From the IMG/VR virus record IMGVR_UViG_3300037520_000795, positions 1 to 60,758 of that record: DNA of 60,758 nucleotides; one strand, 5' to 3'. The position numbers and the translations under genes are program-made. This DNA comes from a virus (Duplodnaviria; Caudoviricetes). This document shows, piece after piece, positions 1 through 60,758 of this stretch; the first letter of the stretch is position 1; each line of letters opens with the position of its first letter. The notes beneath the pieces are model-generated. The model ran no database searches, was not told the origin of the DNA, and worked only from the letters and a program-made list of their open reading frames with translations.

Positions 1-135
1 GACAGCCGACCGCTCCTATTTCTTCGGGCCTGTGTCTCTCGCCGCTGTGTTTGGCGGGACGCTGCCGCCGAAGTTCGTGTTCTTCGTGACGCACAATCTG
101 CGGACGACAACGCCAACCGGCGTGGCGCTCAATAG
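1..135. repeat. Terminal direct repeat, copy 1 (circular assembly overlap)
   Basis: 1-135 matches 60624-60758 except position 127 G versus 60750 T (synonymous Ala GCG/GCT). Confidence 0.97.
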
Positions 136-190
136 CACCGCCGGAAATCACCAGATCCGTATTCAGCCAGTTTTCCAAACGGTGAACTGA
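1..190 (+). CDS. 3' part of the virion/tail-associated protein that starts at 60289 and crosses the junction
   Basis: The frame from ATG 60289 continues through the repeat to TGA 188-190 (...NHQIRIQPVFQTVN*), with a TGATG overlap into the next gene. Confidence 0.85.
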   Translation, partial: TADRSYFFGPVSLAAVFGGTLPPKFVFFVTHNLRTTTPTGVALNSTAGNHQIRIQPVFQTVN

Positions 191-999
191 TGCGCTTCGA
201 GCATCCATCGCTTCGCCAGGGCCTTGTCTTCGCGGCTTGCCCGTCGCTCGGTCTTCCGTCTGCGCTGATCGAAGAACGAACGCAAGGCAACCACGCGCCC
301 ATCGGCGGATTGGTGTCTGAGGTTCAGAATGGATTTCCGTGCGTGTCCAGCAGGCTAAACGGTTCGTCTGTCTCGCGCGCCGTGATTCCTCTTTCAGGCG
401 ACATAACTGCTTCGATGTCGTTCTTTGGGAAGCAGGACAGCCTGTTGAGTCAGTTTACTGTTCTCGGGGGGCTGGCCGCGTCAGGCGCGACAGCATCAGG
501 GTTTTCTGTGGCTCAGGTTAATGGAGTTATTCGCGCAGAGTTCACAGGGGTAAGTTTCGCCTCGACTGCGATAGTGATAACGCTTGGGCAGTGGTTTCAC
601 TTCTGCATGGTAAAGACTCCTGGCCCAATCAACACGACTACGCGGCTGTTTGTTAACGGAACTGAGATTGCTGGTACTGGCTCAACCAACACTCCCAACG
701 TAGTTGCCAGTAGGTTTTGGTTTTGCGACTACGGTGCGAATGTCGGCGCTTTTCGCAGGACGGTCGCGCTAGACGACATCCGCATCTACAACCGCGCCCT
801 CACCCCAGCCGAGATCCGCCTGCTCGCCTCCCGTCGCGGGATCGGGCTGTCGCCCCTGCCGGATCGGGCGGCGGGGATGCCAAGGAAACTGTCGATCAAT
901 GTCGGGGGAACGTGGCGGCCTGCCGATGCGTACGTCCACGACGGGACGGCGTTCCGCTTGAGCGAGGCCAAGATCAACGTCGGCGGGGTGTGGAAGTGA
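190..999 (+). CDS. LamG/concanavalin A-like lectin-fold protein, probable receptor-binding or fibre protein
   Basis: Motifs GQWFHFCMV, RLFVNG and LDDIRIYNRALTPAEI are typical of LamG-3; the C-terminal INVGGTWR/INVGGVWK repeat is typical of fibre ends. Confidence 0.8.
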   Translation: MRFEHPSLRQGLVFAACPSLGLPSALIEERTQGNHAPIGGLVSEVQNGFPCVSSRLNGSSVSRAVIPLSGDITASMSFFGKQDSLLSQFTVLGGLAASGATASGFSVAQVNGVIRAEFTGVSFASTAIVITLGQWFHFCMVKTPGPINTTTRLFVNGTEIAGTGSTNTPNVVASRFWFCDYGANVGAFRRTVALDDIRIYNRALTPAEIRLLASRRGIGLSPLPDRAAGMPRKLSINVGGTWRPADAYVHDGTAFRLSEAKINVGGVWK

Positions 1000-1067
1000 A
1001 ACGCGCACTCATCACGGGAATCACCGGGCAGGATGGCTGGTATACTCAACGACCATCTGCTATCTAG
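996..1067 (+). pseudogene. gmd: 5' remnant of GDP-mannose 4,6-dehydratase
   Basis: GTG overlaps the upstream stop; reads (M)KRALITGITGQDG, the Gmd Rossmann N-terminus, then diverges and stops after 23 codons. Confidence 0.75.
1038..1046 (+). promoter_or_regulatory. Candidate extended -10 promoter (TGgTATACT)
   Basis: TG-n-TATACT lies about 35 nt upstream of ATG 1080. Confidence 0.35.
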
Positions 1068-1079
1068 ACAGGAACTTTC

Positions 1080-2213
1080 ATGCTGACTTACTTTGACGCC
1101 GTCGAGCACCTGATTGTCGCTTCGTTTGGAGGACCTCAAGATGCCGAGCAAAGGGACATCCGGTCAGCGATCCAGCGTGCCTACAACGAGGTGTGCTGGC
1201 TGAAGGACTGGCAGTTCACGCAGACGCACGGACGCATTGTGTTTGCCCCGCACTGGTCCGGGACTGTCACGTACGACGCCACAACCCGCACCGTGACCAG
1301 GGTGTCTGGAGACGCTTTTCCGTCCGACGCCATCGCTCGCGAGCTTCGCGTCAACAACGTCATCGCAAAGGTGGTGACTCGGGTGGACAACAACACGCTC
1401 GTTCTCGACGAGACGCTGTGTTTGCCGAAGGACTACCCAGACGCCACGCAGGCCATGCTCTACCGGACTGTCTACCCGATGCCCGATGACTTCCGGAACA
1501 TCGACCCCCCAGTCAACGAGGTGCGGTACACATCGCTCATGTACGTGTCTCCGGATGCGGCCATGAAGATGGAGCGGGCCCAAATCCTCCAGGGACCACC
1601 TTCGTACTGGACGATCTCGCCCGACCCTTCCCCGAGCGGGTACGCCATTCGGATCATCGGTTACCCGGTGACCGTGGCCTCGCTCGACTTCACCTATCGC
1701 CGGGCCTGTCGAACGCTTCGCCTGTCCGGGCACGAAGCTGCATCCCGGCAGGGAACCATCTCGGCCGCGGGCACAGCGGTCACGGGGAGTGGCACGGCGT
1801 TCAACGCTTCCATGGTGGGATCGGTGCTTCGGGTTGGCGGGGCAGACTACCCGCAGTCGCTTTCCGGCATCGCCCCGTACATGGCCGAGAGCAAGATCAC
1901 CGCCGTGGCCAGTGCCACCTCGCTGACGGTTGCCGACGCGGTATCGGCCAGTGGTGCCAAGTACCTCATCACGGACCCCGTGGACGCACCGCCGGGCATG
2001 CACAACGTCATCCTGAGTGCGGCCGAGTACTGGCTGTCAAGGACGCGTGGGGCCAATCCCGACAAGGTGTTCCAGATGTACCAGCGAGACCTTCGGCTGG
2101 CCATGGAGAACGACGCCATGGCTCGGCAGCAGTGGGATTCTCGGACGGTGTGGGACCCGCTTGGCTGGCGTACTCCGCTGATGGCAGACAACTTCGACGG
2201 AGGCAACGCATGA
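1080..2213 (+). CDS. Head-tail adaptor / tail tubular protein A-like
   Basis: Helical N-terminus (IQRAYNEV..W.F) and YPMPDDF motif; lies between the fibre and nozzle-like genes. Confidence 0.55.
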   Translation: MLTYFDAVEHLIVASFGGPQDAEQRDIRSAIQRAYNEVCWLKDWQFTQTHGRIVFAPHWSGTVTYDATTRTVTRVSGDAFPSDAIARELRVNNVIAKVVTRVDNNTLVLDETLCLPKDYPDATQAMLYRTVYPMPDDFRNIDPPVNEVRYTSLMYVSPDAAMKMERAQILQGPPSYWTISPDPSPSGYAIRIIGYPVTVASLDFTYRRACRTLRLSGHEAASRQGTISAAGTAVTGSGTAFNASMVGSVLRVGGADYPQSLSGIAPYMAESKITAVASATSLTVADAVSASGAKYLITDPVDAPPGMHNVILSAAEYWLSRTRGANPDKVFQMYQRDLRLAMENDAMARQQWDSRTVWDPLGWRTPLMADNFDGGNA

Positions 2214-2464
2214 AGTGGGCTGGACTCGTCACCAACGCCTCGCCCTATGAGGTTCCGCAGGGCTGTGCTGTCACGCAAGTCAACCTCCAAGTCCTGGCTC
2301 CGGGACAATTGACAGTGCGCCCCGGCCACATGCCCGTCAGCTTTGCCTCGACCAGCGGATCGACGTCTCGGATCATCACGGCGTTCCGCTACCCCAAAGA
2401 TACTGACGGCGTGGTATACCAGGACGCTACTGGACGGGTGTTCATCTCCAGGGGCCCAAGCTAA
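2210..2464 (+). CDS. Small protein resembling the N-terminus of a tail nozzle (tubular protein B / P22 gp10-like)
   Basis: WAGLVTNASPYEVPQG...NL...GQLTVRPG; ATGA and TAATG coupling at its two ends. Confidence 0.55.
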   Translation: MKWAGLVTNASPYEVPQGCAVTQVNLQVLAPGQLTVRPGHMPVSFASTSGSTSRIITAFRYPKDTDGVVYQDATGRVFISRGPS

Positions 2465-5052
2465 TGCAACTCGCAGCCCGCACGACCGGTGGGGTAAACA
2501 GCTTCATGCTGCTCTCGGGAGGCAGCGGATACACCTCCTCTCCCACCGTGAGCGTCAACGCTGCCACCGGGAGCGGGGCGACGGTTGTCGCGGTCATGGG
2601 CGGGACGGTCGTCAAGGACCTCCAGGTCATCTCCTCTGGAAGCGGATACTCCGGGGTCACCCTGTCCTTCTCGGGCGGCGGCGGGACCGGTGCGGCAGCG
2701 ACGGCATCGGTGTACACCGGCTCCCTGCGTCCCATGTCGCTCCTCAAGGGGCGGTTCAACGACGTCTATGGCTTTGACGGGATGGGGCGTGGTATCCGCT
2801 GGGACGGCTCGGCCACGGCTGCTGTTCCTGTCGGGATCGCCAAGCCCGTTCGCGGACCATCCTTGACCTACGGCACGACGGCCAACTACTACGTGAGTGC
2901 CATCCAGGTCCAGACCCCAGGGGCCGGGTTCAACCAGACTCCGACCGTGCAACTGATCGGCGGCAGCTACTCCCGGCAAGCGAAGGCTTTGGCCAGGGTG
3001 TCGATTGGGCGGCTCCAGTCCGTAACGCTGACCGACAAGGGGGCCGGGTACGTCTCTGCTCCGCTGGTCGTCGTCAGCGGCGGTCAGGGGTACGGTGCGT
3101 CCCTTGGCATTGGCATCCTTGGCAGCGTTGACTCGGTGGAGATCACCAACCGAGGGGGTGGCTATGTCGCTGGCGACGTCATCCCTGTGGTGTTCTCGTC
3201 TGCCCAGGGACTGACCAACGCCGTGGCAACCATCACCGTCGACAGTGACGGTGGCTTGGGGTCGGTGCAGATTCTCGGCAACGGCACGGGAGCGACCACC
3301 GAGGGCGTGACCGGGGCGATCACGGCAATCACCGGAAGCGGTGGCTTGGTCAAGGTTAACATGGCGTACCGCGTTGCCAGTGTCACGGCTGCCTCGTCCG
3401 GCACGCTGTACATCACGCAGCCCGTCGTGTCTTTTCGTGCCGCCAGCCAAGACCCGCTTGGGTTCGGTGCCGCCGCAACGGCCTACGTCAACAGCACTGG
3501 CAACATCACGGGCGTGGCTGTGTACCAGGGTGGCCAGTACTCGGCTCGACCCGAAGCCCTGGTGTACGACACTTCCGCCCGAGCCACGGCGACCATCCGA
3601 TCCAACTTCCGAGGCGTCTACAACTGTGCCATCCGGTACATCGACGACACTCCCGAAGGGCAGAACGGCCCGGCACCGTCATCCATCTCCGAGCTTGTCG
3701 AGCTTGACGTTGGCGACTCGGCGTCGTCCATCACGTGGACCTTCAACCACGGGACCATTGACAGCCGCGTCACGGCGATGGAGTTGTGGAGGACATCGGC
3801 CGACCAGTCCGTGATCCTGTACCGGATCGCCACCATCCAGCGAGCGAACTTCAGCACGCCGTACGTTGACACCGTGTCCGACGAAGACTTGATCGACGTC
3901 ACGAGGATCAACTACGGGCTCATGCCGGTGACCATGCCGTCCGGCCAGTTGAACGCTCGTCGGTTCGAAGTGCCGCCCGGCAACTACAGCGTTGCGGTCA
4001 TGTTCCAGGACCGGGCGTGGTTCGCGGTCGACACCACGGGTGAGAAGCCAAACTCGCTCATGTACTCGGAGATTGACGAGCCAGAGTCGGTGGCGGCAAG
4101 CAACGAGCTTGTCCTTCAAGAGAACACATCGGAGCCCGACCGCATTGTGGCCCTGGTGCCCCTGGCGACGGTCTTGCTCATCTTCCAGCAGTACCACTGC
4201 TATCGCCTTGCATACGTGTCGCAGCCAGTCATCGACGCCTCGCTGACGCTCACGTGCTACCGGGGAATCCTCAACAGCCAGTGCTTTTCCACGATCAACG
4301 GCGTCGTGTTTGTCGCGGACAGCATGGGGATGTACGCCTTCGACGGGTCTCGGGAGGAGCCCATTTCCGTCCCGGTCGACAACTACTGGCGGGATAGGAT
4401 CGTCGACTTCAGCAAGAGCGACCTGTTCCACGTGTCGCAGGACTACTCCCGTCGCGTGGTCCGGTTCCACTACTGCCGGTCAACGGACACGCTGCCCGTG
4501 CGAGCCCTGTGCTACTGCATCGCCACACAGGCGTGGTGGGAAGAGGTCTATGCAGAGGCGGCGACGGCGTCGGTTCCGGTGTCGATGGGTGGCCGTCGAG
4601 AGGACTTGCTGGCCACGGCGTCAGGCAAGTTCATCAAGACGACCGGTGTCAACGACAACGGAGCGGCCATCCCGTTCCAGGTCCGCACTGGCAATCTGCC
4701 CTTGGCCGCAGGGAACACTCCGCGAACCGTCGAGATCACATTCGCCCCGACGACCAGCGACTGCTCGCTGACCATGAACCTGCACTACAACAACTCCTCG
4801 ACCGCCCGGCCAAACGCGATCCGAGTCGAGAGGGGAGGCGGATTTGTGGCAGACACAAACGGGGCTGTGCTCAATCTCAAGAGAACTCGATCTGCACTGG
4901 GGGAGGCGACTGGGGTTGCGGCGGCAATGTTCTCTGGACACCGCGATCCGCGATCCAGTGGCGCTGACCGTCATGTGGCCATCGCCCTGGACGGTAGCCA
5001 GTCCTCCGACGCCGTGGCCTTGTACGACATGACCGTGGCGGGAGTCCAGTAA
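2464..5052 (+). CDS. Tail nozzle / DNA-stabilisation protein with N-terminal Gly-rich repeats
   Basis: 862 aa; repeats of the (S/D/N)xGxGY..P.V type, then a beta-propeller-like region (FQDRAWF, LMYSEIDEPES, IVALVP, MYAFDG). Confidence 0.6.
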   Translation: MQLAARTTGGVNSFMLLSGGSGYTSSPTVSVNAATGSGATVVAVMGGTVVKDLQVISSGSGYSGVTLSFSGGGGTGAAATASVYTGSLRPMSLLKGRFNDVYGFDGMGRGIRWDGSATAAVPVGIAKPVRGPSLTYGTTANYYVSAIQVQTPGAGFNQTPTVQLIGGSYSRQAKALARVSIGRLQSVTLTDKGAGYVSAPLVVVSGGQGYGASLGIGILGSVDSVEITNRGGGYVAGDVIPVVFSSAQGLTNAVATITVDSDGGLGSVQILGNGTGATTEGVTGAITAITGSGGLVKVNMAYRVASVTAASSGTLYITQPVVSFRAASQDPLGFGAAATAYVNSTGNITGVAVYQGGQYSARPEALVYDTSARATATIRSNFRGVYNCAIRYIDDTPEGQNGPAPSSISELVELDVGDSASSITWTFNHGTIDSRVTAMELWRTSADQSVILYRIATIQRANFSTPYVDTVSDEDLIDVTRINYGLMPVTMPSGQLNARRFEVPPGNYSVAVMFQDRAWFAVDTTGEKPNSLMYSEIDEPESVAASNELVLQENTSEPDRIVALVPLATVLLIFQQYHCYRLAYVSQPVIDASLTLTCYRGILNSQCFSTINGVVFVADSMGMYAFDGSREEPISVPVDNYWRDRIVDFSKSDLFHVSQDYSRRVVRFHYCRSTDTLPVRALCYCIATQAWWEEVYAEAATASVPVSMGGRREDLLATASGKFIKTTGVNDNGAAIPFQVRTGNLPLAAGNTPRTVEITFAPTTSDCSLTMNLHYNNSSTARPNAIRVERGGGFVADTNGAVLNLKRTRSALGEATGVAAAMFSGHRDPRSSGADRHVAIALDGSQSSDAVALYDMTVAGVQ

Positions 5053-5877
5053 ATGCTGACACAGGCAGTTCCGTCGATCATCCAGGCTCTCGGGACTTCG
5101 CTCCCGGACCAGACGATCAAGAGCTTGACTCAGGCTCTTGGGAACTGTGTCCAGCCATTGACGCACCGCGGCTCGCTGAACATCCAGCCCACGATCTTCG
5201 GCAACCGCCGGGGGGTCTACACGGGCCAGAACTGGTCCAGCAGCAAGTACAACGAAATCCTCCCGACCGCCGGATCGGATGTGTTCGCTGACATCCCAGG
5301 CTTCCGTGCTGGCGACTGGAACTCCGTGAACTACGAAGGGTCGCAGTTCTACTTCCCGACCGACAACACCTTCAACACGAACAACTTCTACGGCGGCGAC
5401 ACCACCAACATCGGTGGTGACACAAACTTCCAGAACATCACCGTCCAGAACATCACGATCAACGGTGGCATCAACCAGCCGGGCAGGGACGGCACCGATG
5501 GCCGAGACGGCGAGCGAGGAGAGCCTGGGCCCCCAGGTGACCCAGGAACCATCGAGCCCATTGACCCTCCTGGTGGCGGTGGCCAGGGGAAGATTGGCTA
5601 CCCGTCCGAGACGGTCCGGTTCATCACGGACGCCGACATCAATGCCGTCCACCGCACGATCAAGCTGACGCTCACGAAGGGCAGTGCGGAGGTTCTGACG
5701 GGGGTGACGTTCAATACGGAGACCTGCCAGCTTCAGCTTGCGACGACGACGATCAACTACGTGTCGGACGTCAAGATCGGGATTGGGGCCAAATCCGGCA
5801 CTTCTGTGGGGATTTGGGAGACCCTGGGGCTCAAGCCCACATACGTGACCAAGACCTTCCTCAAGCCCAATCGGTGA
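5053..5877 (+). CDS. Virion protein with a short collagen-like Gly-X-Y tract
   Basis: GRDGTDGRDGERGEPGPPGDPG and Asn/Thr-rich repeats; structural gene context. Confidence 0.65.
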   Translation: MLTQAVPSIIQALGTSLPDQTIKSLTQALGNCVQPLTHRGSLNIQPTIFGNRRGVYTGQNWSSSKYNEILPTAGSDVFADIPGFRAGDWNSVNYEGSQFYFPTDNTFNTNNFYGGDTTNIGGDTNFQNITVQNITINGGINQPGRDGTDGRDGERGEPGPPGDPGTIEPIDPPGGGGQGKIGYPSETVRFITDADINAVHRTIKLTLTKGSAEVLTGVTFNTETCQLQLATTTINYVSDVKIGIGAKSGTSVGIWETLGLKPTYVTKTFLKPNR

Positions 5878-5893
5878 TTCCGGGCCTCCCCCC

Positions 5894-5912
5894 GGACACT
5901 AGAAGGTAGGAG
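5894..5912 (+). promoter_or_regulatory. Candidate late-promoter motif GGACACT-N-GTAGGAG
   Basis: The same motif occurs at 22632, 40658, 46931 and 55476, each ahead of a late operon. Confidence 0.5.
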
Positions 5913-5920
5913 AACCGCAC

Positions 5921-7069
5921 ATGGGATTTACGTCAACGATGTGGGGTGGGTTTGGCAACACCCCCCAGGAAGCTGCCACCAAGCAGGTCAAGGCTGCCCA
6001 GCCGGGCGTGTTCGGCCAGAACTACACCGGTGCGTACGGAGGCTACGGGCAGGCCCTGACGGGTTTGGCCAACGCCGGTGCCAGCGCCTACGGGGCCCAG
6101 GCTGGTGCCATGGGGAACATTGCCAACGCACAGGCCCAGGAGCGGGGTGCCCGGAACTCTGCCACTGGGATGGCCGAGGCGGCTCGCCAGGGGGCCATCG
6201 GGAATATGGGGTCCGCTGCCCTGGGGGCCTATGGCTCGGCAGCCGGGTCCGCACTCGGGGCATGGGCTTCCAACCAGACGGCCTACAACAAGGCCCTGGC
6301 AGACATGATGGCTGCCAACCAAGCGGCTGTCTCTCAGTTCGGCCAGTCCCGCAACCAAGCCCTGGCTGGCGTCGGAGATTCCTACTCCAAGGCGGGGACC
6401 GGACTCGGTGCCTCGTCGGTGGCTGGGAACCTCAACTTCAACATGAGCGGCGGTGGCAGCAGCTACGCACCGGACTACTCGGCCTACGGGCTCGACGGCC
6501 TTCTTGCCCAAGGCGGGTACGGTGGCCAGATGAACATGGACCCGATGTCGATCAGTGCTACCCGCACGACGACTCCGGGTCAGCTTGACCAGATTGTCAA
6601 CCCGACATTCGGTGGCTTGAACGCCACCCTGGCGTCATTGAACTCCGATGCCATCCCGCAACAGCTTGCCTACGGGAACGCTGATGCAATGGGACGGCTT
6701 GACGCCCAGCACTCCACCTCGCGGGGGCAGCCGAGCCAGATGCTTGGCCAAGCCCTCTCGGGGTTGCTTACTCTCGGCAGCCAGAACCTTGGCGAGTCGG
6801 GTCGTGGCATGAGCCAGTTCTACGCGTCCGACAGCCCGTCCGACTACTCGGGGTACGCCCAGTCGGTGAACGGCGGATACCAGGACTTCATGCGTGGCAA
6901 CCTTGGGATGCAGCAAGGGCTTGACCAGGGTTACGCCAACGTCGGGAATCAGCTTGGACAGTTGTGGAAGAACTCTCTCGGCAACAAGAACTGGCTCGGT
7001 GACATGCCGTGGATGGCCAACGTCACTGACTTCATGGGTGGCCGTGGTTCTTCCTACCGGTATCTGTGA
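5921..7069 (+). CDS. Gly/Ala/Gln-rich putative ejection (internal virion) protein
   Basis: Composition and position after the nozzle genes are typical of podovirus ejection proteins. Confidence 0.6.
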   Translation: MGFTSTMWGGFGNTPQEAATKQVKAAQPGVFGQNYTGAYGGYGQALTGLANAGASAYGAQAGAMGNIANAQAQERGARNSATGMAEAARQGAIGNMGSAALGAYGSAAGSALGAWASNQTAYNKALADMMAANQAAVSQFGQSRNQALAGVGDSYSKAGTGLGASSVAGNLNFNMSGGGSSYAPDYSAYGLDGLLAQGGYGGQMNMDPMSISATRTTTPGQLDQIVNPTFGGLNATLASLNSDAIPQQLAYGNADAMGRLDAQHSTSRGQPSQMLGQALSGLLTLGSQNLGESGRGMSQFYASDSPSDYSGYAQSVNGGYQDFMRGNLGMQQGLDQGYANVGNQLGQLWKNSLGNKNWLGDMPWMANVTDFMGGRGSSYRYL

Positions 7070-7077
7070 GGCAAGCA

Positions 7078-7386
7078 ATGGCGTGGTATCAGTCTCGATT
7101 GCCGAACGATCCTCCCGGCGTGCAGATGCCGAAGGTCGTGTCGCCGTACCAGTACCCAGGTGCCAACGAGGACATCGTTCGCTCGATGGGCCAGGGTGCC
7201 CAGGCTCGACAGCAGCTTGCGGCCGAGCAGTCCAACGCCAACTACAGCCTTCAGCAACAGGAGCAGGCCCGCAACCTTGTGCTTGGTGGCCTGACGCAGC
7301 AGAACCAGGGCATGCAGAACCAGCAGCAGTTGGCGACCAATCGCCTGGGAATCCTTAGCTCCCTCCTCGCGAACGTGTACCGATGA
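7078..7386 (+). CDS. Gln-rich small virion/ejection protein
   Basis: ATG 7078; amphipathic C-terminus LGILSSLL; coupled to the next gene. Confidence 0.6.
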   Translation: MAWYQSRLPNDPPGVQMPKVVSPYQYPGANEDIVRSMGQGAQARQQLAAEQSNANYSLQQQEQARNLVLGGLTQQNQGMQNQQQLATNRLGILSSLLANVYR

Positions 7387-7772
7387 ACTGGAACATCTAC
7401 CAGCCGCAGCCGCGAATCACGGCCCAAGACAAGGTGTTCGCCAACGACATGGCCAACGCCCAGGCTTCGGCTGACCCGCGGTTCACGCTCAAGCAATACG
7501 ACCGGCCGGGTCTCTCGCGTGGCGCAGGCTCACGGGCCCAGGCCGGAATCGACGCCAGCAAGAATCTCGTCGACGGGATTTCCCAGGCGTACGGCAATTA
7601 CCAGCAGGCACGCAACAACGCCGCCAACACCGCCCTTCAGTTCGCTGGCGGGCAAGAGCAGTTCGGGCAGGCCCTCAATGGTCTGGCCCAGCAGAACGCT
7701 TACCAACAAGCCATGAACCGGATGAGCAACATGCAAGCGGGGATCGGAATCCTTGGCACACTCATGCGTTGA
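7383..7772 (+). CDS. Gln/Ala-rich small virion/ejection protein
   Basis: ATGA coupling; C-terminus GIGILGTLMR resembles that of the preceding protein. Confidence 0.6.
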   Translation: MNWNIYQPQPRITAQDKVFANDMANAQASADPRFTLKQYDRPGLSRGAGSRAQAGIDASKNLVDGISQAYGNYQQARNNAANTALQFAGGQEQFGQALNGLAQQNAYQQAMNRMSNMQAGIGILGTLMR

Positions 7773-7819
7773 TTTCAACATCGACTGGGATGACGAAGAA
7801 TACTGGGAGGGCTGGACCC

Positions 7820-8101
7820 TTGGCACACCTGAATCTTGATCTGGAAGACCTGACCAACGCCGCCCTCAAGCGGTTGGTGAAGCAGTTGCTCACGGCCAAG
7901 GACGGAGACGAACAGAGCATCCTCCAGAAGCTCTCTGCCAAGGGGCAGAAGCCACCCCAGAAGAACGACCTTGCTGATCTGCATGAGCAGATGCACGGCA
8001 AGGCCAATGCTCCCGAAGTCGAGCCCGACGATGGGCCTGACCTTGAGGACGCTGCTGAGAAGAAGCCCTCGATGAATCGCAAGGAGTCGAAGCGTGGCTA
8101 A
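7820..8101 (+). CDS. Hypothetical charged protein
   Basis: TTG 7820 follows GGGAGG; in the 7769-8101 frame; start uncertain. Confidence 0.55.
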   Translation: MAHLNLDLEDLTNAALKRLVKQLLTAKDGDEQSILQKLSAKGQKPPQKNDLADLHEQMHGKANAPEVEPDDGPDLEDAAEKKPSMNRKESKRG

Positions 8102-10550
8102 TCCCCTCAACAAGCTCGTCCGCAGTGCCGAGCGAGCGGGCGACGAGACCCTCGACGTCATTCGGATGTTCCTTCGTCTGGGGCAGAACCCCGCCGACGA
8201 GGTCACGGCTGACGTTGCTGCTGGCTTGCCGAGTGCCGCCGCACAGATTCCAGTGCCGCCACCAACTGGTGCTGGTTCATTCGGCCGTGGACCGGCCATG
8301 CCTGCCCCCGTTGTCGCGACTCCGCAAACCCCAGCCACCCAGGGCATTGGTGGTCTTGGCTGGAGCGGCTCTGCACAGGCTGCTGGCGATGTGGCAGAAA
8401 GCCTCCCGGCGGTTGTGGCACCTCCTTCCGCACCGGCTCCCGCCGGGTATCTTGAGTCGCTTCTGGCTCGACTTGGCATCGGCGGGCAGGCTGCCCCCAA
8501 GAGACCGGCGGTCTTTCGCCTTCCTGACCAGTCGCCTTCTGTAGCGGACGCGAGTGGAACGCTTGGCAGTGACTACGTTCGTCAAGCCCAAGCAGCCGCG
8601 GAGGAAGCTTCTAACGCAGACATGGCTCGCCAGTTGGAGGCGATTGCCCAAGACGCCAGCGGCGGGGTTGTGCCCGTCAACCCAAGAAGCGTCCAGTTGA
8701 ATCGGCCGGTCCTCAACAATGCCGAAATCGCAGAGCAAGTCGACGCTGACAAGGCCAAGGAACTGGCTTTCATGTCCGGGCGGTTTGATGGCTTGCAGAA
8801 TCAGACAGGCCCCATGACGGACCTTCGTCGATCGGTGATCGCTGACCGCGTTGTCGAAGCAAACCGGGCGCGTCAAATCCTTCAAGGCCAGATGCAAATG
8901 CGAGAGCAGATTGGCAATGCTCTCGATGCCGCGAGGGGCGTAGCGGCCAAGTGGGGTGGTCCCGCTGGCGTTGCTGCTGGCGTCGGGGCTGGTGCCGCTG
9001 CGCTCAACAATCTTTCCAAGGACATGCGCCGGTCTTCTGGGGCGACCACGGCTGACCTTGCGGCTGCCGTTCCGGCCATTGCCGCTGTGCCCGACGAGCA
9101 GCCGAGCTACATGGCGTCTAACCCAGGAGCCGAGGTCACCCCAGAGCAGCGAGCCAAGGCGGCGGCGGATTACGAAGCGTTGCAGCAGTTGAACCACAAC
9201 GCGAACATGCTGTACGGCACGGCCGTGCCCGTGTCGGAAGGCGATGCTCGTGTTCAAACCGCCGCATCCAAGGTCCTTGCTCCCATCAAAGCGCAAAGCA
9301 GGGCCGAAGACAACCGCCTCGCCGCCATGGCAAGCGACCAAGACCTTGCCCACATGGAGGAAGTCCAACGGCAGCAGGAATCCAACCTGCGTATGCAGGC
9401 CATGGCTGACGGATTGCCGAAGCCCCAGGCACAACAGAAGAAGTCTGACGCCGCTCTCCCGTCCGACAACCTCGCGGCCGTCGAGCAGCAGATCACGCCC
9501 GAACCCATGGTCAAGTCCAAGCCGAAGCCCATCGCCACGGCTTCTGCCTACGACGACCCGACTGGCTCGCGGTTCAACATGCTGATCGCGAACCTCGCCC
9601 AAAAGGCTGGCATCTCGGTTGAGGAAGCTCGGGCCATGTACAAGGAGGGCGTGGCCAAGGACCTGTCTCCTCGTCAGGCCATGCAGCCCGTCATCGACCT
9701 GGGTGCCCAGGCACGAAACTCTGACGAGGCTAAGCGTAGGGGGAACGTCTCGCGGGCGGCGATGACCTCGCTGAGCAACCCGCGACGAGAAAGCAACCTC
9801 TTCGGCATGCAGGACCCGGCGGACCAAGCGTACTCGCTGGCTGTTCGTGCCAGCGGTGACAAGGCTGGCCCGAGCCCACGTGAGATGGCCGCACAGAAGC
9901 AGCGAGCCGATGCGGATTATGAGAAGGCGAAGATGGAGAAGGAGGTCCTGGCAGAGCAGGCTCGCCTGGAGCGAGAAAGCCAGGAGCGTCAAAAGACCAT
10001 CATGGCCAACGGGCAGGTCAGCGCCGCCTACCCGTCTGCCCTGGCCACCCTTGCTGGTCAAGGCATGGGTGCGTTCATCGACTGGCTGAAGGTCAACGCC
10101 ATGACAGAAAACGCCAAGGCTGACCGCAAGCAAGCCGAAGAACTTTACAACACGCCCAAGCCAGAGACTGCCACTGACGCGGCTGTCAGGCAGGAAACAA
10201 AGGTCAAGGGTGAAGCGGCTGCCACCACCACGAAGTTAGCGGAATACCAAAGGCGAGATGCGGTTATTGGAATCCCAGGTGCCGCGGAGGCATTGGCCAC
10301 CGGTAAGTTCCGCGTGCAGCCTGCGAGGGACGCTTTGCAGAAGCTTGCGGCAGACGCCCGCAAGGCTGGAGGCCAGTGGTTTGGGGTCAACGACAAGGCG
10401 ATTGAGTCCATGAACCAAAGCCTTGAGATGATGGGCGTCACGGACCCGGCTCTGCGATCGCAGCTTGTGCAGGAGTACCTGGGAGGCGGTGCCCAACCGG
10501 CGATGCCAGGGCGACCCGACCTTCCCGACAACTGGCAGAGAGACATGTAA
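8094..10550 (+). CDS. Large Ala-rich putative ejection protein with an NPLN leader
   Basis: 818 aa; starts MANPLNKL; central hydrophobic Gly/Ala segment (GVAAGVGAGAAAL); coiled coils. Confidence 0.65.
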   Translation: MANPLNKLVRSAERAGDETLDVIRMFLRLGQNPADEVTADVAAGLPSAAAQIPVPPPTGAGSFGRGPAMPAPVVATPQTPATQGIGGLGWSGSAQAAGDVAESLPAVVAPPSAPAPAGYLESLLARLGIGGQAAPKRPAVFRLPDQSPSVADASGTLGSDYVRQAQAAAEEASNADMARQLEAIAQDASGGVVPVNPRSVQLNRPVLNNAEIAEQVDADKAKELAFMSGRFDGLQNQTGPMTDLRRSVIADRVVEANRARQILQGQMQMREQIGNALDAARGVAAKWGGPAGVAAGVGAGAAALNNLSKDMRRSSGATTADLAAAVPAIAAVPDEQPSYMASNPGAEVTPEQRAKAAADYEALQQLNHNANMLYGTAVPVSEGDARVQTAASKVLAPIKAQSRAEDNRLAAMASDQDLAHMEEVQRQQESNLRMQAMADGLPKPQAQQKKSDAALPSDNLAAVEQQITPEPMVKSKPKPIATASAYDDPTGSRFNMLIANLAQKAGISVEEARAMYKEGVAKDLSPRQAMQPVIDLGAQARNSDEAKRRGNVSRAAMTSLSNPRRESNLFGMQDPADQAYSLAVRASGDKAGPSPREMAAQKQRADADYEKAKMEKEVLAEQARLERESQERQKTIMANGQVSAAYPSALATLAGQGMGAFIDWLKVNAMTENAKADRKQAEELYNTPKPETATDAAVRQETKVKGEAAATTTKLAEYQRRDAVIGIPGAAEALATGKFRVQPARDALQKLAADARKAGGQWFGVNDKAIESMNQSLEMMGVTDPALRSQLVQEYLGGGAQPAMPGRPDLPDNWQRDM

Positions 10551-10553
10551 GGC

Positions 10554-13500
10554 ATGGCACGTTCACCACTCTATGACCTCTACGGTTCCGCTGGTGGTGA
10601 CGCTGGCTATGAGCCACTGGAGTTCGACCCGGCAACCGGCGAGTTTCGCAGGCGACGAGAGCTTCTTGCCGACCTTCTCCCAGAGGAGGAGAAGAAGACC
10701 ATGCTTCGGAAGCTCTCCGAAGTCGGGTCAAGCGGCATCGCCGGTCTAGGCTGGTTGCTCGACACCCCAGGGTCAGTTGTCCGAGGCACGCTCTCTGGCG
10801 GGCCTATGAAGGGTCTGTCTGCCCTTTGGGACACCAGCGAGGACCGGGTGTCGGGTCGTGATCTTGCTCGCCAGTACGGCCTTGCTGGCAGCGAAGACAC
10901 GTGGACGAACTTCGCGGGCGGGATCGGCACTGAGTTGCTCCTGGACCCGCTGTCGTACCTCACGCTCGGTGCTTCTCAAATCCTGGGCCGTGGGGCCACG
11001 ACGGCATCGGGCCGGTTGCTGCGTGCGGCGGGCGGGCTCGACAACGTCGACGAGCTTGCCCGACTTGCGGAGGTGGCCAAGGCAACTGCCGCTGGTGCCC
11101 CGGACGCCGCCCAGATCGCCAAGGGGCTGCCCCGGCAGTTCGCCCGGCAGAACACTCCAGCCTCCGTCTTGGAGATGCTGGACGACACCGTCAAGCTGCC
11201 GAACTATGCAGATGACACGCTGAACATGGTCGAGACCCAGCGGTCTCGCGTGGCCAACCGGTTCAAGGAACTTGCCGACCGAGAGGGCCTCGACTACCAG
11301 GAGCTTCTCAATCAACCCCTGGCCCGCATGAACAGTTGGGGGTCTCCCTGGAGCCACAAGGACGCCTTCGATCTGTTTGGCGAGAAGGTCGGCGACTGGG
11401 CTGCCAAGTTCGGTGACGAGACAGCAGAGGGTATTCGGCAGGCCCCGTACCTGGGCAGGGCAGTTCGGACGGCCGCGAAGGTCTTTGATCCACGGGTCAT
11501 GGACTTCATCACCGCCAAGGGACAGGACCAAGCCCGACGCCTGTTCGGCATGCAGGAGTCCGCGACCAAGGAAGGACGCGAACGGCTGGCCCGGTACATG
11601 CTGGAAGCCCAGAACGACATCACCCAAGCTGGCGTCGTTCAGAGCAGCCCGGAGTACGCACGCTACTTCCTCAACGCCATCAACGACACTCCGGAGTTCA
11701 ACGACTTCCTGCCTGCGGACCATCCGATCCGTGCCCTGTTTGCGGAGGGCACCGCCAACGATCGGCTGGTCAAGGAGGCTCGCAGGATTTTCGAAGAGGC
11801 TCCCGAGCGTGCAGCCGAGCTTGGCCTGAAGTTCACCAAGTGGCAATCCAAGGCTGGCTCAAAGTTCTACCCCCGACAGCAGACTCGCTTCGACATCGCG
11901 GAGGTGCCGGTGTGGCCCGAGGGCTCGCCGGTTCCGAACCCATACCAAAAGAACGCGTGGCAGCGAGGCTTCCAGCGGGCGGCAACCAGGGACACTTCCT
12001 CCCTGTCGCGTGCCGACTACATGGACATGTTTGGCGGGACCGACATCGCCAACCAGATGTCGCTGGACAAGGGGTTCGAAGGCGTCCTCGACACCACGGC
12101 ACCGACGCACCGAGTCACGCTCAGCACAGGAGCGACGGCAGACGTCATCCGCGAAGCCGATGGCTCGATGTCCCTGATCGGCAGTGGCGGCGAACTTACT
12201 CCGCTCGACCCTGCATTGGTTCGCTCGTCCACGCCATTGCCGCCTTCCATGACGGGGGCCCGCAAGGCGCTCGCAGAGGTGCTTCGTGCCACTCCGGACG
12301 CCGAGGTGCAGAAGGTCATCCGCGACTGGGTGGGGGAGATCAACCCCGCGACCGGCGAGAGGATGCGGTACTCCACCCTGGACGACGACATCTACAAGTG
12401 GGTGGACGAGACCGACGAAGAGACAGGCAAGTTCCTGTACGACGTCCCGAGCCTGCCGAAAGAACATCCGCTCGTCCAGCGAATGACCGCACTCACCGAA
12501 GAGTTGCGAGCCGTGCCGGACGGCTGGGCAGGCGAGGCCGACAAGCTGCGTCTGTCTGGAGAGATGAACTCTCTGAGGGAGCAGATTCAAGCCGAGGCTC
12601 GGGCGACGTACAAGAACTCGCTGTACGTGCAACTGTCCGACCTCATGCGTCAGTTGGACCCGCAGCACGCACGCAAGGGCGTACCGCTGTTCGGCAACAA
12701 CCCGTGGAACGAACTCCAGAACTACGTGTCGAAGCGTGCTGGAACGGAGGTAAACGGCGAGTTCCTGCTGAACCTCATGCGGGAACACCAGATCGGCCAG
12801 TCGCCTGAGTTCGTTCCGGGCGGGCAGGTCTACGGCATCGACGAAGTGGCTCGCCTGCTGAAGTTTGATCCAGCCATCTTCCGCAAGGCGTACGCCAAGA
12901 AGTTCGGCATTGGCCTGGACGACCTGCCGCCCGGCAATCCGGCGATGGACGGAGCGGAACGTGCGGCCGAGATTCTCGCCCACCAAGAGCAGGCTCTGAA
13001 CAAGGTCGCCTTCCCCACCAGCCTCATCGACGACTGGGCTGGGCATGTCAAGCGGGGTGCCACCAGCCCTGGCGGCGACGACCTGCTCAAGCCGTACGAC
13101 GACTACACTTCGTCGTTCAAGACGCTGGCTCTCTTGTGGCCCGCCCGCTACTTCCGCGACCTGTACTCGGGTGCATTTGCGGCCGCGGCGAAGGGAAGAT
13201 TCAACCCATCATCGTGGCTTGCTGGCAAGCAGATTCGCGAGGGGGACTATGAACGGCTCGGCAAGATTCTGGCCGATGCCCCTGGTTACAGGCACCTTGA
13301 AAATCCCGCAGCACGTGTCAAGAAGTTCTTGGTCGAGTCTGCCGGTGCTGGAATGTCTACCAGCACCGCGACGGACGAGCTTGCCCGAGGAGCCGGTGGA
13401 GCGTTGCTTGACGAGCCGTACCCAGGTGCCAGCCGTCCAGAGTGGGGCAGCTTGAAGCGGAAGGTCTACAACCCAGACCGCACATGGAAGCAGGCGTTCG

Positions 13501-14639
13501 TTGGCGAGGGGTTTGGCCGGGATACGTGGAACCCGTTCCTTGGCGACTTCTCGCCATTCGCAACGCGAGGGTCGGGCGGCAACCGCAATCCGCTCATGGA
13601 CCTTGGCGATCGTGCCGCCGAAACCACGGACTCGATGAACCGGTACGGCACGTACCTGGAAGGTATCCTTCGCGGCGACTCGCCATCCCAGGCGGCGGCG
13701 ATGGCCAATCTGACGCAGGTGAACTACAAGCCCACCGCGTTCACATCCTTTGAGCGAGACGTCCTCAAGCGACTGTTCCCCTTCTACAGCTACACCAAGG
13801 GGATCACGCCCTTCATCGCAGACGAAGTCCTCAACAACCCAACGGGCTTGACCGGCCTGTCGGTTCGCACGATCAACCGTGCCACGGAGCCGAACGAAGA
13901 CTTCTTCACGCCCGAGTACCTCCGTCAGTCTGCAAGCATCCCGCTCCCGTCCGGCTTCCCCGGCCTGGGATTGCCAGAAGGCAGCCCACTTCAGCGGTTC
14001 GTCACCAACATCGACCTGCCGTATGAGAGTGCCGTCAACCTCATTACCCCTGGGGTGGGCAACACCACGTGGGACAAGTTCTCTTCCGGTGCCCAGAAGA
14101 CGGCGTCCAACATCCTTGGCCAAAGCAACCCGCTGCTCAAGGGCGTATTGGAGATGGTCTCCAACCGCCAGTTCTATTCGGGTCGCCAGTTGTCAGACCT
14201 GTACTCGATGCTTGAGCAGACCCTCGGCACGCCCGGACGCACCATCGAGCAGATCGCACTCAATGCTCCTGGCGGCTCGCGGGCCATTGGCGTCATCCGA
14301 CAACTCACTGACGATCGTCTGACCCCAGCCGAGCGGGCCACCAAGCTTGCGGTCAACACGCTCCTGGGCATCAAGCTGCAAGACGTTGACCAGGAACGCA
14401 CCAAGCAACTGGCCGCTCGCAACACGCTCAATGAACTCCTGTCCTCGACTGCCGGTGTTCGCACGTACGAAAACATCACGGTCCCCGACGAGGCCCTGCT
14501 GAAGATGCCGCCCGAACAGCGTCGGATGTACCTGCTCTACAAGGTCATCCAGTCGGAAGCGTCCAAGAAGGCCCGCCTCCGAGAGAAGGCGGAAGCCGCT
14601 CTAAACCCAGCAGCCGCAATGGGTTTGAGGATGCCCTAA
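10554..14639 (+). CDS. Very large putative ejection/internal virion protein
   Basis: 1361 aa; N-terminal GIGTELLLDPLSYL and C-terminal FERDVLKRLFPFYSY segments are typical of the largest podovirus internal proteins; last gene of the structural operon. Confidence 0.65.
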   Translation: MARSPLYDLYGSAGGDAGYEPLEFDPATGEFRRRRELLADLLPEEEKKTMLRKLSEVGSSGIAGLGWLLDTPGSVVRGTLSGGPMKGLSALWDTSEDRVSGRDLARQYGLAGSEDTWTNFAGGIGTELLLDPLSYLTLGASQILGRGATTASGRLLRAAGGLDNVDELARLAEVAKATAAGAPDAAQIAKGLPRQFARQNTPASVLEMLDDTVKLPNYADDTLNMVETQRSRVANRFKELADREGLDYQELLNQPLARMNSWGSPWSHKDAFDLFGEKVGDWAAKFGDETAEGIRQAPYLGRAVRTAAKVFDPRVMDFITAKGQDQARRLFGMQESATKEGRERLARYMLEAQNDITQAGVVQSSPEYARYFLNAINDTPEFNDFLPADHPIRALFAEGTANDRLVKEARRIFEEAPERAAELGLKFTKWQSKAGSKFYPRQQTRFDIAEVPVWPEGSPVPNPYQKNAWQRGFQRAATRDTSSLSRADYMDMFGGTDIANQMSLDKGFEGVLDTTAPTHRVTLSTGATADVIREADGSMSLIGSGGELTPLDPALVRSSTPLPPSMTGARKALAEVLRATPDAEVQKVIRDWVGEINPATGERMRYSTLDDDIYKWVDETDEETGKFLYDVPSLPKEHPLVQRMTALTEELRAVPDGWAGEADKLRLSGEMNSLREQIQAEARATYKNSLYVQLSDLMRQLDPQHARKGVPLFGNNPWNELQNYVSKRAGTEVNGEFLLNLMREHQIGQSPEFVPGGQVYGIDEVARLLKFDPAIFRKAYAKKFGIGLDDLPPGNPAMDGAERAAEILAHQEQALNKVAFPTSLIDDWAGHVKRGATSPGGDDLLKPYDDYTSSFKTLALLWPARYFRDLYSGAFAAAAKGRFNPSSWLAGKQIREGDYERLGKILADAPGYRHLENPAARVKKFLVESAGAGMSTSTATDELARGAGGALLDEPYPGASRPEWGSLKRKVYNPDRTWKQAFVGEGFGRDTWNPFLGDFSPFATRGSGGNRNPLMDLGDRAAETTDSMNRYGTYLEGILRGDSPSQAAAMANLTQVNYKPTAFTSFERDVLKRLFPFYSYTKGITPFIADEVLNNPTGLTGLSVRTINRATEPNEDFFTPEYLRQSASIPLPSGFPGLGLPEGSPLQRFVTNIDLPYESAVNLITPGVGNTTWDKFSSGAQKTASNILGQSNPLLKGVLEMVSNRQFYSGRQLSDLYSMLEQTLGTPGRTIEQIALNAPGGSRAIGVIRQLTDDRLTPAERATKLAVNTLLGIKLQDVDQERTKQLAARNTLNELLSSTAGVRTYENITVPDEALLKMPPEQRRMYLLYKVIQSEASKKARLREKAEAALNPAAAMGLRMP

Positions 14640-14658
14640 GATTTTTCGGATTGTGGTA

Positions 14659-14686
14659 TTGACCTCCCTGCGCTGGCGAGTACACT
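14659..14686 (+). promoter_or_regulatory. Sigma-70-type promoter for the recombination/replication operon
   Basis: TTGACC-N16-TACACT in the intergenic gap; AGGAGG SD at 14721. Confidence 0.6.
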
Positions 14687-14731
14687 TCGCCCCCGTCGCA
14701 CATGACGCGACGACCCCCGCAGGAGGATGGC

Positions 14732-15562
14732 ATGGAACTGCCAGTCAAGTTTGTTGGCATGAGCGGCGACGACTACCGCTCGCACAACGACTTCTTCAGC
14801 CGGTCCTACCTGTCTGCCGTCTACAAGCACGGGGCCAGGGCCCAGCAGTGGATGGACCTGGGGCATCAGCTTGTCCCGCAGACCAACTCCCTCACGGTCG
14901 GAACCCGCTTTGATCGCGTGGTCGAGGGCATCATCCAAGGCCGGTCGATCGACGACATGATCTTCACGCCCCCGGCGGAAGTCCTGACCAAGCAGGGACA
15001 CCGTCGAGGCAAGGCGTACGACGAATGGAAGTCCAACCAGAACGGCATCGTTGTCAGTGCTGATGACGAGTTCCAGCTTCGGTCGATGGTCGAGTCCCTC
15101 ATGGCTCACAAGGCTGCTCGGGACTTGGTCGAGATGTCGACCGAGACGCAGGTCAGCGTGTTCTTTGAGATCGACGGGCACCGCGTGAAGGTACGCCCGG
15201 ACGGATGCCTGCCGACCATGTGGTGGGACTTGAAGTCGACAAGCTCGACTTGGGATCGCATTTACAACTCGGCGGCAGACTATGGCTACTACGAACAGGA
15301 GTGGCTGTACGTCAAGGGTGCCATGGCCATCGGCCTTGAGTGGCACCGGATGCCGTTCGTGTTCACGCAGACCATGCCTCCCTACGCAACGGAGGTCATG
15401 TATCTTCCGGAGGAGTTGGTAGAGATTGCCGGGGAGCGGATGAAGGAGGCCATGGAAGTTGCGAGTCTTCGCATTTCCACGGGCGTCTACACCCCGGACG
15501 AGTATTCCATTCAAGAGATGAAGGTTCCGACATGGGCAAGGAGGGCTTACATTGAGGGCTAA
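14732..15562 (+). CDS. PD-(D/E)XK exonuclease VIII-like (RecE/DUF3799-type) nuclease
   Basis: DDYRSH..FSRS, KVRPDG...WWDLKST and YGYYEQ..LY motifs; adjacent to an annealase gene. Confidence 0.8.
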   Translation: MELPVKFVGMSGDDYRSHNDFFSRSYLSAVYKHGARAQQWMDLGHQLVPQTNSLTVGTRFDRVVEGIIQGRSIDDMIFTPPAEVLTKQGHRRGKAYDEWKSNQNGIVVSADDEFQLRSMVESLMAHKAARDLVEMSTETQVSVFFEIDGHRVKVRPDGCLPTMWWDLKSTSSTWDRIYNSAADYGYYEQEWLYVKGAMAIGLEWHRMPFVFTQTMPPYATEVMYLPEELVEIAGERMKEAMEVASLRISTGVYTPDEYSIQEMKVPTWARRAYIEG

Positions 15563-16247
15563 TGACTATTTGCTGGGGAACAGCGAGTCCCCGGAAACCA
15601 AGCAGATCGTGGCTGCTTTGGCCAAGGCACAGATGGAGTTCCCGAACATCATCGAGGACGCCAAGAACTCGCACCTTGGCAACAGCTACGCCACGTTCCA
15701 GCAGTGTTCGGCTGCCCTCCGCGGGCCGCTGACCAAGCACGGGCTGGCGTTGCCGCAGTACCAGACATGCCTCAACCAGCAGGTTGGCTGGGTGTGTGTG
15801 GGCACGCTGCGGCATCAGAGCGGGGAGTACATCACCGGCATGGTGCCGCTGTTGAACCACCCGATCCGCAGGAAGGACCGCCGCACGGACGAGGTGGTCG
15901 AGGAGCCGCCGTCGATGCAGGGCTTCGGTGCCTGCCTCACGTACGCCAAGAGGCAGCTTCTGCTTGCCTTGACTGGTGCGTGGGTTGGTGAGGTGGACGA
16001 CGACGGGAACACGGAGTCCACTCCGCTTGCCCCGGCTGTTGGCCTGCCCGATCCGCCAGACATGACTCCGATGGAGAACAACTACTCGACGTTGATGCAG
16101 GAGAAGATTCTGGCATCGGAGTCTGCCGCGGAAGCCAAGAAGGTGCTTGATGTTGTCAAGCTCCGCGTCCGTGAGAAGAAGGTTGGCCGGGCTGTGTTGG
16201 CCCGGTGTTCGGAGGTGTTCACTAAGAAGTTCGGAGGTGAGGCATGA
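15552..16247 (+). CDS. ERF-family single-strand annealing protein
   Basis: ALAKAQ.EF..I...N.H....YA, QGFGACLTYAKR and DDDG motifs. Confidence 0.8.
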   Translation: MRANDYLLGNSESPETKQIVAALAKAQMEFPNIIEDAKNSHLGNSYATFQQCSAALRGPLTKHGLALPQYQTCLNQQVGWVCVGTLRHQSGEYITGMVPLLNHPIRRKDRRTDEVVEEPPSMQGFGACLTYAKRQLLLALTGAWVGEVDDDGNTESTPLAPAVGLPDPPDMTPMENNYSTLMQEKILASESAAEAKKVLDVVKLRVREKKVGRAVLARCSEVFTKKFGGEA

Positions 16248-16594
16248 GCTACCAAAGGATCATCATTCAAGGCAATCTCGGCGGCGAGCCCGAGATCGTG
16301 ACGACCAAGAGCGGCAAGGAGGTGGTCAAGTTCCGCCTCGCCCAGTCGGACCCGTTCACCCAGAGCACCAACTGGTTCAGTTGCGAGTACTGGCGTGGCG
16401 GCAAGGTGGTTGGCTACCTCGCCAAAGGTGGCCAGATTCTTGTCGAGGGGTCCATGCGGCAGGAGGAGTGGGAGAAGGATGGCGTCAAGCGGACGTCGTG
16501 GATCGTGAACGTCGACAACATCACCCTGCTCGGTGGCGGTGGCGGTCGACGCCAGAACGACGATGACGATCTGGCCAATGACTACCGGCGATAG
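16244..16594 (+). CDS. ssb: Single-stranded DNA-binding protein
   Basis: GNLGGEPE, YLAKGGQILVEG and WEKDGVKR motifs; acidic tail. Confidence 0.9.
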   Translation: MSYQRIIIQGNLGGEPEIVTTKSGKEVVKFRLAQSDPFTQSTNWFSCEYWRGGKVVGYLAKGGQILVEGSMRQEEWEKDGVKRTSWIVNVDNITLLGGGGGRRQNDDDDLANDYRR

Positions 16595-16630
16595 TGCGAG
16601 GCAGTGTCGACAGCACCACTGCTGACGCCT

Positions 16631-16671
16631 CCCCAGGGGCTGGTTACCTCCACCAGCCCCTGGGGTTTTTT
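16631..16671 (+). terminator. Rho-independent terminator
   Basis: 14-bp stem ccccaggggctggt/accagcccctgggg followed by T6. Confidence 0.8.
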
Positions 16672-16683
16672 GAAAGGACTCAC

Positions 16684-17232
16684 ATGAACCTCATGCTCCC
16701 CTTCGACGAACCGACCGGCCTCAAGCTGCGGGACTATCAGGAAGAGATCGTCCGCAAGAACATCGCTGCCATGGAGAGCGGAGTGAAGTCCGTCCTCAAT
16801 GGCCTGTTCACGGGGGCAGGCAAGACCGTATGCTTCGTGGAGCTTGCGAACCGGATTGCCGGACGCACGCTCATCATCTGCCCAATGCGTGAGCTTGTCT
16901 GGCAGGCGTGCGAGAAGGTGCATGCCATCACAGGCCGCGAGGCTGCTGTCGAGATGGCTGACTTCCGAGCCAACGAGGACTGGCCATCGAAGATCATCGT
17001 GGCGTCCAAGCAGACACTGCTGTCCCGGATGGGCGGGCAGCACCGCTACCGACGCTTCGATGGCTTCCAGCTTGTGATCGTTGACGAAGCTCACCTCATG
17101 ATGTCGGACTCGGTCAAGCAGATGCTGCGTTTCTTTCAAGACCAAGGTGCCATGGTCGCGGGGTTCACCGCAACGCCGTTCCGTATGGACGGCAAGCCCA
17201 TGGTCGCCGCTATGGAGACGTCACCCCAATGA
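16684..17232 (+). CDS. SF2 (DEAH) helicase, N-terminal RecA1 half
   Basis: LRDYQ, Walker A FTGAGKT, IVDEAH and GFTATP; SD AAGGA before ATG 16684. Confidence 0.85.
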   Translation: MNLMLPFDEPTGLKLRDYQEEIVRKNIAAMESGVKSVLNGLFTGAGKTVCFVELANRIAGRTLIICPMRELVWQACEKVHAITGREAAVEMADFRANEDWPSKIIVASKQTLLSRMGGQHRYRRFDGFQLVIVDEAHLMMSDSVKQMLRFFQDQGAMVAGFTATPFRMDGKPMVAAMETSPQ

Positions 17233-17696
17233 GCGAGAAGTCTTTGGTCGACTGGAACGAGGTCCGCATCACGGCCGCGAAGGCCATGGCGAGGGGCGTC
17301 ATGTGTTCGGTGTCTGGCGAGGAGCTTGCCAAGATGGCACGCGTCGGGCTGTTCCTGACCAAGCAGTTCCAGTTCCTGCGGTTGTCGCGGAAGCGACTCA
17401 AGGCCGATCTGGAGGCCGCTCGGTCGGAGCATGAGCGGACACGCATGGCCTACGCCGGTCGCCTCCATGGGGCACAGGAAGGGGCACGGTCGGCACGAAA
17501 GGGCATGGAGCGTATGCGGACCCGTCTTCAGCGGGAGACGGACCGGGCTGACGAGCTTGCCCTTCAGTGCCACCTCATGGCCGAGAGGATGGCATGCGTT
17601 GAGCGTGCCTGCTGGCAGTACCAGAAGGAAGCTCTCCAGATGATGGGCAGCGAGCCGGGTGGCCAGTGCCCTCCCGAATCCGATGGAGACGAGTGA
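17229..17696 (+). CDS. Coiled-coil hypothetical protein between the helicase halves
   Basis: ATGA and TGATG coupling to the two helicase ORFs. Confidence 0.65.
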   Translation: MSEKSLVDWNEVRITAAKAMARGVMCSVSGEELAKMARVGLFLTKQFQFLRLSRKRLKADLEAARSEHERTRMAYAGRLHGAQEGARSARKGMERMRTRLQRETDRADELALQCHLMAERMACVERACWQYQKEALQMMGSEPGGQCPPESDGDE

Positions 17697-18739
17697 TGTA
17701 CGAAGAGGTGCTGTGCAACTTCGACCTGCACTGGGCCATCGCTCACAACTGGGCCGTGAGTCCGGTGTGCAAGATTGCCAAGGTGGATGGCCTCGACCTG
17801 TCGGGCGTGACCATCACGAACGGTGACTTCAACCAGAAGCAGTTGCAGGAGGCCATCGACAAGGAGGCCCACCTGCACCGCATCGCCGTCATTGCCGAGC
17901 AGGAGCGAGAGGGGCAGACGGTTGTGTTCTGCCCATCGGTGGCATCCTCCAAAGGGGTGTGCCATTACTTGAACCACAACTACGGGGTGCCTTCCGTCTA
18001 CGTATACGGCACGATGCCCGAAGACGACAGGCGGGAGGCGCTCCGGAAGTTCAAGACCGGAGAGGCACAGGTGCTGGTGAACTGTCAGGTGGTGGCGGTT
18101 GGATTCGATCACCCACCCACAGCCACGCTGATCCTCGGTCGACCGACACGGAGCCGGTCGTTCTGGCTTCAGTGCGTGGGCCGTGCCACGCGTCCGCTGG
18201 CTGGCGTCGTGGACTTTCCGGGGTCGACCATCGACTCTCGCGGAGAGGCCATTGCCGCTAGCAAGAAGCCCCGGTTCAAGATCGTGGACTGCACCGACGA
18301 GACTCTGAACCACAGGCTGGTGACGTCTGTCGACATGTTCGTGGACCAGAGCGACGAGGTCAAGCAGATCGTCAAGCAGGCTTCGGCCGACGCAAAGGAG
18401 CCGCTGACCCCGGAGGAACTCGACCTTCTGGCCCAGCAGGAACTGGAGCGCCGGAGGATCGCCGCTGAGATCGAGGCTCGCCGGAAGCTGCTGGTTGGCA
18501 AGGCGAAGGGGAGGATTCGCGAGACGGCCGTCGACCTTTCCGCCGACTCCACGGCACGGGTGGGCACCTACTACAATCCGCTGAAGGGCAAGTACGCTGG
18601 GCTCAAGATGTCCCAGCTACCCGACCACTACATCCACTGGGCATGCGGCCCTGCCGCCAAGCTCAACGGGTGGGTGAGGAACGTCTTCATCCGAGAGAGA
18701 GCGAGGAGATTCAATGAGCGACGACCTGCTCACAGGTGA
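17696..18739 (+). CDS. SF2 helicase, C-terminal RecA2 half, with a DUF3820-like tail
   Basis: VVFCPSV, LVNCQVVAVGFDHP, RPTRS and QCVGRATR motifs; C-terminal GKYAG...LPDHYIHW. Confidence 0.85.
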   Translation: MYEEVLCNFDLHWAIAHNWAVSPVCKIAKVDGLDLSGVTITNGDFNQKQLQEAIDKEAHLHRIAVIAEQEREGQTVVFCPSVASSKGVCHYLNHNYGVPSVYVYGTMPEDDRREALRKFKTGEAQVLVNCQVVAVGFDHPPTATLILGRPTRSRSFWLQCVGRATRPLAGVVDFPGSTIDSRGEAIAASKKPRFKIVDCTDETLNHRLVTSVDMFVDQSDEVKQIVKQASADAKEPLTPEELDLLAQQELERRRIAAEIEARRKLLVGKAKGRIRETAVDLSADSTARVGTYYNPLKGKYAGLKMSQLPDHYIHWACGPAAKLNGWVRNVFIRERARRFNERRPAHR

Positions 18740-18980
18740 CACCAAGGACGAGATCGAGGGGGTGTTCTTTCCACCCCTGGAAGACAACGACAACCCCACG
18801 GAATGGGAGCCGGTGACAATCCGGATCGACAGTGAAGCTCGACCTTCTGCACCTCCTTCTCTACTGCGCCGCTTCTGCACCGCCTTTGCGTCATGCTTTC
18901 GCTCACGGCCCAGAGTTGTGGCGTCGGTGCATCGTGAACAAGGAAGCCGCGAAGAGGGCGGCACAGAAGATGGGACTTGA
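18714..18980 (+). CDS. Hypothetical protein
   Basis: ATG after a GAGGAG SD; overlaps its neighbours. Confidence 0.5.
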   Translation: MSDDLLTGDTKDEIEGVFFPPLEDNDNPTEWEPVTIRIDSEARPSAPPSLLRRFCTAFASCFRSRPRVVASVHREQGSREEGGTEDGT

Positions 18981-19446
18981 CGAGGATCAAGTCATGGCGG
19001 CGGTCACCACCATGCGGACGGTGCGGCGATGCCCAAGCCCAGAGCGGATGGCGGTCGTCGTCATGAACGATCCCGGACTGGACGACGAGGACATTGCGGA
19101 GATGTTCAGCCGCAGCGAACGGTGGGCTCGCATGGTTCGGTCCCAAGCAGAAGACATTCGACGCGACGAGCCGCTGGGGGAGGCCCTCTATCCTTGGATG
19201 TACCCCTCCGATCCAACGCACCAAGAGCTTGAGCGTCGTCAGGATGAAGCCAGGGAGTTGTACGCCGCTGGCCTTCTCACCAAGACTCGGGTAGATTTTT
19301 TTGCCAGCCGTCGTGCCTTGCTTGCCAATGGAGTGCAGGTCAGTGGAGGACAAAGACAAGACGATTGCGGAATTGAGGGCCCAGGTCCGTCTTCTGATGC
19401 AGGAGATTGCGAGACTGAAGGCCAAGCTTCTCAGTACATGGGGTGA
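18832..19446 (+). CDS. Hypothetical protein, possible HTH
   Basis: PGLDDEDIAEMFSRSERWAR resembles a helix-turn-helix; start uncertain. Confidence 0.5.
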   Translation: MKLDLLHLLLYCAASAPPLRHAFAHGPELWRRCIVNKEAAKRAAQKMGLDEDQVMAAVTTMRTVRRCPSPERMAVVVMNDPGLDDEDIAEMFSRSERWARMVRSQAEDIRRDEPLGEALYPWMYPSDPTHQELERRQDEARELYAAGLLTKTRVDFFASRRALLANGVQVSGGQRQDDCGIEGPGPSSDAGDCETEGQASQYMG

Positions 19447-19453
19447 CGCATGA
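19328..19453 (+). CDS. Small coiled-coil protein (41 aa), not in the ORF track
   Basis: MECRSVEDKDKTIAELRAQVRLLMQEIARLKAKLL; ATGA coupling to the next ORF. Confidence 0.45.
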   Translation: MECRSVEDKDKTIAELRAQVRLLMQEIARLKAKLLSTWGDA

Positions 19454-19614
19454 GCGATCCAACGCCGATAGTAGTCAAACTTCCGGCCTTCAGTATCTCG
19501 GCACCGCCTCCGTGGAACCGGATAACCTGGGCCGAGATACTCGCCATCCTTGTGGCTCGCCTTACTGCACAGGGTTTTATTGTCACCATCGAGGACCATG
19601 ACAATGCTGAATGA
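19450..19614 (+). CDS. Small hypothetical protein (54 aa), not in the ORF track
   Basis: MSDPTPIVVKLP...; fills the gap and is coupled to the upstream ORF. Confidence 0.45.
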   Translation: MSDPTPIVVKLPAFSISAPPPWNRITWAEILAILVARLTAQGFIVTIEDHDNAE

Positions 19615-19885
19615 CAACGACGAGATGGAGAACATCTGCCTGTTCCGGACCTACCACACCAACATTCGGGTCTGGGTAAGCAGGGAGGCCGAGGGGCCAT
19701 CGGACATCGATGACTACGAAGAGATTCGCCAGTTCATCGAACTCAACCGGTACGCCATCGACAAGATGGAAGACCGGATGGAGGCGTGCCTGATGATTGC
19801 CAAGCAGTACCCTCGCGTTGCTGCGGTGGAAGTGATGGACGGCGGGGCCCGTTGCGGTAGTCTCTACTACTCAAAGTGGCCGTGA
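19598..19885 (+). CDS. Hypothetical protein
   Basis: ATG after GAGGA; in the operon. Confidence 0.55.
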   Translation: MTMLNDNDEMENICLFRTYHTNIRVWVSREAEGPSDIDDYEEIRQFIELNRYAIDKMEDRMEACLMIAKQYPRVAAVEVMDGGARCGSLYYSKWP

Positions 19886-19907
19886 CCGACCATCCGGAGA
19901 AGCATGG

Positions 19908-20378
19908 ATGCAAGTGACGCTATCGCCCGTGGAGTTCGATGTGGCAGTCAACGCCGCTCGACTCAGGATGATTGCCTCTGCTGCCAAGAAGCTGAACCAT
20001 TCGTCGACCTACGAACGCAACTACATCAAGCGTCTGGAGGAGGAGGTTATCGGTGCGTGTGCCGAGCTAGCGCTTGGCAAACTCACTGGCGAGTACTTCA
20101 TCCCGTCGCTCAACACGTTCCACTGCGTGCCCGACTTCCTCAGGGATGTCGAGGTTCGCGGAACTGCCCTTGACACCGGACGGTTGATTCTGCGAAACAA
20201 TGACGACGACGCTCGGAGGTATGTCCTCGCTATCGTGGACGCCCCGATCGTCACGTTCGTCGGATGGATTAAAGGCAAGGACGGCAGGAAGGGCGAGTAT
20301 GTCCGCAACCCCAAGGGGTATCGGAAGGCTCACTTCGTCCCGCAGGAAGCCTTGCGTCCGATGAGCGAGTTCAAGTAG
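19908..20378 (+). CDS. Restriction-endonuclease-fold hypothetical protein
   Basis: GACAELAL...PDF...VEVR pattern (E...PD...ExK/R). Confidence 0.5.
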   Translation: MQVTLSPVEFDVAVNAARLRMIASAAKKLNHSSTYERNYIKRLEEEVIGACAELALGKLTGEYFIPSLNTFHCVPDFLRDVEVRGTALDTGRLILRNNDDDARRYVLAIVDAPIVTFVGWIKGKDGRKGEYVRNPKGYRKAHFVPQEALRPMSEFK

Positions 20379-20686
20379 GCACTGTTGCCACACTGGCCCG
20401 ATGATCGGCTCGCCGCCAACCTGCCCCTGCGGGGGTGCAACAAGAGCGAGCACAACCAGCAGCACGGAAGTGTGGCTGCTGGCTCCGGGAATAGCAGGGC
20501 ACGCTGTCGACTCCAGCCCTGACGTAGTCGAGGACCGTCCCGGCGGGGCGAAGGATGTAAGGAGGTGGACCCCGTGAACAACGACGCACCCCCGCTCTCC
20601 CAACGTGGCTCCACTCGTTGAGGCGTGTGACTCTGGCTTACCCCCGGAGTCGCTTCCCTCGTTCACCACTCGTTGAAACGGTTTGC

Positions 20687-21094
20687 ATGGACGCACAGCA
20701 GTCTCGGGAACTAACGGCTTGGCTAAAGGACATGGCGGATCGGTGTGCCGTGTGCTGGTGGCCGAGGAGTGATCTTCGTCGGGCCATCGAGGTTCACCAC
20801 ATGGTTGGTGGTTCGTCTCGATCGAAGGGCCATGACCCCAGGAACTACGTGCTGCTGTGTGCCCGGTGCCACGGCGTGCTTCACTCAGGGAAAATCTACG
20901 CCTTGACCCCCGATCTGAACGCTCGTATACTCCTCGCCGTCAAGCAGGAGAGCGACCCCGAACGCTACGCTCCGCAGTATCTGGCTGAGCTTCGGCACAA
21001 GAAGCATCTAGGCTACGACCCCGAGCCTGTCCCCCAGTTCTATCTGGACGAGCGGAAGCAGAACGCTTCTGGCTGGAAACAACGCAGGCCGTAA
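20687..21094 (+). CDS. HNH endonuclease
   Basis: CAVC...EVHH...N..LLCARCH. Confidence 0.8.
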   Translation: MDAQQSRELTAWLKDMADRCAVCWWPRSDLRRAIEVHHMVGGSSRSKGHDPRNYVLLCARCHGVLHSGKIYALTPDLNARILLAVKQESDPERYAPQYLAELRHKKHLGYDPEPVPQFYLDERKQNASGWKQRRP

Positions 21095-21112
21095 CTCAAC
21101 GGAAGGGTGATC

Positions 21113-21358
21113 ATGCAGACAGGCAACACCTTCAAGACCGTCAACCACAAGGTCCGCGTCCTGTGGAGCAGCACGGGGACGAACCGTGACTTCACGGTCT
21201 TCAACAAGGTTGGCTCCTGGCTTGGCAAGAACGGGCGAGCCCTCGACAAGAAGACTCCCCACGAAGTCGTCAAGGAAATCTCCGACCAGTTCCCGGAAGT
21301 GAACGAGGTCGAGTGCGAGGACTCCTTCGGCCGCATCGCACGGATGGTCAAGCCATGA
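21113..21358 (+). CDS. Hypothetical protein
   Basis: Coupled ORF; its ending (FPEVNEVE) loosely resembles that of 19598-19885 (YPRVAAVE). Confidence 0.6.
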   Translation: MQTGNTFKTVNHKVRVLWSSTGTNRDFTVFNKVGSWLGKNGRALDKKTPHEVVKEISDQFPEVNEVECEDSFGRIARMVKP

Positions 21359-21732
21359 AGTACAAGGACGTCTGGGTTTACATTGCATCGCCGTACACTC
21401 AAGGCGATCAGGCAATGAACGTGCGGTTCCAACACACGATCTGGGATGTGCTGTTCCAGCTTGGCGTGACTCCAATCGCACCGTTGCTGTCTCACTATCA
21501 GCACATCTTCCAGCCCCGGCCTTACGAAGACTGGATCGCCTACGACGACTCGCTTGTCAGTCGGTGCGATGTGTGCCTGCGTCTTGCGGCCTGCGAGCGG
21601 ACGGTCAAGTACCGCCAGGAAGAAAGCCCTGGTGCCGACCGTGAGGTGGCGATGTTCATGGCCGCTGGCAAGCCGGTGTTCACGAACCTTGTTTCTCTGG
21701 AACTCTGGCTACAGCAAGGAGCAGGACGTTGA
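21355..21732 (+). CDS. DUF4406/DUF1937-type nucleoside deoxyribosyltransferase-fold protein
   Basis: VYIASPYT...P...W...D..L..RCD...ESPGADRE...GKPVF. Confidence 0.7.
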   Translation: MKYKDVWVYIASPYTQGDQAMNVRFQHTIWDVLFQLGVTPIAPLLSHYQHIFQPRPYEDWIAYDDSLVSRCDVCLRLAACERTVKYRQEESPGADREVAMFMAAGKPVFTNLVSLELWLQQGAGR

Positions 21733-22133
21733 ACTCACGGGACAAGGGCGGTCGGGGGGAGCGAGAGGGCTCGGCAATCTGGGCCAGCCTTTGGGGCGTC
21801 TTTGCCCGGCGTGGCCAGCAGCGGTCTGGTTCCCCGGACAGTCCGGATATCATCCATGGGATGGACGGCGTTCACATCGAGGTCAAGCGCTGTGAGCGTG
21901 GCAACCCGTACGACTGGATTACGCAGGCCGTCCGTGACGCTGGGGACAATATCCCTGTGGTCATGCACAAGAGAAACCACAGGCCGTGGCTGCTCATCGT
22001 GAGGTTGGAAGATGCCCCGAGATTCGTCATGGCGGCGGGCCTTAGCCCGACAGTTCAAGCGATGGGCGTCCAGGGAGTTCCCGCTGGTGTTCCCTGTGAG
22101 GGTGTATGTTCGACCGTCGAAGGTAATGGGTGA
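21729..22133 (+). CDS. Holliday-junction resolvase-like PD-(D/E)XK nuclease
   Basis: SRDKGGRGERE...SPDI...HIEVKR...W..QA. Confidence 0.75.
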   Translation: MNSRDKGGRGEREGSAIWASLWGVFARRGQQRSGSPDSPDIIHGMDGVHIEVKRCERGNPYDWITQAVRDAGDNIPVVMHKRNHRPWLLIVRLEDAPRFVMAAGLSPTVQAMGVQGVPAGVPCEGVCSTVEGNG

Positions 22134-22395
22134 TTACCTTGGGTACTTCCGGTTGCACGGAACCACCCATGCCGCCATCATTGCCGTCTCGGACGCGACC
22201 GACAAGACCACTCTGCTTGACACACTCTGCGAGGAATGGGCCCATGCGAGAACGTACAACCTGGGGACGCCCGCGGTCGATCGACTTATTCCCAAGCATC
22301 TCCCCACCCAAACCGGAGAAGACCCCCATCACCACCCTACTTTCTGGGCAGAGTACGGGCGAATCCAAACCGCCTGTCGAGCCCGAGATTTCTGA
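22012..22395 (+). CDS. SprT-like zincin-fold protein
   Basis: TLCEEWAH (HExxH variant) and a downstream H..TFW; overlaps its neighbours. Confidence 0.55.
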   Translation: MPRDSSWRRALARQFKRWASREFPLVFPVRVYVRPSKVMGDYLGYFRLHGTTHAAIIAVSDATDKTTLLDTLCEEWAHARTYNLGTPAVDRLIPKHLPTQTGEDPHHHPTFWAEYGRIQTACRARDF

Positions 22396-22738
22396 GGACG
22401 CCCGGCAGATCGGGGCCAACCTCTCCTGCCTGGACATCCTCCTGTCGGACGACCCCTACTGGCCCGTCTGCGTGGCCCTGTGGCGGCTCCTGTCCCGGAA
22501 GCGGGGGTATTACGGGTGCGTCCAACACCCCCTCCAGAACGCTCTGGGCGTGGCCGAGGACGGCATCATCCCCTGGGTCTACCAAGTCGCCCGAATCGGG
22601 GAGAAGTGCCGCCGACTCCGTGGCACTTTGGGGACACTAGCTATTAGGGAAACCCTCATGGACATCGCAGGCCATGCGGTCGTCGCCATCGCCTGTCTGA
22701 ATCACGCCGAACCCCCTCAGAAGAAGGACGAGACATGA
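22130..22738 (+). CDS. DUF1599-like (nucleotide-modification-associated, MazG-fold) protein; true start probably further downstream
   Basis: RKRGYYG...N...RIGEKCRRL...ETLMDIAGHAV. Confidence 0.6.
   Translation: MITLGTSGCTEPPMPPSLPSRTRPTRPLCLTHSARNGPMRERTTWGRPRSIDLFPSISPPKPEKTPITTLLSGQSTGESKPPVEPEISEDARQIGANLSCLDILLSDDPYWPVCVALWRLLSRKRGYYGCVQHPLQNALGVAEDGIIPWVYQVARIGEKCRRLRGTLGTLAIRETLMDIAGHAVVAIACLNHAEPPQKKDET
22632..22650 (+). promoter_or_regulatory. Candidate late-promoter motif GGACACT-N-TTAGGG
   Basis: Motif copy inside a CDS, where it forces A/T-ending codons, about 85 nt upstream of the membrane/protease module. Confidence 0.4.
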
Positions 22739-23055
22739 ACATCGCCGTCATGAAGTGGCTGCTCGCCAACCGCAACGTACTCCAGCAGGTGGTCGAGGCT
22801 GCCCGTGGCTGGAGGAAGGACATGCCCTACGCGGAGCAGTGGGTGATCGTCGACAAGATTGCCCGCATCCTCCTGCCCATCCTCGATCCGGCCACGGTCA
22901 CCAAGCTTTCGGTCCCGGAGTCCCCGGTCACGGTATCTGCTGCCATGTCTGTGGGTGCAGAGGTCCAGGCCCTGGGCGTGGACTGGAAGCTGATCGTGGA
23001 GGTCGTGATCCCGATCATCATCTCCATCCTCCAGGCCATCTCTCATACCCCGTGA
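22735..23055 (+). CDS. Small membrane protein
   Basis: C-terminal hydrophobic helix LIVEVVIPIIISILQAI. Confidence 0.65.
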   Translation: MNIAVMKWLLANRNVLQQVVEAARGWRKDMPYAEQWVIVDKIARILLPILDPATVTKLSVPESPVTVSAAMSVGAEVQALGVDWKLIVEVVIPIIISILQAISHTP

Positions 23056-23990
23056 GCTACGTCAGCCTTCCTCCCTACCGAGTTGCTCTGGCTTCGTCCG
23101 TCAAGTCGGTAGGGGAGAGGCTTGACTGGGGGCTAAAAGCCTACGGCATCCCGTCGATCTGGTCGCGGAGCCAAGGCGAAGGTGCGGTGGTTGCGGTCAT
23201 CGACTCTGGCGTGGCCCACCACCCCGACCTTGAGAGTGCCGTCACAGACAGGCGGAACTTCACGCTCGACGCCGAGAGTTCGGATACGCTTGGGCACGGC
23301 ACGCATGTGGCGGGCATCATCGGGGCCCGCTCTGGGATGAAGGGCATCGCTCCTGCCTGCACCATCCTGTCTCTCAAGGTGCTCGGTCACTCGGGCACGG
23401 GCGACAACACGTGGGTGGCACAGGCTATCCAGCAGGCCGTGGAATCCAAGGCTGACATCATCTGCATGTCGCTCGGCAGTCCAAAGGCAGACAGCCAAAT
23501 CCACCATGCAGTCCGTGCTGCCCATGCTGCCGGTCTGATCGTGGTCTGTGCGGCTGGCAATGACGGCTCAGCGGTGAACTACCCTGCCGCCTTCCAGGAA
23601 ACCATCGGCGTCGGGGCCGTGGACAAGGACGGCAAGGCGTGCGAGTACTCGTCTCGCGGCAAGGAGATTGCCGTCGCCGCCCCCGGCAGTGACATCACAT
23701 CCTGCTGGATTGACAACGGGTACGCCACCATCAGTGGCACCAGCATGGCAGCACCGTTCGTGGCCGGGACGCTCGCGTTGTACGTCTCGTCTGCCCGCAA
23801 GAACGGCAAGAAGGTCAACCACGCCGATGTCATGGAAGCCTTGGCCAAGACCTGCACTGACGCCGGGGACGCAGGACGCGATCCGCTGTACGGCTGGGGT
23901 CTGATCGACCCGCACAAGCTCGTCAACTACAGCCCGTCCGATTCGCGGGACGGCGTTACACTATGGATTCCAGGAGCCAGGGTGCTATGA
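23052..23990 (+). CDS. Subtilisin-family (S8) serine protease
   Basis: Catalytic triad motifs VAVIDSG, GHGTHVAG and SGTSMAAP; oxyanion motif AAGN. Confidence 0.93.
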   Translation: MSYVSLPPYRVALASSVKSVGERLDWGLKAYGIPSIWSRSQGEGAVVAVIDSGVAHHPDLESAVTDRRNFTLDAESSDTLGHGTHVAGIIGARSGMKGIAPACTILSLKVLGHSGTGDNTWVAQAIQQAVESKADIICMSLGSPKADSQIHHAVRAAHAAGLIVVCAAGNDGSAVNYPAAFQETIGVGAVDKDGKACEYSSRGKEIAVAAPGSDITSCWIDNGYATISGTSMAAPFVAGTLALYVSSARKNGKKVNHADVMEALAKTCTDAGDAGRDPLYGWGLIDPHKLVNYSPSDSRDGVTLWIPGARVL

Positions 23991-24226
23991 GCAAGCAAGT
24001 GCAGTTCGCCATCTTCGCCCTTACCGGCTGCGTGATCGTGGCCCAGTACGTTTACCCGTTGCTCAAGCCCTACCTCAAGCTGCCCGTACGCTCTGGTTCC
24101 AAGCTTCCGGCAATGCAGAACATCGAGTCAGTCATGATGGTGCGGGACCAGTACGTTGGTCGGGACCAAGCTGTGGTCGCGTGTGCCAATGAACTCCTGC
24201 AACTCCTCCTCAAAGCACAGGGCTGA
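23987..24226 (+). CDS. Small membrane protein
   Basis: N-terminal TM segment FAIFALTGCVIVAQYVY. Confidence 0.65.
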   Translation: MSKQVQFAIFALTGCVIVAQYVYPLLKPYLKLPVRSGSKLPAMQNIESVMMVRDQYVGRDQAVVACANELLQLLLKAQG

Positions 24227-24229
24227 ACC

Positions 24230-24655
24230 ATGCGTAAGCACATCCCGATCCTGCTGTGCATTGCCTTGTGCCTGCTGACCATGATTCCGAAGGTCGAGCG
24301 ACGGGCACCACGCCCCGGCCCTGTCGCCACTGCCCTGGCCACGGCCACGTTCAAGGACAAGGACGACCTTCGCCGGTACTTCAACTCGATGGCTGACGTC
24401 ACCGCCCGAGACAAGGGCCAGCGAGTCAAGACCCTGGCTCAGTGGCGAGAGGCACACCGCAACGCCTTGGGCTTGGCGTTTGGCGGCACCGGACTGGTGG
24501 GCAAGTACCCCGGCCTCGACGTAGCCATCGACGGCATCCTCCACAAGCAGCAGGGGCTGGTTGACCAGTCACTCGCCACGCCCTTGTCGGACGGACGCAC
24601 CCTGTCGGATGTGCTGGTCGATGCCTGCAAGGAAGTAGAGGCTCAATGTGAATGA
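24230..24655 (+). CDS. Signal-anchored hypothetical protein
   Basis: MRKH followed by hydrophobic ILLCIALCLLTMI. Confidence 0.65.
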   Translation: MRKHIPILLCIALCLLTMIPKVERRAPRPGPVATALATATFKDKDDLRRYFNSMADVTARDKGQRVKTLAQWREAHRNALGLAFGGTGLVGKYPGLDVAIDGILHKQQGLVDQSLATPLSDGRTLSDVLVDACKEVEAQCE

Positions 24656-25553
24656 GCATCTCCAGGGATACCGACCTGACCCGGCTGAACGCGAGAGCTT
24701 CCTTGCCAGCCAGCCTGTCCAGCGGTTCTCGATGGCTGGTCCCAAGGGCCAGTGGAAGGGCAAGCGGGCCACGCTGTGGCACTACTACCGCACCATCGAC
24801 CGCCGTGCGTACACCGAAGTGCAGACCGGACCCGACTGCACCTCGCATGGCAGCCGCAACGCACTCGACACCTCGCGGTCCGTGAGCATAGCGACTGGCC
24901 GGGCTCCCGCCACATGGAACACCATCACTGCCACCGAGCCCATCTACGGGGCGAGAGGCGACTGCGACCCACGGGGTGGCATGTCCCCTGCCCGAGCCTC
25001 ACGCTGGCTGCGTGACGTTGGCTACCACGGGAGGATGAAGTACGACGCCGTCGACTTGTCCACCTACAACTTCGCCATCGGCAGGGACTGGTGCCGGGGC
25101 GTGCCCGACAAGGTGAAGGCTCTGTGCGATGGCCGCAAGGCTGGCACCATCACCGCCATCGAATCCATGGACGACCTGTTCGACGCCCTTTTCAACGGGT
25201 ATGGAGTTCACTCCGGACAGAGTGCTGGCTGGGCAAGCACGCCCAACGGCATCTACCACCCACGCTCCCGCAACGACTGGGGGCACGACATGCAGATCGG
25301 CGGGTACGACGACACGCGTACGCACTGGCCGTACACCGTCGTGTTTCTCATGCAGTCTTGGGGTGACTGGAACGAGCCCGTCAAGGACTGGCCCGCCGAC
25401 CTCCCGCCCCCAGTGCCCGGCATGATCGTCAGCAAGGCAGACGATGCCGAGGTGTGCGTGGCAAGCAGGGATTGCTGGGCAGTCTCGGATGTTGTTGGCT
25501 ACCCGCCAACCGTGCTGCCAGACATGGGAACCATAGGGATGCTGCGAAGATGA
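24648..25553 (+). CDS. Papain-like (C1) cysteine peptidase
   Basis: Q....DCTSHG (catalytic Cys), GHDMQIGGYD (His) and QSWG. Confidence 0.75.
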   Translation: MNEHLQGYRPDPAERESFLASQPVQRFSMAGPKGQWKGKRATLWHYYRTIDRRAYTEVQTGPDCTSHGSRNALDTSRSVSIATGRAPATWNTITATEPIYGARGDCDPRGGMSPARASRWLRDVGYHGRMKYDAVDLSTYNFAIGRDWCRGVPDKVKALCDGRKAGTITAIESMDDLFDALFNGYGVHSGQSAGWASTPNGIYHPRSRNDWGHDMQIGGYDDTRTHWPYTVVFLMQSWGDWNEPVKDWPADLPPPVPGMIVSKADDAEVCVASRDCWAVSDVVGYPPTVLPDMGTIGMLRR

Positions 25554-25780
25554 TCGAATACATCCTGGCTCTGTTCATCAACGGCCGGTCGTACGTTCCA
25601 GAGATTGCCGTCGAGACGGCTTTCGTTCTGGCTGCCGAGCCTGTCGCACCCGTGCCTGTGGTCACCGGCAAGTGCTGCACCGAGTGCAAGAACACCGGGA
25701 GGCTTGTCCATGGCGACGGGCACTCCACCGATTGCAAGTGCCCGCCCACCTGTGCCTGCAAGAAGAAAGCTGGACGATGA
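25550..25780 (+). CDS. Small Cys-rich exported protein
   Basis: Hydrophobic N-terminus; CCTECKNTG...GDGH...CKCPPTCAC. Confidence 0.6.
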   Translation: MIEYILALFINGRSYVPEIAVETAFVLAAEPVAPVPVVTGKCCTECKNTGRLVHGDGHSTDCKCPPTCACKKKAGR

Positions 25781-26205
25781 AGACATGCAAGCTGCTGGAT
25801 GCGTGCGTGCGTGAGACGAAGGCTGGCAAGCTGGGCGGCGGTGCCAGCGATGCCATCGCCAGAGACATCGCCGCCATCGCCATCGAGTCCATGCCAGACG
25901 ACATAGGTCTGGTCGACAAGCGAGAGCTTCGCATGGCTGTGGCCGAGCGGTACATGGCCGAGCACAAGCCCGGCTTCCTGTTCTCGATGATCGTCCTCCC
26001 CGTCATGATCTCCCTCATCTCTCACTGGCTAGTCCAATGGTTCAAGAACCGACCGAGCCAACTCAAGGAACTGAAGGCAGCGGCATCGGGAGGGTGCGCC
26101 TGTCGGTTACGTACGGGGGCCACGCCCACCTGTACATCTACCGAGAAGGAGAAGAACTCGACGTCGTCGACGTCATCGCCAGACACGTGGCCGAAGGAAG
26201 GCTAG
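25777..26205 (+). CDS. Membrane protein
   Basis: TM segment FLFSMIVLPVMISLISHWLV; ATGA coupling. Confidence 0.6.
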   Translation: MKTCKLLDACVRETKAGKLGGGASDAIARDIAAIAIESMPDDIGLVDKRELRMAVAERYMAEHKPGFLFSMIVLPVMISLISHWLVQWFKNRPSQLKELKAAASGGCACRLRTGATPTCTSTEKEKNSTSSTSSPDTWPKEG

Positions 26206-26264
26206 AGCCGGACGCCGGGGACTTGTTGTGCATGATGCTTTGGGGGGGGTTCGATGACGCCTGA
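26037..26264 (+). CDS. Hypothetical protein overlapping the upstream gene
   Basis: Globular-looking sequence (VRLSVTYGGHAHLYIY) ending at the start of the next gene. Confidence 0.45.
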   Translation: MVQEPTEPTQGTEGSGIGRVRLSVTYGGHAHLYIYREGEELDVVDVIARHVAEGRLEPDAGDLLCMMLWGGFDDA

Positions 26265-26481
26265 GACAGAACTGTGGATGCTGTTCGTCACGCTGGCCGT
26301 GGCTGTCACGCCGTGGGCATTTAGCCTGCACGCGAAGGTGGCGGTGATCGCCAACACAATCCAGACCCTACCGCGGATGCTTGAGGAAATGAAGGATACA
26401 CTCAAGCAGCATGAGTTCCGTCTGGACACGCATGAAAAAGAAATCCAAGCTATCAAAGCGACAGCAAGACCTGACCGTTGA
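26254..26481 (+). CDS. Small TM plus coiled-coil protein (holin-like)
   Basis: One N-terminal TM segment followed by a charged coiled coil. Confidence 0.55.
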   Translation: MTPETELWMLFVTLAVAVTPWAFSLHAKVAVIANTIQTLPRMLEEMKDTLKQHEFRLDTHEKEIQAIKATARPDR

Positions 26482-26968
26482 ATGGATGCACCTCGTCAGG
26501 CGTCTCGCAGTTTACTTCGTCCAGTTCCGGCCGGGCTGGCAGAAGTGGCTGTACGTTGACGACTTGGAAGGCGAAGGGTATCTGGCACTGGTCAAGGCCG
26601 CACGCACGTACGACCCGGCACGGCTGCCATACCCCAAGGCATACTTCGCCAGGGCCATACTCAATGCCATGCTCAAGCACATCAAGCGGACGACCCGCTG
26701 CCCCGGTGTGCGAACGTCGCTGAGCGAAGCGGAGCAGCAGGCCCCCGAGATGGAGGAGGCAGACGAGCTACGCATGGCAGTCATGGACTTGCCAGAGTGC
26801 GACCGGCCCATCGCCATCGACCGCTTCCTCATTGGCTGCACCATCCAATCAATCGCCGCACGCCACAACCTCACGGTACGGATGGCGTCTCTGCGTTCCC
26901 GGCGACTGGCAAAGATTCTTGCGGACGAATTGGGTATCCGTCTTGTGCGGCGCAATACAACCTCCTGA
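26411..26968 (+). CDS. Sigma-70-family RNA polymerase sigma factor
   Basis: Region 2: DDLEGEGYLALVKAARTYDP...YFARAILNAM; region 4: LP..DR.I...F..G.T...IA. Confidence 0.8.
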   Translation: MSSVWTRMKKKSKLSKRQQDLTVEWMHLVRRLAVYFVQFRPGWQKWLYVDDLEGEGYLALVKAARTYDPARLPYPKAYFARAILNAMLKHIKRTTRCPGVRTSLSEAEQQAPEMEEADELRMAVMDLPECDRPIAIDRFLIGCTIQSIAARHNLTVRMASLRSRRLAKILADELGIRLVRRNTTS

Positions 26969-27620
26969 TGTCAGTGCGGTTGTACCAACCCTTGGACCCA
27001 GCCTTGGACTGTGGCTTGCGGATGCCGCGTGACTGAACGTCAAGGGCGATGGCAGCCCATGACATGCCAGTCGAACGTGCCTCCATCACCATCGTGCCAA
27101 GCTCCCGCTCCTTCTGGCATGGCACGAACGTCCGTTCCCTGGTGATCCATCCCCACGGGCGGCTGGGTCCAAAGGGTATCTGGTGCTTCTTCATGTAGGC
27201 GTAGATGGCACGCACCCGGCGACCGGTCATGCGTGCCTCATACTCTGCCGCTGCGGAGATGACGCCGAACATGAGCCCACCTTCGGGCGTGTCGAGGTCG
27301 AGGTTCAGGTCGAGGAACCGGACCTTGACCCCGAGCTTCCGCCATAGGGCAAGCGTGTTGTGGGAGTCCTGCTGCGAACGGAACGCCCGGTCGGGGTGGG
27401 TGATGACCACCATGTCCCCGGTCTGAAGCAAGTCCCACAGCTTACGCCCCTCGCGGCGTGTCTCCATGGGGTTCTTGCTGGCCGACACAGCCTCGTCCGC
27501 GAACACGCCCCCGAACTCGGCGTCGAGGTTGCGGATGTAGGCAGTCAGCCTTTGGACTTGGTTGTCCGCAGACTGCTCTTGTTCGTCGGTCGATACCCGA
27601 GCGTACCCGTAAGCCTTCAT
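26871..27620 (-). CDS. Serine recombinase (resolvase domain plus short recombinase domain)
   Basis: YGYARVST (catalytic Ser), DEAVSA, DRAFRS and PWGW motifs; S..AIA....RG...WY. Confidence 0.9.
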   Translation of the reverse strand: MKAYGYARVSTDEQEQSADNQVQRLTAYIRNLDAEFGGVFADEAVSASKNPMETRREGRKLWDLLQTGDMVVITHPDRAFRSQQDSHNTLALWRKLGVKVRFLDLNLDLDTPEGGLMFGVISAAAEYEARMTGRRVRAIYAYMKKHQIPFGPSRPWGWITRERTFVPCQKERELGTMVMEARSTGMSWAAIALDVQSRGIRKPQSKAGSKGWYNRTDIRRLYCAAQDGYPIRPQESLPVAGNAETPSVP

Positions 27621-27649
27621 GGTCTACGCACCCGTCAGTCCGGGGCTCC

Positions 27650-28189
27650 TCAAGTGCCTTCTTCGTACAGCCTGCCGGAACCCTCGCCCTCGCAGCCCAT
27701 CGCCACGTTCTCCAGCAGGGTGCGTGCGGTAGCTCCTTCCCACTGGCTCGACATCTTCCACTTCACGGTGAATCCATGGAGGGCGTCGGACTCGCTGCTT
27801 GGATAATCCCATTGCCAGTCCGTGATGTCGACACGGAGAAGCTTGGCAGCTTTCCGAGCAAAGGTCTCGACAAGCGTGCCGAGCGTGACGTCTGGGTCGC
27901 AGCAGCTTAGCGAGAAGTTGCTCAGCCACTGTGAGTACAGCACATCCAGCCCGCCAGACGGGTGCTTGAACACATTGACATTACCATCCATGGTGCAATG
28001 CCTGCGGTTCAGAACCTGCTCACGCAGGCCGTCCCGCTCCTTGGCCATCTTGTCCACCTGATCGGCAAGCTGCCGCATGATGTCGGTCGCTTCCGCCACG
28101 GTGGCAGGGGAAATACTGAAGGCAGAGAGCGTGCGGCACAGGGAGTCGAGCTTGTCTGCGGCCATGATGGCACGTGCGTCAAGAGTCAT
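27650..28189 (-). CDS. Hypothetical protein
   Basis: ATG with a GAGGA SD; leftward early operon. Confidence 0.6.
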   Translation of the reverse strand: MTLDARAIMAADKLDSLCRTLSAFSISPATVAEATDIMRQLADQVDKMAKERDGLREQVLNRRHCTMDGNVNVFKHPSGGLDVLYSQWLSNFSLSCCDPDVTLGTLVETFARKAAKLLRVDITDWQWDYPSSESDALHGFTVKWKMSSQWEGATARTLLENVAMGCEGEGSGRLYEEGT

Positions 28190-28431
28190 TGCGATCCTCG
28201 CTTGTAGTGGGTAGAGCGTCTTCGGAACCGGGCGGGGCTTGTGAGTAGGAAGTACAGCAGAAGAACCACGGCAGCAAACAGGAAATCAAGGTGCTTGTCC
28301 TGCAAGGAAAGCCCTCCAGTCACCCGAACATTCGGTATTGCGGGTCTCGCTCGACGCGAAACTCAGGGCAACCGCAACGCACGCAAGGATGGGTGTTTTC
28401 CTTGCGTGCGTTGCACCGGTTGCACAACCTG

Positions 28432-28665
28432 CTAGATGTCCTTGCTTGTTCTGGCAAAGCACTGGAAGACGTAGACGATTCTGCGGTTGGACGAGCCCTC
28501 CTTCGGGGGGCGTTCCTCATAGGCATACACCTCGACGTCACGGGGTTTGCGAACTACCTGCAAGAACTCCTTCGGCAGCGGGAGCGGAACCGGAATCATG
28601 CTGCCGTCAAGCGAACCACCAATCATCTCCAGAGGCATGGACTCCTCAATAGGTGGGTGCGTCAT
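28432..28665 (-). CDS. Hypothetical protein
   Basis: GGSLDG motif common in small phage proteins. Confidence 0.55.
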   Translation of the reverse strand: MTHPPIEESMPLEMIGGSLDGSMIPVPLPLPKEFLQVVRKPRDVEVYAYEERPPKEGSSNRRIVYVFQCFARTSKDI

Positions 28666-29083
28666 TCAGGGAGAGCCTTTCGTTCAGAAGCTCGACCGCA
28701 GCTTGGAGGTCACGCACCGCCAAGGCAAGGTCGCGGAGAGTAGAAACCACCGCGTCCGTGCTGACGGACTGCACCTGCTGGGCCAGCGGCTCGGCTTCGG
28801 TCAGGCCGTGCCGCAGGGCGAACGCCTGACGTCGAGCGTTCAGCAGCTTCCGCCCTTGCTCTGGGTCAATGAAGACCCGTCCAGTCCTGTCGCTGGCCCA
28901 GCGAGCCAGCTTCACGGCAGCGATCTCGCCGTTGGTGTGGGCTCGGGAAAGCCACACGGCTTCCCTCTGGTTGGTGGCAACCCGAGCAATCTGCACGAAC
29001 CCATCCGGCACATCGGCCGGGCTGGTCACAAGCTTCGTCCTGTGCATCTTCATCGACTCGCTCCTTGTCGCTTCGCGTGTCAT
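28646..29083 (-). CDS. Hypothetical protein, possible DNA-binding
   Basis: Coupled ORF with a C-terminal coiled coil. Confidence 0.55.
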   Translation of the reverse strand: MTREATRSESMKMHRTKLVTSPADVPDGFVQIARVATNQREAVWLSRAHTNGEIAAVKLARWASDRTGRVFIDPEQGRKLLNARRQAFALRHGLTEAEPLAQQVQSVSTDAVVSTLRDLALAVRDLQAAVELLNERLSLNDAPTY

Positions 29084-29086
29084 CCT

Positions 29087-29332
29087 TCACCGCACCTTTC
29101 GTCCGGCAAGGATGGAGTTGAGGGCAGACACGGTCGCACCACGCTTGGCACGAGGAGTGTCAGCCAACTCCGGGAACTTGCACCCCTTGCGGGCGTACGC
29201 ATACTTCCGCGTATGCACTGCGGCACGTGTCATCCCGAGGAGCAGAGCAAGATCGTCGTACGTCTTGCCCTCCTCGAAAGCCTGCCGATAGGCGGTGCAG
29301 TACTCGATCTCGCTGACTCTCTTCGCTGGCAT
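29087..29332 (-). CDS. Small HTH DNA-binding protein
   Basis: GKTYDDLALLLGMTRAAVHTRK; GGAGG SD. Confidence 0.7.
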   Translation of the reverse strand: MPAKRVSEIEYCTAYRQAFEEGKTYDDLALLLGMTRAAVHTRKYAYARKGCKFPELADTPRAKRGATVSALNSILAGRKVR

Positions 29333-29374
29333 AGGAACCTCCGAAACTGGTGGGTGAAAGGAACTCGGGCGTGT

Positions 29375-29404
29375 GTTCTACTGCAATCGAATGGGGCGTG
29401 TCAA
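29375..29404 (-). promoter_or_regulatory. Sigma-70-type promoter
   Basis: Minus strand TTGACA-N18-TAGAAC in the intergenic gap upstream of the HTH gene. Confidence 0.5.
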
Positions 29405-29417
29405 TACCGTGTGTGGA

Positions 29418-29702
29418 TCAGGTCTTTTCGGCCTCCTCCCAGAGCGAGATGGCGGTGTCGGTGACGTCGTGCCACGCTTGGATCATGTCGTCGACGGTCA
29501 CTCCCCCCGCTGGACGAACGCCGCTCAGCCACTGGCGGCAGGCGTGCCGGATGATGTAGCACGCGGACAGCGTGGTGTGCTTGCCGAGTTTGTCTTGCGA
29601 GAGAAGCTGAGCAGCCAGCGTTCGAAGAGTCTCGCCCTGGCTCTCGATGGTCGCCTTGAGGCTGGCGATCTGCTGTTCGTAGGGCTCAAACGGATCGGTC
29701 AT
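29418..29702 (-). CDS. Hypothetical coiled-coil protein
   Basis: ATG with an AAGGAG SD. Confidence 0.65.
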   Translation of the reverse strand: MTDPFEPYEQQIASLKATIESQGETLRTLAAQLLSQDKLGKHTTLSACYIIRHACRQWLSGVRPAGGVTVDDMIQAWHDVTDTAISLWEEAEKT

Positions 29703-29713
29703 GCAGTCTCCTT

Positions 29714-30049
29714 CTAGCCGGATCGTGACCGGCCAATGCCGTGGAAAAGGTAGTGGGAGTCCCAGTCGTTCGGCTCATCTTTGGTCAACACTCTCGCACG
29801 CAACTGGCCCTTGGTGCTGTAGTCAAAGCGAGTGAACGGGTAGCAGGTGTACGCAGCCCACTGCTTGGGGCGGTTGGCAGAAATCCATGCCTGCTGGCCT
29901 GTGTTTCCCCAGCCAATGAGCACCGCCCCGAACTGAACGTCTCTGTTGAGGACGACCACGGAGTACCCCGGCAACTCCGGGGTGTACGAACGCAGCCGCC
30001 GCAACGGCAGTTCTGACAGCGTCATGGGATCGAATAGCTCTGATCTCAT
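29714..30049 (-). CDS. Hypothetical protein
   Basis: ATG 30049 coupled (ATGA) to the upstream stop; GGAGG SD. Confidence 0.6.
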   Translation of the reverse strand: MRSELFDPMTLSELPLRRLRSYTPELPGYSVVVLNRDVQFGAVLIGWGNTGQQAWISANRPKQWAAYTCYPFTRFDYSTKGQLRARVLTKDEPNDWDSHYLFHGIGRSRSG

Positions 30050-30585
30050 CCAACCTCCTCTTCTGCCCAGTCGTCGATGCCATGGGCGACACGGACGGGC
30101 TCGGGGATTCTTTGCCGAATCCACTCGGCATTGCAGACCACTCGCCAGTTCTTCGTGGTGTACCCTTCGCACACGCACAGGTCGCGATTGACGGGGTCTT
30201 TGGTGACCAGAGAGAAGGTCTCCAAGACGTCGTTGTCCATCGCTGTCTTGAGCATGGTCCGCAGATAGAACGGCCACTCTTGGCTGTCGAACGTGACAGT
30301 CAGGTTGTCGCCGTCAAGCTGTGCAACCGGCTCGCCGGGTCGTCTGCCCCACGAATCCTTCTGGCCCGTGTAGTCAATCCGGAGGTTCTCCAGACGGACT
30401 CTTGTCAACACTCGCTCTGTCTCCGCTTCATCGGAAAGCAAGGCAAGCCTCACCTCGATGTCCGTTCGTCTGGCCCTGTAGCTAGGGCACAGTGCCATGC
30501 AGATATCGCCTGCGTTCCAGCAGTCGACAATCTCTTGGGCACAGTCTGGCTTGCAGTGCATCGTCAACTTGTTGTAGCTCGACAA
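30046..30585 (-). CDS. Hypothetical protein
   Basis: TTG start after AAGGAG. Confidence 0.6.
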   Translation of the reverse strand: MSSYNKLTMHCKPDCAQEIVDCWNAGDICMALCPSYRARRTDIEVRLALLSDEAETERVLTRVRLENLRIDYTGQKDSWGRRPGEPVAQLDGDNLTVTFDSQEWPFYLRTMLKTAMDNDVLETFSLVTKDPVNRDLCVCEGYTTKNWRVVCNAEWIRQRIPEPVRVAHGIDDWAEEEVG

Positions 30586-30588
30586 GTG

Positions 30589-31791
30589 TCAGGCTCCTTT
30601 CTTCGGGGGACGCGGGGCGATGAAGCCCTTGGCGGTGAGGAAGTCGTGCAGGTAGGGGTAGGACTTGCGGGGCAGCCACTTGACGAAGGCGGTGGCACTC
30701 GCGGACTCGGCCATCGAGCGATTGCCGGGACCGCAGAACTCCACCAGAGCCTGTGCGAACTCCAGATTCTTCATGAACCCACGCTTGTTGAGCGTGCCCT
30801 TGAAGATGCGGAACTCGGCAGTGCGTCGGGTGATGTTGAGTGCCACGTACCGATCGTCGCCGTAGCGGACGTCGGAGATTTTCTTCTTGCTTACACGGGC
30901 CCACCGGTCACTGGTGCGGCCAGCGATCGTGGACACAAGGTGCTGGTTGGTGGGCTCGTTGACGAACACCAGCATCTTGCCAAGCTGGAGTTGGGTGAGG
31001 GCAGCCTTGGTGACATGCACGTGCATGCCACACCGGCCAGTCGTCCACGATGCCAGTCGCTTCTCGGGCTTGCTGGCGAAGAACGACTCCCAGTGCCGCT
31101 TGTGGACAGAGACACTGTCGGGACGGGTCACGATCTCGATGCCCTCGTCGGACAGGCTGCCGTCCTCCTTGAGCACCGCGTAGTCCGTGCCGAGATGCTC
31201 GCGGATGAACTCGGCACCGTCATCCTGACTGCGGTGAGCTTCGGTCTCAAGCTCGATGCCGTACTTGATCTTGTCCTTGGTCTCCGATCGCATGGTGTCG
31301 GCAGACCTGTCGCTGTAGTCGGACACGCCGCTGCTGCGACTGGAACTGCACGAATCGCACTGGCCATCGCACAGGTCGTCGTTCCAGTGCTCGGTGCCGC
31401 AGTCCTCGCAGCATGAGACATGGTCGTCGTAGCAGTCTCCGCACAGGTGGTCGCCGCCCGGAGAGGAGTAGGCGTCGCGGCGTCGGATGTTGTCGCCGCA
31501 CAGCGAGCAGCTTGCTGTCATGTGCTCCGGGTAGTACTCGCCGTCGATCGACACGCAGTCGTCGACCCAGCGGAACTCGCCGTCGTAGCACTCGCAGATG
31601 CGGTCGTCATCCCGGTCGACCCAGTCGCCGCTGGTCAACTGCACGGCACACTCTGCATGCACGATGGTGCCGCACTCCAGCGTGACGACATCGGCGGGCA
31701 GGTAGTACTCGCCGTCGCTGGCAAGGATGGCATCGCCGCCATCGTACTCCGTGCCGTCATGAAGGGTCACCGTCTTGTTGGCGTTGGTCAA
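30589..31791 (-). CDS. Putative amidoligase (COOH-NH2 ligase) with an N-terminal Cys-rich zinc-finger region
   Basis: YGIELE, EDGSL, EIVTRP, CGMHVHV, RYVALN and EFRIFKGT motifs; CxxC repeats. Confidence 0.85.
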   Translation of the reverse strand: MTNANKTVTLHDGTEYDGGDAILASDGEYYLPADVVTLECGTIVHAECAVQLTSGDWVDRDDDRICECYDGEFRWVDDCVSIDGEYYPEHMTASCSLCGDNIRRRDAYSSPGGDHLCGDCYDDHVSCCEDCGTEHWNDDLCDGQCDSCSSSRSSGVSDYSDRSADTMRSETKDKIKYGIELETEAHRSQDDGAEFIREHLGTDYAVLKEDGSLSDEGIEIVTRPDSVSVHKRHWESFFASKPEKRLASWTTGRCGMHVHVTKAALTQLQLGKMLVFVNEPTNQHLVSTIAGRTSDRWARVSKKKISDVRYGDDRYVALNITRRTAEFRIFKGTLNKRGFMKNLEFAQALVEFCGPGNRSMAESASATAFVKWLPRKSYPYLHDFLTAKGFIAPRPPKKGA

Positions 31792-32690
31792 GATCGTTCT
31801 CCCGAGTGGTGGTAGTGAAGTTCGCTGATGGCATCGACGCCTTCGCTCTGGATCATGTCGTCAAGCTCTTGGATGGAGTAGCCCATCTCAAGGAGGTCTT
31901 CGTACTCAAACTGCTGGTCGTGGTGCATGTTGGACAGGTAGCGGCTCTCGTTGTGGGCTTTCACCTGCAACTCCTCCGCGTACGCTGCCCATGCCGCACT
32001 GTCTGCGGCAAGAATGTCGTCGCGAGACTCAGACGAATCGCCAAGCACAATCAGCTTGCCGTCGTCGTCGTCCTTTGACTGCTTTTTTTCCCAGTGCTCC
32101 GTGTGCCACTTGGACATGCCGTAGGAGGCAGTGCTGCCGTAGCCGAAGCCGTAGGACTTGTAGGACTTGTTGCTGTACCAGACACCGGACTCCCAGTGTC
32201 CGTCCTCCTCGTTCCAGATACCGTACTGACCGTCCCGTCGCAGGAAGCAGAACTTGCTACCCGAGATGGCTTGACTGCCCATGTAGGCAATCTCTGGACG
32301 CAGGAAGAAGTCCGGGTCACGCTTGGCCATGGGTGCCAACACACCGTCGACATAGTGCCACGTATCCGAACGCTTGGGCTTGGTCTTGGTGTCAATGTCC
32401 AACACACCGTTGTGGATCATGACGGTCTCGTCAGTGACCCAGAACGGGTGACAGTTCTTGACGCCGCGAGTGCCGTGAGTTGCCCATCGGAAGTGGATCA
32501 GAGCCTGATGCTCTGCCCACGGCAGGTACGCCTCAAGGAACTCGGCGTACTTGTAGAACCCCTTGAACACACGCATGTGGCCGCGGTCGACCACAGCGAA
32601 ACCGGCACTGTGAGGGTTTGAGACAAACCCTTCCTCCAGGTGATCGTGTGGCACGATGACGCCGGATGGCTTGTAGATGGCTAGGCACAC
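31788..32690 (-). CDS. Class II (Ntn) glutamine amidotransferase
   Basis: GTG 32690 gives an N-terminal Cys (CLAIYKP); NPHSAG, HFRWATHG, NCHPF, HNG and SDT motifs. Confidence 0.88.
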   Translation of the reverse strand: MCLAIYKPSGVIVPHDHLEEGFVSNPHSAGFAVVDRGHMRVFKGFYKYAEFLEAYLPWAEHQALIHFRWATHGTRGVKNCHPFWVTDETVMIHNGVLDIDTKTKPKRSDTWHYVDGVLAPMAKRDPDFFLRPEIAYMGSQAISGSKFCFLRRDGQYGIWNEEDGHWESGVWYSNKSYKSYGFGYGSTASYGMSKWHTEHWEKKQSKDDDDGKLIVLGDSSESRDDILAADSAAWAAYAEELQVKAHNESRYLSNMHHDQQFEYEDLLEMGYSIQELDDMIQSEGVDAISELHYHHSGERS

Positions 32691-33016
32691 TAGATAGATA
32701 CCTCCTCGGTGTTGTCGGAATCGGACGAATCGCACTTGTACGGATGCTCGGCCATGTACTCTTCGATCTTGGATGGCATGTGAGGGTCGCACCTTTCGGT
32801 CCGGCACTCGTCCAATGCTCTGTCGAAGTAGTCGTACTCTGGCTTTGGTTCGTCAGCCCGGAGCGAAGGGATGCCCGGCAGGGTGGTCCACATCTGGCAC
32901 CACTGTCCGTTGCCGTAGATGCGGCGGCTGTTGCGATCCCACGTGTCCCAAACCATGCGGACGCGGAACCGTCCGACGACGAACTCTCGGGCAATGGGCC
33001 AGCAATGGTAGGTCAC
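32690..33016 (-). CDS. Hypothetical protein
   Basis: GTG 33016 coupled to the upstream stop; TAGTG coupling to the amidotransferase. Confidence 0.55.
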   Translation of the reverse strand: MTYHCWPIAREFVVGRFRVRMVWDTWDRNSRRIYGNGQWCQMWTTLPGIPSLRADEPKPEYDYFDRALDECRTERCDPHMPSKIEEYMAEHPYKCDSSDSDNTEEVSI

Positions 33017-33189
33017 ACTGCCTTCCTTTCTCTGCCGTGTGGGATCGTGCCCCACTGGAGGCATGGGAACATTGCTCGGTTGTCGATGGCCAAGCGGGCC
33101 CCGTGCCCGTGGATTGCGGTGTAGTCCCGCAGCCACTGCTTGGCCTCATGCTCATGGTCGAACCGGGCAAGAACTACCCGCTTCACCAT
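33013..33189 (-). CDS. Small hypothetical protein (58 aa), not in the ORF track
   Basis: MVKRVVLARFDHEHEAKQWL...; GTGA coupling downstream. Confidence 0.45.
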   Translation of the reverse strand: MVKRVVLARFDHEHEAKQWLRDYTAIHGHGARLAIDNRAMFPCLQWGTIPHGRERKAV

Positions 33190-33317
33190 GACGCAGTAGG
33201 GCGGTGTGTGTTTGAAGGGTCACCTCCCTCGGATGCTTTCCGAGATAGCCACGGCACAGACACCTGCCGTGAGGATCAGGACAAGACACTGCTGGGACCA
33301 ACTCACTGTCGAATCTC

Positions 33318-33623
33318 CTAGCGTGTGTAGAACCGGCGAGACAGTCGCTTTGTGCGGGCAAGCTTGCCCACACTCAAGACCTTCCGATCCCAGAACGACG
33401 GGCCCGGCGACCCCGGCTCCCAGAACTTGGAGGGAGCAGGGTAGACCGATGCCCGCAGCAACCGGTCGCGGAAATCGAGGGCATCCCGGACACCGTTTCG
33501 CTGCCGGATTAGCAGCAACTGCGATGCCAGCATGGGCCTGTAGCAACAATGCTGCGAGTGACGTTCGCGGGCCCACTGCTGGACCCACCGCGTCATTCGC
33601 GGCTGTGTGATCGGACCAAACAT
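33318..33623 (-). CDS. Hypothetical protein
   Basis: ATG 33623 with an AGGAG SD. Confidence 0.55.
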   Translation of the reverse strand: MFGPITQPRMTRWVQQWARERHSQHCCYRPMLASQLLLIRQRNGVRDALDFRDRLLRASVYPAPSKFWEPGSPGPSFWDRKVLSVGKLARTKRLSRRFYTR

Positions 33624-33688
33624 GGGAACACTCCTAGAACGGAAACCATTTCGGGGCAGTGTCAGTCCTGCCCACAGATGGGGGCCGG

Positions 33689-33958
33689 TCACAGTGTCTC
33701 TGAAGTGAAGGGATGGAGATGCAAGAGACGCTGCATGTCTCCAGCGAACTCGTCTTCCCAACTAACGAACCTGCATACGTCCGCGAGAAACTCGTAGTGC
33801 TTCTCTTCCGGACTTTCATCTGCTGCGTCAGGAGAGTCTCGATCCCATTCGTACCCTCCAATGTGGAAGTTGGGCTTCCAGGTCAGGTCGAAGTCGAACC
33901 TGCCGATGGTTAGCGTGACGCTTCGGCACTGGCACAAAGCTGCCTCCTCTGCCCGCAT
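33689..33958 (-). CDS. Hypothetical acidic protein
   Basis: ATG just after the upstream stop. Confidence 0.55.
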   Translation of the reverse strand: MRAEEAALCQCRSVTLTIGRFDFDLTWKPNFHIGGYEWDRDSPDAADESPEEKHYEFLADVCRFVSWEDEFAGDMQRLLHLHPFTSETL

Positions 33959-33961
33959 GGG

Positions 33962-34225
33962 CTACTGAGTGGGTCGTTCCTTCTTGTTCTCGCGTTCGCG
34001 GGCTGCAAGCATTGCGTCCGCCATTTCGTAAGCCGCCACTCCGGCCTGATGACAGGTTCCTTTGTAGGCGAGCGAACCCTGCAAGGCCGCAGCCGCGAAG
34101 TAATCTCGCAGGGTCACTGAGGACTTGAGTTCGCTCAGTGCATGATGGAGGCGGATCACCTCTCGGTGAAGCTCCTCGTTCTCCTGGCGGCACCGCTTGA
34201 GTGTCGCCTTGTCAACTTTGTCCAT
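33962..34225 (-). CDS. Small phage protein of the TLRDYFAA...AY..ADAML family
   Basis: Recognisable widespread phage motif; GGAG SD. Confidence 0.7.
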   Translation of the reverse strand: MDKVDKATLKRCRQENEELHREVIRLHHALSELKSSVTLRDYFAAAALQGSLAYKGTCHQAGVAAYEMADAMLAARERENKKERPTQ

Positions 34226-34442
34226 TGCTGGAACTCCAGGGATCATCAAAGACACAGGAATCCACCCCACTGCCCGAAGGCAATGGAGCGGGGTCGCATG
34301 TCCTCTGACATAGGGCCGTGGTTTTTGGCTTATCCGGATACTCCGGACCACATAGCACCAAGCAAGGCTTGTGCCCTCCGCAACAAGGGCCGTCTCCTCT
34401 CAGGCGGGAGGCGGCTGTATCACCGACTGCGGCGTGCCCGCA

Positions 34443-34613
34443 TCATCCAACCGTGACGCACTCCAGAGCGATGTGCATCGCCTGCCAGTGGTCGAGTCCC
34501 TCGGCTCGGGCAAACCGATACGAGTAGTCGTACAGGGTCTCATCCACTCCCATCCACCAGATGGGATCGTCGTCCGGCAGTTCGTAGCTCGGAAGACGGG
34601 AACCTTCTTGCAT
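34443..34613 (-). CDS. Small hypothetical protein, probably first in the leftward operon
   Basis: AAGGA SD; 56 aa. Confidence 0.5.
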   Translation of the reverse strand: MQEGSRLPSYELPDDDPIWWMGVDETLYDYSYRFARAEGLDHWQAMHIALECVTVG

Positions 34614-35075
34614 AGGCACATCCTTCGCTGCCCGTATGGGCGTGTGAGGGAATCGGGCTCTTGTCAAGGGGCTGCGGGGCGTGGGCTACCTTTGCTGTCG
34701 GAAACGGCCATACCAAGAGGGCAGCCGCCGTTTCTCTGCCACACGATCCCCGCACTGCTGCCGCTCAAGGCGGCTCTCTCCAAGCAACACTGAGTCACCC
34801 CCTCGCATCTCCGTGCGGGGACATAGGGGTTGCCCTCACCCGTCCTGCCGGTCGGCAGGTAAGGCTGGGGGGCGACTCAATGCTGCCGGTCTAGAGCTAC
34901 CGGGAGCGGGGGCCACTGCTGCCCGTATCATCGTGAGGATGACGGGGGGCGACCCGGTCGCTGTACAGGCGTTCACCTGTACACCTGTACACCACCCTCC
35001 GGAGCGGTGAACATCCGAACACCACCCGGTAGGGTAGTGAACGAACGATCACCAACCCCGGAGGGGGGTTGACAG

Positions 35076-35127
35076 GATCGAACCGAACCGAACCGGATCG
35101 AACCGGAGCGGAGTCGAACCGAACGGA
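35076..35127. repeat. Short tandem (C)GAAC(C) pentamer array
   Basis: gatcgaaccgaaccgaaccggatcgaaccggagcggagtcgaaccgaacgga. Confidence 0.8.
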
Positions 35128-35131
35128 AGGT

Positions 35132-35262
35132 AGTGCATGGCCGCACCAATTGACCGCCGCCCCGCTGCGAATGACGCGTATAACGGAACGCGCGCGTACC
35201 TTATCTAGTGGTTCGCTAAGAAAATCCGCGCACCCCTATTGCAATTGGTGCGGCCATGCACT
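35132..35262. repeat. Perfect 21-bp inverted repeat with an 89-bp spacer
   Basis: agtgcatggccgcaccaattg (35132-35152) and caattggtgcggccatgcact (35242-35262). Confidence 0.92.
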
Positions 35263-35327
35263 CTACTACGCTCTCAGCCCCACCGGTCACAACGACCGGA
35301 CAGGGGAAACCCACAGGAGCCTAGACC

Positions 35328-36785
35328 ATGACAACCGCAAACGCCACCACCGACACCGCCGCCGCCGTCGCCGCATGGGCCAGCCGCACGCTTGGAACCG
35401 CCGCCCCGGCCGACCGCCACGCCGAACACGCCGAACACTACAACCCGGCCACCGTCCCGGCCGACGTCTACGCCCGCTCCATCGCATGGCTTGCACGCCG
35501 ATATGTTCGGGACATGACTTCCGCCGCCCCGGCCCCGGCCCCGAAGGCACCCAAGGCACCCCCCGCCGCCCGCGCCGATGGCACGCCGGTCATGATCGAC
35601 GAGAAGGCAGCCGCCGCCCGGAAGGCAGCCGCCAAGGACGCCCAGACGATCCGCACCGGGGGTAACGACCACAAGGGCCTGACCTACGCCGAACTCGTCG
35701 CCCGTAGCCACGACGCCGCCGCAGACTACTACCACGGCGCCATCGTCCGACTCTCCACCCAAACTATCAAGCGCGGTGAAACCATCGCCCGTACCGGATG
35801 GCAACGCGCCAACGTCGGAGCGCACGACCACGCCCGCGCCGCGATCGTCATCGCCCAACAGGCTCGCCGCGCCCGATGGCGGACCGCCGAGACCGAGACC
35901 GGGGGGGGGCGAACGACAGGCCGCCGCCGCTTCCCATTCATCCACGGGATGAGCGCCACGGGGGACAACCCCGCCGCAATCGCAGCCCTTGCGGAATCCT
36001 ACGCCCGCACCGGCCGAACCGGAACAGGCCACCACACCGGCCGTGGACGACGCCCCACCATCGCGGCCCCAGCCCCGGACACCACGTACCGCGATGCTAT
36101 GGCCGATGCCGTTGAGGCGATCATGGGATGGACCCAAGCCGAGAACACCGCCGCCCCCAAGACGCCGCACGCCACGGCGGGAGGGCTTGCAAAGATCGAA
36201 AACCACACCATGACCCGCAACATCGATGGCACCACCGCCATTGTCGACGTCGACCATATCGGCCCCGACACCATGCCAGTCCTCCAGAATGGCCAATGGA
36301 GGAGGGTACAGACAGGATGGACAGCCTACACCACGACCCGCAGCATCCCCCGCCACCGCTTCACCATGGCCACGGCCAGTAGCACCAACGACCACTACCA
36401 ACCCTCCACCGTCCACGACATCGACCACGTAGGGGAGATCGTCGCCGCCTGTACAACGTGGAACCCGACCCACTTCCCCGCCGCCCCGGCCCCGATCCAA
36501 TCGCGGGGACCATGGTACACCGTCGAAGGCATCACCGTCGTCCAGACGCACCGTCCCGCCCCCGCGCCACGACCGGCGACCCCGGACACCATCGCAGGGT
36601 ATCGGGAGATCATGACCTATCAATCCTCCCTCCCGAGGAGCCCGTACAAGGATTGGAACCCGCACGACGTCACCCGCATCGCGGAGGCTTTCCGCCGCAG
36701 CATGCACGACCAAGCCGCCCGCGCGTGGAACCAGACAATCGGCACGCAGGCCGCGCAGTGGTGGTATGACGCCGCCTCCCGCTGA
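35328..36785 (+). CDS. Stand-alone Ala/Thr/Arg-rich hypothetical protein (485 aa)
   Basis: AGGAG SD; followed by a terminator; strongly C-rich, T-poor codon usage. Confidence 0.75.
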   Translation: MTTANATTDTAAAVAAWASRTLGTAAPADRHAEHAEHYNPATVPADVYARSIAWLARRYVRDMTSAAPAPAPKAPKAPPAARADGTPVMIDEKAAAARKAAAKDAQTIRTGGNDHKGLTYAELVARSHDAAADYYHGAIVRLSTQTIKRGETIARTGWQRANVGAHDHARAAIVIAQQARRARWRTAETETGGGRTTGRRRFPFIHGMSATGDNPAAIAALAESYARTGRTGTGHHTGRGRRPTIAAPAPDTTYRDAMADAVEAIMGWTQAENTAAPKTPHATAGGLAKIENHTMTRNIDGTTAIVDVDHIGPDTMPVLQNGQWRRVQTGWTAYTTTRSIPRHRFTMATASSTNDHYQPSTVHDIDHVGEIVAACTTWNPTHFPAAPAPIQSRGPWYTVEGITVVQTHRPAPAPRPATPDTIAGYREIMTYQSSLPRSPYKDWNPHDVTRIAEAFRRSMHDQAARAWNQTIGTQAAQWWYDAASR

Positions 36786-36793
36786 TCGACCAC

Positions 36794-36829
36794 GCCCCCC
36801 GGAGCGCTCGCGGTTCCGGGGGGCTTTTT
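36794..36829 (+). terminator. Rho-independent terminator
   Basis: gccccccgga...tccggggggc stem followed by T5. Confidence 0.8.
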
Positions 36830-37253
36830 CATGCGCCGATGCCGTCCTCCAGGCCGACGACGCACGACCACCGCACACGACTAGCGACCTCGAGCCCGAA
36901 TGACGACGACCACCAGGCCGATGGCAACGCCGATGCAGGCCCGCCTATCGGCCGGGAGCGCCGCGCGCTCGCTTCGCTCGCTTTTTCGGAGCGACTCCGT
37001 CGCCCCTTAGATAACATGTCCAATACCGACCCGTTCCGGACACCCTAACCCTAGCGTACTTCTACCCTTAAGTTGTAGCTCCAGCCCGACTCTGTCCGCT
37101 CGGGGGGTGGGCCGGGGACGCTGCGCGTACCCCCAGCCCCCCCCGAGCGGACGTAGGAGTTTGTCAATTCCCCTCCGAGATTTTTTCACTATCTCGGCCC
37201 CCACGTGATGATTTCCCCCAAATCTCACCCCGTGAACCCACGCGATTCTGGGG

Positions 37254-37282
37254 TTGCAAGCCCAGCGTCCCCTTGGTAGTCT
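37254..37282 (+). promoter_or_regulatory. Sigma-70-type promoter for the tRNA-like RNA and rightward early genes
   Basis: TTGCAA-N17-TAGTCT with an extended TG; predicted +1 at about 37289. Confidence 0.6.
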
Positions 37283-37288
37283 CCCGCC

Positions 37289-37373
37289 ACGCCAATAACT
37301 CAAGGGGCTGGGCAATCCCGGCCGTGGCAGAGTCCCTTCCTGGGCGATCCGGGTTCGACTCCCGGTTGGCGTA
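37289..37373 (+). ncRNA. tRNA-like RNA lacking a normal anticodon arm
   Basis: Acceptor ACGCCAA/TTGGCGT plus A; U8 A9; D-stem ACTC/GAGT; T-arm CCGGG-TTCGACT-CCCGG; anticodon arm only CCC-TTCCT-GGG; hairpin inserted in the D-loop; no encoded CCA. Confidence 0.75.
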
Positions 37374-37405
37374 CTGGTGTTCGGTCAGGCTTGGAGGGAA
37401 TCCCC

Positions 37406-37705
37406 ATGAAGATGATGAGTGCTGTGCTGGTTTCGCTGTCGCTGGTCTGCTCACCCGTGCAGGCTGCACTCCAAAGAACTGCCCCCACGGCCAAGTCCAC
37501 GGCTGTGGCTAGTTGGTGGAAGCGGACGATCAAGATTCACTACGCGAACGGGAAGTGGGAGTATGGCTACTACCGGTGGTGGGGTCTGGCTGACTCGATG
37601 GTCTCCCCCACGGTGTGGATTCTGTTGAACGGCTCGACTCAGCAGGCGTCCTGGGCGTTGATTGGTGCGAGGATCGAGGTGATCGGGGTGCCCTATCCGG
37701 GGTGA
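37406..37705 (+). CDS. Small secreted protein
   Basis: Signal-peptide-like MKMMSAVLVSLSLVCSPVQA; GGAGG SD. Confidence 0.65.
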   Translation: MKMMSAVLVSLSLVCSPVQAALQRTAPTAKSTAVASWWKRTIKIHYANGKWEYGYYRWWGLADSMVSPTVWILLNGSTQQASWALIGARIEVIGVPYPG

Positions 37706-37717
37706 GGAGGTGTTGCC

Positions 37718-37828
37718 ATGGACTGGGATGGACTGTGGTCGTTCATGTGGTTTTGCATCGGCTGGGTGGCGGGTATCGCTACCGTTGTGGCTTGGTTCTG
37801 CTGGGGACTCTTGAACGAGGGCAACTAA
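37718..37828 (+). CDS. Trp-rich single-TM peptide (36 aa), not in the ORF track
   Basis: AGGAGG SD; TAATG coupling. Confidence 0.6.
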   Translation: MDWDGLWSFMWFCIGWVAGIATVVAWFCWGLLNEGN

Positions 37829-38118
37829 TGACCAAGGCGGACATGCAAGCGAAGTCGTACTCCCAGGAACGCCTGCAAGAGATTTTCCTCAAGGCGTTTG
37901 AGCGGGAGCTACTGACCCCAGCCACCTTGAGCTATGAGCAGGAGATGGCTCTGAAGGCTTCGATCGCCTACTTCAAGCGGGCGGAAGCCGAGCGAGAGGC
38001 TATCGGCGGGGGCAAGTACCGGGTGGGTACGGTCACCTCGCCAGCATACGGTCTGGTTGACTTGGTCGGTGAGTTGGAGGGGATTCTGGAACGCTTTGCG
38101 GAAAGGCCGATTCAATGA
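37828..38118 (+). CDS. Hypothetical protein
   Basis: Coupled start, MTKADMQAK. Confidence 0.6.
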   Translation: MTKADMQAKSYSQERLQEIFLKAFERELLTPATLSYEQEMALKASIAYFKRAEAEREAIGGGKYRVGTVTSPAYGLVDLVGELEGILERFAERPIQ

Positions 38119-38198
38119 CCTCATGGGAAGACGTTGCTTTGCAGGCGGTGATGTGGATGGGATTGGCTTTGTACATCTGGGTTCTACGGAGGGATTGA
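38115..38198 (+). CDS. Single-TM peptide (27 aa), not in the ORF track
   Basis: ATGA coupling; MTSWEDVALQAVMWMGLALYIWVLRRD. Confidence 0.5.
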   Translation: MTSWEDVALQAVMWMGLALYIWVLRRD

Positions 38199-38200
38199 GC

Positions 38201-39367
38201 ATGACCCACGCATGGTGTTCCGATCCGTCGAGGGACGAGTCCGTGCGAGCGGCCGAGGACGGCCGGACCTCGCCGCTGCCGACGCTGGAGGAGTGCATCG
38301 AGCGGCAGAAGAAGACGGCCCGCCCATGTGGTGGGACCGATCCCGCCCCGTCGCGCGGCGAGCGCGGCGCGGCGGACACCGGCATGCGCACGGAGCGGAT
38401 CACGCTTGAGGTGACGCACAACGCAGCCTTGAGCGCTCGTGAATGGCGGATGTGGCGTACGATTTTTGACCCAAGGTACGGCGAATCCGTCCGCGTCGTG
38501 AGCGACGAGGAGCGGGAGGCCGCTCTTCCCGATGTTTCCGACCAGGACGGCGACCGCGTTGCCATCGACTGGCAGGGTCTGACGAAGGTCTTGCAGGCCG
38601 AGCGTGACGCCGCGAATCGCGAGCGGGATGCGGCTGTGGCTGAGTCCGAGCGTCGGCTGCGTCTGTGCGAAACGATGAAGAGAGACGGGGATTCGGCCCG
38701 TTTTCATGCGGCGGTCGCCCAGGCCCGCGTTGCCGAACTGGAGGAAGCCCGCAAGCGATTTGACACCGCTCTGGAAGAGGCCCGAGACGCCAGCGGGATC
38801 AACGATTTCATTGTCCAGAGAGACGAGGCTTTTGACGAGCGTGACGCCGCGATCCGCGAGCGTGAGTCATGGAAGCTCCTTGCCGACCGCACGAACGAAA
38901 GGCTTTCTGCGGCAGAGGCCCGCGTGGCAGAACTGGAGGCCGCGAGCGGCGGCGGGCAGCAGAAGCCGGATGCGTGGGGCGTGGTGCGAGACGGAAACGT
39001 CCAGAGCGTCACGCATCGACTTTTTCGCAACAAAGCAGGAGACATTGCAGAAAAGCTTGGCGGCACCGTCGTCCCCCTCTACCGCTCACCTCCGCAGCCT
39101 CGCGGGTGGCTGACAAATGAGGAGCGGGAGGCTGTCGAGGCCAGCCGCGAGTTCTGGCAGGTGGAGTGCGATTCTACGCTTGGCGATGACACCGACAGGC
39201 GTTATCTGGCCGCACTTAGCAACCTCCTCGCCCGCTCGACGCCGCCGGAGGTGCGACTTGTCAGACATCTGAATTACTTCGACTGCCACGGAGATCGCGT
39301 GGACGCGTTCGATGCCGCCGACGTTCTCGCAGCCCTTGTCGCTGCGGGCGTGGAGGTGGCGCAGTGA
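38201..39367 (+). CDS. Mosaic coiled-coil protein (Ead/Ea22-like architecture)
   Basis: ERDAA.RER and ARVAELE repeats; VVPLYRSPP. Confidence 0.65.
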   Translation: MTHAWCSDPSRDESVRAAEDGRTSPLPTLEECIERQKKTARPCGGTDPAPSRGERGAADTGMRTERITLEVTHNAALSAREWRMWRTIFDPRYGESVRVVSDEEREAALPDVSDQDGDRVAIDWQGLTKVLQAERDAANRERDAAVAESERRLRLCETMKRDGDSARFHAAVAQARVAELEEARKRFDTALEEARDASGINDFIVQRDEAFDERDAAIRERESWKLLADRTNERLSAAEARVAELEAASGGGQQKPDAWGVVRDGNVQSVTHRLFRNKAGDIAEKLGGTVVPLYRSPPQPRGWLTNEEREAVEASREFWQVECDSTLGDDTDRRYLAALSNLLARSTPPEVRLVRHLNYFDCHGDRVDAFDAADVLAALVAAGVEVAQ

Positions 39368-39603
39368 AAACTCTGCTGACTGCTGTGCTGCTGGCGTTCG
39401 TCGATCAACGTCCATCGCTGCCGCCGCCGCTGCCAGAGTGGTCGGTCGTAGAGGTTTTGGTGCCGCATCACCCTGTGCCGCCGTCTGGTGAAAAGCGCGT
39501 CTGGGTTACGTTCGTCGTCCATGACGGGAAATTACACGGCGGCGGTGGAACGATGCCGCTTCGGTGGCTGAACACCATGCCGTGGAGGAAAAGTGAGCGA
39601 TAA
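39364..39603 (+). CDS. Small exported hypothetical protein
   Basis: GTGA coupling; hydrophobic N-terminus. Confidence 0.5.
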   Translation: MKTLLTAVLLAFVDQRPSLPPPLPEWSVVEVLVPHHPVPPSGEKRVWVTFVVHDGKLHGGGGTMPLRWLNTMPWRKSER

Positions 39604-40000
39604 CGAAAAAAGGATTTGGAGGTGGGGCGTGAGTGAGCAGATGCAACGTATTCACGACAAGATCGCGGAGTGCGACCGAGAGGCCGAGTTGCGCGGATGG
39701 GACACTTCCGGTTTTCCGCGGTTGTGGTTTGCGGCGTTGTCTCGCGTGGCTGGGCTGGACCTGCAAGAGCGCCGGAGAAAAGCGCGACACCCGGCCGACG
39801 GTTCGATTCCGTTGCCAGTCACGCGAGACACTTCGCCTGGGATTTGCGAGCTTCAGCAGCAGAACGACGAACTGCAAGCCGAGATCGCCCGGCTCCGCGA
39901 GTCTTTGGCGATTTTTGTCCACGCTCACGCGACTGGAAACATCGTGCCGCCGCACCTTGAAGCCGCAGCGAAAGAACTGGTGAAGGAGGTGGGGAAGTGA
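39593..40000 (+). CDS. Hypothetical protein with an EIARLR coiled coil
   Basis: GGAGG SD; coupled ORF. Confidence 0.55.
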   Translation: MSDNEKRIWRWGVSEQMQRIHDKIAECDREAELRGWDTSGFPRLWFAALSRVAGLDLQERRRKARHPADGSIPLPVTRDTSPGICELQQQNDELQAEIARLRESLAIFVHAHATGNIVPPHLEAAAKELVKEVGK

Positions 40001-40100
40001 AACTCTTACTTCGGCTTGTGAGTGCGGCCCTGCTGGTCGTAGGCGCTGTTACGGTGTGCGTGTGGGTGTGGGTTGTGTTCATGCTGTCGATGGCAGGGAG

Positions 40101-40649
40101 ATGACTATGAGTTGCGACTGGTGCGAACGTCCCGTCGGAGCAAGTCACGCAGTCACGTGCCCGCTGAAGGGATATGTAACCGAGCCTGCGGCACCTTCGG
40201 AAGGAGGAACTGGCGATGAGATCGCCAAGCTCCGTGCCGAGATCGCCCGGCTCCGCAAAACCGCCGACGGACAGATCCGGTCCCGCGTTGCCGAGGACAT
40301 CGCCGTCGAGTCAGCCTGGGAGCGATGCGGTATCACGCCGCACTGGCCCGACGACGAGGCAGGAAGCATTGTCAGTCACGCGGAATCGATGGCGATGGAG
40401 ATCGCCCGGCTCCGCGAGGAGCGGCGGTGGATTCCGGTGGGCGAGAGGTTGCCGGAACACGGCGATAGCGTCTGGGTGTTCGACGGCACTGACGTTGTCA
40501 TTGGCGAATACTGGGGTACATGGCAGTCCTACGGTGCGTCCTGTGACGGCGAGGGGCTCAATAGCGAGACCCTCCTTGGCATCACGCACTGGACGGAGAT
40601 TCGGAAGCCGTCCCCGCCGTTACCAAACGCAAACCGGCTTGCGGATTGA
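40101..40649 (+). CDS. DUF551-like domain protein
   Basis: RWIPVGERLPE...V.V...ITHW. Confidence 0.7.
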   Translation: MTMSCDWCERPVGASHAVTCPLKGYVTEPAAPSEGGTGDEIAKLRAEIARLRKTADGQIRSRVAEDIAVESAWERCGITPHWPDDEAGSIVSHAESMAMEIARLREERRWIPVGERLPEHGDSVWVFDGTDVVIGEYWGTWQSYGASCDGEGLNSETLLGITHWTEIRKPSPPLPNANRLAD

Positions 40650-40657
40650 GGCTTTGG

Positions 40658-40677
40658 GGACATTGGTAGGGTAGGAG
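40658..40677 (+). promoter_or_regulatory. Candidate late-promoter motif GGACATT-N-GTAGGAG
   Basis: Intergenic, at the start of the late operon. Confidence 0.5.
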
Positions 40678-40686
40678 CACCCCCCC

Positions 40687-41481
40687 ATGTCATGCCCTAC
40701 CCACTCTTGCAACTGCTGCAAGGGAGCCTGCTGCTGCGGTCGACACACCTGCACGCAGCTAAAGTGCGACGAGTGCGAAAGCACCACCTCCGTCACCTCG
40801 ACCAAGGGGTACGGACTGTTCATGGGGTACGGCCAAATCTGTGCCGACCATGACTCTGGGTCGCCGCCGTCCTACTACCCGTACTGCGACCGGCCTGTTG
40901 GCTGGTGTTGCAACAAGGCCACGGGTTCGTGTGCCCGCGATTCCGTAAACGGGCCGACAATCTCCCAGTGTGAGTGCTACCGGGAGAAGGGCTTGCCGCC
41001 GACCATTGAGTGGCAGGCCAACCCGTTTTGCGAAGACCCCACGCAGCCGTGCTGCCCATACGGCGTGTGCTGCTACACCAACGGCACATGCGGCAACGAG
41101 ACGAAGTGCATGTGCGAGTACCTGGGGGGCAACTTCCTTGAGGCTGGCGAGGAGAACGTCTGCGACACGGGGGCCTGCTGTTCGGGGACGACCTGCACGG
41201 TGCGGACCAAGTGTGCATGCTCCGTGATCGGCGGGGCGACGTTCAAGGGTTACGGGACGACCTGTAGCCCAAACCCATGCACCACATGCTCCCTGGACTC
41301 CGACTGTCCAGAGGGTGCGGCCAAGTGCTGCAACGGCACGTGCATCCCATCGGAGTGCTGCGTCATCGCCATCTCCACCACGTGCCCGGCAACCTGCAAT
41401 CTTGGGTGTACGCTTATCACTTCCGGCCCAAATGCCGGGAAGTACAACTGCTTCCGCAACGACTGCAACCCACTGCCATGA
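40687..41481 (+). CDS. Extremely Cys-rich repeat protein
   Basis: G(A/W/V)CC...C...C.C repeats throughout 264 aa. Confidence 0.8.
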   Translation: MSCPTHSCNCCKGACCCGRHTCTQLKCDECESTTSVTSTKGYGLFMGYGQICADHDSGSPPSYYPYCDRPVGWCCNKATGSCARDSVNGPTISQCECYREKGLPPTIEWQANPFCEDPTQPCCPYGVCCYTNGTCGNETKCMCEYLGGNFLEAGEENVCDTGACCSGTTCTVRTKCACSVIGGATFKGYGTTCSPNPCTTCSLDSDCPEGAAKCCNGTCIPSECCVIAISTTCPATCNLGCTLITSGPNAGKYNCFRNDCNPLP

Positions 41482-42011
41482 ACCCAATCTGGTCTTCGCC
41501 GGTCTACCTCCAAGAGCGTGCCCGCCAACGCGGGTACGCCTACGACGAGGTGACCCCGTGCATCGTCGAGGTCAAGGACGGGATGATCCTGGTGGACGTC
41601 GATCACCCGGCCTACCCCCTCCACCCCAAGCCTGGGTTCCACGAAAAGGCCACCGCCGCCCTACGGGCTGAGTCCGAAGCCCGGCAAGCCGCCTTGGACA
41701 AGGAGCGTGGTGCCAAGGGGCCAGGGACGGAACTCAAGCGGATGCTGCGGATGGTGGGGATCACAGCCACCCCCAACTGCTCCTGCAACGCACGGGCCGA
41801 GGAAATGGACACCCAGGGGTGCCTGTGGTGCCTCAAGAACACCGACAAAATCGTTGGTTGGCTCAAGGAAGAGGCTGACAAACGGCAATTGCCGTTCAGC
41901 CACGCTGGTGCAAGGGCACTTGTTTATGCGGCCGTTGCTCGGGCTGGGGCCAAGTCGACGGTGCGGAAGTTGATTCCTGGCAAGAAGGGGAAGGCCGATG
42001 CCAAGTCTTGA
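41478..42011 (+). CDS. Hypothetical protein with a CxC/CxxC metal-binding motif
   Basis: GPGTELKRML...NCSCNARA...GCLWC. Confidence 0.7.
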   Translation: MNPIWSSPVYLQERARQRGYAYDEVTPCIVEVKDGMILVDVDHPAYPLHPKPGFHEKATAALRAESEARQAALDKERGAKGPGTELKRMLRMVGITATPNCSCNARAEEMDTQGCLWCLKNTDKIVGWLKEEADKRQLPFSHAGARALVYAAVARAGAKSTVRKLIPGKKGKADAKS

Positions 42012-42558
42012 GGAAACAGCCAAGCGGTTTGGGATCGACCCAATCAAGGTGCCCGACCGGCAGAAGCTGACCGAAGCTGTCATTCAAGCTCGGGCTGGCG
42101 GCGACGTCCCGAAGGAAATCGCCCTCGTTGCCCCAGAGCCCCCAGCCGCTCCCGCCGATCCGCCTCCTGCCGCACCGCCCCCGCCACCCGCTGGCAACAA
42201 CCAGCAAGCCAGGGCAATGAACCAAGCCCACTCGGTGGTGTACGGGGCTCCGGTCATCGACCCGACGCACATGAGCAACCTCATGGAGAGCCAGCGGTCG
42301 CTCAGCAAGACCGAGTCGTACATCGCCAAGGAGAACGAGTCTCGGGTCGAGCAACTCAAGGAGGAGGCCGAACGCCAGCATGAGAAGGAGATGCTGGCCA
42401 TGAAGCAGCAGGGCAGGGACAGGGAGTCCTCCTTGATCGACCGGCTTGGCAAGGAGTCGTCTCGCGGTGGCTCGCTTCGCGTCTGGGACCCCGCAAGCAA
42501 GTCCTGGAAGTACGGCAACAAACTCCAGGTTGGCCGTGGCGGGGCAAGGCTCACATGA
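41998..42558 (+). CDS. Pro-rich / coiled-coil hypothetical virion protein
   Basis: Coupled ORF in the late operon. Confidence 0.65.
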   Translation: MPSLEETAKRFGIDPIKVPDRQKLTEAVIQARAGGDVPKEIALVAPEPPAAPADPPPAAPPPPPAGNNQQARAMNQAHSVVYGAPVIDPTHMSNLMESQRSLSKTESYIAKENESRVEQLKEEAERQHEKEMLAMKQQGRDRESSLIDRLGKESSRGGSLRVWDPASKSWKYGNKLQVGRGGARLT

Positions 42559-43244
42559 ACCCACTCAACGCCGCCAGTCGATTTCTTGTCGACCGAATCG
42601 CGGATGTAGCCAACGCCGCTGCAACACGCGTCGGTGGTGGCAATCGCACGCGGGCCATGCTGGCTGCTCGCCGTGGCATCAATGTTCTACCGCTCCCAGG
42701 TTCTGGGGCGGAAAGGCAGGCTGTCCTGGACAACCCGGCACTCTCGCCCAGTGTCGCCTATCGGCTGAAAAACAACTTCATCTCTGGCGGGTTCGTTCCT
42801 GGCGACCGGCAAACGTCCAACATTGGAACGGCCATCTACCCGGAAGGCAACAACGCCCTCAGAGACCATGAGATCAACCACGGGTACTGGGAGGCGGCTG
42901 TACGCGACCCGACCGACATGCCAGCGTTCATGCGGTGGTTGGTAGGCCGCGTGAAGGAAGCGGCCCCCGGCGATGAGTACAGGAGGGCCGAGGCCACTCG
43001 CAATCTGTTCAACGAGATCGCCGCCCAGATGCGAGGGGGCCGCAATTTCACGGACATCCCCGCCGAGACGTACGCACGCCTGCACGCGAACAACCCAGAG
43101 CTTGCCGAGGCGTACCGTGCCTTCGGTCGATTCCAGGCTGGGGCCGAGGGAATGGCTGGGGGGGCAATCGGAGGCGTGTTGGGTGCCTCTGCTGGACTCG
43201 GCATAGACACGCTCGGTGGTCTTCTTGACGATTCGGAGATGTGA
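42555..43244 (+). CDS. NPLN-leader protein with a zincin (HExxH) motif and a C-terminal glycine zipper
   Basis: MNPLNAA; RDHEINHG...NEIAAQ; GGAIGGVLGASAGLG. Confidence 0.7.
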   Translation: MNPLNAASRFLVDRIADVANAAATRVGGGNRTRAMLAARRGINVLPLPGSGAERQAVLDNPALSPSVAYRLKNNFISGGFVPGDRQTSNIGTAIYPEGNNALRDHEINHGYWEAAVRDPTDMPAFMRWLVGRVKEAAPGDEYRRAEATRNLFNEIAAQMRGGRNFTDIPAETYARLHANNPELAEAYRAFGRFQAGAEGMAGGAIGGVLGASAGLGIDTLGGLLDDSEM

Positions 43245-44194
43245 TGCCTGCATTTGCTGGACCACTCAAGTCCGGGTACATCCCGGCGGCAGCCGCTGGA
43301 CCGAACATCCCCTGGCTGGTGGATGACGCCAAGCAGAAGATTGCTGTCCAGAGGCCGGTGGAGTTGCCGAGCCTAGCCAGCCGGATGTTCCATCACCCTG
43401 GCGTCTTGGGATACGCCATGCGTGACCAGGATGAGTACAACGACGCCGTCAGGCACGACCTCCTCGTCAAGCGTCTTCGGGAGATTCGCGACCAGTTCCC
43501 GAACGAGTTCGCCAACACCAACGCTGGCACAGGTCCAGATGGCAAGCCCATCCAGTGGGGCGATGTCCCGCTGGACCAAGACACCACTCCGTCGCCGTAC
43601 AAGTGGCGTGGAATCTCTGCCCCCGGCCAGCCGATGCGAGAGGGGTCTGACTGGCTTCGATCGGTGTTCTCAATCCCGCAGAACGCCGTCCGGGTGATGG
43701 GCGGAAGCGTCAACCAAGCCAAGGCCGAGAGCGACATGGCCAAGGGGTTGGACACCGCACTCATGGGCATCCCCTCCATGATCCAAGGCAAGGACGCCAA
43801 CCCAGAGTGGTCGGGTGACAAGGAGCGTCCCTTTGCTGCCCTGGAGCGACTGACGGAATACCCGGAATCGCAGGGGCTCCTGGAAGCCAAGCCTTCCAAT
43901 TCCGATGAGGCGAGGGACGGAATCACCTCGTTTGGCCAAGCCTTCGTGGACATCGGTGCCCCCGAGAACACGGCCACCTACATGGTTGGCGGTCTTCTCG
44001 ATGGCCTGACCGACCCATTCCCGCTTGGTCCAGCGGCTTTCCGATCGGCCATGGCCAAGCAGTACGGCAAAGCTGCTATCCAAGCCGCCGCCGAGTTTGG
44101 CCCCAACCTTGGAGCCAGCTATGTCGCAGCCCCCCGCAAGCCAGTCGCGCCGCCAGAACCCGTTGTCCATAAGCACTGGTCGGAGTACCACTGA
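43244..44194 (+). CDS. Hypothetical internal virion-type protein
   Basis: TGATG coupling at both ends; GGLLDGLTDP segment. Confidence 0.65.
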   Translation: MPAFAGPLKSGYIPAAAAGPNIPWLVDDAKQKIAVQRPVELPSLASRMFHHPGVLGYAMRDQDEYNDAVRHDLLVKRLREIRDQFPNEFANTNAGTGPDGKPIQWGDVPLDQDTTPSPYKWRGISAPGQPMREGSDWLRSVFSIPQNAVRVMGGSVNQAKAESDMAKGLDTALMGIPSMIQGKDANPEWSGDKERPFAALERLTEYPESQGLLEAKPSNSDEARDGITSFGQAFVDIGAPENTATYMVGGLLDGLTDPFPLGPAAFRSAMAKQYGKAAIQAAAEFGPNLGASYVAAPRKPVAPPEPVVHKHWSEYH

Positions 44195-44775
44195 TGCCGA
44201 ACCCGCTGAACCGCGCAATGGCAATAGCGTCTAAGGTGGTTGGGGAACTCCCTGTCGGGAAAGTACTTCCGCCTCCACCGCCGCCCCCTCCCGCTCCTGC
44301 CAGGGCGTTCCATCAAGCAGAGGCACCTGCTGCGAACTCTCGTCTTGACGAAGTTCTTGCTGCCGTGCAGCGAGCCATTTCCAAGCAGCCTGTTCCGGAA
44401 GGCCACTCTCGGCTGTATCGGTACGGCCCAGTGCCTGCTGACGCGTCTGGCGACGGCACGCGAACAGTGTTCGGTAAAACGTATACGCCAGAGGAGTGGG
44501 ACAAGTACCTCGCTTCTAAAGGAATACGAAACACAGAGCCGACCGGCGCTCGCGGACGGTGGTTTACGGACGTCCCAGAAGAACTTGACTACTACGTCAA
44601 GGACGCAGCTTTTCCAAAGCCCCTGTATGCCGTGGACGTTCCATCCGCAAGGCTTCCAGACATAAACGTGTCGCGCACCCCGTACTCAGAAAGTTCATCG
44701 AACCACGCGCGTGAGTTTGTGGTGCCTGACGAATACCTGACGCAAGCAAGGCGGCTTCTTGAGGGACGCCAGTAA
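44194..44775 (+). CDS. NPLN-leader protein, putative ADP-ribosyltransferase fold (R-S/T-E type)
   Basis: MPNPLNRA; RLYRYG, RWFTD, LYAVDVP, REFVVP. Confidence 0.6.
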   Translation: MPNPLNRAMAIASKVVGELPVGKVLPPPPPPPPAPARAFHQAEAPAANSRLDEVLAAVQRAISKQPVPEGHSRLYRYGPVPADASGDGTRTVFGKTYTPEEWDKYLASKGIRNTEPTGARGRWFTDVPEELDYYVKDAAFPKPLYAVDVPSARLPDINVSRTPYSESSSNHAREFVVPDEYLTQARRLLEGRQ

Positions 44776-45362
44776 TGCCGAACCCACTGAACCGAGCGGT
44801 CGGGCAGCTTGATGGGCTTCTGGCAAGGCTGGCTGGGTACAGCACACGCTCGCCTCGCGTCCACTCTGGCGTGAGGTTCAATCCGGCTGACGGTCTTGGC
44901 GGAACCCCCGACGCCGCCAACATTGACTACCGTGGCTTCCAGGCGTACATGACACCGGCTGAGTTCCTTGGGCTGAACCCGGCAAGGAATTATCCGTACG
45001 ACCATGTCCAGGAAGCCATCCGGTCTGGCCAGGAAATCAGCACGCCCATGCTGATGGTCGACCGACTCCCGAAAGGCGAGGGCTGGAAGGTGGTGGGGCA
45101 CGAAGGCCGTGGACGCATGATGTCGTTGGCCGAGCAATCCCCGGACTCCCTGTTCCCCGTTGGCGTCCACCCGTACGGAGAAGTTCGGGCCAGGAACCTT
45201 ACGCCCGACGACTTGTTCCGAGCTATCAAGCCCGAGATGGACAACTCGCGGTCTGTTGCTGTGCCGAGGATGGCAATCCTGAACAAGACGCCATACGTTC
45301 GCCCTGGGCTTGGTGACGACGAGGCCGTGGTCCGTGCTCTCCTTGAGATGCTGGGGGAATAA
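44775..45362 (+). CDS. NPLN-leader protein, ParB/Srx-like domain
   Basis: MPNPLNRA; MTPAEFL...PMLMV...VVGHEGRGR. Confidence 0.55.
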   Translation: MPNPLNRAVGQLDGLLARLAGYSTRSPRVHSGVRFNPADGLGGTPDAANIDYRGFQAYMTPAEFLGLNPARNYPYDHVQEAIRSGQEISTPMLMVDRLPKGEGWKVVGHEGRGRMMSLAEQSPDSLFPVGVHPYGEVRARNLTPDDLFRAIKPEMDNSRSVAVPRMAILNKTPYVRPGLGDDEAVVRALLEMLGE

Positions 45363-45949
45363 TGCCGAACCCACTGAACCGAGCGATGAACGTGGCGAAG
45401 TCGGTTGTTGATGCAGCCATGGCACCGGCCGCACGCAAAGTAGACCCGGCGTCCCTGCCTCCTATCCCGGAAGACTATGTGCGACTGACGCACAACACAT
45501 CTCGGGTTGATCCGTTCCAGGCCGGTGCCCCGTTCCGCTATGCCGGTGAAATCATCGACAGCAGCACGGACTCGTTCACCAACAACGAACAGGTCGCCAA
45601 CTGGGTCAGCCAAGGCAAGCGAGACAGCTTCGGCCCGCTCACCTTGCTGATGGACATGCCGATCGACGAGCACAACAAGAGGATGTGGCGGTTCGGGTGG
45701 AGTGGGTACAAGCCCGTGCCAAACAGCAACATCATCGGCCACATCGACGAGGCAGGGAAGTTCGTCCCACTCAAGGTCGACACGACCAACGCCGACCAGT
45801 ATTCGGGTCGTCTGTATCGCGAGTCAAAGGAGTCTGACTACGTTCGGCGTCTTCTCAAAGACATGGACGACGCCATTCTCGACGACTACAACCCGATCCC
45901 GCCGCCCGTCAAATACATCAGACCGCCCGGCGACCCGGACGTTTTCTAG
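45362..45949 (+). CDS. NPLN-leader protein, possible ADP-ribosyltransferase fold (H-type)
   Basis: MPNPLNRA; PIPEDYVRLTHNT, LLMDMP, PVPNSNIIG. Confidence 0.5.
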   Translation: MPNPLNRAMNVAKSVVDAAMAPAARKVDPASLPPIPEDYVRLTHNTSRVDPFQAGAPFRYAGEIIDSSTDSFTNNEQVANWVSQGKRDSFGPLTLLMDMPIDEHNKRMWRFGWSGYKPVPNSNIIGHIDEAGKFVPLKVDTTNADQYSGRLYRESKESDYVRRLLKDMDDAILDDYNPIPPPVKYIRPPGDPDVF

Positions 45950-45962
45950 GCAAGGAGCGTCA

Positions 45963-46928
45963 ATGCCCAACCCGCTCAACCGTGCGGTCGACATGGCTGG
46001 TGATGCAGTCCGCAAGATCATCGCCTACCACGGCTCTCCGCACAACTTCGACAGGTTTGATGCCAGCAAGATCGACACTGGCGAGGGCGTTCAGGCATTT
46101 GGTCACGGCCTGTATTTTGCGGGCAACGAAAGCACGGGGCAGTACTACCGCGACACGCTTGGTGGCCAAAAGATCGTTGACTACCTCGACGGGAATCCGC
46201 TCGACAGAAGCGAATACGCCAAGTATGCAACTGGCGAGGTCGCATACCCGAGCATTGACACTGAGCAGGGGGTGCTTGCAAGACTGCTTTCGACTCCAGG
46301 GTTTCCGATTCAAGGCTCGTCCTCATTGCTGGACCGGCAGATAAAGAGAATCGAAACGCCATCAAGGAGACACTCAAACTCGCTGGCCTTGCGGTTAATG
46401 GGCACCCCGTGGGAAAGCGCTTCGGTCGATGAGCTAAAAGCAGCCAGAGACATTGCGGCAAATCTAGAGAGCCGCACATCTAGCGTGCGTTCCCCGGCAG
46501 GAGTCATGTACCAAGTAGAGATTGGGCATCCGGAGTCATCTCTTCTGGATTGGGATGCGCCAATGAGTCAACAGCCCCTGCCTGTTCGCCGGGCGTTTGG
46601 TGACTCGGGCATGGACCTTCCTGGAGACGGACGCAGGGTTTACATGGACGCGGTCACGCGATTGGGGGAGGGCTTTGACGATGATGCGACTGGATTTTTG
46701 GCTGGCAAGGCTGCTGCCGAAGAGTTGCTTTCCGAGGGAATACCGGGCATCAAGTACCTAGACGGAATGTCTCGCAATCTTGGGGCAGGCAGCCGCAACT
46801 ACGTCATGTTTCCCGGCACCGAGGACTCCATCACCATCCTCCGCAAGTACGGTTTACTGCCCGCCGTAGGGGTCGGAGCGGCCTCCGCAGGGAGTGCCAT
46901 GCAAAATCCTGCGCAAGATTCGCAGTAG
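45963..46928 (+). CDS. NPLN-leader protein with a phage-virion ART-like domain (polyvalent-protein type)
   Basis: AAGGAG SD; MPNPLNRA; AYHGSPHNFDRFD...GEG.QAFGHGLYFA; GIPGIKYLD...NYVMF; hydrophobic C-terminal tail. Confidence 0.75.
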   Translation: MPNPLNRAVDMAGDAVRKIIAYHGSPHNFDRFDASKIDTGEGVQAFGHGLYFAGNESTGQYYRDTLGGQKIVDYLDGNPLDRSEYAKYATGEVAYPSIDTEQGVLARLLSTPGFPIQGSSSLLDRQIKRIETPSRRHSNSLALRLMGTPWESASVDELKAARDIAANLESRTSSVRSPAGVMYQVEIGHPESSLLDWDAPMSQQPLPVRRAFGDSGMDLPGDGRRVYMDAVTRLGEGFDDDATGFLAGKAAAEELLSEGIPGIKYLDGMSRNLGAGSRNYVMFPGTEDSITILRKYGLLPAVGVGAASAGSAMQNPAQDSQ

Positions 46929-46930
46929 CT

Positions 46931-46949
46931 GGACATTAGGCAGGTAGGA
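46931..46949 (+). promoter_or_regulatory. Candidate late-promoter motif GGACATT-N-GTAGGA
   Basis: 30 nt upstream of the scaffold ATG, too far to be an SD. Confidence 0.55.
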
Positions 46950-46978
46950 ACCAATCCCCCCGAAAGGATTCCAAGCCA

Positions 46979-48049
46979 ATGTCCATCGAAGACTCCATCA
47001 CTTCCGACGCGACGAGCGAATCGCTCGGCTCCCAGGATGCCGGTGTTTCCGGTTTCTCTGGGGCTGACGCTGGCTCGCAGGCCCCGCAGTCGAACGACCA
47101 ATCGGCCGGTTCTTCTGCCGGTGGCTTCAGTACTCCGTACGAAGCGTTCCGGCATCTCCCCGACTTTCAGGGCAAGGACGACCTTGCGATCGCGCGGGAC
47201 TTGTACAAGGCCCATGCGGAGCGGCAGGAGCTTTCCCGGCAACTCAACCAGTTTCAGACGTTGCTTCCGGCCACGCAGGACTACGTTCGCCATGAGCGTG
47301 AGTTCCAGGCGTGGAAGCAAGCCCAGGCCGAAGCGGCGCGGCCCAGGGCTCCGGAGCAGCCGAAGTGGTGGAATCCGCCGAAGGTCGAGGATTCGTGGAA
47401 GAGTTACATCGTCCGCGATCCCCAGACCGGGAGGGAGGTGATCTCGCCTGACGCCCCGTACGAAGCCCAGCAGGCTCTGCGTCAATACCAGAGCTACACG
47501 GCTGACTTCGTCCGACGCTTCGCCACCGACCCCGAGTCGACGCTGAAGCCGTTCGTGGAGCAGGTCGCCGTCCAGAAGGCCCAGGAGATGGTGCAGAACC
47601 ATCTCAACCAGTACGCCACCACGAACTACGTCCAGGACCTGAACCGGCAGAACGCGGACTGGCTCTACGACGACCAGGGCCGCACGACCCAGGCCGGTCA
47701 GGCGATCTCGCACTACATCAACGAAGCCGCCAGCATGGGCATCCAATCGGCCCAGGACCGTTGGCGGTACGCGACGGGCTCGCTCCAGCGTGACCTGCTC
47801 GCGGCCCAATACCAGCGAGTCATGGCTGGCCAGCAGGCCCCCCAGGCTCAGCCGCAATCCATCCCGCAGGCCCCAGTGGGCGTCCAGCAGCAGGACGACG
47901 CCGCGGCTCGCGACATGCAGTTTCTTCGGGAACGGGCGATGCACGCCCCGAACCGAAGTGGTGGCTCAACTGAACCGAGGGCACCGCGCCCCCGGCAGAG
48001 TTTCAATGATCGACTTCGCTCCCAACTTGAGCATGACGGAGTAATCTGA
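46979..48049 (+). CDS. Capsid scaffolding protein (putative)
   Basis: Acidic Ser-rich N-terminus, helical Gln-rich body, immediately upstream of the capsid gene. Confidence 0.65.
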   Translation: MSIEDSITSDATSESLGSQDAGVSGFSGADAGSQAPQSNDQSAGSSAGGFSTPYEAFRHLPDFQGKDDLAIARDLYKAHAERQELSRQLNQFQTLLPATQDYVRHEREFQAWKQAQAEAARPRAPEQPKWWNPPKVEDSWKSYIVRDPQTGREVISPDAPYEAQQALRQYQSYTADFVRRFATDPESTLKPFVEQVAVQKAQEMVQNHLNQYATTNYVQDLNRQNADWLYDDQGRTTQAGQAISHYINEAASMGIQSAQDRWRYATGSLQRDLLAAQYQRVMAGQQAPQAQPQSIPQAPVGVQQQDDAAARDMQFLRERAMHAPNRSGGSTEPRAPRPRQSFNDRLRSQLEHDGVI

Positions 48050-48051
48050 CA

Positions 48052-49164
48052 ATGAGTTCTAATGTTGACTGGGCACGTTCCATTGCCACGACCATTGTCA
48101 ACCATCTCCGCGAGGAGGAGGTTGCATCGCTCCGTAAGTACAAGGTTTTCTCGCTGATCGAGGGTTCCGGCAACGTCCGGACCAACGAGGCTGGGCGAGG
48201 TTTCGACTGGGAAATCCAGTACAGGAATCACACTCCGTCCGGCAATAACGGCGAGACTCCTCGTTCGTTCGCTCGCCAGAACCTGTGGAAGCGGGTTGAG
48301 CTGGAGTACAGAGGAGCACAAGTCACGGACGCGATCTACAAGCGCGAGATGCTTGAGAACCGTTCGTCTTCTGCCCTGGTCAACGTCGCCGGGAAGATGG
48401 CTTCCCGCCTCCTGACGTCGATGGAGCAGTATCTGGCGCGTGAGTGGGTCCAGGACGGTTACGCCAGTGGCAACGAGCTTCGGTTCCACGGGACCGAGTC
48501 GTTCATGGGCGTGAACGGCACTGTCAACATCGCGGACGGCACGCAGCGTTCGGCCAATGCCGCCGATCCCTTCGGTTACCCGAGCGACACCTACGGCGGT
48601 CTCTCGACCGTCCTGGGTTCGTACGGTGGATCGCAGGCTTCCGGCAGCGTGTGGCCGAACGGGTACGCCGATCCGGAGTTCGACTTCTTCTCTCCTGTGA
48701 TCGTCAACTTCACCTCGACCTACTTCGGTGGGTCGACTTGGAGTGCGAACTGCACCAAGGCTCTCCGCGAGGCGATCCACCAGACTCGCCGCAACGACAG
48801 CAAGGAAGACCAGATCGACACCGTGTTCCTGGATCGTCGACTCTTCATCGACTTCCTCAACACGCTCGACGCCAAGGAGCGAGTGATCGTCAGCCGCACC
48901 AACGGCCTCCGGTCCTACGGCTTCACGGACGTCTTCGAACTCGACGGCGTCGAGGTGTCTTCGGAGAACTCTGTGCCGGTGAACACTGGGTACGGAATGG
49001 CCATGGGCAATGTTGAGTTGCTCTGTATGGAAGGCCAGCTTCTGAACTCTGAGGGTCCGTTCTACGACGAAATCACGCAGCAGTTCCGCTACGTGGTGTC
49101 GTGCCTCGGCAACCTCAAGTTTAAGTCACCGAGGAACTTCTTTAAGCTCCAGGCCCTTGCTTGA
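48052..49164 (+). CDS. Major capsid protein
   Basis: 370 aa; strong codon bias; position after the scaffold; G...F.G motif and C-terminal GNL...PR. Confidence 0.8.
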   Translation: MSSNVDWARSIATTIVNHLREEEVASLRKYKVFSLIEGSGNVRTNEAGRGFDWEIQYRNHTPSGNNGETPRSFARQNLWKRVELEYRGAQVTDAIYKREMLENRSSSALVNVAGKMASRLLTSMEQYLAREWVQDGYASGNELRFHGTESFMGVNGTVNIADGTQRSANAADPFGYPSDTYGGLSTVLGSYGGSQASGSVWPNGYADPEFDFFSPVIVNFTSTYFGGSTWSANCTKALREAIHQTRRNDSKEDQIDTVFLDRRLFIDFLNTLDAKERVIVSRTNGLRSYGFTDVFELDGVEVSSENSVPVNTGYGMAMGNVELLCMEGQLLNSEGPFYDEITQQFRYVVSCLGNLKFKSPRNFFKLQALA

Positions 49165-49200
49165 TCTCTGCGGTAATCTCTCTCACAGGAACCAGATCGA

Positions 49201-49791
49201 ATGAGTACGATGTACGAAGACCCGCCGTTCCCGCTGGGTCAAGTCCTTGGCACCACGACTCCGAGCGACATCCTGGTCAGCCCGTCTGTTCCGGTGGGGA
49301 GCAACGTCTACGGAATGGTCAAGCTGTTCCCGGACGTCAACCCGATCACCGGTCGCGTTCGGAGCAACCGGATCAAGAAGTGCCTCGCCGTCCGGAACTC
49401 GTCTGGCATCACGCTGGCTGCCAAGCGTCTTGTCTCGCTGAAGTCCGGCTCGCTCCATGAGGTCGACGGTTACGGTTTCCGTACCGATGGCATCGTGAGC
49501 GGCGTGGTGGACGAGTACCTGTCGGGCGGTTGCCCGGCCGGTGAGGTGTGCTGGATCACGATCGAGGGTCCCACGGAAGTCTCGCTTGGCCTTGCCTCGC
49601 AGGCTGCTGCGGACACCGACCTTGTGGCCCTCACCTCGGCGGCTTCGACGGATGCTTCGACGGCCGGTCGTGCCCAGACGGCGAACGTCACCACGGTGGC
49701 TCAGCTTCGTTCTGTGTTCGGCCGGGCTCTTTCCGCGAGTGCGACCACGGCGGCTGACGTCCTGGCTTCTGTGTTCCTCTCTCGGAGGTGA
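49201..49791 (+). CDS. Capsid decoration/cement protein (putative)
   Basis: Follows the capsid gene; FPLG, GVVDEYL and CWITIEGP motifs. Confidence 0.55.
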   Translation: MSTMYEDPPFPLGQVLGTTTPSDILVSPSVPVGSNVYGMVKLFPDVNPITGRVRSNRIKKCLAVRNSSGITLAAKRLVSLKSGSLHEVDGYGFRTDGIVSGVVDEYLSGGCPAGEVCWITIEGPTEVSLGLASQAAADTDLVALTSAASTDASTAGRAQTANVTTVAQLRSVFGRALSASATTAADVLASVFLSRR

Positions 49792-49794
49792 TGT

Positions 49795-50061
49795 ATGCCC
49801 CTTTCGTCCAATGACACGCGAGCAAACCTCATCATCGGGCTGGCCGACCGCCAGCTTGGTGAGGAGGTTCATGACTCGCTTCGCCACACCACGGGCGCTA
49901 CCAACGCCCTTACAGTCGGTGCAACTACCACTCGGCTTGGTGTGGCGGGTGGGACGGTGGCGTTCTTCGGCGGGACGGGCTCTACTCGGGCCTCCTCGAC
50001 CGGCGTCACTGATGTGGCTGGGCTTGTGACCGTGCTTCGCAACTACGGCCTGTTTTCGTGA
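49795..50061 (+). CDS. Small virion protein
   Basis: GGAGG SD; VAFFG...LRNYGL. Confidence 0.65.
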   Translation: MPLSSNDTRANLIIGLADRQLGEEVHDSLRHTTGATNALTVGATTTRLGVAGGTVAFFGGTGSTRASSTGVTDVAGLVTVLRNYGLFS

Positions 50062-50092
50062 CACAGCCCCTTACCGGGGGCTTTCGGGGGGG

Positions 50093-50132
50093 AGCCCCTG
50101 GTTGGGAAACCGGCCAGGGGCTTTTCTCTTTT
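50093..50132 (+). terminator. Rho-independent terminator after the capsid genes
   Basis: agcccctggttgg-gaaa-ccggccaggggct followed by a T-rich tract. Confidence 0.8.
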
Positions 50133-50148
50133 CTGGAAAGTGAGAAAC

Positions 50149-50307
50149 ATGCCAGAGCCTTCCGCCATCCAGAACATGGACTTCCTTCGCCAGCTTCTTG
50201 AGCGGGCCAAGCAAGACCCCCAGATCATGGACATGCTTCGCTTGAGGATGCTTCAGGGGTCCGGACTTGGCCTGGACGCCGTCGCTCGCCTGCGGGGTGA
50301 CCAATGA
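50149..50307 (+). CDS. Small hypothetical protein (52 aa), not in the ORF track
   Basis: MPEPSAIQNMDFLRQLLERAK...; ATGA coupling. Confidence 0.55.
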   Translation: MPEPSAIQNMDFLRQLLERAKQDPQIMDMLRLRMLQGSGLGLDAVARLRGDQ

Positions 50308-50786
50308 ACCCGCTCGACGGCTTGATGGGCGACGGGAAGCCCAGCCCGTTTGTCATGGTCTCCGACGAGCGGAAGCCAGCCGCCGAGATGTCGCTTCGCA
50401 ATCTGATCGCGGAGTACCTCGCCTACCAAGAGGAGATGGGCCGGGAAGACGCTCTGCCGTCAGACGACTCCCCGGAAGGCATCCAAGCCTGGAATGAACG
50501 GATGGCCCGCACAAAGGACGTAGGCAAGGAAGCCGCTGGTCGCCTGGGGGTCTACTGGAACGACTTCGTGATGGGGGCTCCCATTGGCGTGTGGAAGCAG
50601 AGCACCGTCCACAACGACGATCTCCTCATGAACCGCAAGCCCACGTTCGGGACCAACGGTGTGATCTCCGCCCCAACGGACCGCTTGATCCCGCGAAGGA
50701 GAAACTCCAACACCAAGGTCTTCCGTCTGCCGGTTGACCGCGGCAAGCTGCCGTCGAATCCCCACCCCGATCAGAACAAAACGTGA
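50304..50786 (+). CDS. Hypothetical protein with an MNPLDGL leader
   Basis: Coupled ORF; leader resembles the NPLN family. Confidence 0.65.
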   Translation: MNPLDGLMGDGKPSPFVMVSDERKPAAEMSLRNLIAEYLAYQEEMGREDALPSDDSPEGIQAWNERMARTKDVGKEAAGRLGVYWNDFVMGAPIGVWKQSTVHNDDLLMNRKPTFGTNGVISAPTDRLIPRRRNSNTKVFRLPVDRGKLPSNPHPDQNKT

Positions 50787-50793
50787 GGCAGCA

Positions 50794-51450
50794 ATGATAA
50801 AGGCCATGTCTTCCTACACGGGATCGCAGCAGCCCCAGAGCGGCGGATACCAGTCGGTCTACAGTCAGAGTGGTGGGCCGAGTGCCTACACTCCCAAGCC
50901 CCAGGCTCCCAAGCGGAAGGCTGCTCCTGGTGATGTGTACTCCGCTCGCCGTGCCTGGAAGCAGGCTGGGGGAACCGGCGACTGGCGGGCCTACATGCCT
51001 GGGGCTGGCGGATACCAGAACGCCCCGCTGGCCGAACCGGGCGGAATGTCGATGCCAGCGTACGCCCCTCCCTCGCAGCCTGGGACCCGAGGCGGTGCTG
51101 CCACCCCCGGCCTGTTGGATGGAGGCTGGGGGCAGCCGAACGCTCGGCCCAGCAGCCCGATCCCTCCTTACGCCGCTGCCCTTCCTCAAGGTGGGTTCAA
51201 CGCGTCGTACGGCCAGCTTGGCGGTGGCTACGGCTCCACGCCCGACTTCAATCGCCGGGACGCGTTCATCAACAACATCAACGAGACCATGGCCGGGTAT
51301 CAGGGGAACCAGGGAACCTACCAGGGGAACGACACTCCACCGGCCACATGGGGTCAGGCCCCGCAGTTTGACTTCCCTGCCCTGTGGAAGCAGGCGGGCA
51401 ACATGGTCCAGAGCGGCTGGCAGAACCCGCTGCTCGGACTGCTCGGGTAA
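50794..51450 (+). CDS. Gly/Pro/Gln-rich hypothetical virion protein
   Basis: Low-complexity sequence ending in QNPLLGLLG. Confidence 0.65.
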   Translation: MIKAMSSYTGSQQPQSGGYQSVYSQSGGPSAYTPKPQAPKRKAAPGDVYSARRAWKQAGGTGDWRAYMPGAGGYQNAPLAEPGGMSMPAYAPPSQPGTRGGAATPGLLDGGWGQPNARPSSPIPPYAAALPQGGFNASYGQLGGGYGSTPDFNRRDAFINNINETMAGYQGNQGTYQGNDTPPATWGQAPQFDFPALWKQAGNMVQSGWQNPLLGLLG

Positions 51451-51493
51451 GTGCTATACTTCCGTCCACTCCAACCCCCCCCGAGGAGAGACG

Positions 51494-52945
51494 ATGATCC
51501 AGAAGTTCAAGGTCGGTATCTGCACGTTCAGCTACGGCGGCAATGGAGGCATCTCCTCCGAGGTGCCCGACATCCGGGAGTGGATGATCCCCCTGGTGGC
51601 TTCGGCCCAGTCCGACCCTCGCATTGACGCCATCCAGGTCTGGAACCTGTCCGACACGCCGATCACCATGACCCGCAACCGGGCAGTGATCCAGGCTCGC
51701 CAGAACGGCTGCGACTTCCTGCTCATGGTCGACTCCGACATGAAGCCGGACCTGTACTTCGGCTCCGACCCCCTGGCCCAGCAGTTCTTCCAGTCGTCCT
51801 TCGACTTCCTGGCCAAGCACTACCACAAGGGCCCGGCGTGCGTCGGTGCCCCGTACTGTGGGCCCCCGCCGAACGAGTGCGTCTACGTGTTCCGTTGGGC
51901 GAACTTCCAGAACGAGAACCCGAATCCGGACTTTGCCCTGGAGATGTACGACCGCCACACTGCCGCCAAGCTGGCTGGCATCCAAGAGTGTGCGGCTCTC
52001 CCGACCGGCCTGCTCATGTACGACATGCGGCTGTTCGACATCACCGAGCCGAAGCAAGAGGGTGACAAGCCCTGGTTCTACTACGAATGGAAGGACGTCT
52101 ACTGCTCGGAGAAGGCGTCGACCGAGGACGTCACCAACACCCGAGACCTGTCCCTCGTTGGCACGCAGAAGCTGGGGTACAACCCCGTGTTCTGCAACTG
52201 GGACGCCTGGGCCGGTCACTGGAAGCCGAAGTGCGTCGGCAAGCCCACGCCCGTGGACGCAAGTGCCATCGCCTCCAAGCTCAAGGAGTCATGGGAGGCT
52301 GGGTACGACGGCAGTACCAAGCTCCTCGACCTTCGGCCCATCGACAGTCCGGTCGTGCCCAAGGGCGAGATGACTCGGCCCACCGCCCTGTCCCTGCTCC
52401 CGGACGGGTTCGACGACATGGGCATGGGGCTTCCGGCCCAGGATGCCGACGCTCTCCGGACCATGATCGAGCGGTTCAAGGAGCAGTTCGGGTACGCCCC
52501 ACGTGTCCTTGAGATCGGATCGTGGGCTGGCAAGTCAGCCATCATCATGGTCGAGTCCGGTGCCGCCTGCGTCCACTGCATCGACACCTGGGAGGGCTCC
52601 AAGAACGACGACGGAACGAAGGCATACACCGGTGCCGTCCCTCCCATCCAGGTGTTCTTCGACAACACCGAGGCGTACAGGCGTCAACTGAAGATCAAGT
52701 GGTCCAAGGCTCGCTCGCCCGACATCGCCAAGAACTTCACCTATCCCCCGGTCCCGCACGACATCGTCTACATCGACGCCGAGCATGACTACGACTCGGT
52801 CATGGCAGACATCGCGGCGTGGCGTCCGATCGTCAAGTGGGTTGCCGGTCACGACTACCACTCCTTCGAAGGCGTGCGTAAGGCCGTGGCCGATTCCGGA
52901 CTTGTCCCAGAGGTGCATGGAAATGTCTGGTGGGCCACACCTTGA
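51494..52945 (+). CDS. Glycosyltransferase (GT-A-like) fused to a class I SAM methyltransferase
   Basis: RN...A...DFLLMVDSD (DxD), TGLLM and TED motifs; C-terminal EIGSWAGKS, IDAEHDY and AGHDY; GAGGAG SD and an upstream TGcTATACT. Confidence 0.8.
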   Translation: MIQKFKVGICTFSYGGNGGISSEVPDIREWMIPLVASAQSDPRIDAIQVWNLSDTPITMTRNRAVIQARQNGCDFLLMVDSDMKPDLYFGSDPLAQQFFQSSFDFLAKHYHKGPACVGAPYCGPPPNECVYVFRWANFQNENPNPDFALEMYDRHTAAKLAGIQECAALPTGLLMYDMRLFDITEPKQEGDKPWFYYEWKDVYCSEKASTEDVTNTRDLSLVGTQKLGYNPVFCNWDAWAGHWKPKCVGKPTPVDASAIASKLKESWEAGYDGSTKLLDLRPIDSPVVPKGEMTRPTALSLLPDGFDDMGMGLPAQDADALRTMIERFKEQFGYAPRVLEIGSWAGKSAIIMVESGAACVHCIDTWEGSKNDDGTKAYTGAVPPIQVFFDNTEAYRRQLKIKWSKARSPDIAKNFTYPPVPHDIVYIDAEHDYDSVMADIAAWRPIVKWVAGHDYHSFEGVRKAVADSGLVPEVHGNVWWATP

Positions 52946-53480
52946 GCGGCGGGCTTGCCTGACTTGCGGCAAGACCTACGCCCTGGAGCCTAGGTTCTGG
53001 CACAAGGCCAAGGATGGCTTTCACGCCCACTGCAAGCGGTGCCGCAACGGCAGCATCAAGAAGAAGCGTGCCGCCAAGCGGAACGAGAAGCTTGAGGAAA
53101 TCGAGAAGGGTGCCGTCGATCTCTTCCTGGCATCGGCTCGGGTGGGGGGTGCCAACATCCCTCACTCGGCCGAACTGCTGGAAGTGCTCATGCGGTACTT
53201 CGGTGGGGCTGGCGGGTTTGCCAACGCCTACATGAAGCAGTTCTTCGACGCTCCATCCGGCGGTGCGTTCCGAACCAAGATGCTCGACACGGTGGTTCGC
53301 TTGGTCCAGGCCAACACCGCCATGGGTGGAGCCCAGAAGCCGCTGGAGTTCTGGACTGAAGAAGAACTCCAGAACGAACTGAAGAAGAAGCTGCTGCTTG
53401 CGGCCCAGGGCATGAAGCTCATCGAGGTCACCCCAGAGCCTGTCTCCGCACCGGCTGAGCCCGAGCGAGAGACGGCATGA
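52917..53480 (+). CDS. Putative terminase small subunit / zinc-finger protein
   Basis: CLTC...CKRC; directly upstream of TerL; C-terminal TEEELQNEL. Confidence 0.55.
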   Translation: MEMSGGPHLERRACLTCGKTYALEPRFWHKAKDGFHAHCKRCRNGSIKKKRAAKRNEKLEEIEKGAVDLFLASARVGGANIPHSAELLEVLMRYFGGAGGFANAYMKQFFDAPSGGAFRTKMLDTVVRLVQANTAMGGAQKPLEFWTEEELQNELKKKLLLAAQGMKLIEVTPEPVSAPAEPERETA

Positions 53481-55150
53481 AGAAGCACCCGCCGATCCCT
53501 CCACCTCCCATACCCGAGGTGGCAGAGTCGAACATCACGCAGCATGCGATGTCGCAACTGCGTGACCTCCAGGCGGAACTGGCCAATCGCCAGATCGAGG
53601 CCCTGCGTCTCTACGAGCCCATGCCCAAGCAGGACGAGTTCCACAGGTGCATGGCGTCCGAGCGGATCGTCATCGGCGGCAACCGGTCGGGTAAATCCCT
53701 ATCGACGTTCATCGAGGACGCACGGGCGGTCACCGGCCAGGACCCCTACAACAAGTACCCCAAGGAGAACGGCAACCTCGCCATCATCGGCAAGAACTGG
53801 TCTCACATCGGCTTGGTCGTTTACCCCATGCTGTTCCGAGCCGGGGCGTTCCGCATGATCCGCGACGAGGTGACTGGTGTCTGGAGGGCATACCGCCCAG
53901 CCACAGACGGCCACCGCCTCTTGCAGTCCAAACCCGCTCCTCCTTTAATACCGCCCCGCCTTATTAAAGACATCGCGTGGGTCCAGAAGAACGCTGGGTA
54001 TCTGAACTCCGTCGAGCTTACCAACGGTTGGCGAATCTTCGTGTTCTCCAGCGAAGGCGAGCCGCCCCAGGGTTTCCAGGCTGACCTTGTCCACATCGAC
54101 GAGGACATCAACAACGAGCGGTTCGTCGGAGAAATGCAGGCCAGACTCTCTGACCGTAAAGGGAGGTTTGTCTGGAGTGCAATGCCCCATTCGAAAAATG
54201 ACGCCTTGCTCGGCTTGTGCGAGCGTGCGGAGCGTGTGGCTGACAACCCGGACGCAATCATCCGGAAGTTCACCCTGCGGTTCCTTGACAACGATCACAT
54301 CGACAACGAGGAGAAGAAGAAGAACGTCGAGCGGTGGTCCGACCTTGGTGTCGAGGAACTCCGCATGCGTGCCGAGGGTGAGTTCACCCACGAATCCACG
54401 CTGATGTACCCGACGTTCAACACCAGCGTCCACGTGATCCCGCGTTCGGAACTGATGACAATCCCGGATGACTGGACAAGGTACGTTGCCATTGACCCAG
54501 GCCACACGGTCATGGCCGCACTGTTCGGTGCCGTGCCTCCGGGCGAGAAGTTTCTGCTAATCTACGACGAGCTTTACATCCGGGATTGCAACGCACTGAT
54601 CTTCGGTGAGCACTTCGCCAAGAAGGCCGAGGCTCAATCGTTCTGGTCGTTCATCCTGGACATGCACGGCGGTCGGTTGCGAGACATCGGTGGTGGTCGA
54701 CTGCCGCACGAACTGTACTCGGAGGAGTTGAGGAAACGGAACATCCGGTCGCGTGCGTCAGGCTACGGATTCATCCCTGGCTCCGACGACATCCCGGCTC
54801 GCACGGCCATGGTTCGGCAGATGCTCCACATCCGCGGCGACGGGACGACCAAGCTGAAGTTCTGGGAGGGTGCCTGTCCGAACCTGCTCCGCGAACTGAA
54901 GCGATACCGCAAGAAGACGACGACCCTCAATGGACAGACCTACGTGACCGACGAGCCCCAGACGCGGGGCGAGGTCCACGCCTGCCAAGTCCTTGAGTAC
55001 CTGTGTGCCTACGAACCCAAGTACCACCAACCCCCCAAGGTATTTGGCCCCCGGACCTGGATTGACAAGTACCTCACCGACAAGGCGCGGCGGAAGCGAA
55101 GTAGCTCCGATTCGTGCATTGTCCTTGGCCCCATAGGGAAACAGCCATGA
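53477..55150 (+). CDS. terL: Terminase large subunit
   Basis: Q motif (PKQDEFH), Walker A GGNRSGKS, Walker B VHIDED, nuclease motif AIDPG. Confidence 0.93.
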   Translation: MKKHPPIPPPPIPEVAESNITQHAMSQLRDLQAELANRQIEALRLYEPMPKQDEFHRCMASERIVIGGNRSGKSLSTFIEDARAVTGQDPYNKYPKENGNLAIIGKNWSHIGLVVYPMLFRAGAFRMIRDEVTGVWRAYRPATDGHRLLQSKPAPPLIPPRLIKDIAWVQKNAGYLNSVELTNGWRIFVFSSEGEPPQGFQADLVHIDEDINNERFVGEMQARLSDRKGRFVWSAMPHSKNDALLGLCERAERVADNPDAIIRKFTLRFLDNDHIDNEEKKKNVERWSDLGVEELRMRAEGEFTHESTLMYPTFNTSVHVIPRSELMTIPDDWTRYVAIDPGHTVMAALFGAVPPGEKFLLIYDELYIRDCNALIFGEHFAKKAEAQSFWSFILDMHGGRLRDIGGGRLPHELYSEELRKRNIRSRASGYGFIPGSDDIPARTAMVRQMLHIRGDGTTKLKFWEGACPNLLRELKRYRKKTTTLNGQTYVTDEPQTRGEVHACQVLEYLCAYEPKYHQPPKVFGPRTWIDKYLTDKARRKRSSSDSCIVLGPIGKQP

Positions 55151-55476
55151 ACGCCGAGACGAAGGCTTACCAGATGCCCGCCGCCGAAGTGGGCGACTGG
55201 GTTCTCTTTTACCCCCACCAGGACGCCGACTCGATCCCGGCCATGGTGACGAAGGTGTCGTCACGCACCCTCACCCTCTGGGCGATCGCCCCTGGGTACG
55301 GCGGGATCGACCGGTTCTCGGTCCACCACAAGTCCGACCCCGGCCTCCAGGAGTTCCCGGAGTGGAAGACGACCGGCCTGTGGGAGCACCGCCGCTCGCA
55401 GCACGCGATTTTGGCTGAAAAACTGGCTTCCCTGGAGAAGCGTCTGGCTGAAGTTGAGGGTCGCAACCGCAAGTAG
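55147..55476 (+). CDS. Hypothetical protein
   Basis: ATGA coupling; VGDWVLF...PAMVT. Confidence 0.7.
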   Translation: MNAETKAYQMPAAEVGDWVLFYPHQDADSIPAMVTKVSSRTLTLWAIAPGYGGIDRFSVHHKSDPGLQEFPEWKTTGLWEHRRSQHAILAEKLASLEKRLAEVEGRNRK

Positions 55477-55494
55477 GGCACTTACCAGTAGGAG
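55476..55494 (+). promoter_or_regulatory. Candidate late-promoter motif GGGCACT-N-GTAGGAG
   Basis: Intergenic, directly before the portal gene. Confidence 0.45.
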
Positions 55495-55500
55495 TTCTAC

Positions 55501-57549
55501 ATGCACGACAACCCACTTCGGGCCATCTCGGCGTCCTGGCTCAAGCTCTTGAAGCAGGCCAAGGACCACAAGAAGCCCTTCAACGACGATGCTTGGGAAG
55601 CCATGCAGTTCTTCTGCGGCGATCCCAACTTCATGTGGGAGAACTCCTACGCCCGTGGGGAACGGGGGTACAACAAGGGCATTGAGCCGCCCCCGTTCCG
55701 CATGCAGGTTAACCGGGTGTGGGAGGCCGTCCGCTTGTTTGCGGCGGTCATCCACCACCGGAACCCGACCCGCACCGTCACGGCCCGCAAGTACCCGGCC
55801 GTCGAGCCGATGATGCTCGGGATCATGCCCCAGCCTCCGCAGCCAATGATGGGCCCCCAGGGGCCTGTGATCGGTCCGGACGGCCAGCCCGTCATGCTCC
55901 CGGACCAGGGCTTGATGATGTACCAGCAGATGCTCCAGCAGCAGGAGTTCTTCCTGAAGAAGCGAGAGCTTGTGTCGAAGCTGCTGGAGGACTACCTGAA
56001 CTACACCCCCGTCGAACTGAACACCAAGACCCACAATCGCAAGGTGGTGGAAGAGGCGTTCATCAAGGGCGTCGGTGTGTGGTGGCATGAGATGTACGCC
56101 CCGGCCGGGTCGGACGTCCAGATGGCTGGGTCGTTCTACGACACCTTCGACAACCTCGTCTGGGACCCGGACGCCGACGACTTCCAGGACATCCGCTGGG
56201 CAGCCCGGCGTCGGTGCCAGCCCTTGGACGAGGTGGCGGCACGGTTCAATCTCTCCCGCGAGCAACTCAAGGGCCACCTGGAAAGCTACACCTCCCGTGC
56301 GGGCGAGGGCGAGCGTGGCCATGAGTTCAAGAAGAAGACCGGCAAGACGAACGACCTGATCGTCTACTGGGAAATCTACTCCAAGACCGGCTTCGGTGAC
56401 CGGCTCAAGGGGGCCGAGATCGACGAACGGATCAAGGGCTCGTTCGACTCCGTGGGTCAGAACTGCTACATCGTCGTGGCCGAAGGCGTGGACTTCCCGC
56501 TCAACATCCCGCCCTCGATGATGGACGAGCCCATCGAGGAGCCGCTGGACGACGGACTGGGCGGCGTGGGTGGCGAACCCGCCAAGACTGCCGTTCCCCA
56601 GAAGCTGTTCATGGCCGCTCAGTGGCCGGTGCCTTTCTGGATCGAGCCCCAGGGTTGGCCGTTCACGCTCTACTCCCTGCACTGGAAGCCTGGGTACTCC
56701 TACCCGGTGTCCATGATCCGCCCTGGGATCGGTGAGCTTCGCTTCATCAACTGGGCCATGAGTTGCTTGGCGACGAAGATTTCCATCTCGTCCAAGACTC
56801 TCATCGGCGTGGCCAAGGCCGCTGACCCGGAACTCAAGGACAAGATTCTCAACACCTCCGAGAACGGCTTCAACGTCGTGGAAATCTCGGAGGCCATTGG
56901 CCGCAACGTCAACGACGTCATCTCGGTGTTCCAGATGCCGCAGGTGACGCAGGACATGTGGCACATCATTGCCGAAGTGACGGCAATGTTCGATCGACGC
57001 GTCGGGTTGACCGAACTCGTCTACGGCATGACGCGGAACCAGTTCCGGAGTGCCGCTGAGGCAAACGTCAAAGCGGAGCAGATTAGCGTTCGCCCTGACG
57101 ACTACGCTAACATCCTCGAGGATTCGTTGTCGGAGTGTGCCCGCAAGGAGGCGTTGCTGGCCCGGTGGTTCGTGCGTCCCGAGGACATCGCTCCGCTCAT
57201 GGGTCCGATGGCTGCCCAGGCTTGGCAGATGCACGTTCGCAATCAGAACCCGGACCAGATCGTCCGCGAGTACGACTACCGCATCGAAGCCGGTTCGGCA
57301 CGCAAGCCGAACGTCGCCACTCGCGTCGAGAACATCAACAACGCCATGCAGATTCTCATGCCTGTTGCCCAGGGCATGCTCCAAGCCGGGAAGCCCGAAC
57401 TGTTCAACGCCCTCATCGAAGACTGGGGCAAGGCTCTCCAGGTGGACGTCGGCAAGTACATCTTGCCCCCGCCGCCACCGCCGCCACCACCACAAGGCCC
57501 CGTCGAGGGCCCGCCACCACAGGAAGGACCACCCGATGGACAGCGCTGA
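55501..57549 (+). CDS. Portal protein
   Basis: 682 aa after TerL; P22-like features (GVG.W, VWDPDA, RSAAEA, IEAGS); Pro-rich tail. Confidence 0.8.
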   Translation: MHDNPLRAISASWLKLLKQAKDHKKPFNDDAWEAMQFFCGDPNFMWENSYARGERGYNKGIEPPPFRMQVNRVWEAVRLFAAVIHHRNPTRTVTARKYPAVEPMMLGIMPQPPQPMMGPQGPVIGPDGQPVMLPDQGLMMYQQMLQQQEFFLKKRELVSKLLEDYLNYTPVELNTKTHNRKVVEEAFIKGVGVWWHEMYAPAGSDVQMAGSFYDTFDNLVWDPDADDFQDIRWAARRRCQPLDEVAARFNLSREQLKGHLESYTSRAGEGERGHEFKKKTGKTNDLIVYWEIYSKTGFGDRLKGAEIDERIKGSFDSVGQNCYIVVAEGVDFPLNIPPSMMDEPIEEPLDDGLGGVGGEPAKTAVPQKLFMAAQWPVPFWIEPQGWPFTLYSLHWKPGYSYPVSMIRPGIGELRFINWAMSCLATKISISSKTLIGVAKAADPELKDKILNTSENGFNVVEISEAIGRNVNDVISVFQMPQVTQDMWHIIAEVTAMFDRRVGLTELVYGMTRNQFRSAAEANVKAEQISVRPDDYANILEDSLSECARKEALLARWFVRPEDIAPLMGPMAAQAWQMHVRNQNPDQIVREYDYRIEAGSARKPNVATRVENINNAMQILMPVAQGMLQAGKPELFNALIEDWGKALQVDVGKYILPPPPPPPPPQGPVEGPPPQEGPPDGQR

Positions 57550-57814
57550 CAACATCCGAAAGCTACTCAAGGACGGAAAGGCTTGGACACGCAAGGAGGG
57601 GCAAGACCCCGAGGGTGGTCTGAATGAGCGTGGCCGGGCAGCCTACAACCGTGCCAACGACGCCAACCTCAAGCCGCCGCAGCCGGAAGGTGGCCCTCGT
57701 CGAGACTCCTTCTGTGCCCGGATGCAGGGGATGAAGGAGAAGCTGACGAGCAAGGAGACGGCCAACGATCCCGACAGCCGCATCAACAAGTCGCTGCGGA
57801 AGTGGAACTGCTGA
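57536..57814 (+). CDS. DUF6321-like small basic phage protein
   Basis: GGLN..GR..YN...NLKPP...RRDSFCARM.G...SLRKWNC. Confidence 0.75.
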   Translation: MDSADNIRKLLKDGKAWTRKEGQDPEGGLNERGRAAYNRANDANLKPPQPEGGPRRDSFCARMQGMKEKLTSKETANDPDSRINKSLRKWNC

Positions 57815-57839
57815 CCCAACCCCCCGAAAAGGAAGTCAG

Positions 57840-58391
57840 ATGCAAGCCGAACGCGACATGGAAGTTCCCGCAGAGATCGCCTCGTCCCCACGGTCCGTCC
57901 AGGATCACTACCGGAAGATGATCCGGGATGGCCAGAGCGAGCGGTTCGCGGTCATGTGTGCCTTGCAGGTCGCCCCCGGAACGCACGGCTGTGACCGGGC
58001 GTTCATGGAGGGCCGCATGAACAACCAGCAACTGGATGACATGCCAGAGAACCAAGCCAAGTACATCGCCCGCGAGGCCCGTGGTGCTGGCATCTCGATC
58101 GAGGGCAAGTACTACGTTGGTGGTCTGGCTGACGGGCGAGGCTGGAGGGACCCGGAAGCGTGGGTGTCCTCGACCGACGACATCCTCAAGGTCGCCAAGA
58201 AGCGGCGTCGGATGGTTCAGGGCAACGTCAACTACGACCCCGGCCCCGAGGCCCCGCAGCGAAAGGTGATGAGCGAGCGTCTCATCAAGGAGTACGTGGC
58301 CAGGGAACGCAAGACCGATCGGAAGAGTTCCGACGCTGACCTGCGTGCCAAGGTGATCGAGAAGCACGCCTACAAGGCCAAGGGGCGATGA
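57840..58391 (+). CDS. Hypothetical protein
   Basis: In-operon ORF with genome-typical codon usage. Confidence 0.7.
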   Translation: MQAERDMEVPAEIASSPRSVQDHYRKMIRDGQSERFAVMCALQVAPGTHGCDRAFMEGRMNNQQLDDMPENQAKYIAREARGAGISIEGKYYVGGLADGRGWRDPEAWVSSTDDILKVAKKRRRMVQGNVNYDPGPEAPQRKVMSERLIKEYVARERKTDRKSSDADLRAKVIEKHAYKAKGR

Positions 58392-58618
58392 GCAACTACC
58401 GCTACTTCCAGATGAAGCGGGACGACGAATCCGAGTGGATTCGCAAGAACCCCATTCTTCAACCTGGAGAGCCGGGGTTCTCGCGGGACACGAACACCAT
58501 GAAGGTTGGGGACGGAATCCTGCGATGGTCGGAACTGCCCAGGGCACTGGGTTCAGCGGGTGCTATTGCCGTGCTTTCCGAGGGGGTCACCACTCCGCTG
58601 GTGATTGACGTCCAATGA
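58388..58618 (+). CDS. Small fibre-attachment-domain protein (Mtd/hyaluronidase N-terminal-like)
   Basis: QMKRD...W...NPIL..GE.G...DT...KVGDG...W..LP. Confidence 0.75.
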   Translation: MSNYRYFQMKRDDESEWIRKNPILQPGEPGFSRDTNTMKVGDGILRWSELPRALGSAGAIAVLSEGVTTPLVIDVQ

Positions 58619-59847
58619 CCGCCGCCATGACGTTTCAGACCCGCGTGGTGATCGACCACATTCGCGGGACATCGTCTGCGCTTGCAGCAGCCAACCCGGT
58701 CGTTGGGTACGGCGTGTTCGTCATGGAGACCGACGCCGATCGAGGGAAGTTCGGGGACGGCCTCACGGCCTACAACGATCTTCCGTACTTTGCGGGCGAA
58801 GCTACCTGGGCCTCACTGTCGGGCAAGCCAGCCAGCTTCACTCCATCGTCGCACGCGTCCACGCACGGCTCGGCCGGTGCCGATCCAATCACCGTCGCCA
58901 TCAGTCAGGTCACCGGCCTCCAGACTGCCCTGGATGGCAAGCAGGCTACTGGCAGCTATGTCCTGACCACCGACTCCAGGCTGTCGGACTCGCGAGAGTG
59001 GTCGGCAGCCACGGTCACCCAGGCCCAAGCGGAGGCGGGCACGGGGACGACTCGTCTGGCGTGGACCGTGCAGCGAGTGTGGCAGGCAATTGCCGCATGG
59101 TGGGCGGCTTCTGCGGACAAGACGAAGCTTGACGGCGTGGCGGTCGGTGCGACGGCCAACTCGTCAGACGCTCACCTCTTGAGCCGAGACAACCACACCG
59201 GGACGCAGGTCGCCAGCACGATCAGCGACTTCTCCACGGCAGCAGTCGCGGCGGTCACCTGGACGACCCTGACCGGCAAGCCGTCGTTCGCCACCGTAGC
59301 AACAACCGGTTCCTACACGGACCTGTCCAACACCCCGGCTGCGTACACGCTCCCAACCGCCACTGCCTCTGTCCTTGGTGGCGTGAAGATCGGTTCGGGC
59401 ATTAGCATCGACGGCAATGGCGTGATCTCGGCATCTTCTGGATACACGCTCCCGATCGCATCCGCTTCCGTCCTGGGGGGCATCAAGATCGGTTCGGGTT
59501 TGTCCATCGACGGCTCTGGCGTGGTGTCTGCGGCCGGAACGTACACGCTGCCAAACGCCACGACCTCGACGCTCGGTGGCGTGATCATCGGCACGGGGCT
59601 GGCAGTGTCGTCGGGGACGGTCTCGGTGACCTACGGCACGAGCTCGAGCACTGCATGCGTCGGTGACGACGCGCGGCTCTCAGACGCAAGGACGCCGACG
59701 GCACATACGCAGGCTTGGTCGACCATCACGAGCACGCCTACGACACTTGCTGGATACGGCATTACCGATGGGCAAAAGACGATCACCAGCGGCACGGCCG
59801 CCCCGTCCGGCGGGAGTTCCGGGGATATCTACCTGAGGTACTCCTAA
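58615..59847 (+). CDS. Tail fibre protein
   Basis: N-terminal NPV...ETD...KFGDG domain; HASTH and DSRLSDSR motifs; three YTLP.A..S.LGG..IG.G repeats; SGTAAPSGG..GDIY. Confidence 0.85.
   Translation: MTAAMTFQTRVVIDHIRGTSSALAAANPVVGYGVFVMETDADRGKFGDGLTAYNDLPYFAGEATWASLSGKPASFTPSSHASTHGSAGADPITVAISQVTGLQTALDGKQATGSYVLTTDSRLSDSREWSAATVTQAQAEAGTGTTRLAWTVQRVWQAIAAWWAASADKTKLDGVAVGATANSSDAHLLSRDNHTGTQVASTISDFSTAAVAAVTWTTLTGKPSFATVATTGSYTDLSNTPAAYTLPTATASVLGGVKIGSGISIDGNGVISASSGYTLPIASASVLGGIKIGSGLSIDGSGVVSAAGTYTLPNATTSTLGGVIIGTGLAVSSGTVSVTYGTSSSTACVGDDARLSDARTPTAHTQAWSTITSTPTTLAGYGITDGQKTITSGTAAPSGGSSGDIYLRYS
59344..59610 (+). repeat. Three in-frame fibre repeats of about 33 aa
   Basis: tacacgct(c/g)cc starts at about 59344, 59443 and 59542. 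Confidence 0.75.
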
Positions 59848-60296
59848 TGAACTTGTCCGCTCTCGCCGCGAAGATCCGCGAGCCGCAATACGCCGGGCTC
59901 TCCGACCAAATGCTGGCCGACGCGATCAACGGCCTCCGCGTCTCCGTGCGTCGCCCGGTGCCGACTTGGGCGATCCGGCAAGCGGCAATCGAGGGGGGCT
60001 ACTGGGTCTCGCTTCTCGATGCCCGTGAGTCTTCGACCGCTGCCGTCCGCTCGCTCGCTCTGTCGGTCCTCGCGTGGATCGACGATCAGTCGGGGACGAT
60101 TCAGACCGTCGATCTCGACAGGCCCGCGGTGGTCGCCATGAGGGCCGCGCTCGTGTCGGCGGGGATCGTGACGCAGCAGCAGGCCGACGCGCTGTCGTCG
60201 CTTGCCGACCAGTCGATCCCGTGGACGGAGTCGGTCGGTCTGCCAGAAGTCGGGATCGGGCTCATCATCAACGCTCGGAGAATCGGCAATGGCTGA
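59847..60296 (+). CDS. Tail-fibre-associated hypothetical protein
   Basis: TAATG coupling; Y...SD...A..IN. Confidence 0.65.
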   Translation: MNLSALAAKIREPQYAGLSDQMLADAINGLRVSVRRPVPTWAIRQAAIEGGYWVSLLDARESSTAAVRSLALSVLAWIDDQSGTIQTVDLDRPAVVAMRAALVSAGIVTQQQADALSSLADQSIPWTESVGLPEVGIGLIINARRIGNG

Positions 60297-60758
60297 CCTA
60301 AAGCTGGCATACGGCACCGCGAGCGATGTGACAATCACGCTGGCGAGTCTTGCGAGCGACACGAACCTGTTGACGGGCCGCGAGTCGACGGCAGTGGATA
60401 ACACATCGTCGCTCGTCCTCGACTACCTCGTATCAGGCAAGATCACGGCTGGCACGGCACCGACGAACACCGGATCGAAGTCCATCGAGGTATGGGCAGT
60501 CGGCAGTTGGGACGGCACAAACTGGCCTTCGGTGTTTGACGGAACTGACTCGGACGAGACGGTAACGAGTGCCGACATCAAGGCCAGCGTTTGCCGGTTC
60601 GTTGCGGCGATGGCTTGCGACACGACAGCCGACCGCTCCTATTTCTTCGGGCCTGTGTCTCTCGCCGCTGTGTTTGGCGGGACGCTGCCGCCGAAGTTCG
60701 TGTTCTTCGTGACGCACAATCTGCGGACGACAACGCCAACCGGCGTGGCTCTCAATAG
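60289..60758 (+). CDS. 5' part of a virion/tail-associated protein; ends at 190 across the junction
   Basis: MADLKLAYGTASDVTITLASLAS...; open to the window end and continues in frame. Confidence 0.85.
   Translation, partial: MADLKLAYGTASDVTITLASLASDTNLLTGRESTAVDNTSSLVLDYLVSGKITAGTAPTNTGSKSIEVWAVGSWDGTNWPSVFDGTDSDETVTSADIKASVCRFVAAMACDTTADRSYFFGPVSLAAVFGGTLPPKFVFFVTHNLRTTTPTGVALN
60624..60758. repeat. Terminal direct repeat, copy 2
   Basis: Matches 1-135. Confidence 0.97.

Follow-up and report, generated by a model that had tools for sequence, protein, structure and literature searches.

Why should a row of phage genes whose products seem to share little else begin with the same eight residues, immediately before the genes for the head? 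The question is raised by the stretch of DNA analysed here (the window, 60,758 nucleotides), which represents a complete uncultured podovirus-like phage of 61 kb with a P22-like portal (55501-57549) and 147 relatives in IMG/VR, the clade being represented in freshwater-type samples; no cultured relative was found by tblastn with its capsid protein among 50,697 phage records. An initial annotation had read the shared N-terminus as a packaging address on injected effectors. Our data show that this leader is a clade motif, borne by unrelated cargo at one locus and homogenised within genomes. By analogy with known systems, we lean on balance towards regarding it as a virion-incorporation (capsid-targeting) peptide on separately encoded cassettes. 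The locus comprises the following genes.

42555..43244, + strand: zincin-like candidate, 229 aa, MNPLNAA leader, HExxH motif.
43241..44194, + strand: conserved locus gene, 317 aa, start not of the NPLN kind, homologues in 23 related loci.
44194..44775, + strand: cargo 1, 193 aa, MPNPLNRA leader and Pro-rich linker.
44775..45362, + strand: cargo 2, 195 aa, MPNPLNRA leader, ParB/sulfiredoxin (ParB/Srx)-fold domain with an invariant GHEGRxR motif.
45362..45949, + strand: cargo 3, 195 aa, MPNPLNRA leader.
45963..46928, + strand: cargo 4, 321 aa, MPNPLNRA leader, ADP-ribosyltransferase (ART) fold, ART-PolyVal-like, with long insertions.
46979..48049, + strand: putative scaffolding protein, by position and conservation only, homologues in 75 loci.
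48052..49164, + strand: major capsid protein (major-head phrog_9953, E 2.5e-5), 147 relatives.

The ORF starts confirm that MPNPLNRA opens four adjacent genes (44194, 44775, 45362 and 45963) and that MNPLNAA opens ORF 42555. The array domains lie on separate ORFs, and neither start nor SD-like sequence is shared between them; the start of 45963 is nested in a longer mechanical ORF (45702-46928) and is preceded at a distance of 10 nt by a separate AGGAG. Searched as degenerate DNA, MPNPLN is matched in the window four times exactly and once with two mismatches (at 8094), the expected number being 0.20, and at least five matches were reached in none of 100 shuffles. Judged by position, the array does lie immediately in front of scaffold and capsid. 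The capsid label is supported by its PHROG, but the scaffold label is positional only, the product of 46979-48049 having no family match. Matches to the leader motif on the - strand amount to just one 25-aa ORF and one ORF of 105/108 aa. Beyond the array, leader-type starts on the + strand are limited to two ORFs, 8094 (with a GTG start) and 50304, listed here together with the gene that follows the first of them.

8094..10550, + strand: 818-aa protein with an MANPLNKL start, at the end of the structural module and just before the 1361-aa giant protein.
10554..14639, + strand: giant protein, 1361 aa, N-terminus MARSPLYD (not the leader), conserved in 5/5 complete relatives.
50304..50786, + strand: 160-aa ORF with an MNPLDGL start, present in the window phage only.

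The giant protein, for which no family match was found, is presumed from its size and position to be an internal or ejection protein. Its 818-aa neighbour gave no match in an initial search of five complete relatives; the C-terminal half has weak homology in relatives, detected by phmmer only, and the protein seems to unite in one chain two ejection-like proteins of the relatives, the leader-bearing 'first' and the 'second'. ORF 50304 is a possible weak leader bearer. Another + strand candidate, ORF 30112 (MPNPLGIAD, TTG start, 10.4 bits), was rejected, being antisense to a PHROG-supported amidoligase gene. The leader HMM was seeded mostly with ART-family N-termini and its scores are therefore biased to that family, where part of the 'leader' (DxAGDAVRxVI) is continuous with the conserved domain and might belong to it rather than to the leader.

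Past the first 20 or so residues the protein bodies are unrelated, as originally proposed: in pairwise BLASTP the similarity among leader-bearing proteins is confined to residues 1 to about 9-34, so that they are not full-length paralogues. Of the five folds assigned at the outset, ART for 45963 and ParB/Srx for 44775 were borne out, while those of 44194 and 45362 amount to weak leads and that of 42555 to a motif. The two calls that held draw on VIA-align and BFVD and on hit lists that agree among themselves; Foldseek against the PDB returned no match at E<=0.001 for either model.

The best structural match of the 45963 protein is an ejection protein of cyanophage A4 (PDB 9k3a chain B; gp27 by residue numbering), and its ART fold is further supported by matches to ART-PolyVal (PF18760) across the family, 23 of whose 31 members reach E<=0.01 (best 8.1e-7). 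The window protein itself scores 22.4 bits (E 2.3e-4), below the Pfam gathering cut-off of 31.2 bits, and covers profile positions 7-59 only. Within the family H23 is invariant and Y51 nearly so, which makes them, from the alignment, candidate H-Y-E residues; where the family consensus has YEVEI, the window protein has YQVEI. A PDB sequence-profile search with this family gave nothing useful. The model of the 44775 protein (pLDDT 94) has the alpha+beta ParB/Srx fold. Foldseek places Osa on top (probability 0.96), and VIA-align gives Osa (6.8), Srx (5.4) and SbnI (5.0) as well as serine kinase, Noc, ParB, PadC and KorB, all of which we take by their names to belong to the ParB/sulfiredoxin superfamily, uncharacterised proteins filling 2 of the 28 rows. 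The BFVD matches are annotated ParB/Sulfiredoxin (best E 1.8e-11). Residues H109, G111, R112 and R114 are invariant across 70 sequences and may include the conserved active-site arginine of the superfamily; the protein has no Pfam or PDB sequence match, and a PDB profile search with its family yielded nothing useful. The leader helix of the model (residues 7-18) has a pLDDT of about 93 and only residues 1-6 look free; the helix may be nothing more than an element of the fold. Both domains are of kinds found fused in polyvalent proteins, as the initial annotation had it, and that of 44775 occurs embedded in giant polyvalent proteins, often beside the same ART domain as in 45963.

For the other members of the array the evidence points less far. 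The family of cargo 1 (44194) has a conserved core, GHSRLYR...GRWFTD...REFVVPDE, and its Atlas leads (Tox-ART-HYD1, TreTu_C and TNT) all fall below 0.9 with TM below 0.5, so an ART-like fold is a weak lead. The 45362 protein gave no Atlas lead, and hhalign comparison with the ART family was not significant for either (probability 0.5% for the 44194 family, 7.6% for the 45362 family). In the 42555 protein the HExxH motif (H105, E106, H109) and E154 are invariant, in four sequences only; the glycine zipper ascribed to it is not conserved among homologues. It has no Pfam or PDB sequence match, and the PDB profile search with its family gave nothing useful either.

The expectation that the leader persists at the locus while the cargo varies proved correct for the type of leader but not for the exact octapeptide. 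MPNPLNRA is limited to the window phage and a few near relatives, and NPL[ND] starts at the locus were found in one relative only (L005, a near-identical copy whose capsid protein is 100% identical). When IMG/VR was scanned with a degenerate-DNA version of MPNPLNRA, the only matches were the phage's own record and one in an unrelated low-GC siphophage, on the opposite strand. Two relatives (L064 and L067) have a lone MANPLD ORF that overlaps the capsid gene in another frame and was put down to chance. In the relatives the same slot, directly upstream of the scaffold and capsid genes, is occupied by 1-3 genes whose leaders vary (MPTPSQLD, MANPITRLD, MGKLDxL, MPSYYDD). Their cargo belongs to about 15 families, some of about 500 aa, 214 aa and 188 aa, and includes in L032 a Dcm methylase after a leader-like start; of the loci examined, that of the window phage is the most expanded, with five cassettes. 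Conservation extends only to a more relaxed pattern, in which a small-residue/Pro cap precedes an amphipathic helix of the form (L/I)D-x-x-x-x-(V/I)R. The leader variants are more alike on unrelated cargo within one genome than on cargo between genomes, a similarity that could come from gene conversion and not from a common receptor. The fit between cap and coat protein is not a close one, since different leader caps occur in phages with identical capsid proteins. On the capsid-protein tree the leader class requires 14 changes, a pattern too confounded with phylogeny to pick out a co-varying receptor.

If the leader is a virion-incorporation peptide, the targeting element would consist of a short exposed cap (MPNPLN here) and an amphipathic helix of 10-12 residues, recognised by one phage-encoded receptor in the assembling procapsid. 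The scaffold or an internal ejection-protein core would be the most plausible receptor, the coat protein a less likely one. The slot upstream of the scaffold and capsid genes would take swappable enzyme cassettes, each its own gene: an ADP-ribosyltransferase, a ParB/Srx-type nuclease/NTPase and a zincin-like protein in the window phage, a Dcm methylase and others in relatives. Expressed together with the head proteins, the cargo would be packed into the head and delivered to the host along with the DNA, and the cassettes would do the work of the single giant polyvalent or ejection proteins found elsewhere. It is in this sense that we infer procapsid binding, virion presence, ejection and enzymatic activity of the tagged proteins. 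Virion presence would have indirect support in the position of the locus, in the leader on a protein of the ejection module and in the structural likeness of 45963 to an A4 ejection protein. Cleavage of the tag in the manner of T4 is unsupported, since no prohead protease family was recognised among the 45 ORFs scanned.

A shared tag on unrelated enzymes and its homogenisation within genomes would be accounted for equally well if the leader docked a non-capsid phage partner (a chaperone, an inhibitor or immunity protein, or an adaptor) that restrains toxic enzymes, the cargo being cytoplasmic and unpackaged. The unannotated 317-aa gene 43241-44194, which lies inside the array in 23 loci, is a candidate for such a partner; its product has no match in Pfam or PHROG and contains a leader-like helix, PWLVDDAKQKIA, at residues about 23-35. 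We nevertheless consider this explanation unlikely. It does not account for the same leader type recurring on the large protein that comes first in the structural/ejection module, for the fixed slot directly before scaffold and capsid, or for the fact that the cargo domains elsewhere belong to polyvalent and ejection proteins.

The 5' end of these genes might instead act as nucleic acid, either as a translation-initiation or coupling element or as a homology patch for cassette swapping of the Erf/RecE type, with the peptide incidental. Such a role would fit the stop/start overlaps between the array genes, which indicate translational coupling, the 24 identical nucleotides of the 44775 and 45362 leaders, the exonuclease VIII-like and Erf proteins encoded by the phage and the differences in cargo content among close relatives. 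However, the four 8-codon MPNPLNRA leaders vary at five sites and all five are synonymous third positions, whereas the DNA 5' of the ATG is not conserved among the four genes: the leader is under protein-level constraint, with purifying selection. The peptide pattern is also kept in relatives with quite different codons and residues, and a homologue of the 42555 protein (P0158) that is 45% identical likewise starts with MNPLN. A recombination role could, besides, coexist with one at the protein level, and as a full explanation the nucleic-acid role seems to us distinctly improbable.

Residue 2 of the leaders is almost always P, A or G, and such a second residue favours removal of the initial Met. 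This observation, together with an S8 subtilase (22755-23990) that is kept in 5/5 complete relatives at 62-66% identity, would suit a processing or turnover tag, that is, either a propeptide cut by the subtilase or a degron that a host AAA+ protease recognises, limiting or timing the action of toxic enzymes. We would give this very little weight: no conserved cleavage motif follows the leader across cargo families, and the subtilase, the sole protease among the 45 scanned ORFs, is encoded in the early/middle region remote from the head genes, with nothing connecting it to the leader. That the leader is a functionless remnant of serial duplication, with bodies diverged beyond recognition, is suggested by the tandem arrangement and by the like length of three genes (193-195 aa) but is largely refuted by the different folds of two bodies (ART and ParB/Srx), by their own homologues elsewhere, some of them leaderless, by the purifying selection on the leader and by its presence on further families in relatives, and we regard it as hardly credible.

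The preferred reading, a virion-incorporation peptide, has precedents of several kinds. In the available accounts of phage T4, the capsid-targeting sequence (CTS) is a short N-terminal peptide and the sole feature common to diverse proteins (IPI-III, Alt), and the cargo, an ADP-ribosyltransferase and anti-restriction factors, varies among related phages (PMC3012670, PMC5512222). The window phage likewise has a short N-terminal peptide on otherwise unrelated proteins. However, its leader is unrelated in sequence to the T4 CTS, its cargo genes form one array beside scaffold and capsid, and the tag is found on a large ejection-module protein as well. T4 is a myovirus in which a prohead protease removes the CTS at a consensus site, while the window phage has a P22-like portal and no recognised prohead protease; packaging is proven for T4 and proposed for the window phage. 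For P1 DarB, an anti-restriction enzyme, an N-terminal signal longer than 9 but shorter than 30 residues is described that suffices to bring a reporter into the capsid (PMC9024508). The Dcm methylase behind a leader-like start in L032 resembles this case, but in P1, as described there, a single giant protein carries the one signal and Dar assembly is stepwise, whereas the window phage has one signal type on many small proteins. A search of the open-access literature for a comparable podovirus tag returned only the P1 paper, which is not proof of absence in print.

Polyvalent proteins are defined, in the account available to us, as single polypeptides of 2-15 domains (Iyer et al. 2017). The repertoire described for them (ART-PolyVal, ParB/Srx, zincin-like peptidase, methylase) and the location of their genes beside virion genes are shared by the window phage, which, unlike them, has one domain per gene, each with a leader. 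The domain of the A4 pre-ejectosome protein that matches 45963 likewise lies within a protein exceeding 1700 aa, whereas 45963 has only 321 aa; the two have no sequence-level match, and the description of the A4 domain available to us carries no ART label. In the MuF polymorphic toxins of temperate phages, as described, the N-terminal part is a conserved module for delivery and the C-terminal part a toxin that varies (PMC5576092, PMC12226406). That module, so described, is a whole domain, whereas the leader has about 8-20 residues, and no array protein matched Phage_Mu_F or MuF_C at E<=0.1, which sets the array apart from the MuF/SPP1 gp7 type. Encapsulin cargo-loading peptides are short terminal peptides that dock diverse cargo inside an HK97-fold shell. 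They resemble the leader in this, but they are usually C-terminal and non-viral, whereas the leader is N-terminal.

A wider proposal, to which we give a little less than even credence, is that the leader is an address valid throughout this clade of ~60-kb uncultured podovirus-like phages, by which one procapsid receptor may load a core ejection protein together with hot-swappable single-domain enzymes. About as tentatively, these enzymes may comprise an ART, a ParB/Srx nuclease, a zincin, a DNA methylase and several unknown folds, and the whole may be viewed, with the same reserve, as an 'unbundled' polyvalent protein whose cassettes are independently gained, lost and exchanged.

To our knowledge, capsid-targeting peptides have been experimentally established only for T4 and P1, both of them myoviruses. 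If our reading is true, the leader would offer a short tag for putting foreign proteins into phage heads, and the combination of a small-residue/Pro cap with an acidic amphipathic helix would become a sequence rule to predict injected effectors in metagenomic phages, starting from about 15 families of candidate early-acting effectors, the majority without a known fold. The same targeting logic would then operate in a podovirus-like lineage seemingly without a prohead protease, with a cargo slot beside the scaffold gene, and would connect the internal proteins of T4, the polyvalent proteins and the ejectosomes of podoviruses.

The window has a GC content of 59-65% and is an entire IMG/VR virus record with a completeness rating of 100%. 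Its main features are listed below, with those recognised by family scan marked as such.

8094-10550 (+), 818-aa protein, end of structural module
10554-14639 (+), 1361-aa giant protein, same module
16594-18739, split helicase (family scan)
22755-23990, S8 subtilase (family scan; Pfam E 1.3e-53, phrog_3677 E 1.2e-75)
42555-46928 (+), array of leader-bearing cargo genes
46979-48049, putative scaffold
48052-49164, major head protein (phrog_9953, E 2.5e-5)
53477-55150, large terminase (family scan)
55501-57549, P22-like portal (family scan)
within the window, tail-fibre-like proteins, exonuclease VIII and Erf recombination genes, and a sigma factor (family scan)

The capsid protein matches none of 50,697 deposited phage genomes. 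In IMG/VR it has 147 confirmed relatives, and the top 80 of these (identity 78-100%) were used here. The phage thus belongs to a clade that is abundant, uncultured and podovirus-like, with genomes of about 60 kb. Its helicase is encoded in two pieces, ResIII (16594-17232) and Helicase_C (17666-18739), separated by an unannotated 155-aa ORF (17229-17696) that may be an inserted mobile ORF; in two of the five complete relatives (G003 and G005) the helicase is one gene of 503-511 aa. The 691-aa ORF at 50870-52945 has a methyltransferase domain at its C terminus (Methyltransf_24, E 5.7e-11), with best matches of 288-334 aa in G001-G004 and 467 aa in G005, and may be a fusion or have a missed start, because in relatives its N-terminal portion corresponds to an ORF of its own.

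As the initial annotation had claimed, the ORFs at 44194, 44775, 45362 and 45963 all start with MPNPLNRA and that at 42555 with MNPLNAA. Behind this leader the proteins are unrelated, their likeness in BLASTP against each other being confined to the first 9-34 residues. The degenerate DNA pattern for MPNPLN has four exact matches and one with two mismatches, against 0.20 expected, and none of 100 shuffles reached five; the fifth match is the GTG start of the 818-aa protein at 8094 (MANPLNKL). The ORF at 50304 begins with MNPLDGL. Among the octapeptide-coding blocks of the four MPNPLNRA genes five positions differ, all synonymously, and the DNA 5' of the ATGs is unrelated, an SD-like purine run preceding every one of these starts. 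Three of the leader genes share one base of their start codon with the stop codon of the gene before, and promoter or terminator signals inside the array do not rise above shuffle level. The leader thus recurs at the level of the peptide, in an operon whose genes are tightly coupled and which continues into the putative scaffold and capsid genes. In the AF2 models of the 45963 and 44775 proteins the leader is helical after a low-confidence cap (residues 4-15, pLDDT about 60, and residues 7-18, pLDDT about 93, respectively); the helix of the modelled 44775 protein may pack on the domain, with only MPNPLN clearly free.

A check suggested there was whether the leader persists in related phages while the cargo varies. 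In its exact NPL[ND] form it occurs, among the capsid-relative loci, only in L005, a near-identical copy of the window phage with a 100% identical capsid protein; for similar leaders at the same slot this is the case. In other assemblies MPNPLNRA is retained in two homologues of the 45362 protein (P0004 and P0005, 92% and 83% identical) and MNPLN in a homologue of the 42555 protein (P0158, 45%), and two further proteins start with MGTPLSRA (P0002) and MAYPLKAAGSLDDLISRL (P0007). Cargo homologues in other relatives begin with MPTPSQLDASGDAIRQV, MANPLSHLDEAGDAVRKV, MANPITRLDKLIQRV, MPVGRLDELITRL, MGKLDRLESVLRAV, MGKIDDLIA, MPSYYDDAAKAADDLIRRL or MPSWLDDAGDAVRR, the common pattern being Met and a small residue (P, A or G), in many cases x-Pro, followed by an acidic amphipathic helix.

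A short, family-biased leader HMM, seeded with 24 distinct N-termini leaning to the ART (ADP-ribosyltransferase) family, was run over all candidate starts of ORFs no shorter than 80 aa, taken from the 80 loci and the window, start codons in relatives being picked by rule rather than by a gene caller. At 10 bits or more it matched 74 gene-strand starts, the seeds themselves included, versus 4 on the opposite strand, which offered about half as many candidates. The matches are concentrated immediately ahead of the scaffold gene, 1.6-5.6 kb upstream from where the capsid gene begins; grouped by body sequence they form about 15 clusters. At least one leader ORF was present in 42 (at least 10 bits), 47 (at least 7) or 49 (at least 5) of the 54 loci whose upstream part extends for 3 kb or more, at one to three leader-bearing genes per slot in relatives and five in the window. 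Non-seed families recovered in this way include ones of 450-570 aa (…AGRVIAGLLTYNPGPG), 207-214 aa (MPNPTRYVADVSG…) and 181-192 aa, and in L032 (4123-5037) a C5 cytosine DNA methylase (PF00145, E 6.8e-26) occupies the slot behind a borderline leader (MAQPFRYADAAGDVIRKL, TTG start, 11.7 bits). A few kb upstream of the slot many relatives, like the window (40687-41481), encode a cysteine-rich protein (264 aa in the window, MSCPTHSCNCCKGACCC...; similarly CC-rich starts in relatives, MACCKCCCENG and MPCDCCCSQNPC) that had no match in the family scan.

The window ORF at 30112-31416 (+) (TTG start, MPNPLGIAD, 10.4 bits) is probably a chance match, lying antisense to a PHROG-supported amidoligase gene (30589-31791, -). 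The latter adjoins a class-II glutamine amidotransferase-like gene (30589-32807 together, -); in a comparison that queried + strand ORFs only, the pair had no match in four of the five complete relatives, and the ORFs antisense to it matched G002 only.

Within a genome the leaders tend to agree. For leader-bearing pairs without similarity past residue 28 (nine within-genome pairs, window left out), same-genome pairs share 3.44 of 8 N-terminal residues versus 1.44 for different-genome pairs, a value reached by only 3 of 2000 label shuffles. In L046 MGKIDDLIA stands on zincin-like and ART-like proteins alike, and in G002 MPSYYDDAA stands on an ART-like protein and on a 360-aa protein encoded elsewhere; the pairs in L078, L056 and L059 are discordant (score 0-1). 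This concordance fits either a single genome-specific receptor or gene conversion between leaders. Different leader caps occur with identical capsid proteins in phages whose scaffolds differ (95.1% and 87.7% identity), which would agree with a scaffold partner instead of a coat partner, if weakly, since scaffolds evolve faster in any case.

In G002 the 360-aa protein, and in G001, G004 and G005 its homologues, are encoded where the structural module ends, in the order homologue of window 7769-8101, 360-aa-type protein, second protein, giant protein of 1220-1360 aa. Their N-termini are leader-like (MPNPARYADDVADGIRRLL, MPSYYDDAAELIRRLL, MANWLDNLIATG, MASPAAVAQGLADYIQL), scoring 10.6 bits in G002 and 9.7 in G001, near noise level, and 7.3 in G004; the G005 start is absent among the HMM matches listed. 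The window's 8094 protein occupies the same position and looks like a fusion of the relatives' first and second proteins, because over its C-terminal half it shows homology to the second (E 1.1e-7); the conserved N-terminus of the giant protein is MARSPL(F/Y)D, without the leader. Family scans of the window's candidates gave no match; judged by size and position, and by podovirus genome organisation as outlined in the cited part of PMC12002296, the first, second and giant proteins are likely ejection proteins. The gene homologous to 41478-42011 belongs to the tail module of G001, G002 and G004; in G003 and G005, as in the window itself, it adjoins the cargo array, a difference which indicates that modules are shuffled between the two leader-bearing regions.

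The earlier assignments of the 45963 protein to ART and of the 44775 protein to ParB/Srx (ParB/sulfiredoxin) were upheld. For the former this applies at family level: 23 of 31 members (the window protein and 30 distinct relatives) reach E<=0.01 against ART-PolyVal (best 8.1e-7), with 22.4 bits for the window protein itself, under the 31.2-bit cut-off. The family is marked by an invariant YHGSP, by GxGxYFA, YE(V/L)EI and a C-terminal NYVMFPGTEDSIRILRKYG block, and by long variable insertions. A Foldseek search with the AF2 model of the window protein, moderate in quality (pLDDT 68, pTM 0.61), found nothing significant. The model of the 44775 protein is confident (pLDDT 94, pTM 0.90), with Osa as top Foldseek match (probability 0.96, E 0.012) ahead of Noc, ParB, SbnI, PadC and sulfiredoxin, and with BFVD matches annotated ParB/Sulfiredoxin (E 1.8e-11 and 1.6e-10), among them 1096-aa proteins and a 1044-aa 'tail lysozyme' protein; H109, G111, R112 and R114 of its GHEGRxR motif are invariant in 70 of 70 sequences. 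Many of its 605 representative homologues (E<=1e-3) are internal domains of 2,000-5,500-aa proteins; in a Pfam scan of ten large ones, three contain ART-PolyVal, alongside LPD1, LPD5, LPD38, MuF_C, InPase, GNAT, a tape-measure-like domain and ankyrin repeats among the ten, and five fetched proteins (P0153, P0093, P0038, P0051, P0083) unite 44775-like and 45963-like domains. The 42555 protein is a zincin-like candidate by its HExxH and a Glu 48 residues downstream, present in all four known sequences, among which the glycine-rich tail previously called a glycine zipper is not conserved. Weak leads point to a candidate ART fold in the 44194 and 45362 proteins (three homologues each), and the 43241 gene, without annotation, is conserved in 23 loci. 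The ART-like family ends in RKYGLLAPxAAGAAS after the last strand (window 46840-46928; columns 401-447 of its alignment), which with the Gly/Ala-rich end of the 42555 protein could be a second shared cargo feature.

On balance we favour the leader as a virion-incorporation (capsid-targeting) peptide. That it binds a common partner outside the capsid would agree with the concordance within genomes and less with the position before the scaffold gene, and is unlikely. A conserved 5' end acting at the RNA or DNA level sits poorly with the synonymous differences, and is less likely again. A processing or turnover tag is improbable; the one protease recognised in the window genome, the S8 subtilase, is conserved in all five complete relatives (62-66% identity) in the early/middle region, distant from the head genes. 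A duplication remnant is very improbable with bodies so unlike. The findings are in keeping with the T4 model: in the cited part of PMC3012670, the targeting sequence is the sole shared part of diverse internal proteins and takes them into the scaffolding core, and in that of PMC9024508 a stretch of the 30 N-terminal residues of DarB is enough to target the capsid in P1. The likeness to T4 is that of a short N-terminal peptide shared by diverse proteins. Unlike T4 and P1, this phage has a podovirus-like virion, no prohead protease recognised in family scans, a dedicated cassette slot adjoining the scaffold gene, and the same type of tag on a core ejection-module protein. Its cargo consists of domains that other phages, in the cited part of PMC5512222, string together in polyvalent or ejection proteins, and that here would be addressed to the virion as separately encoded cassettes.
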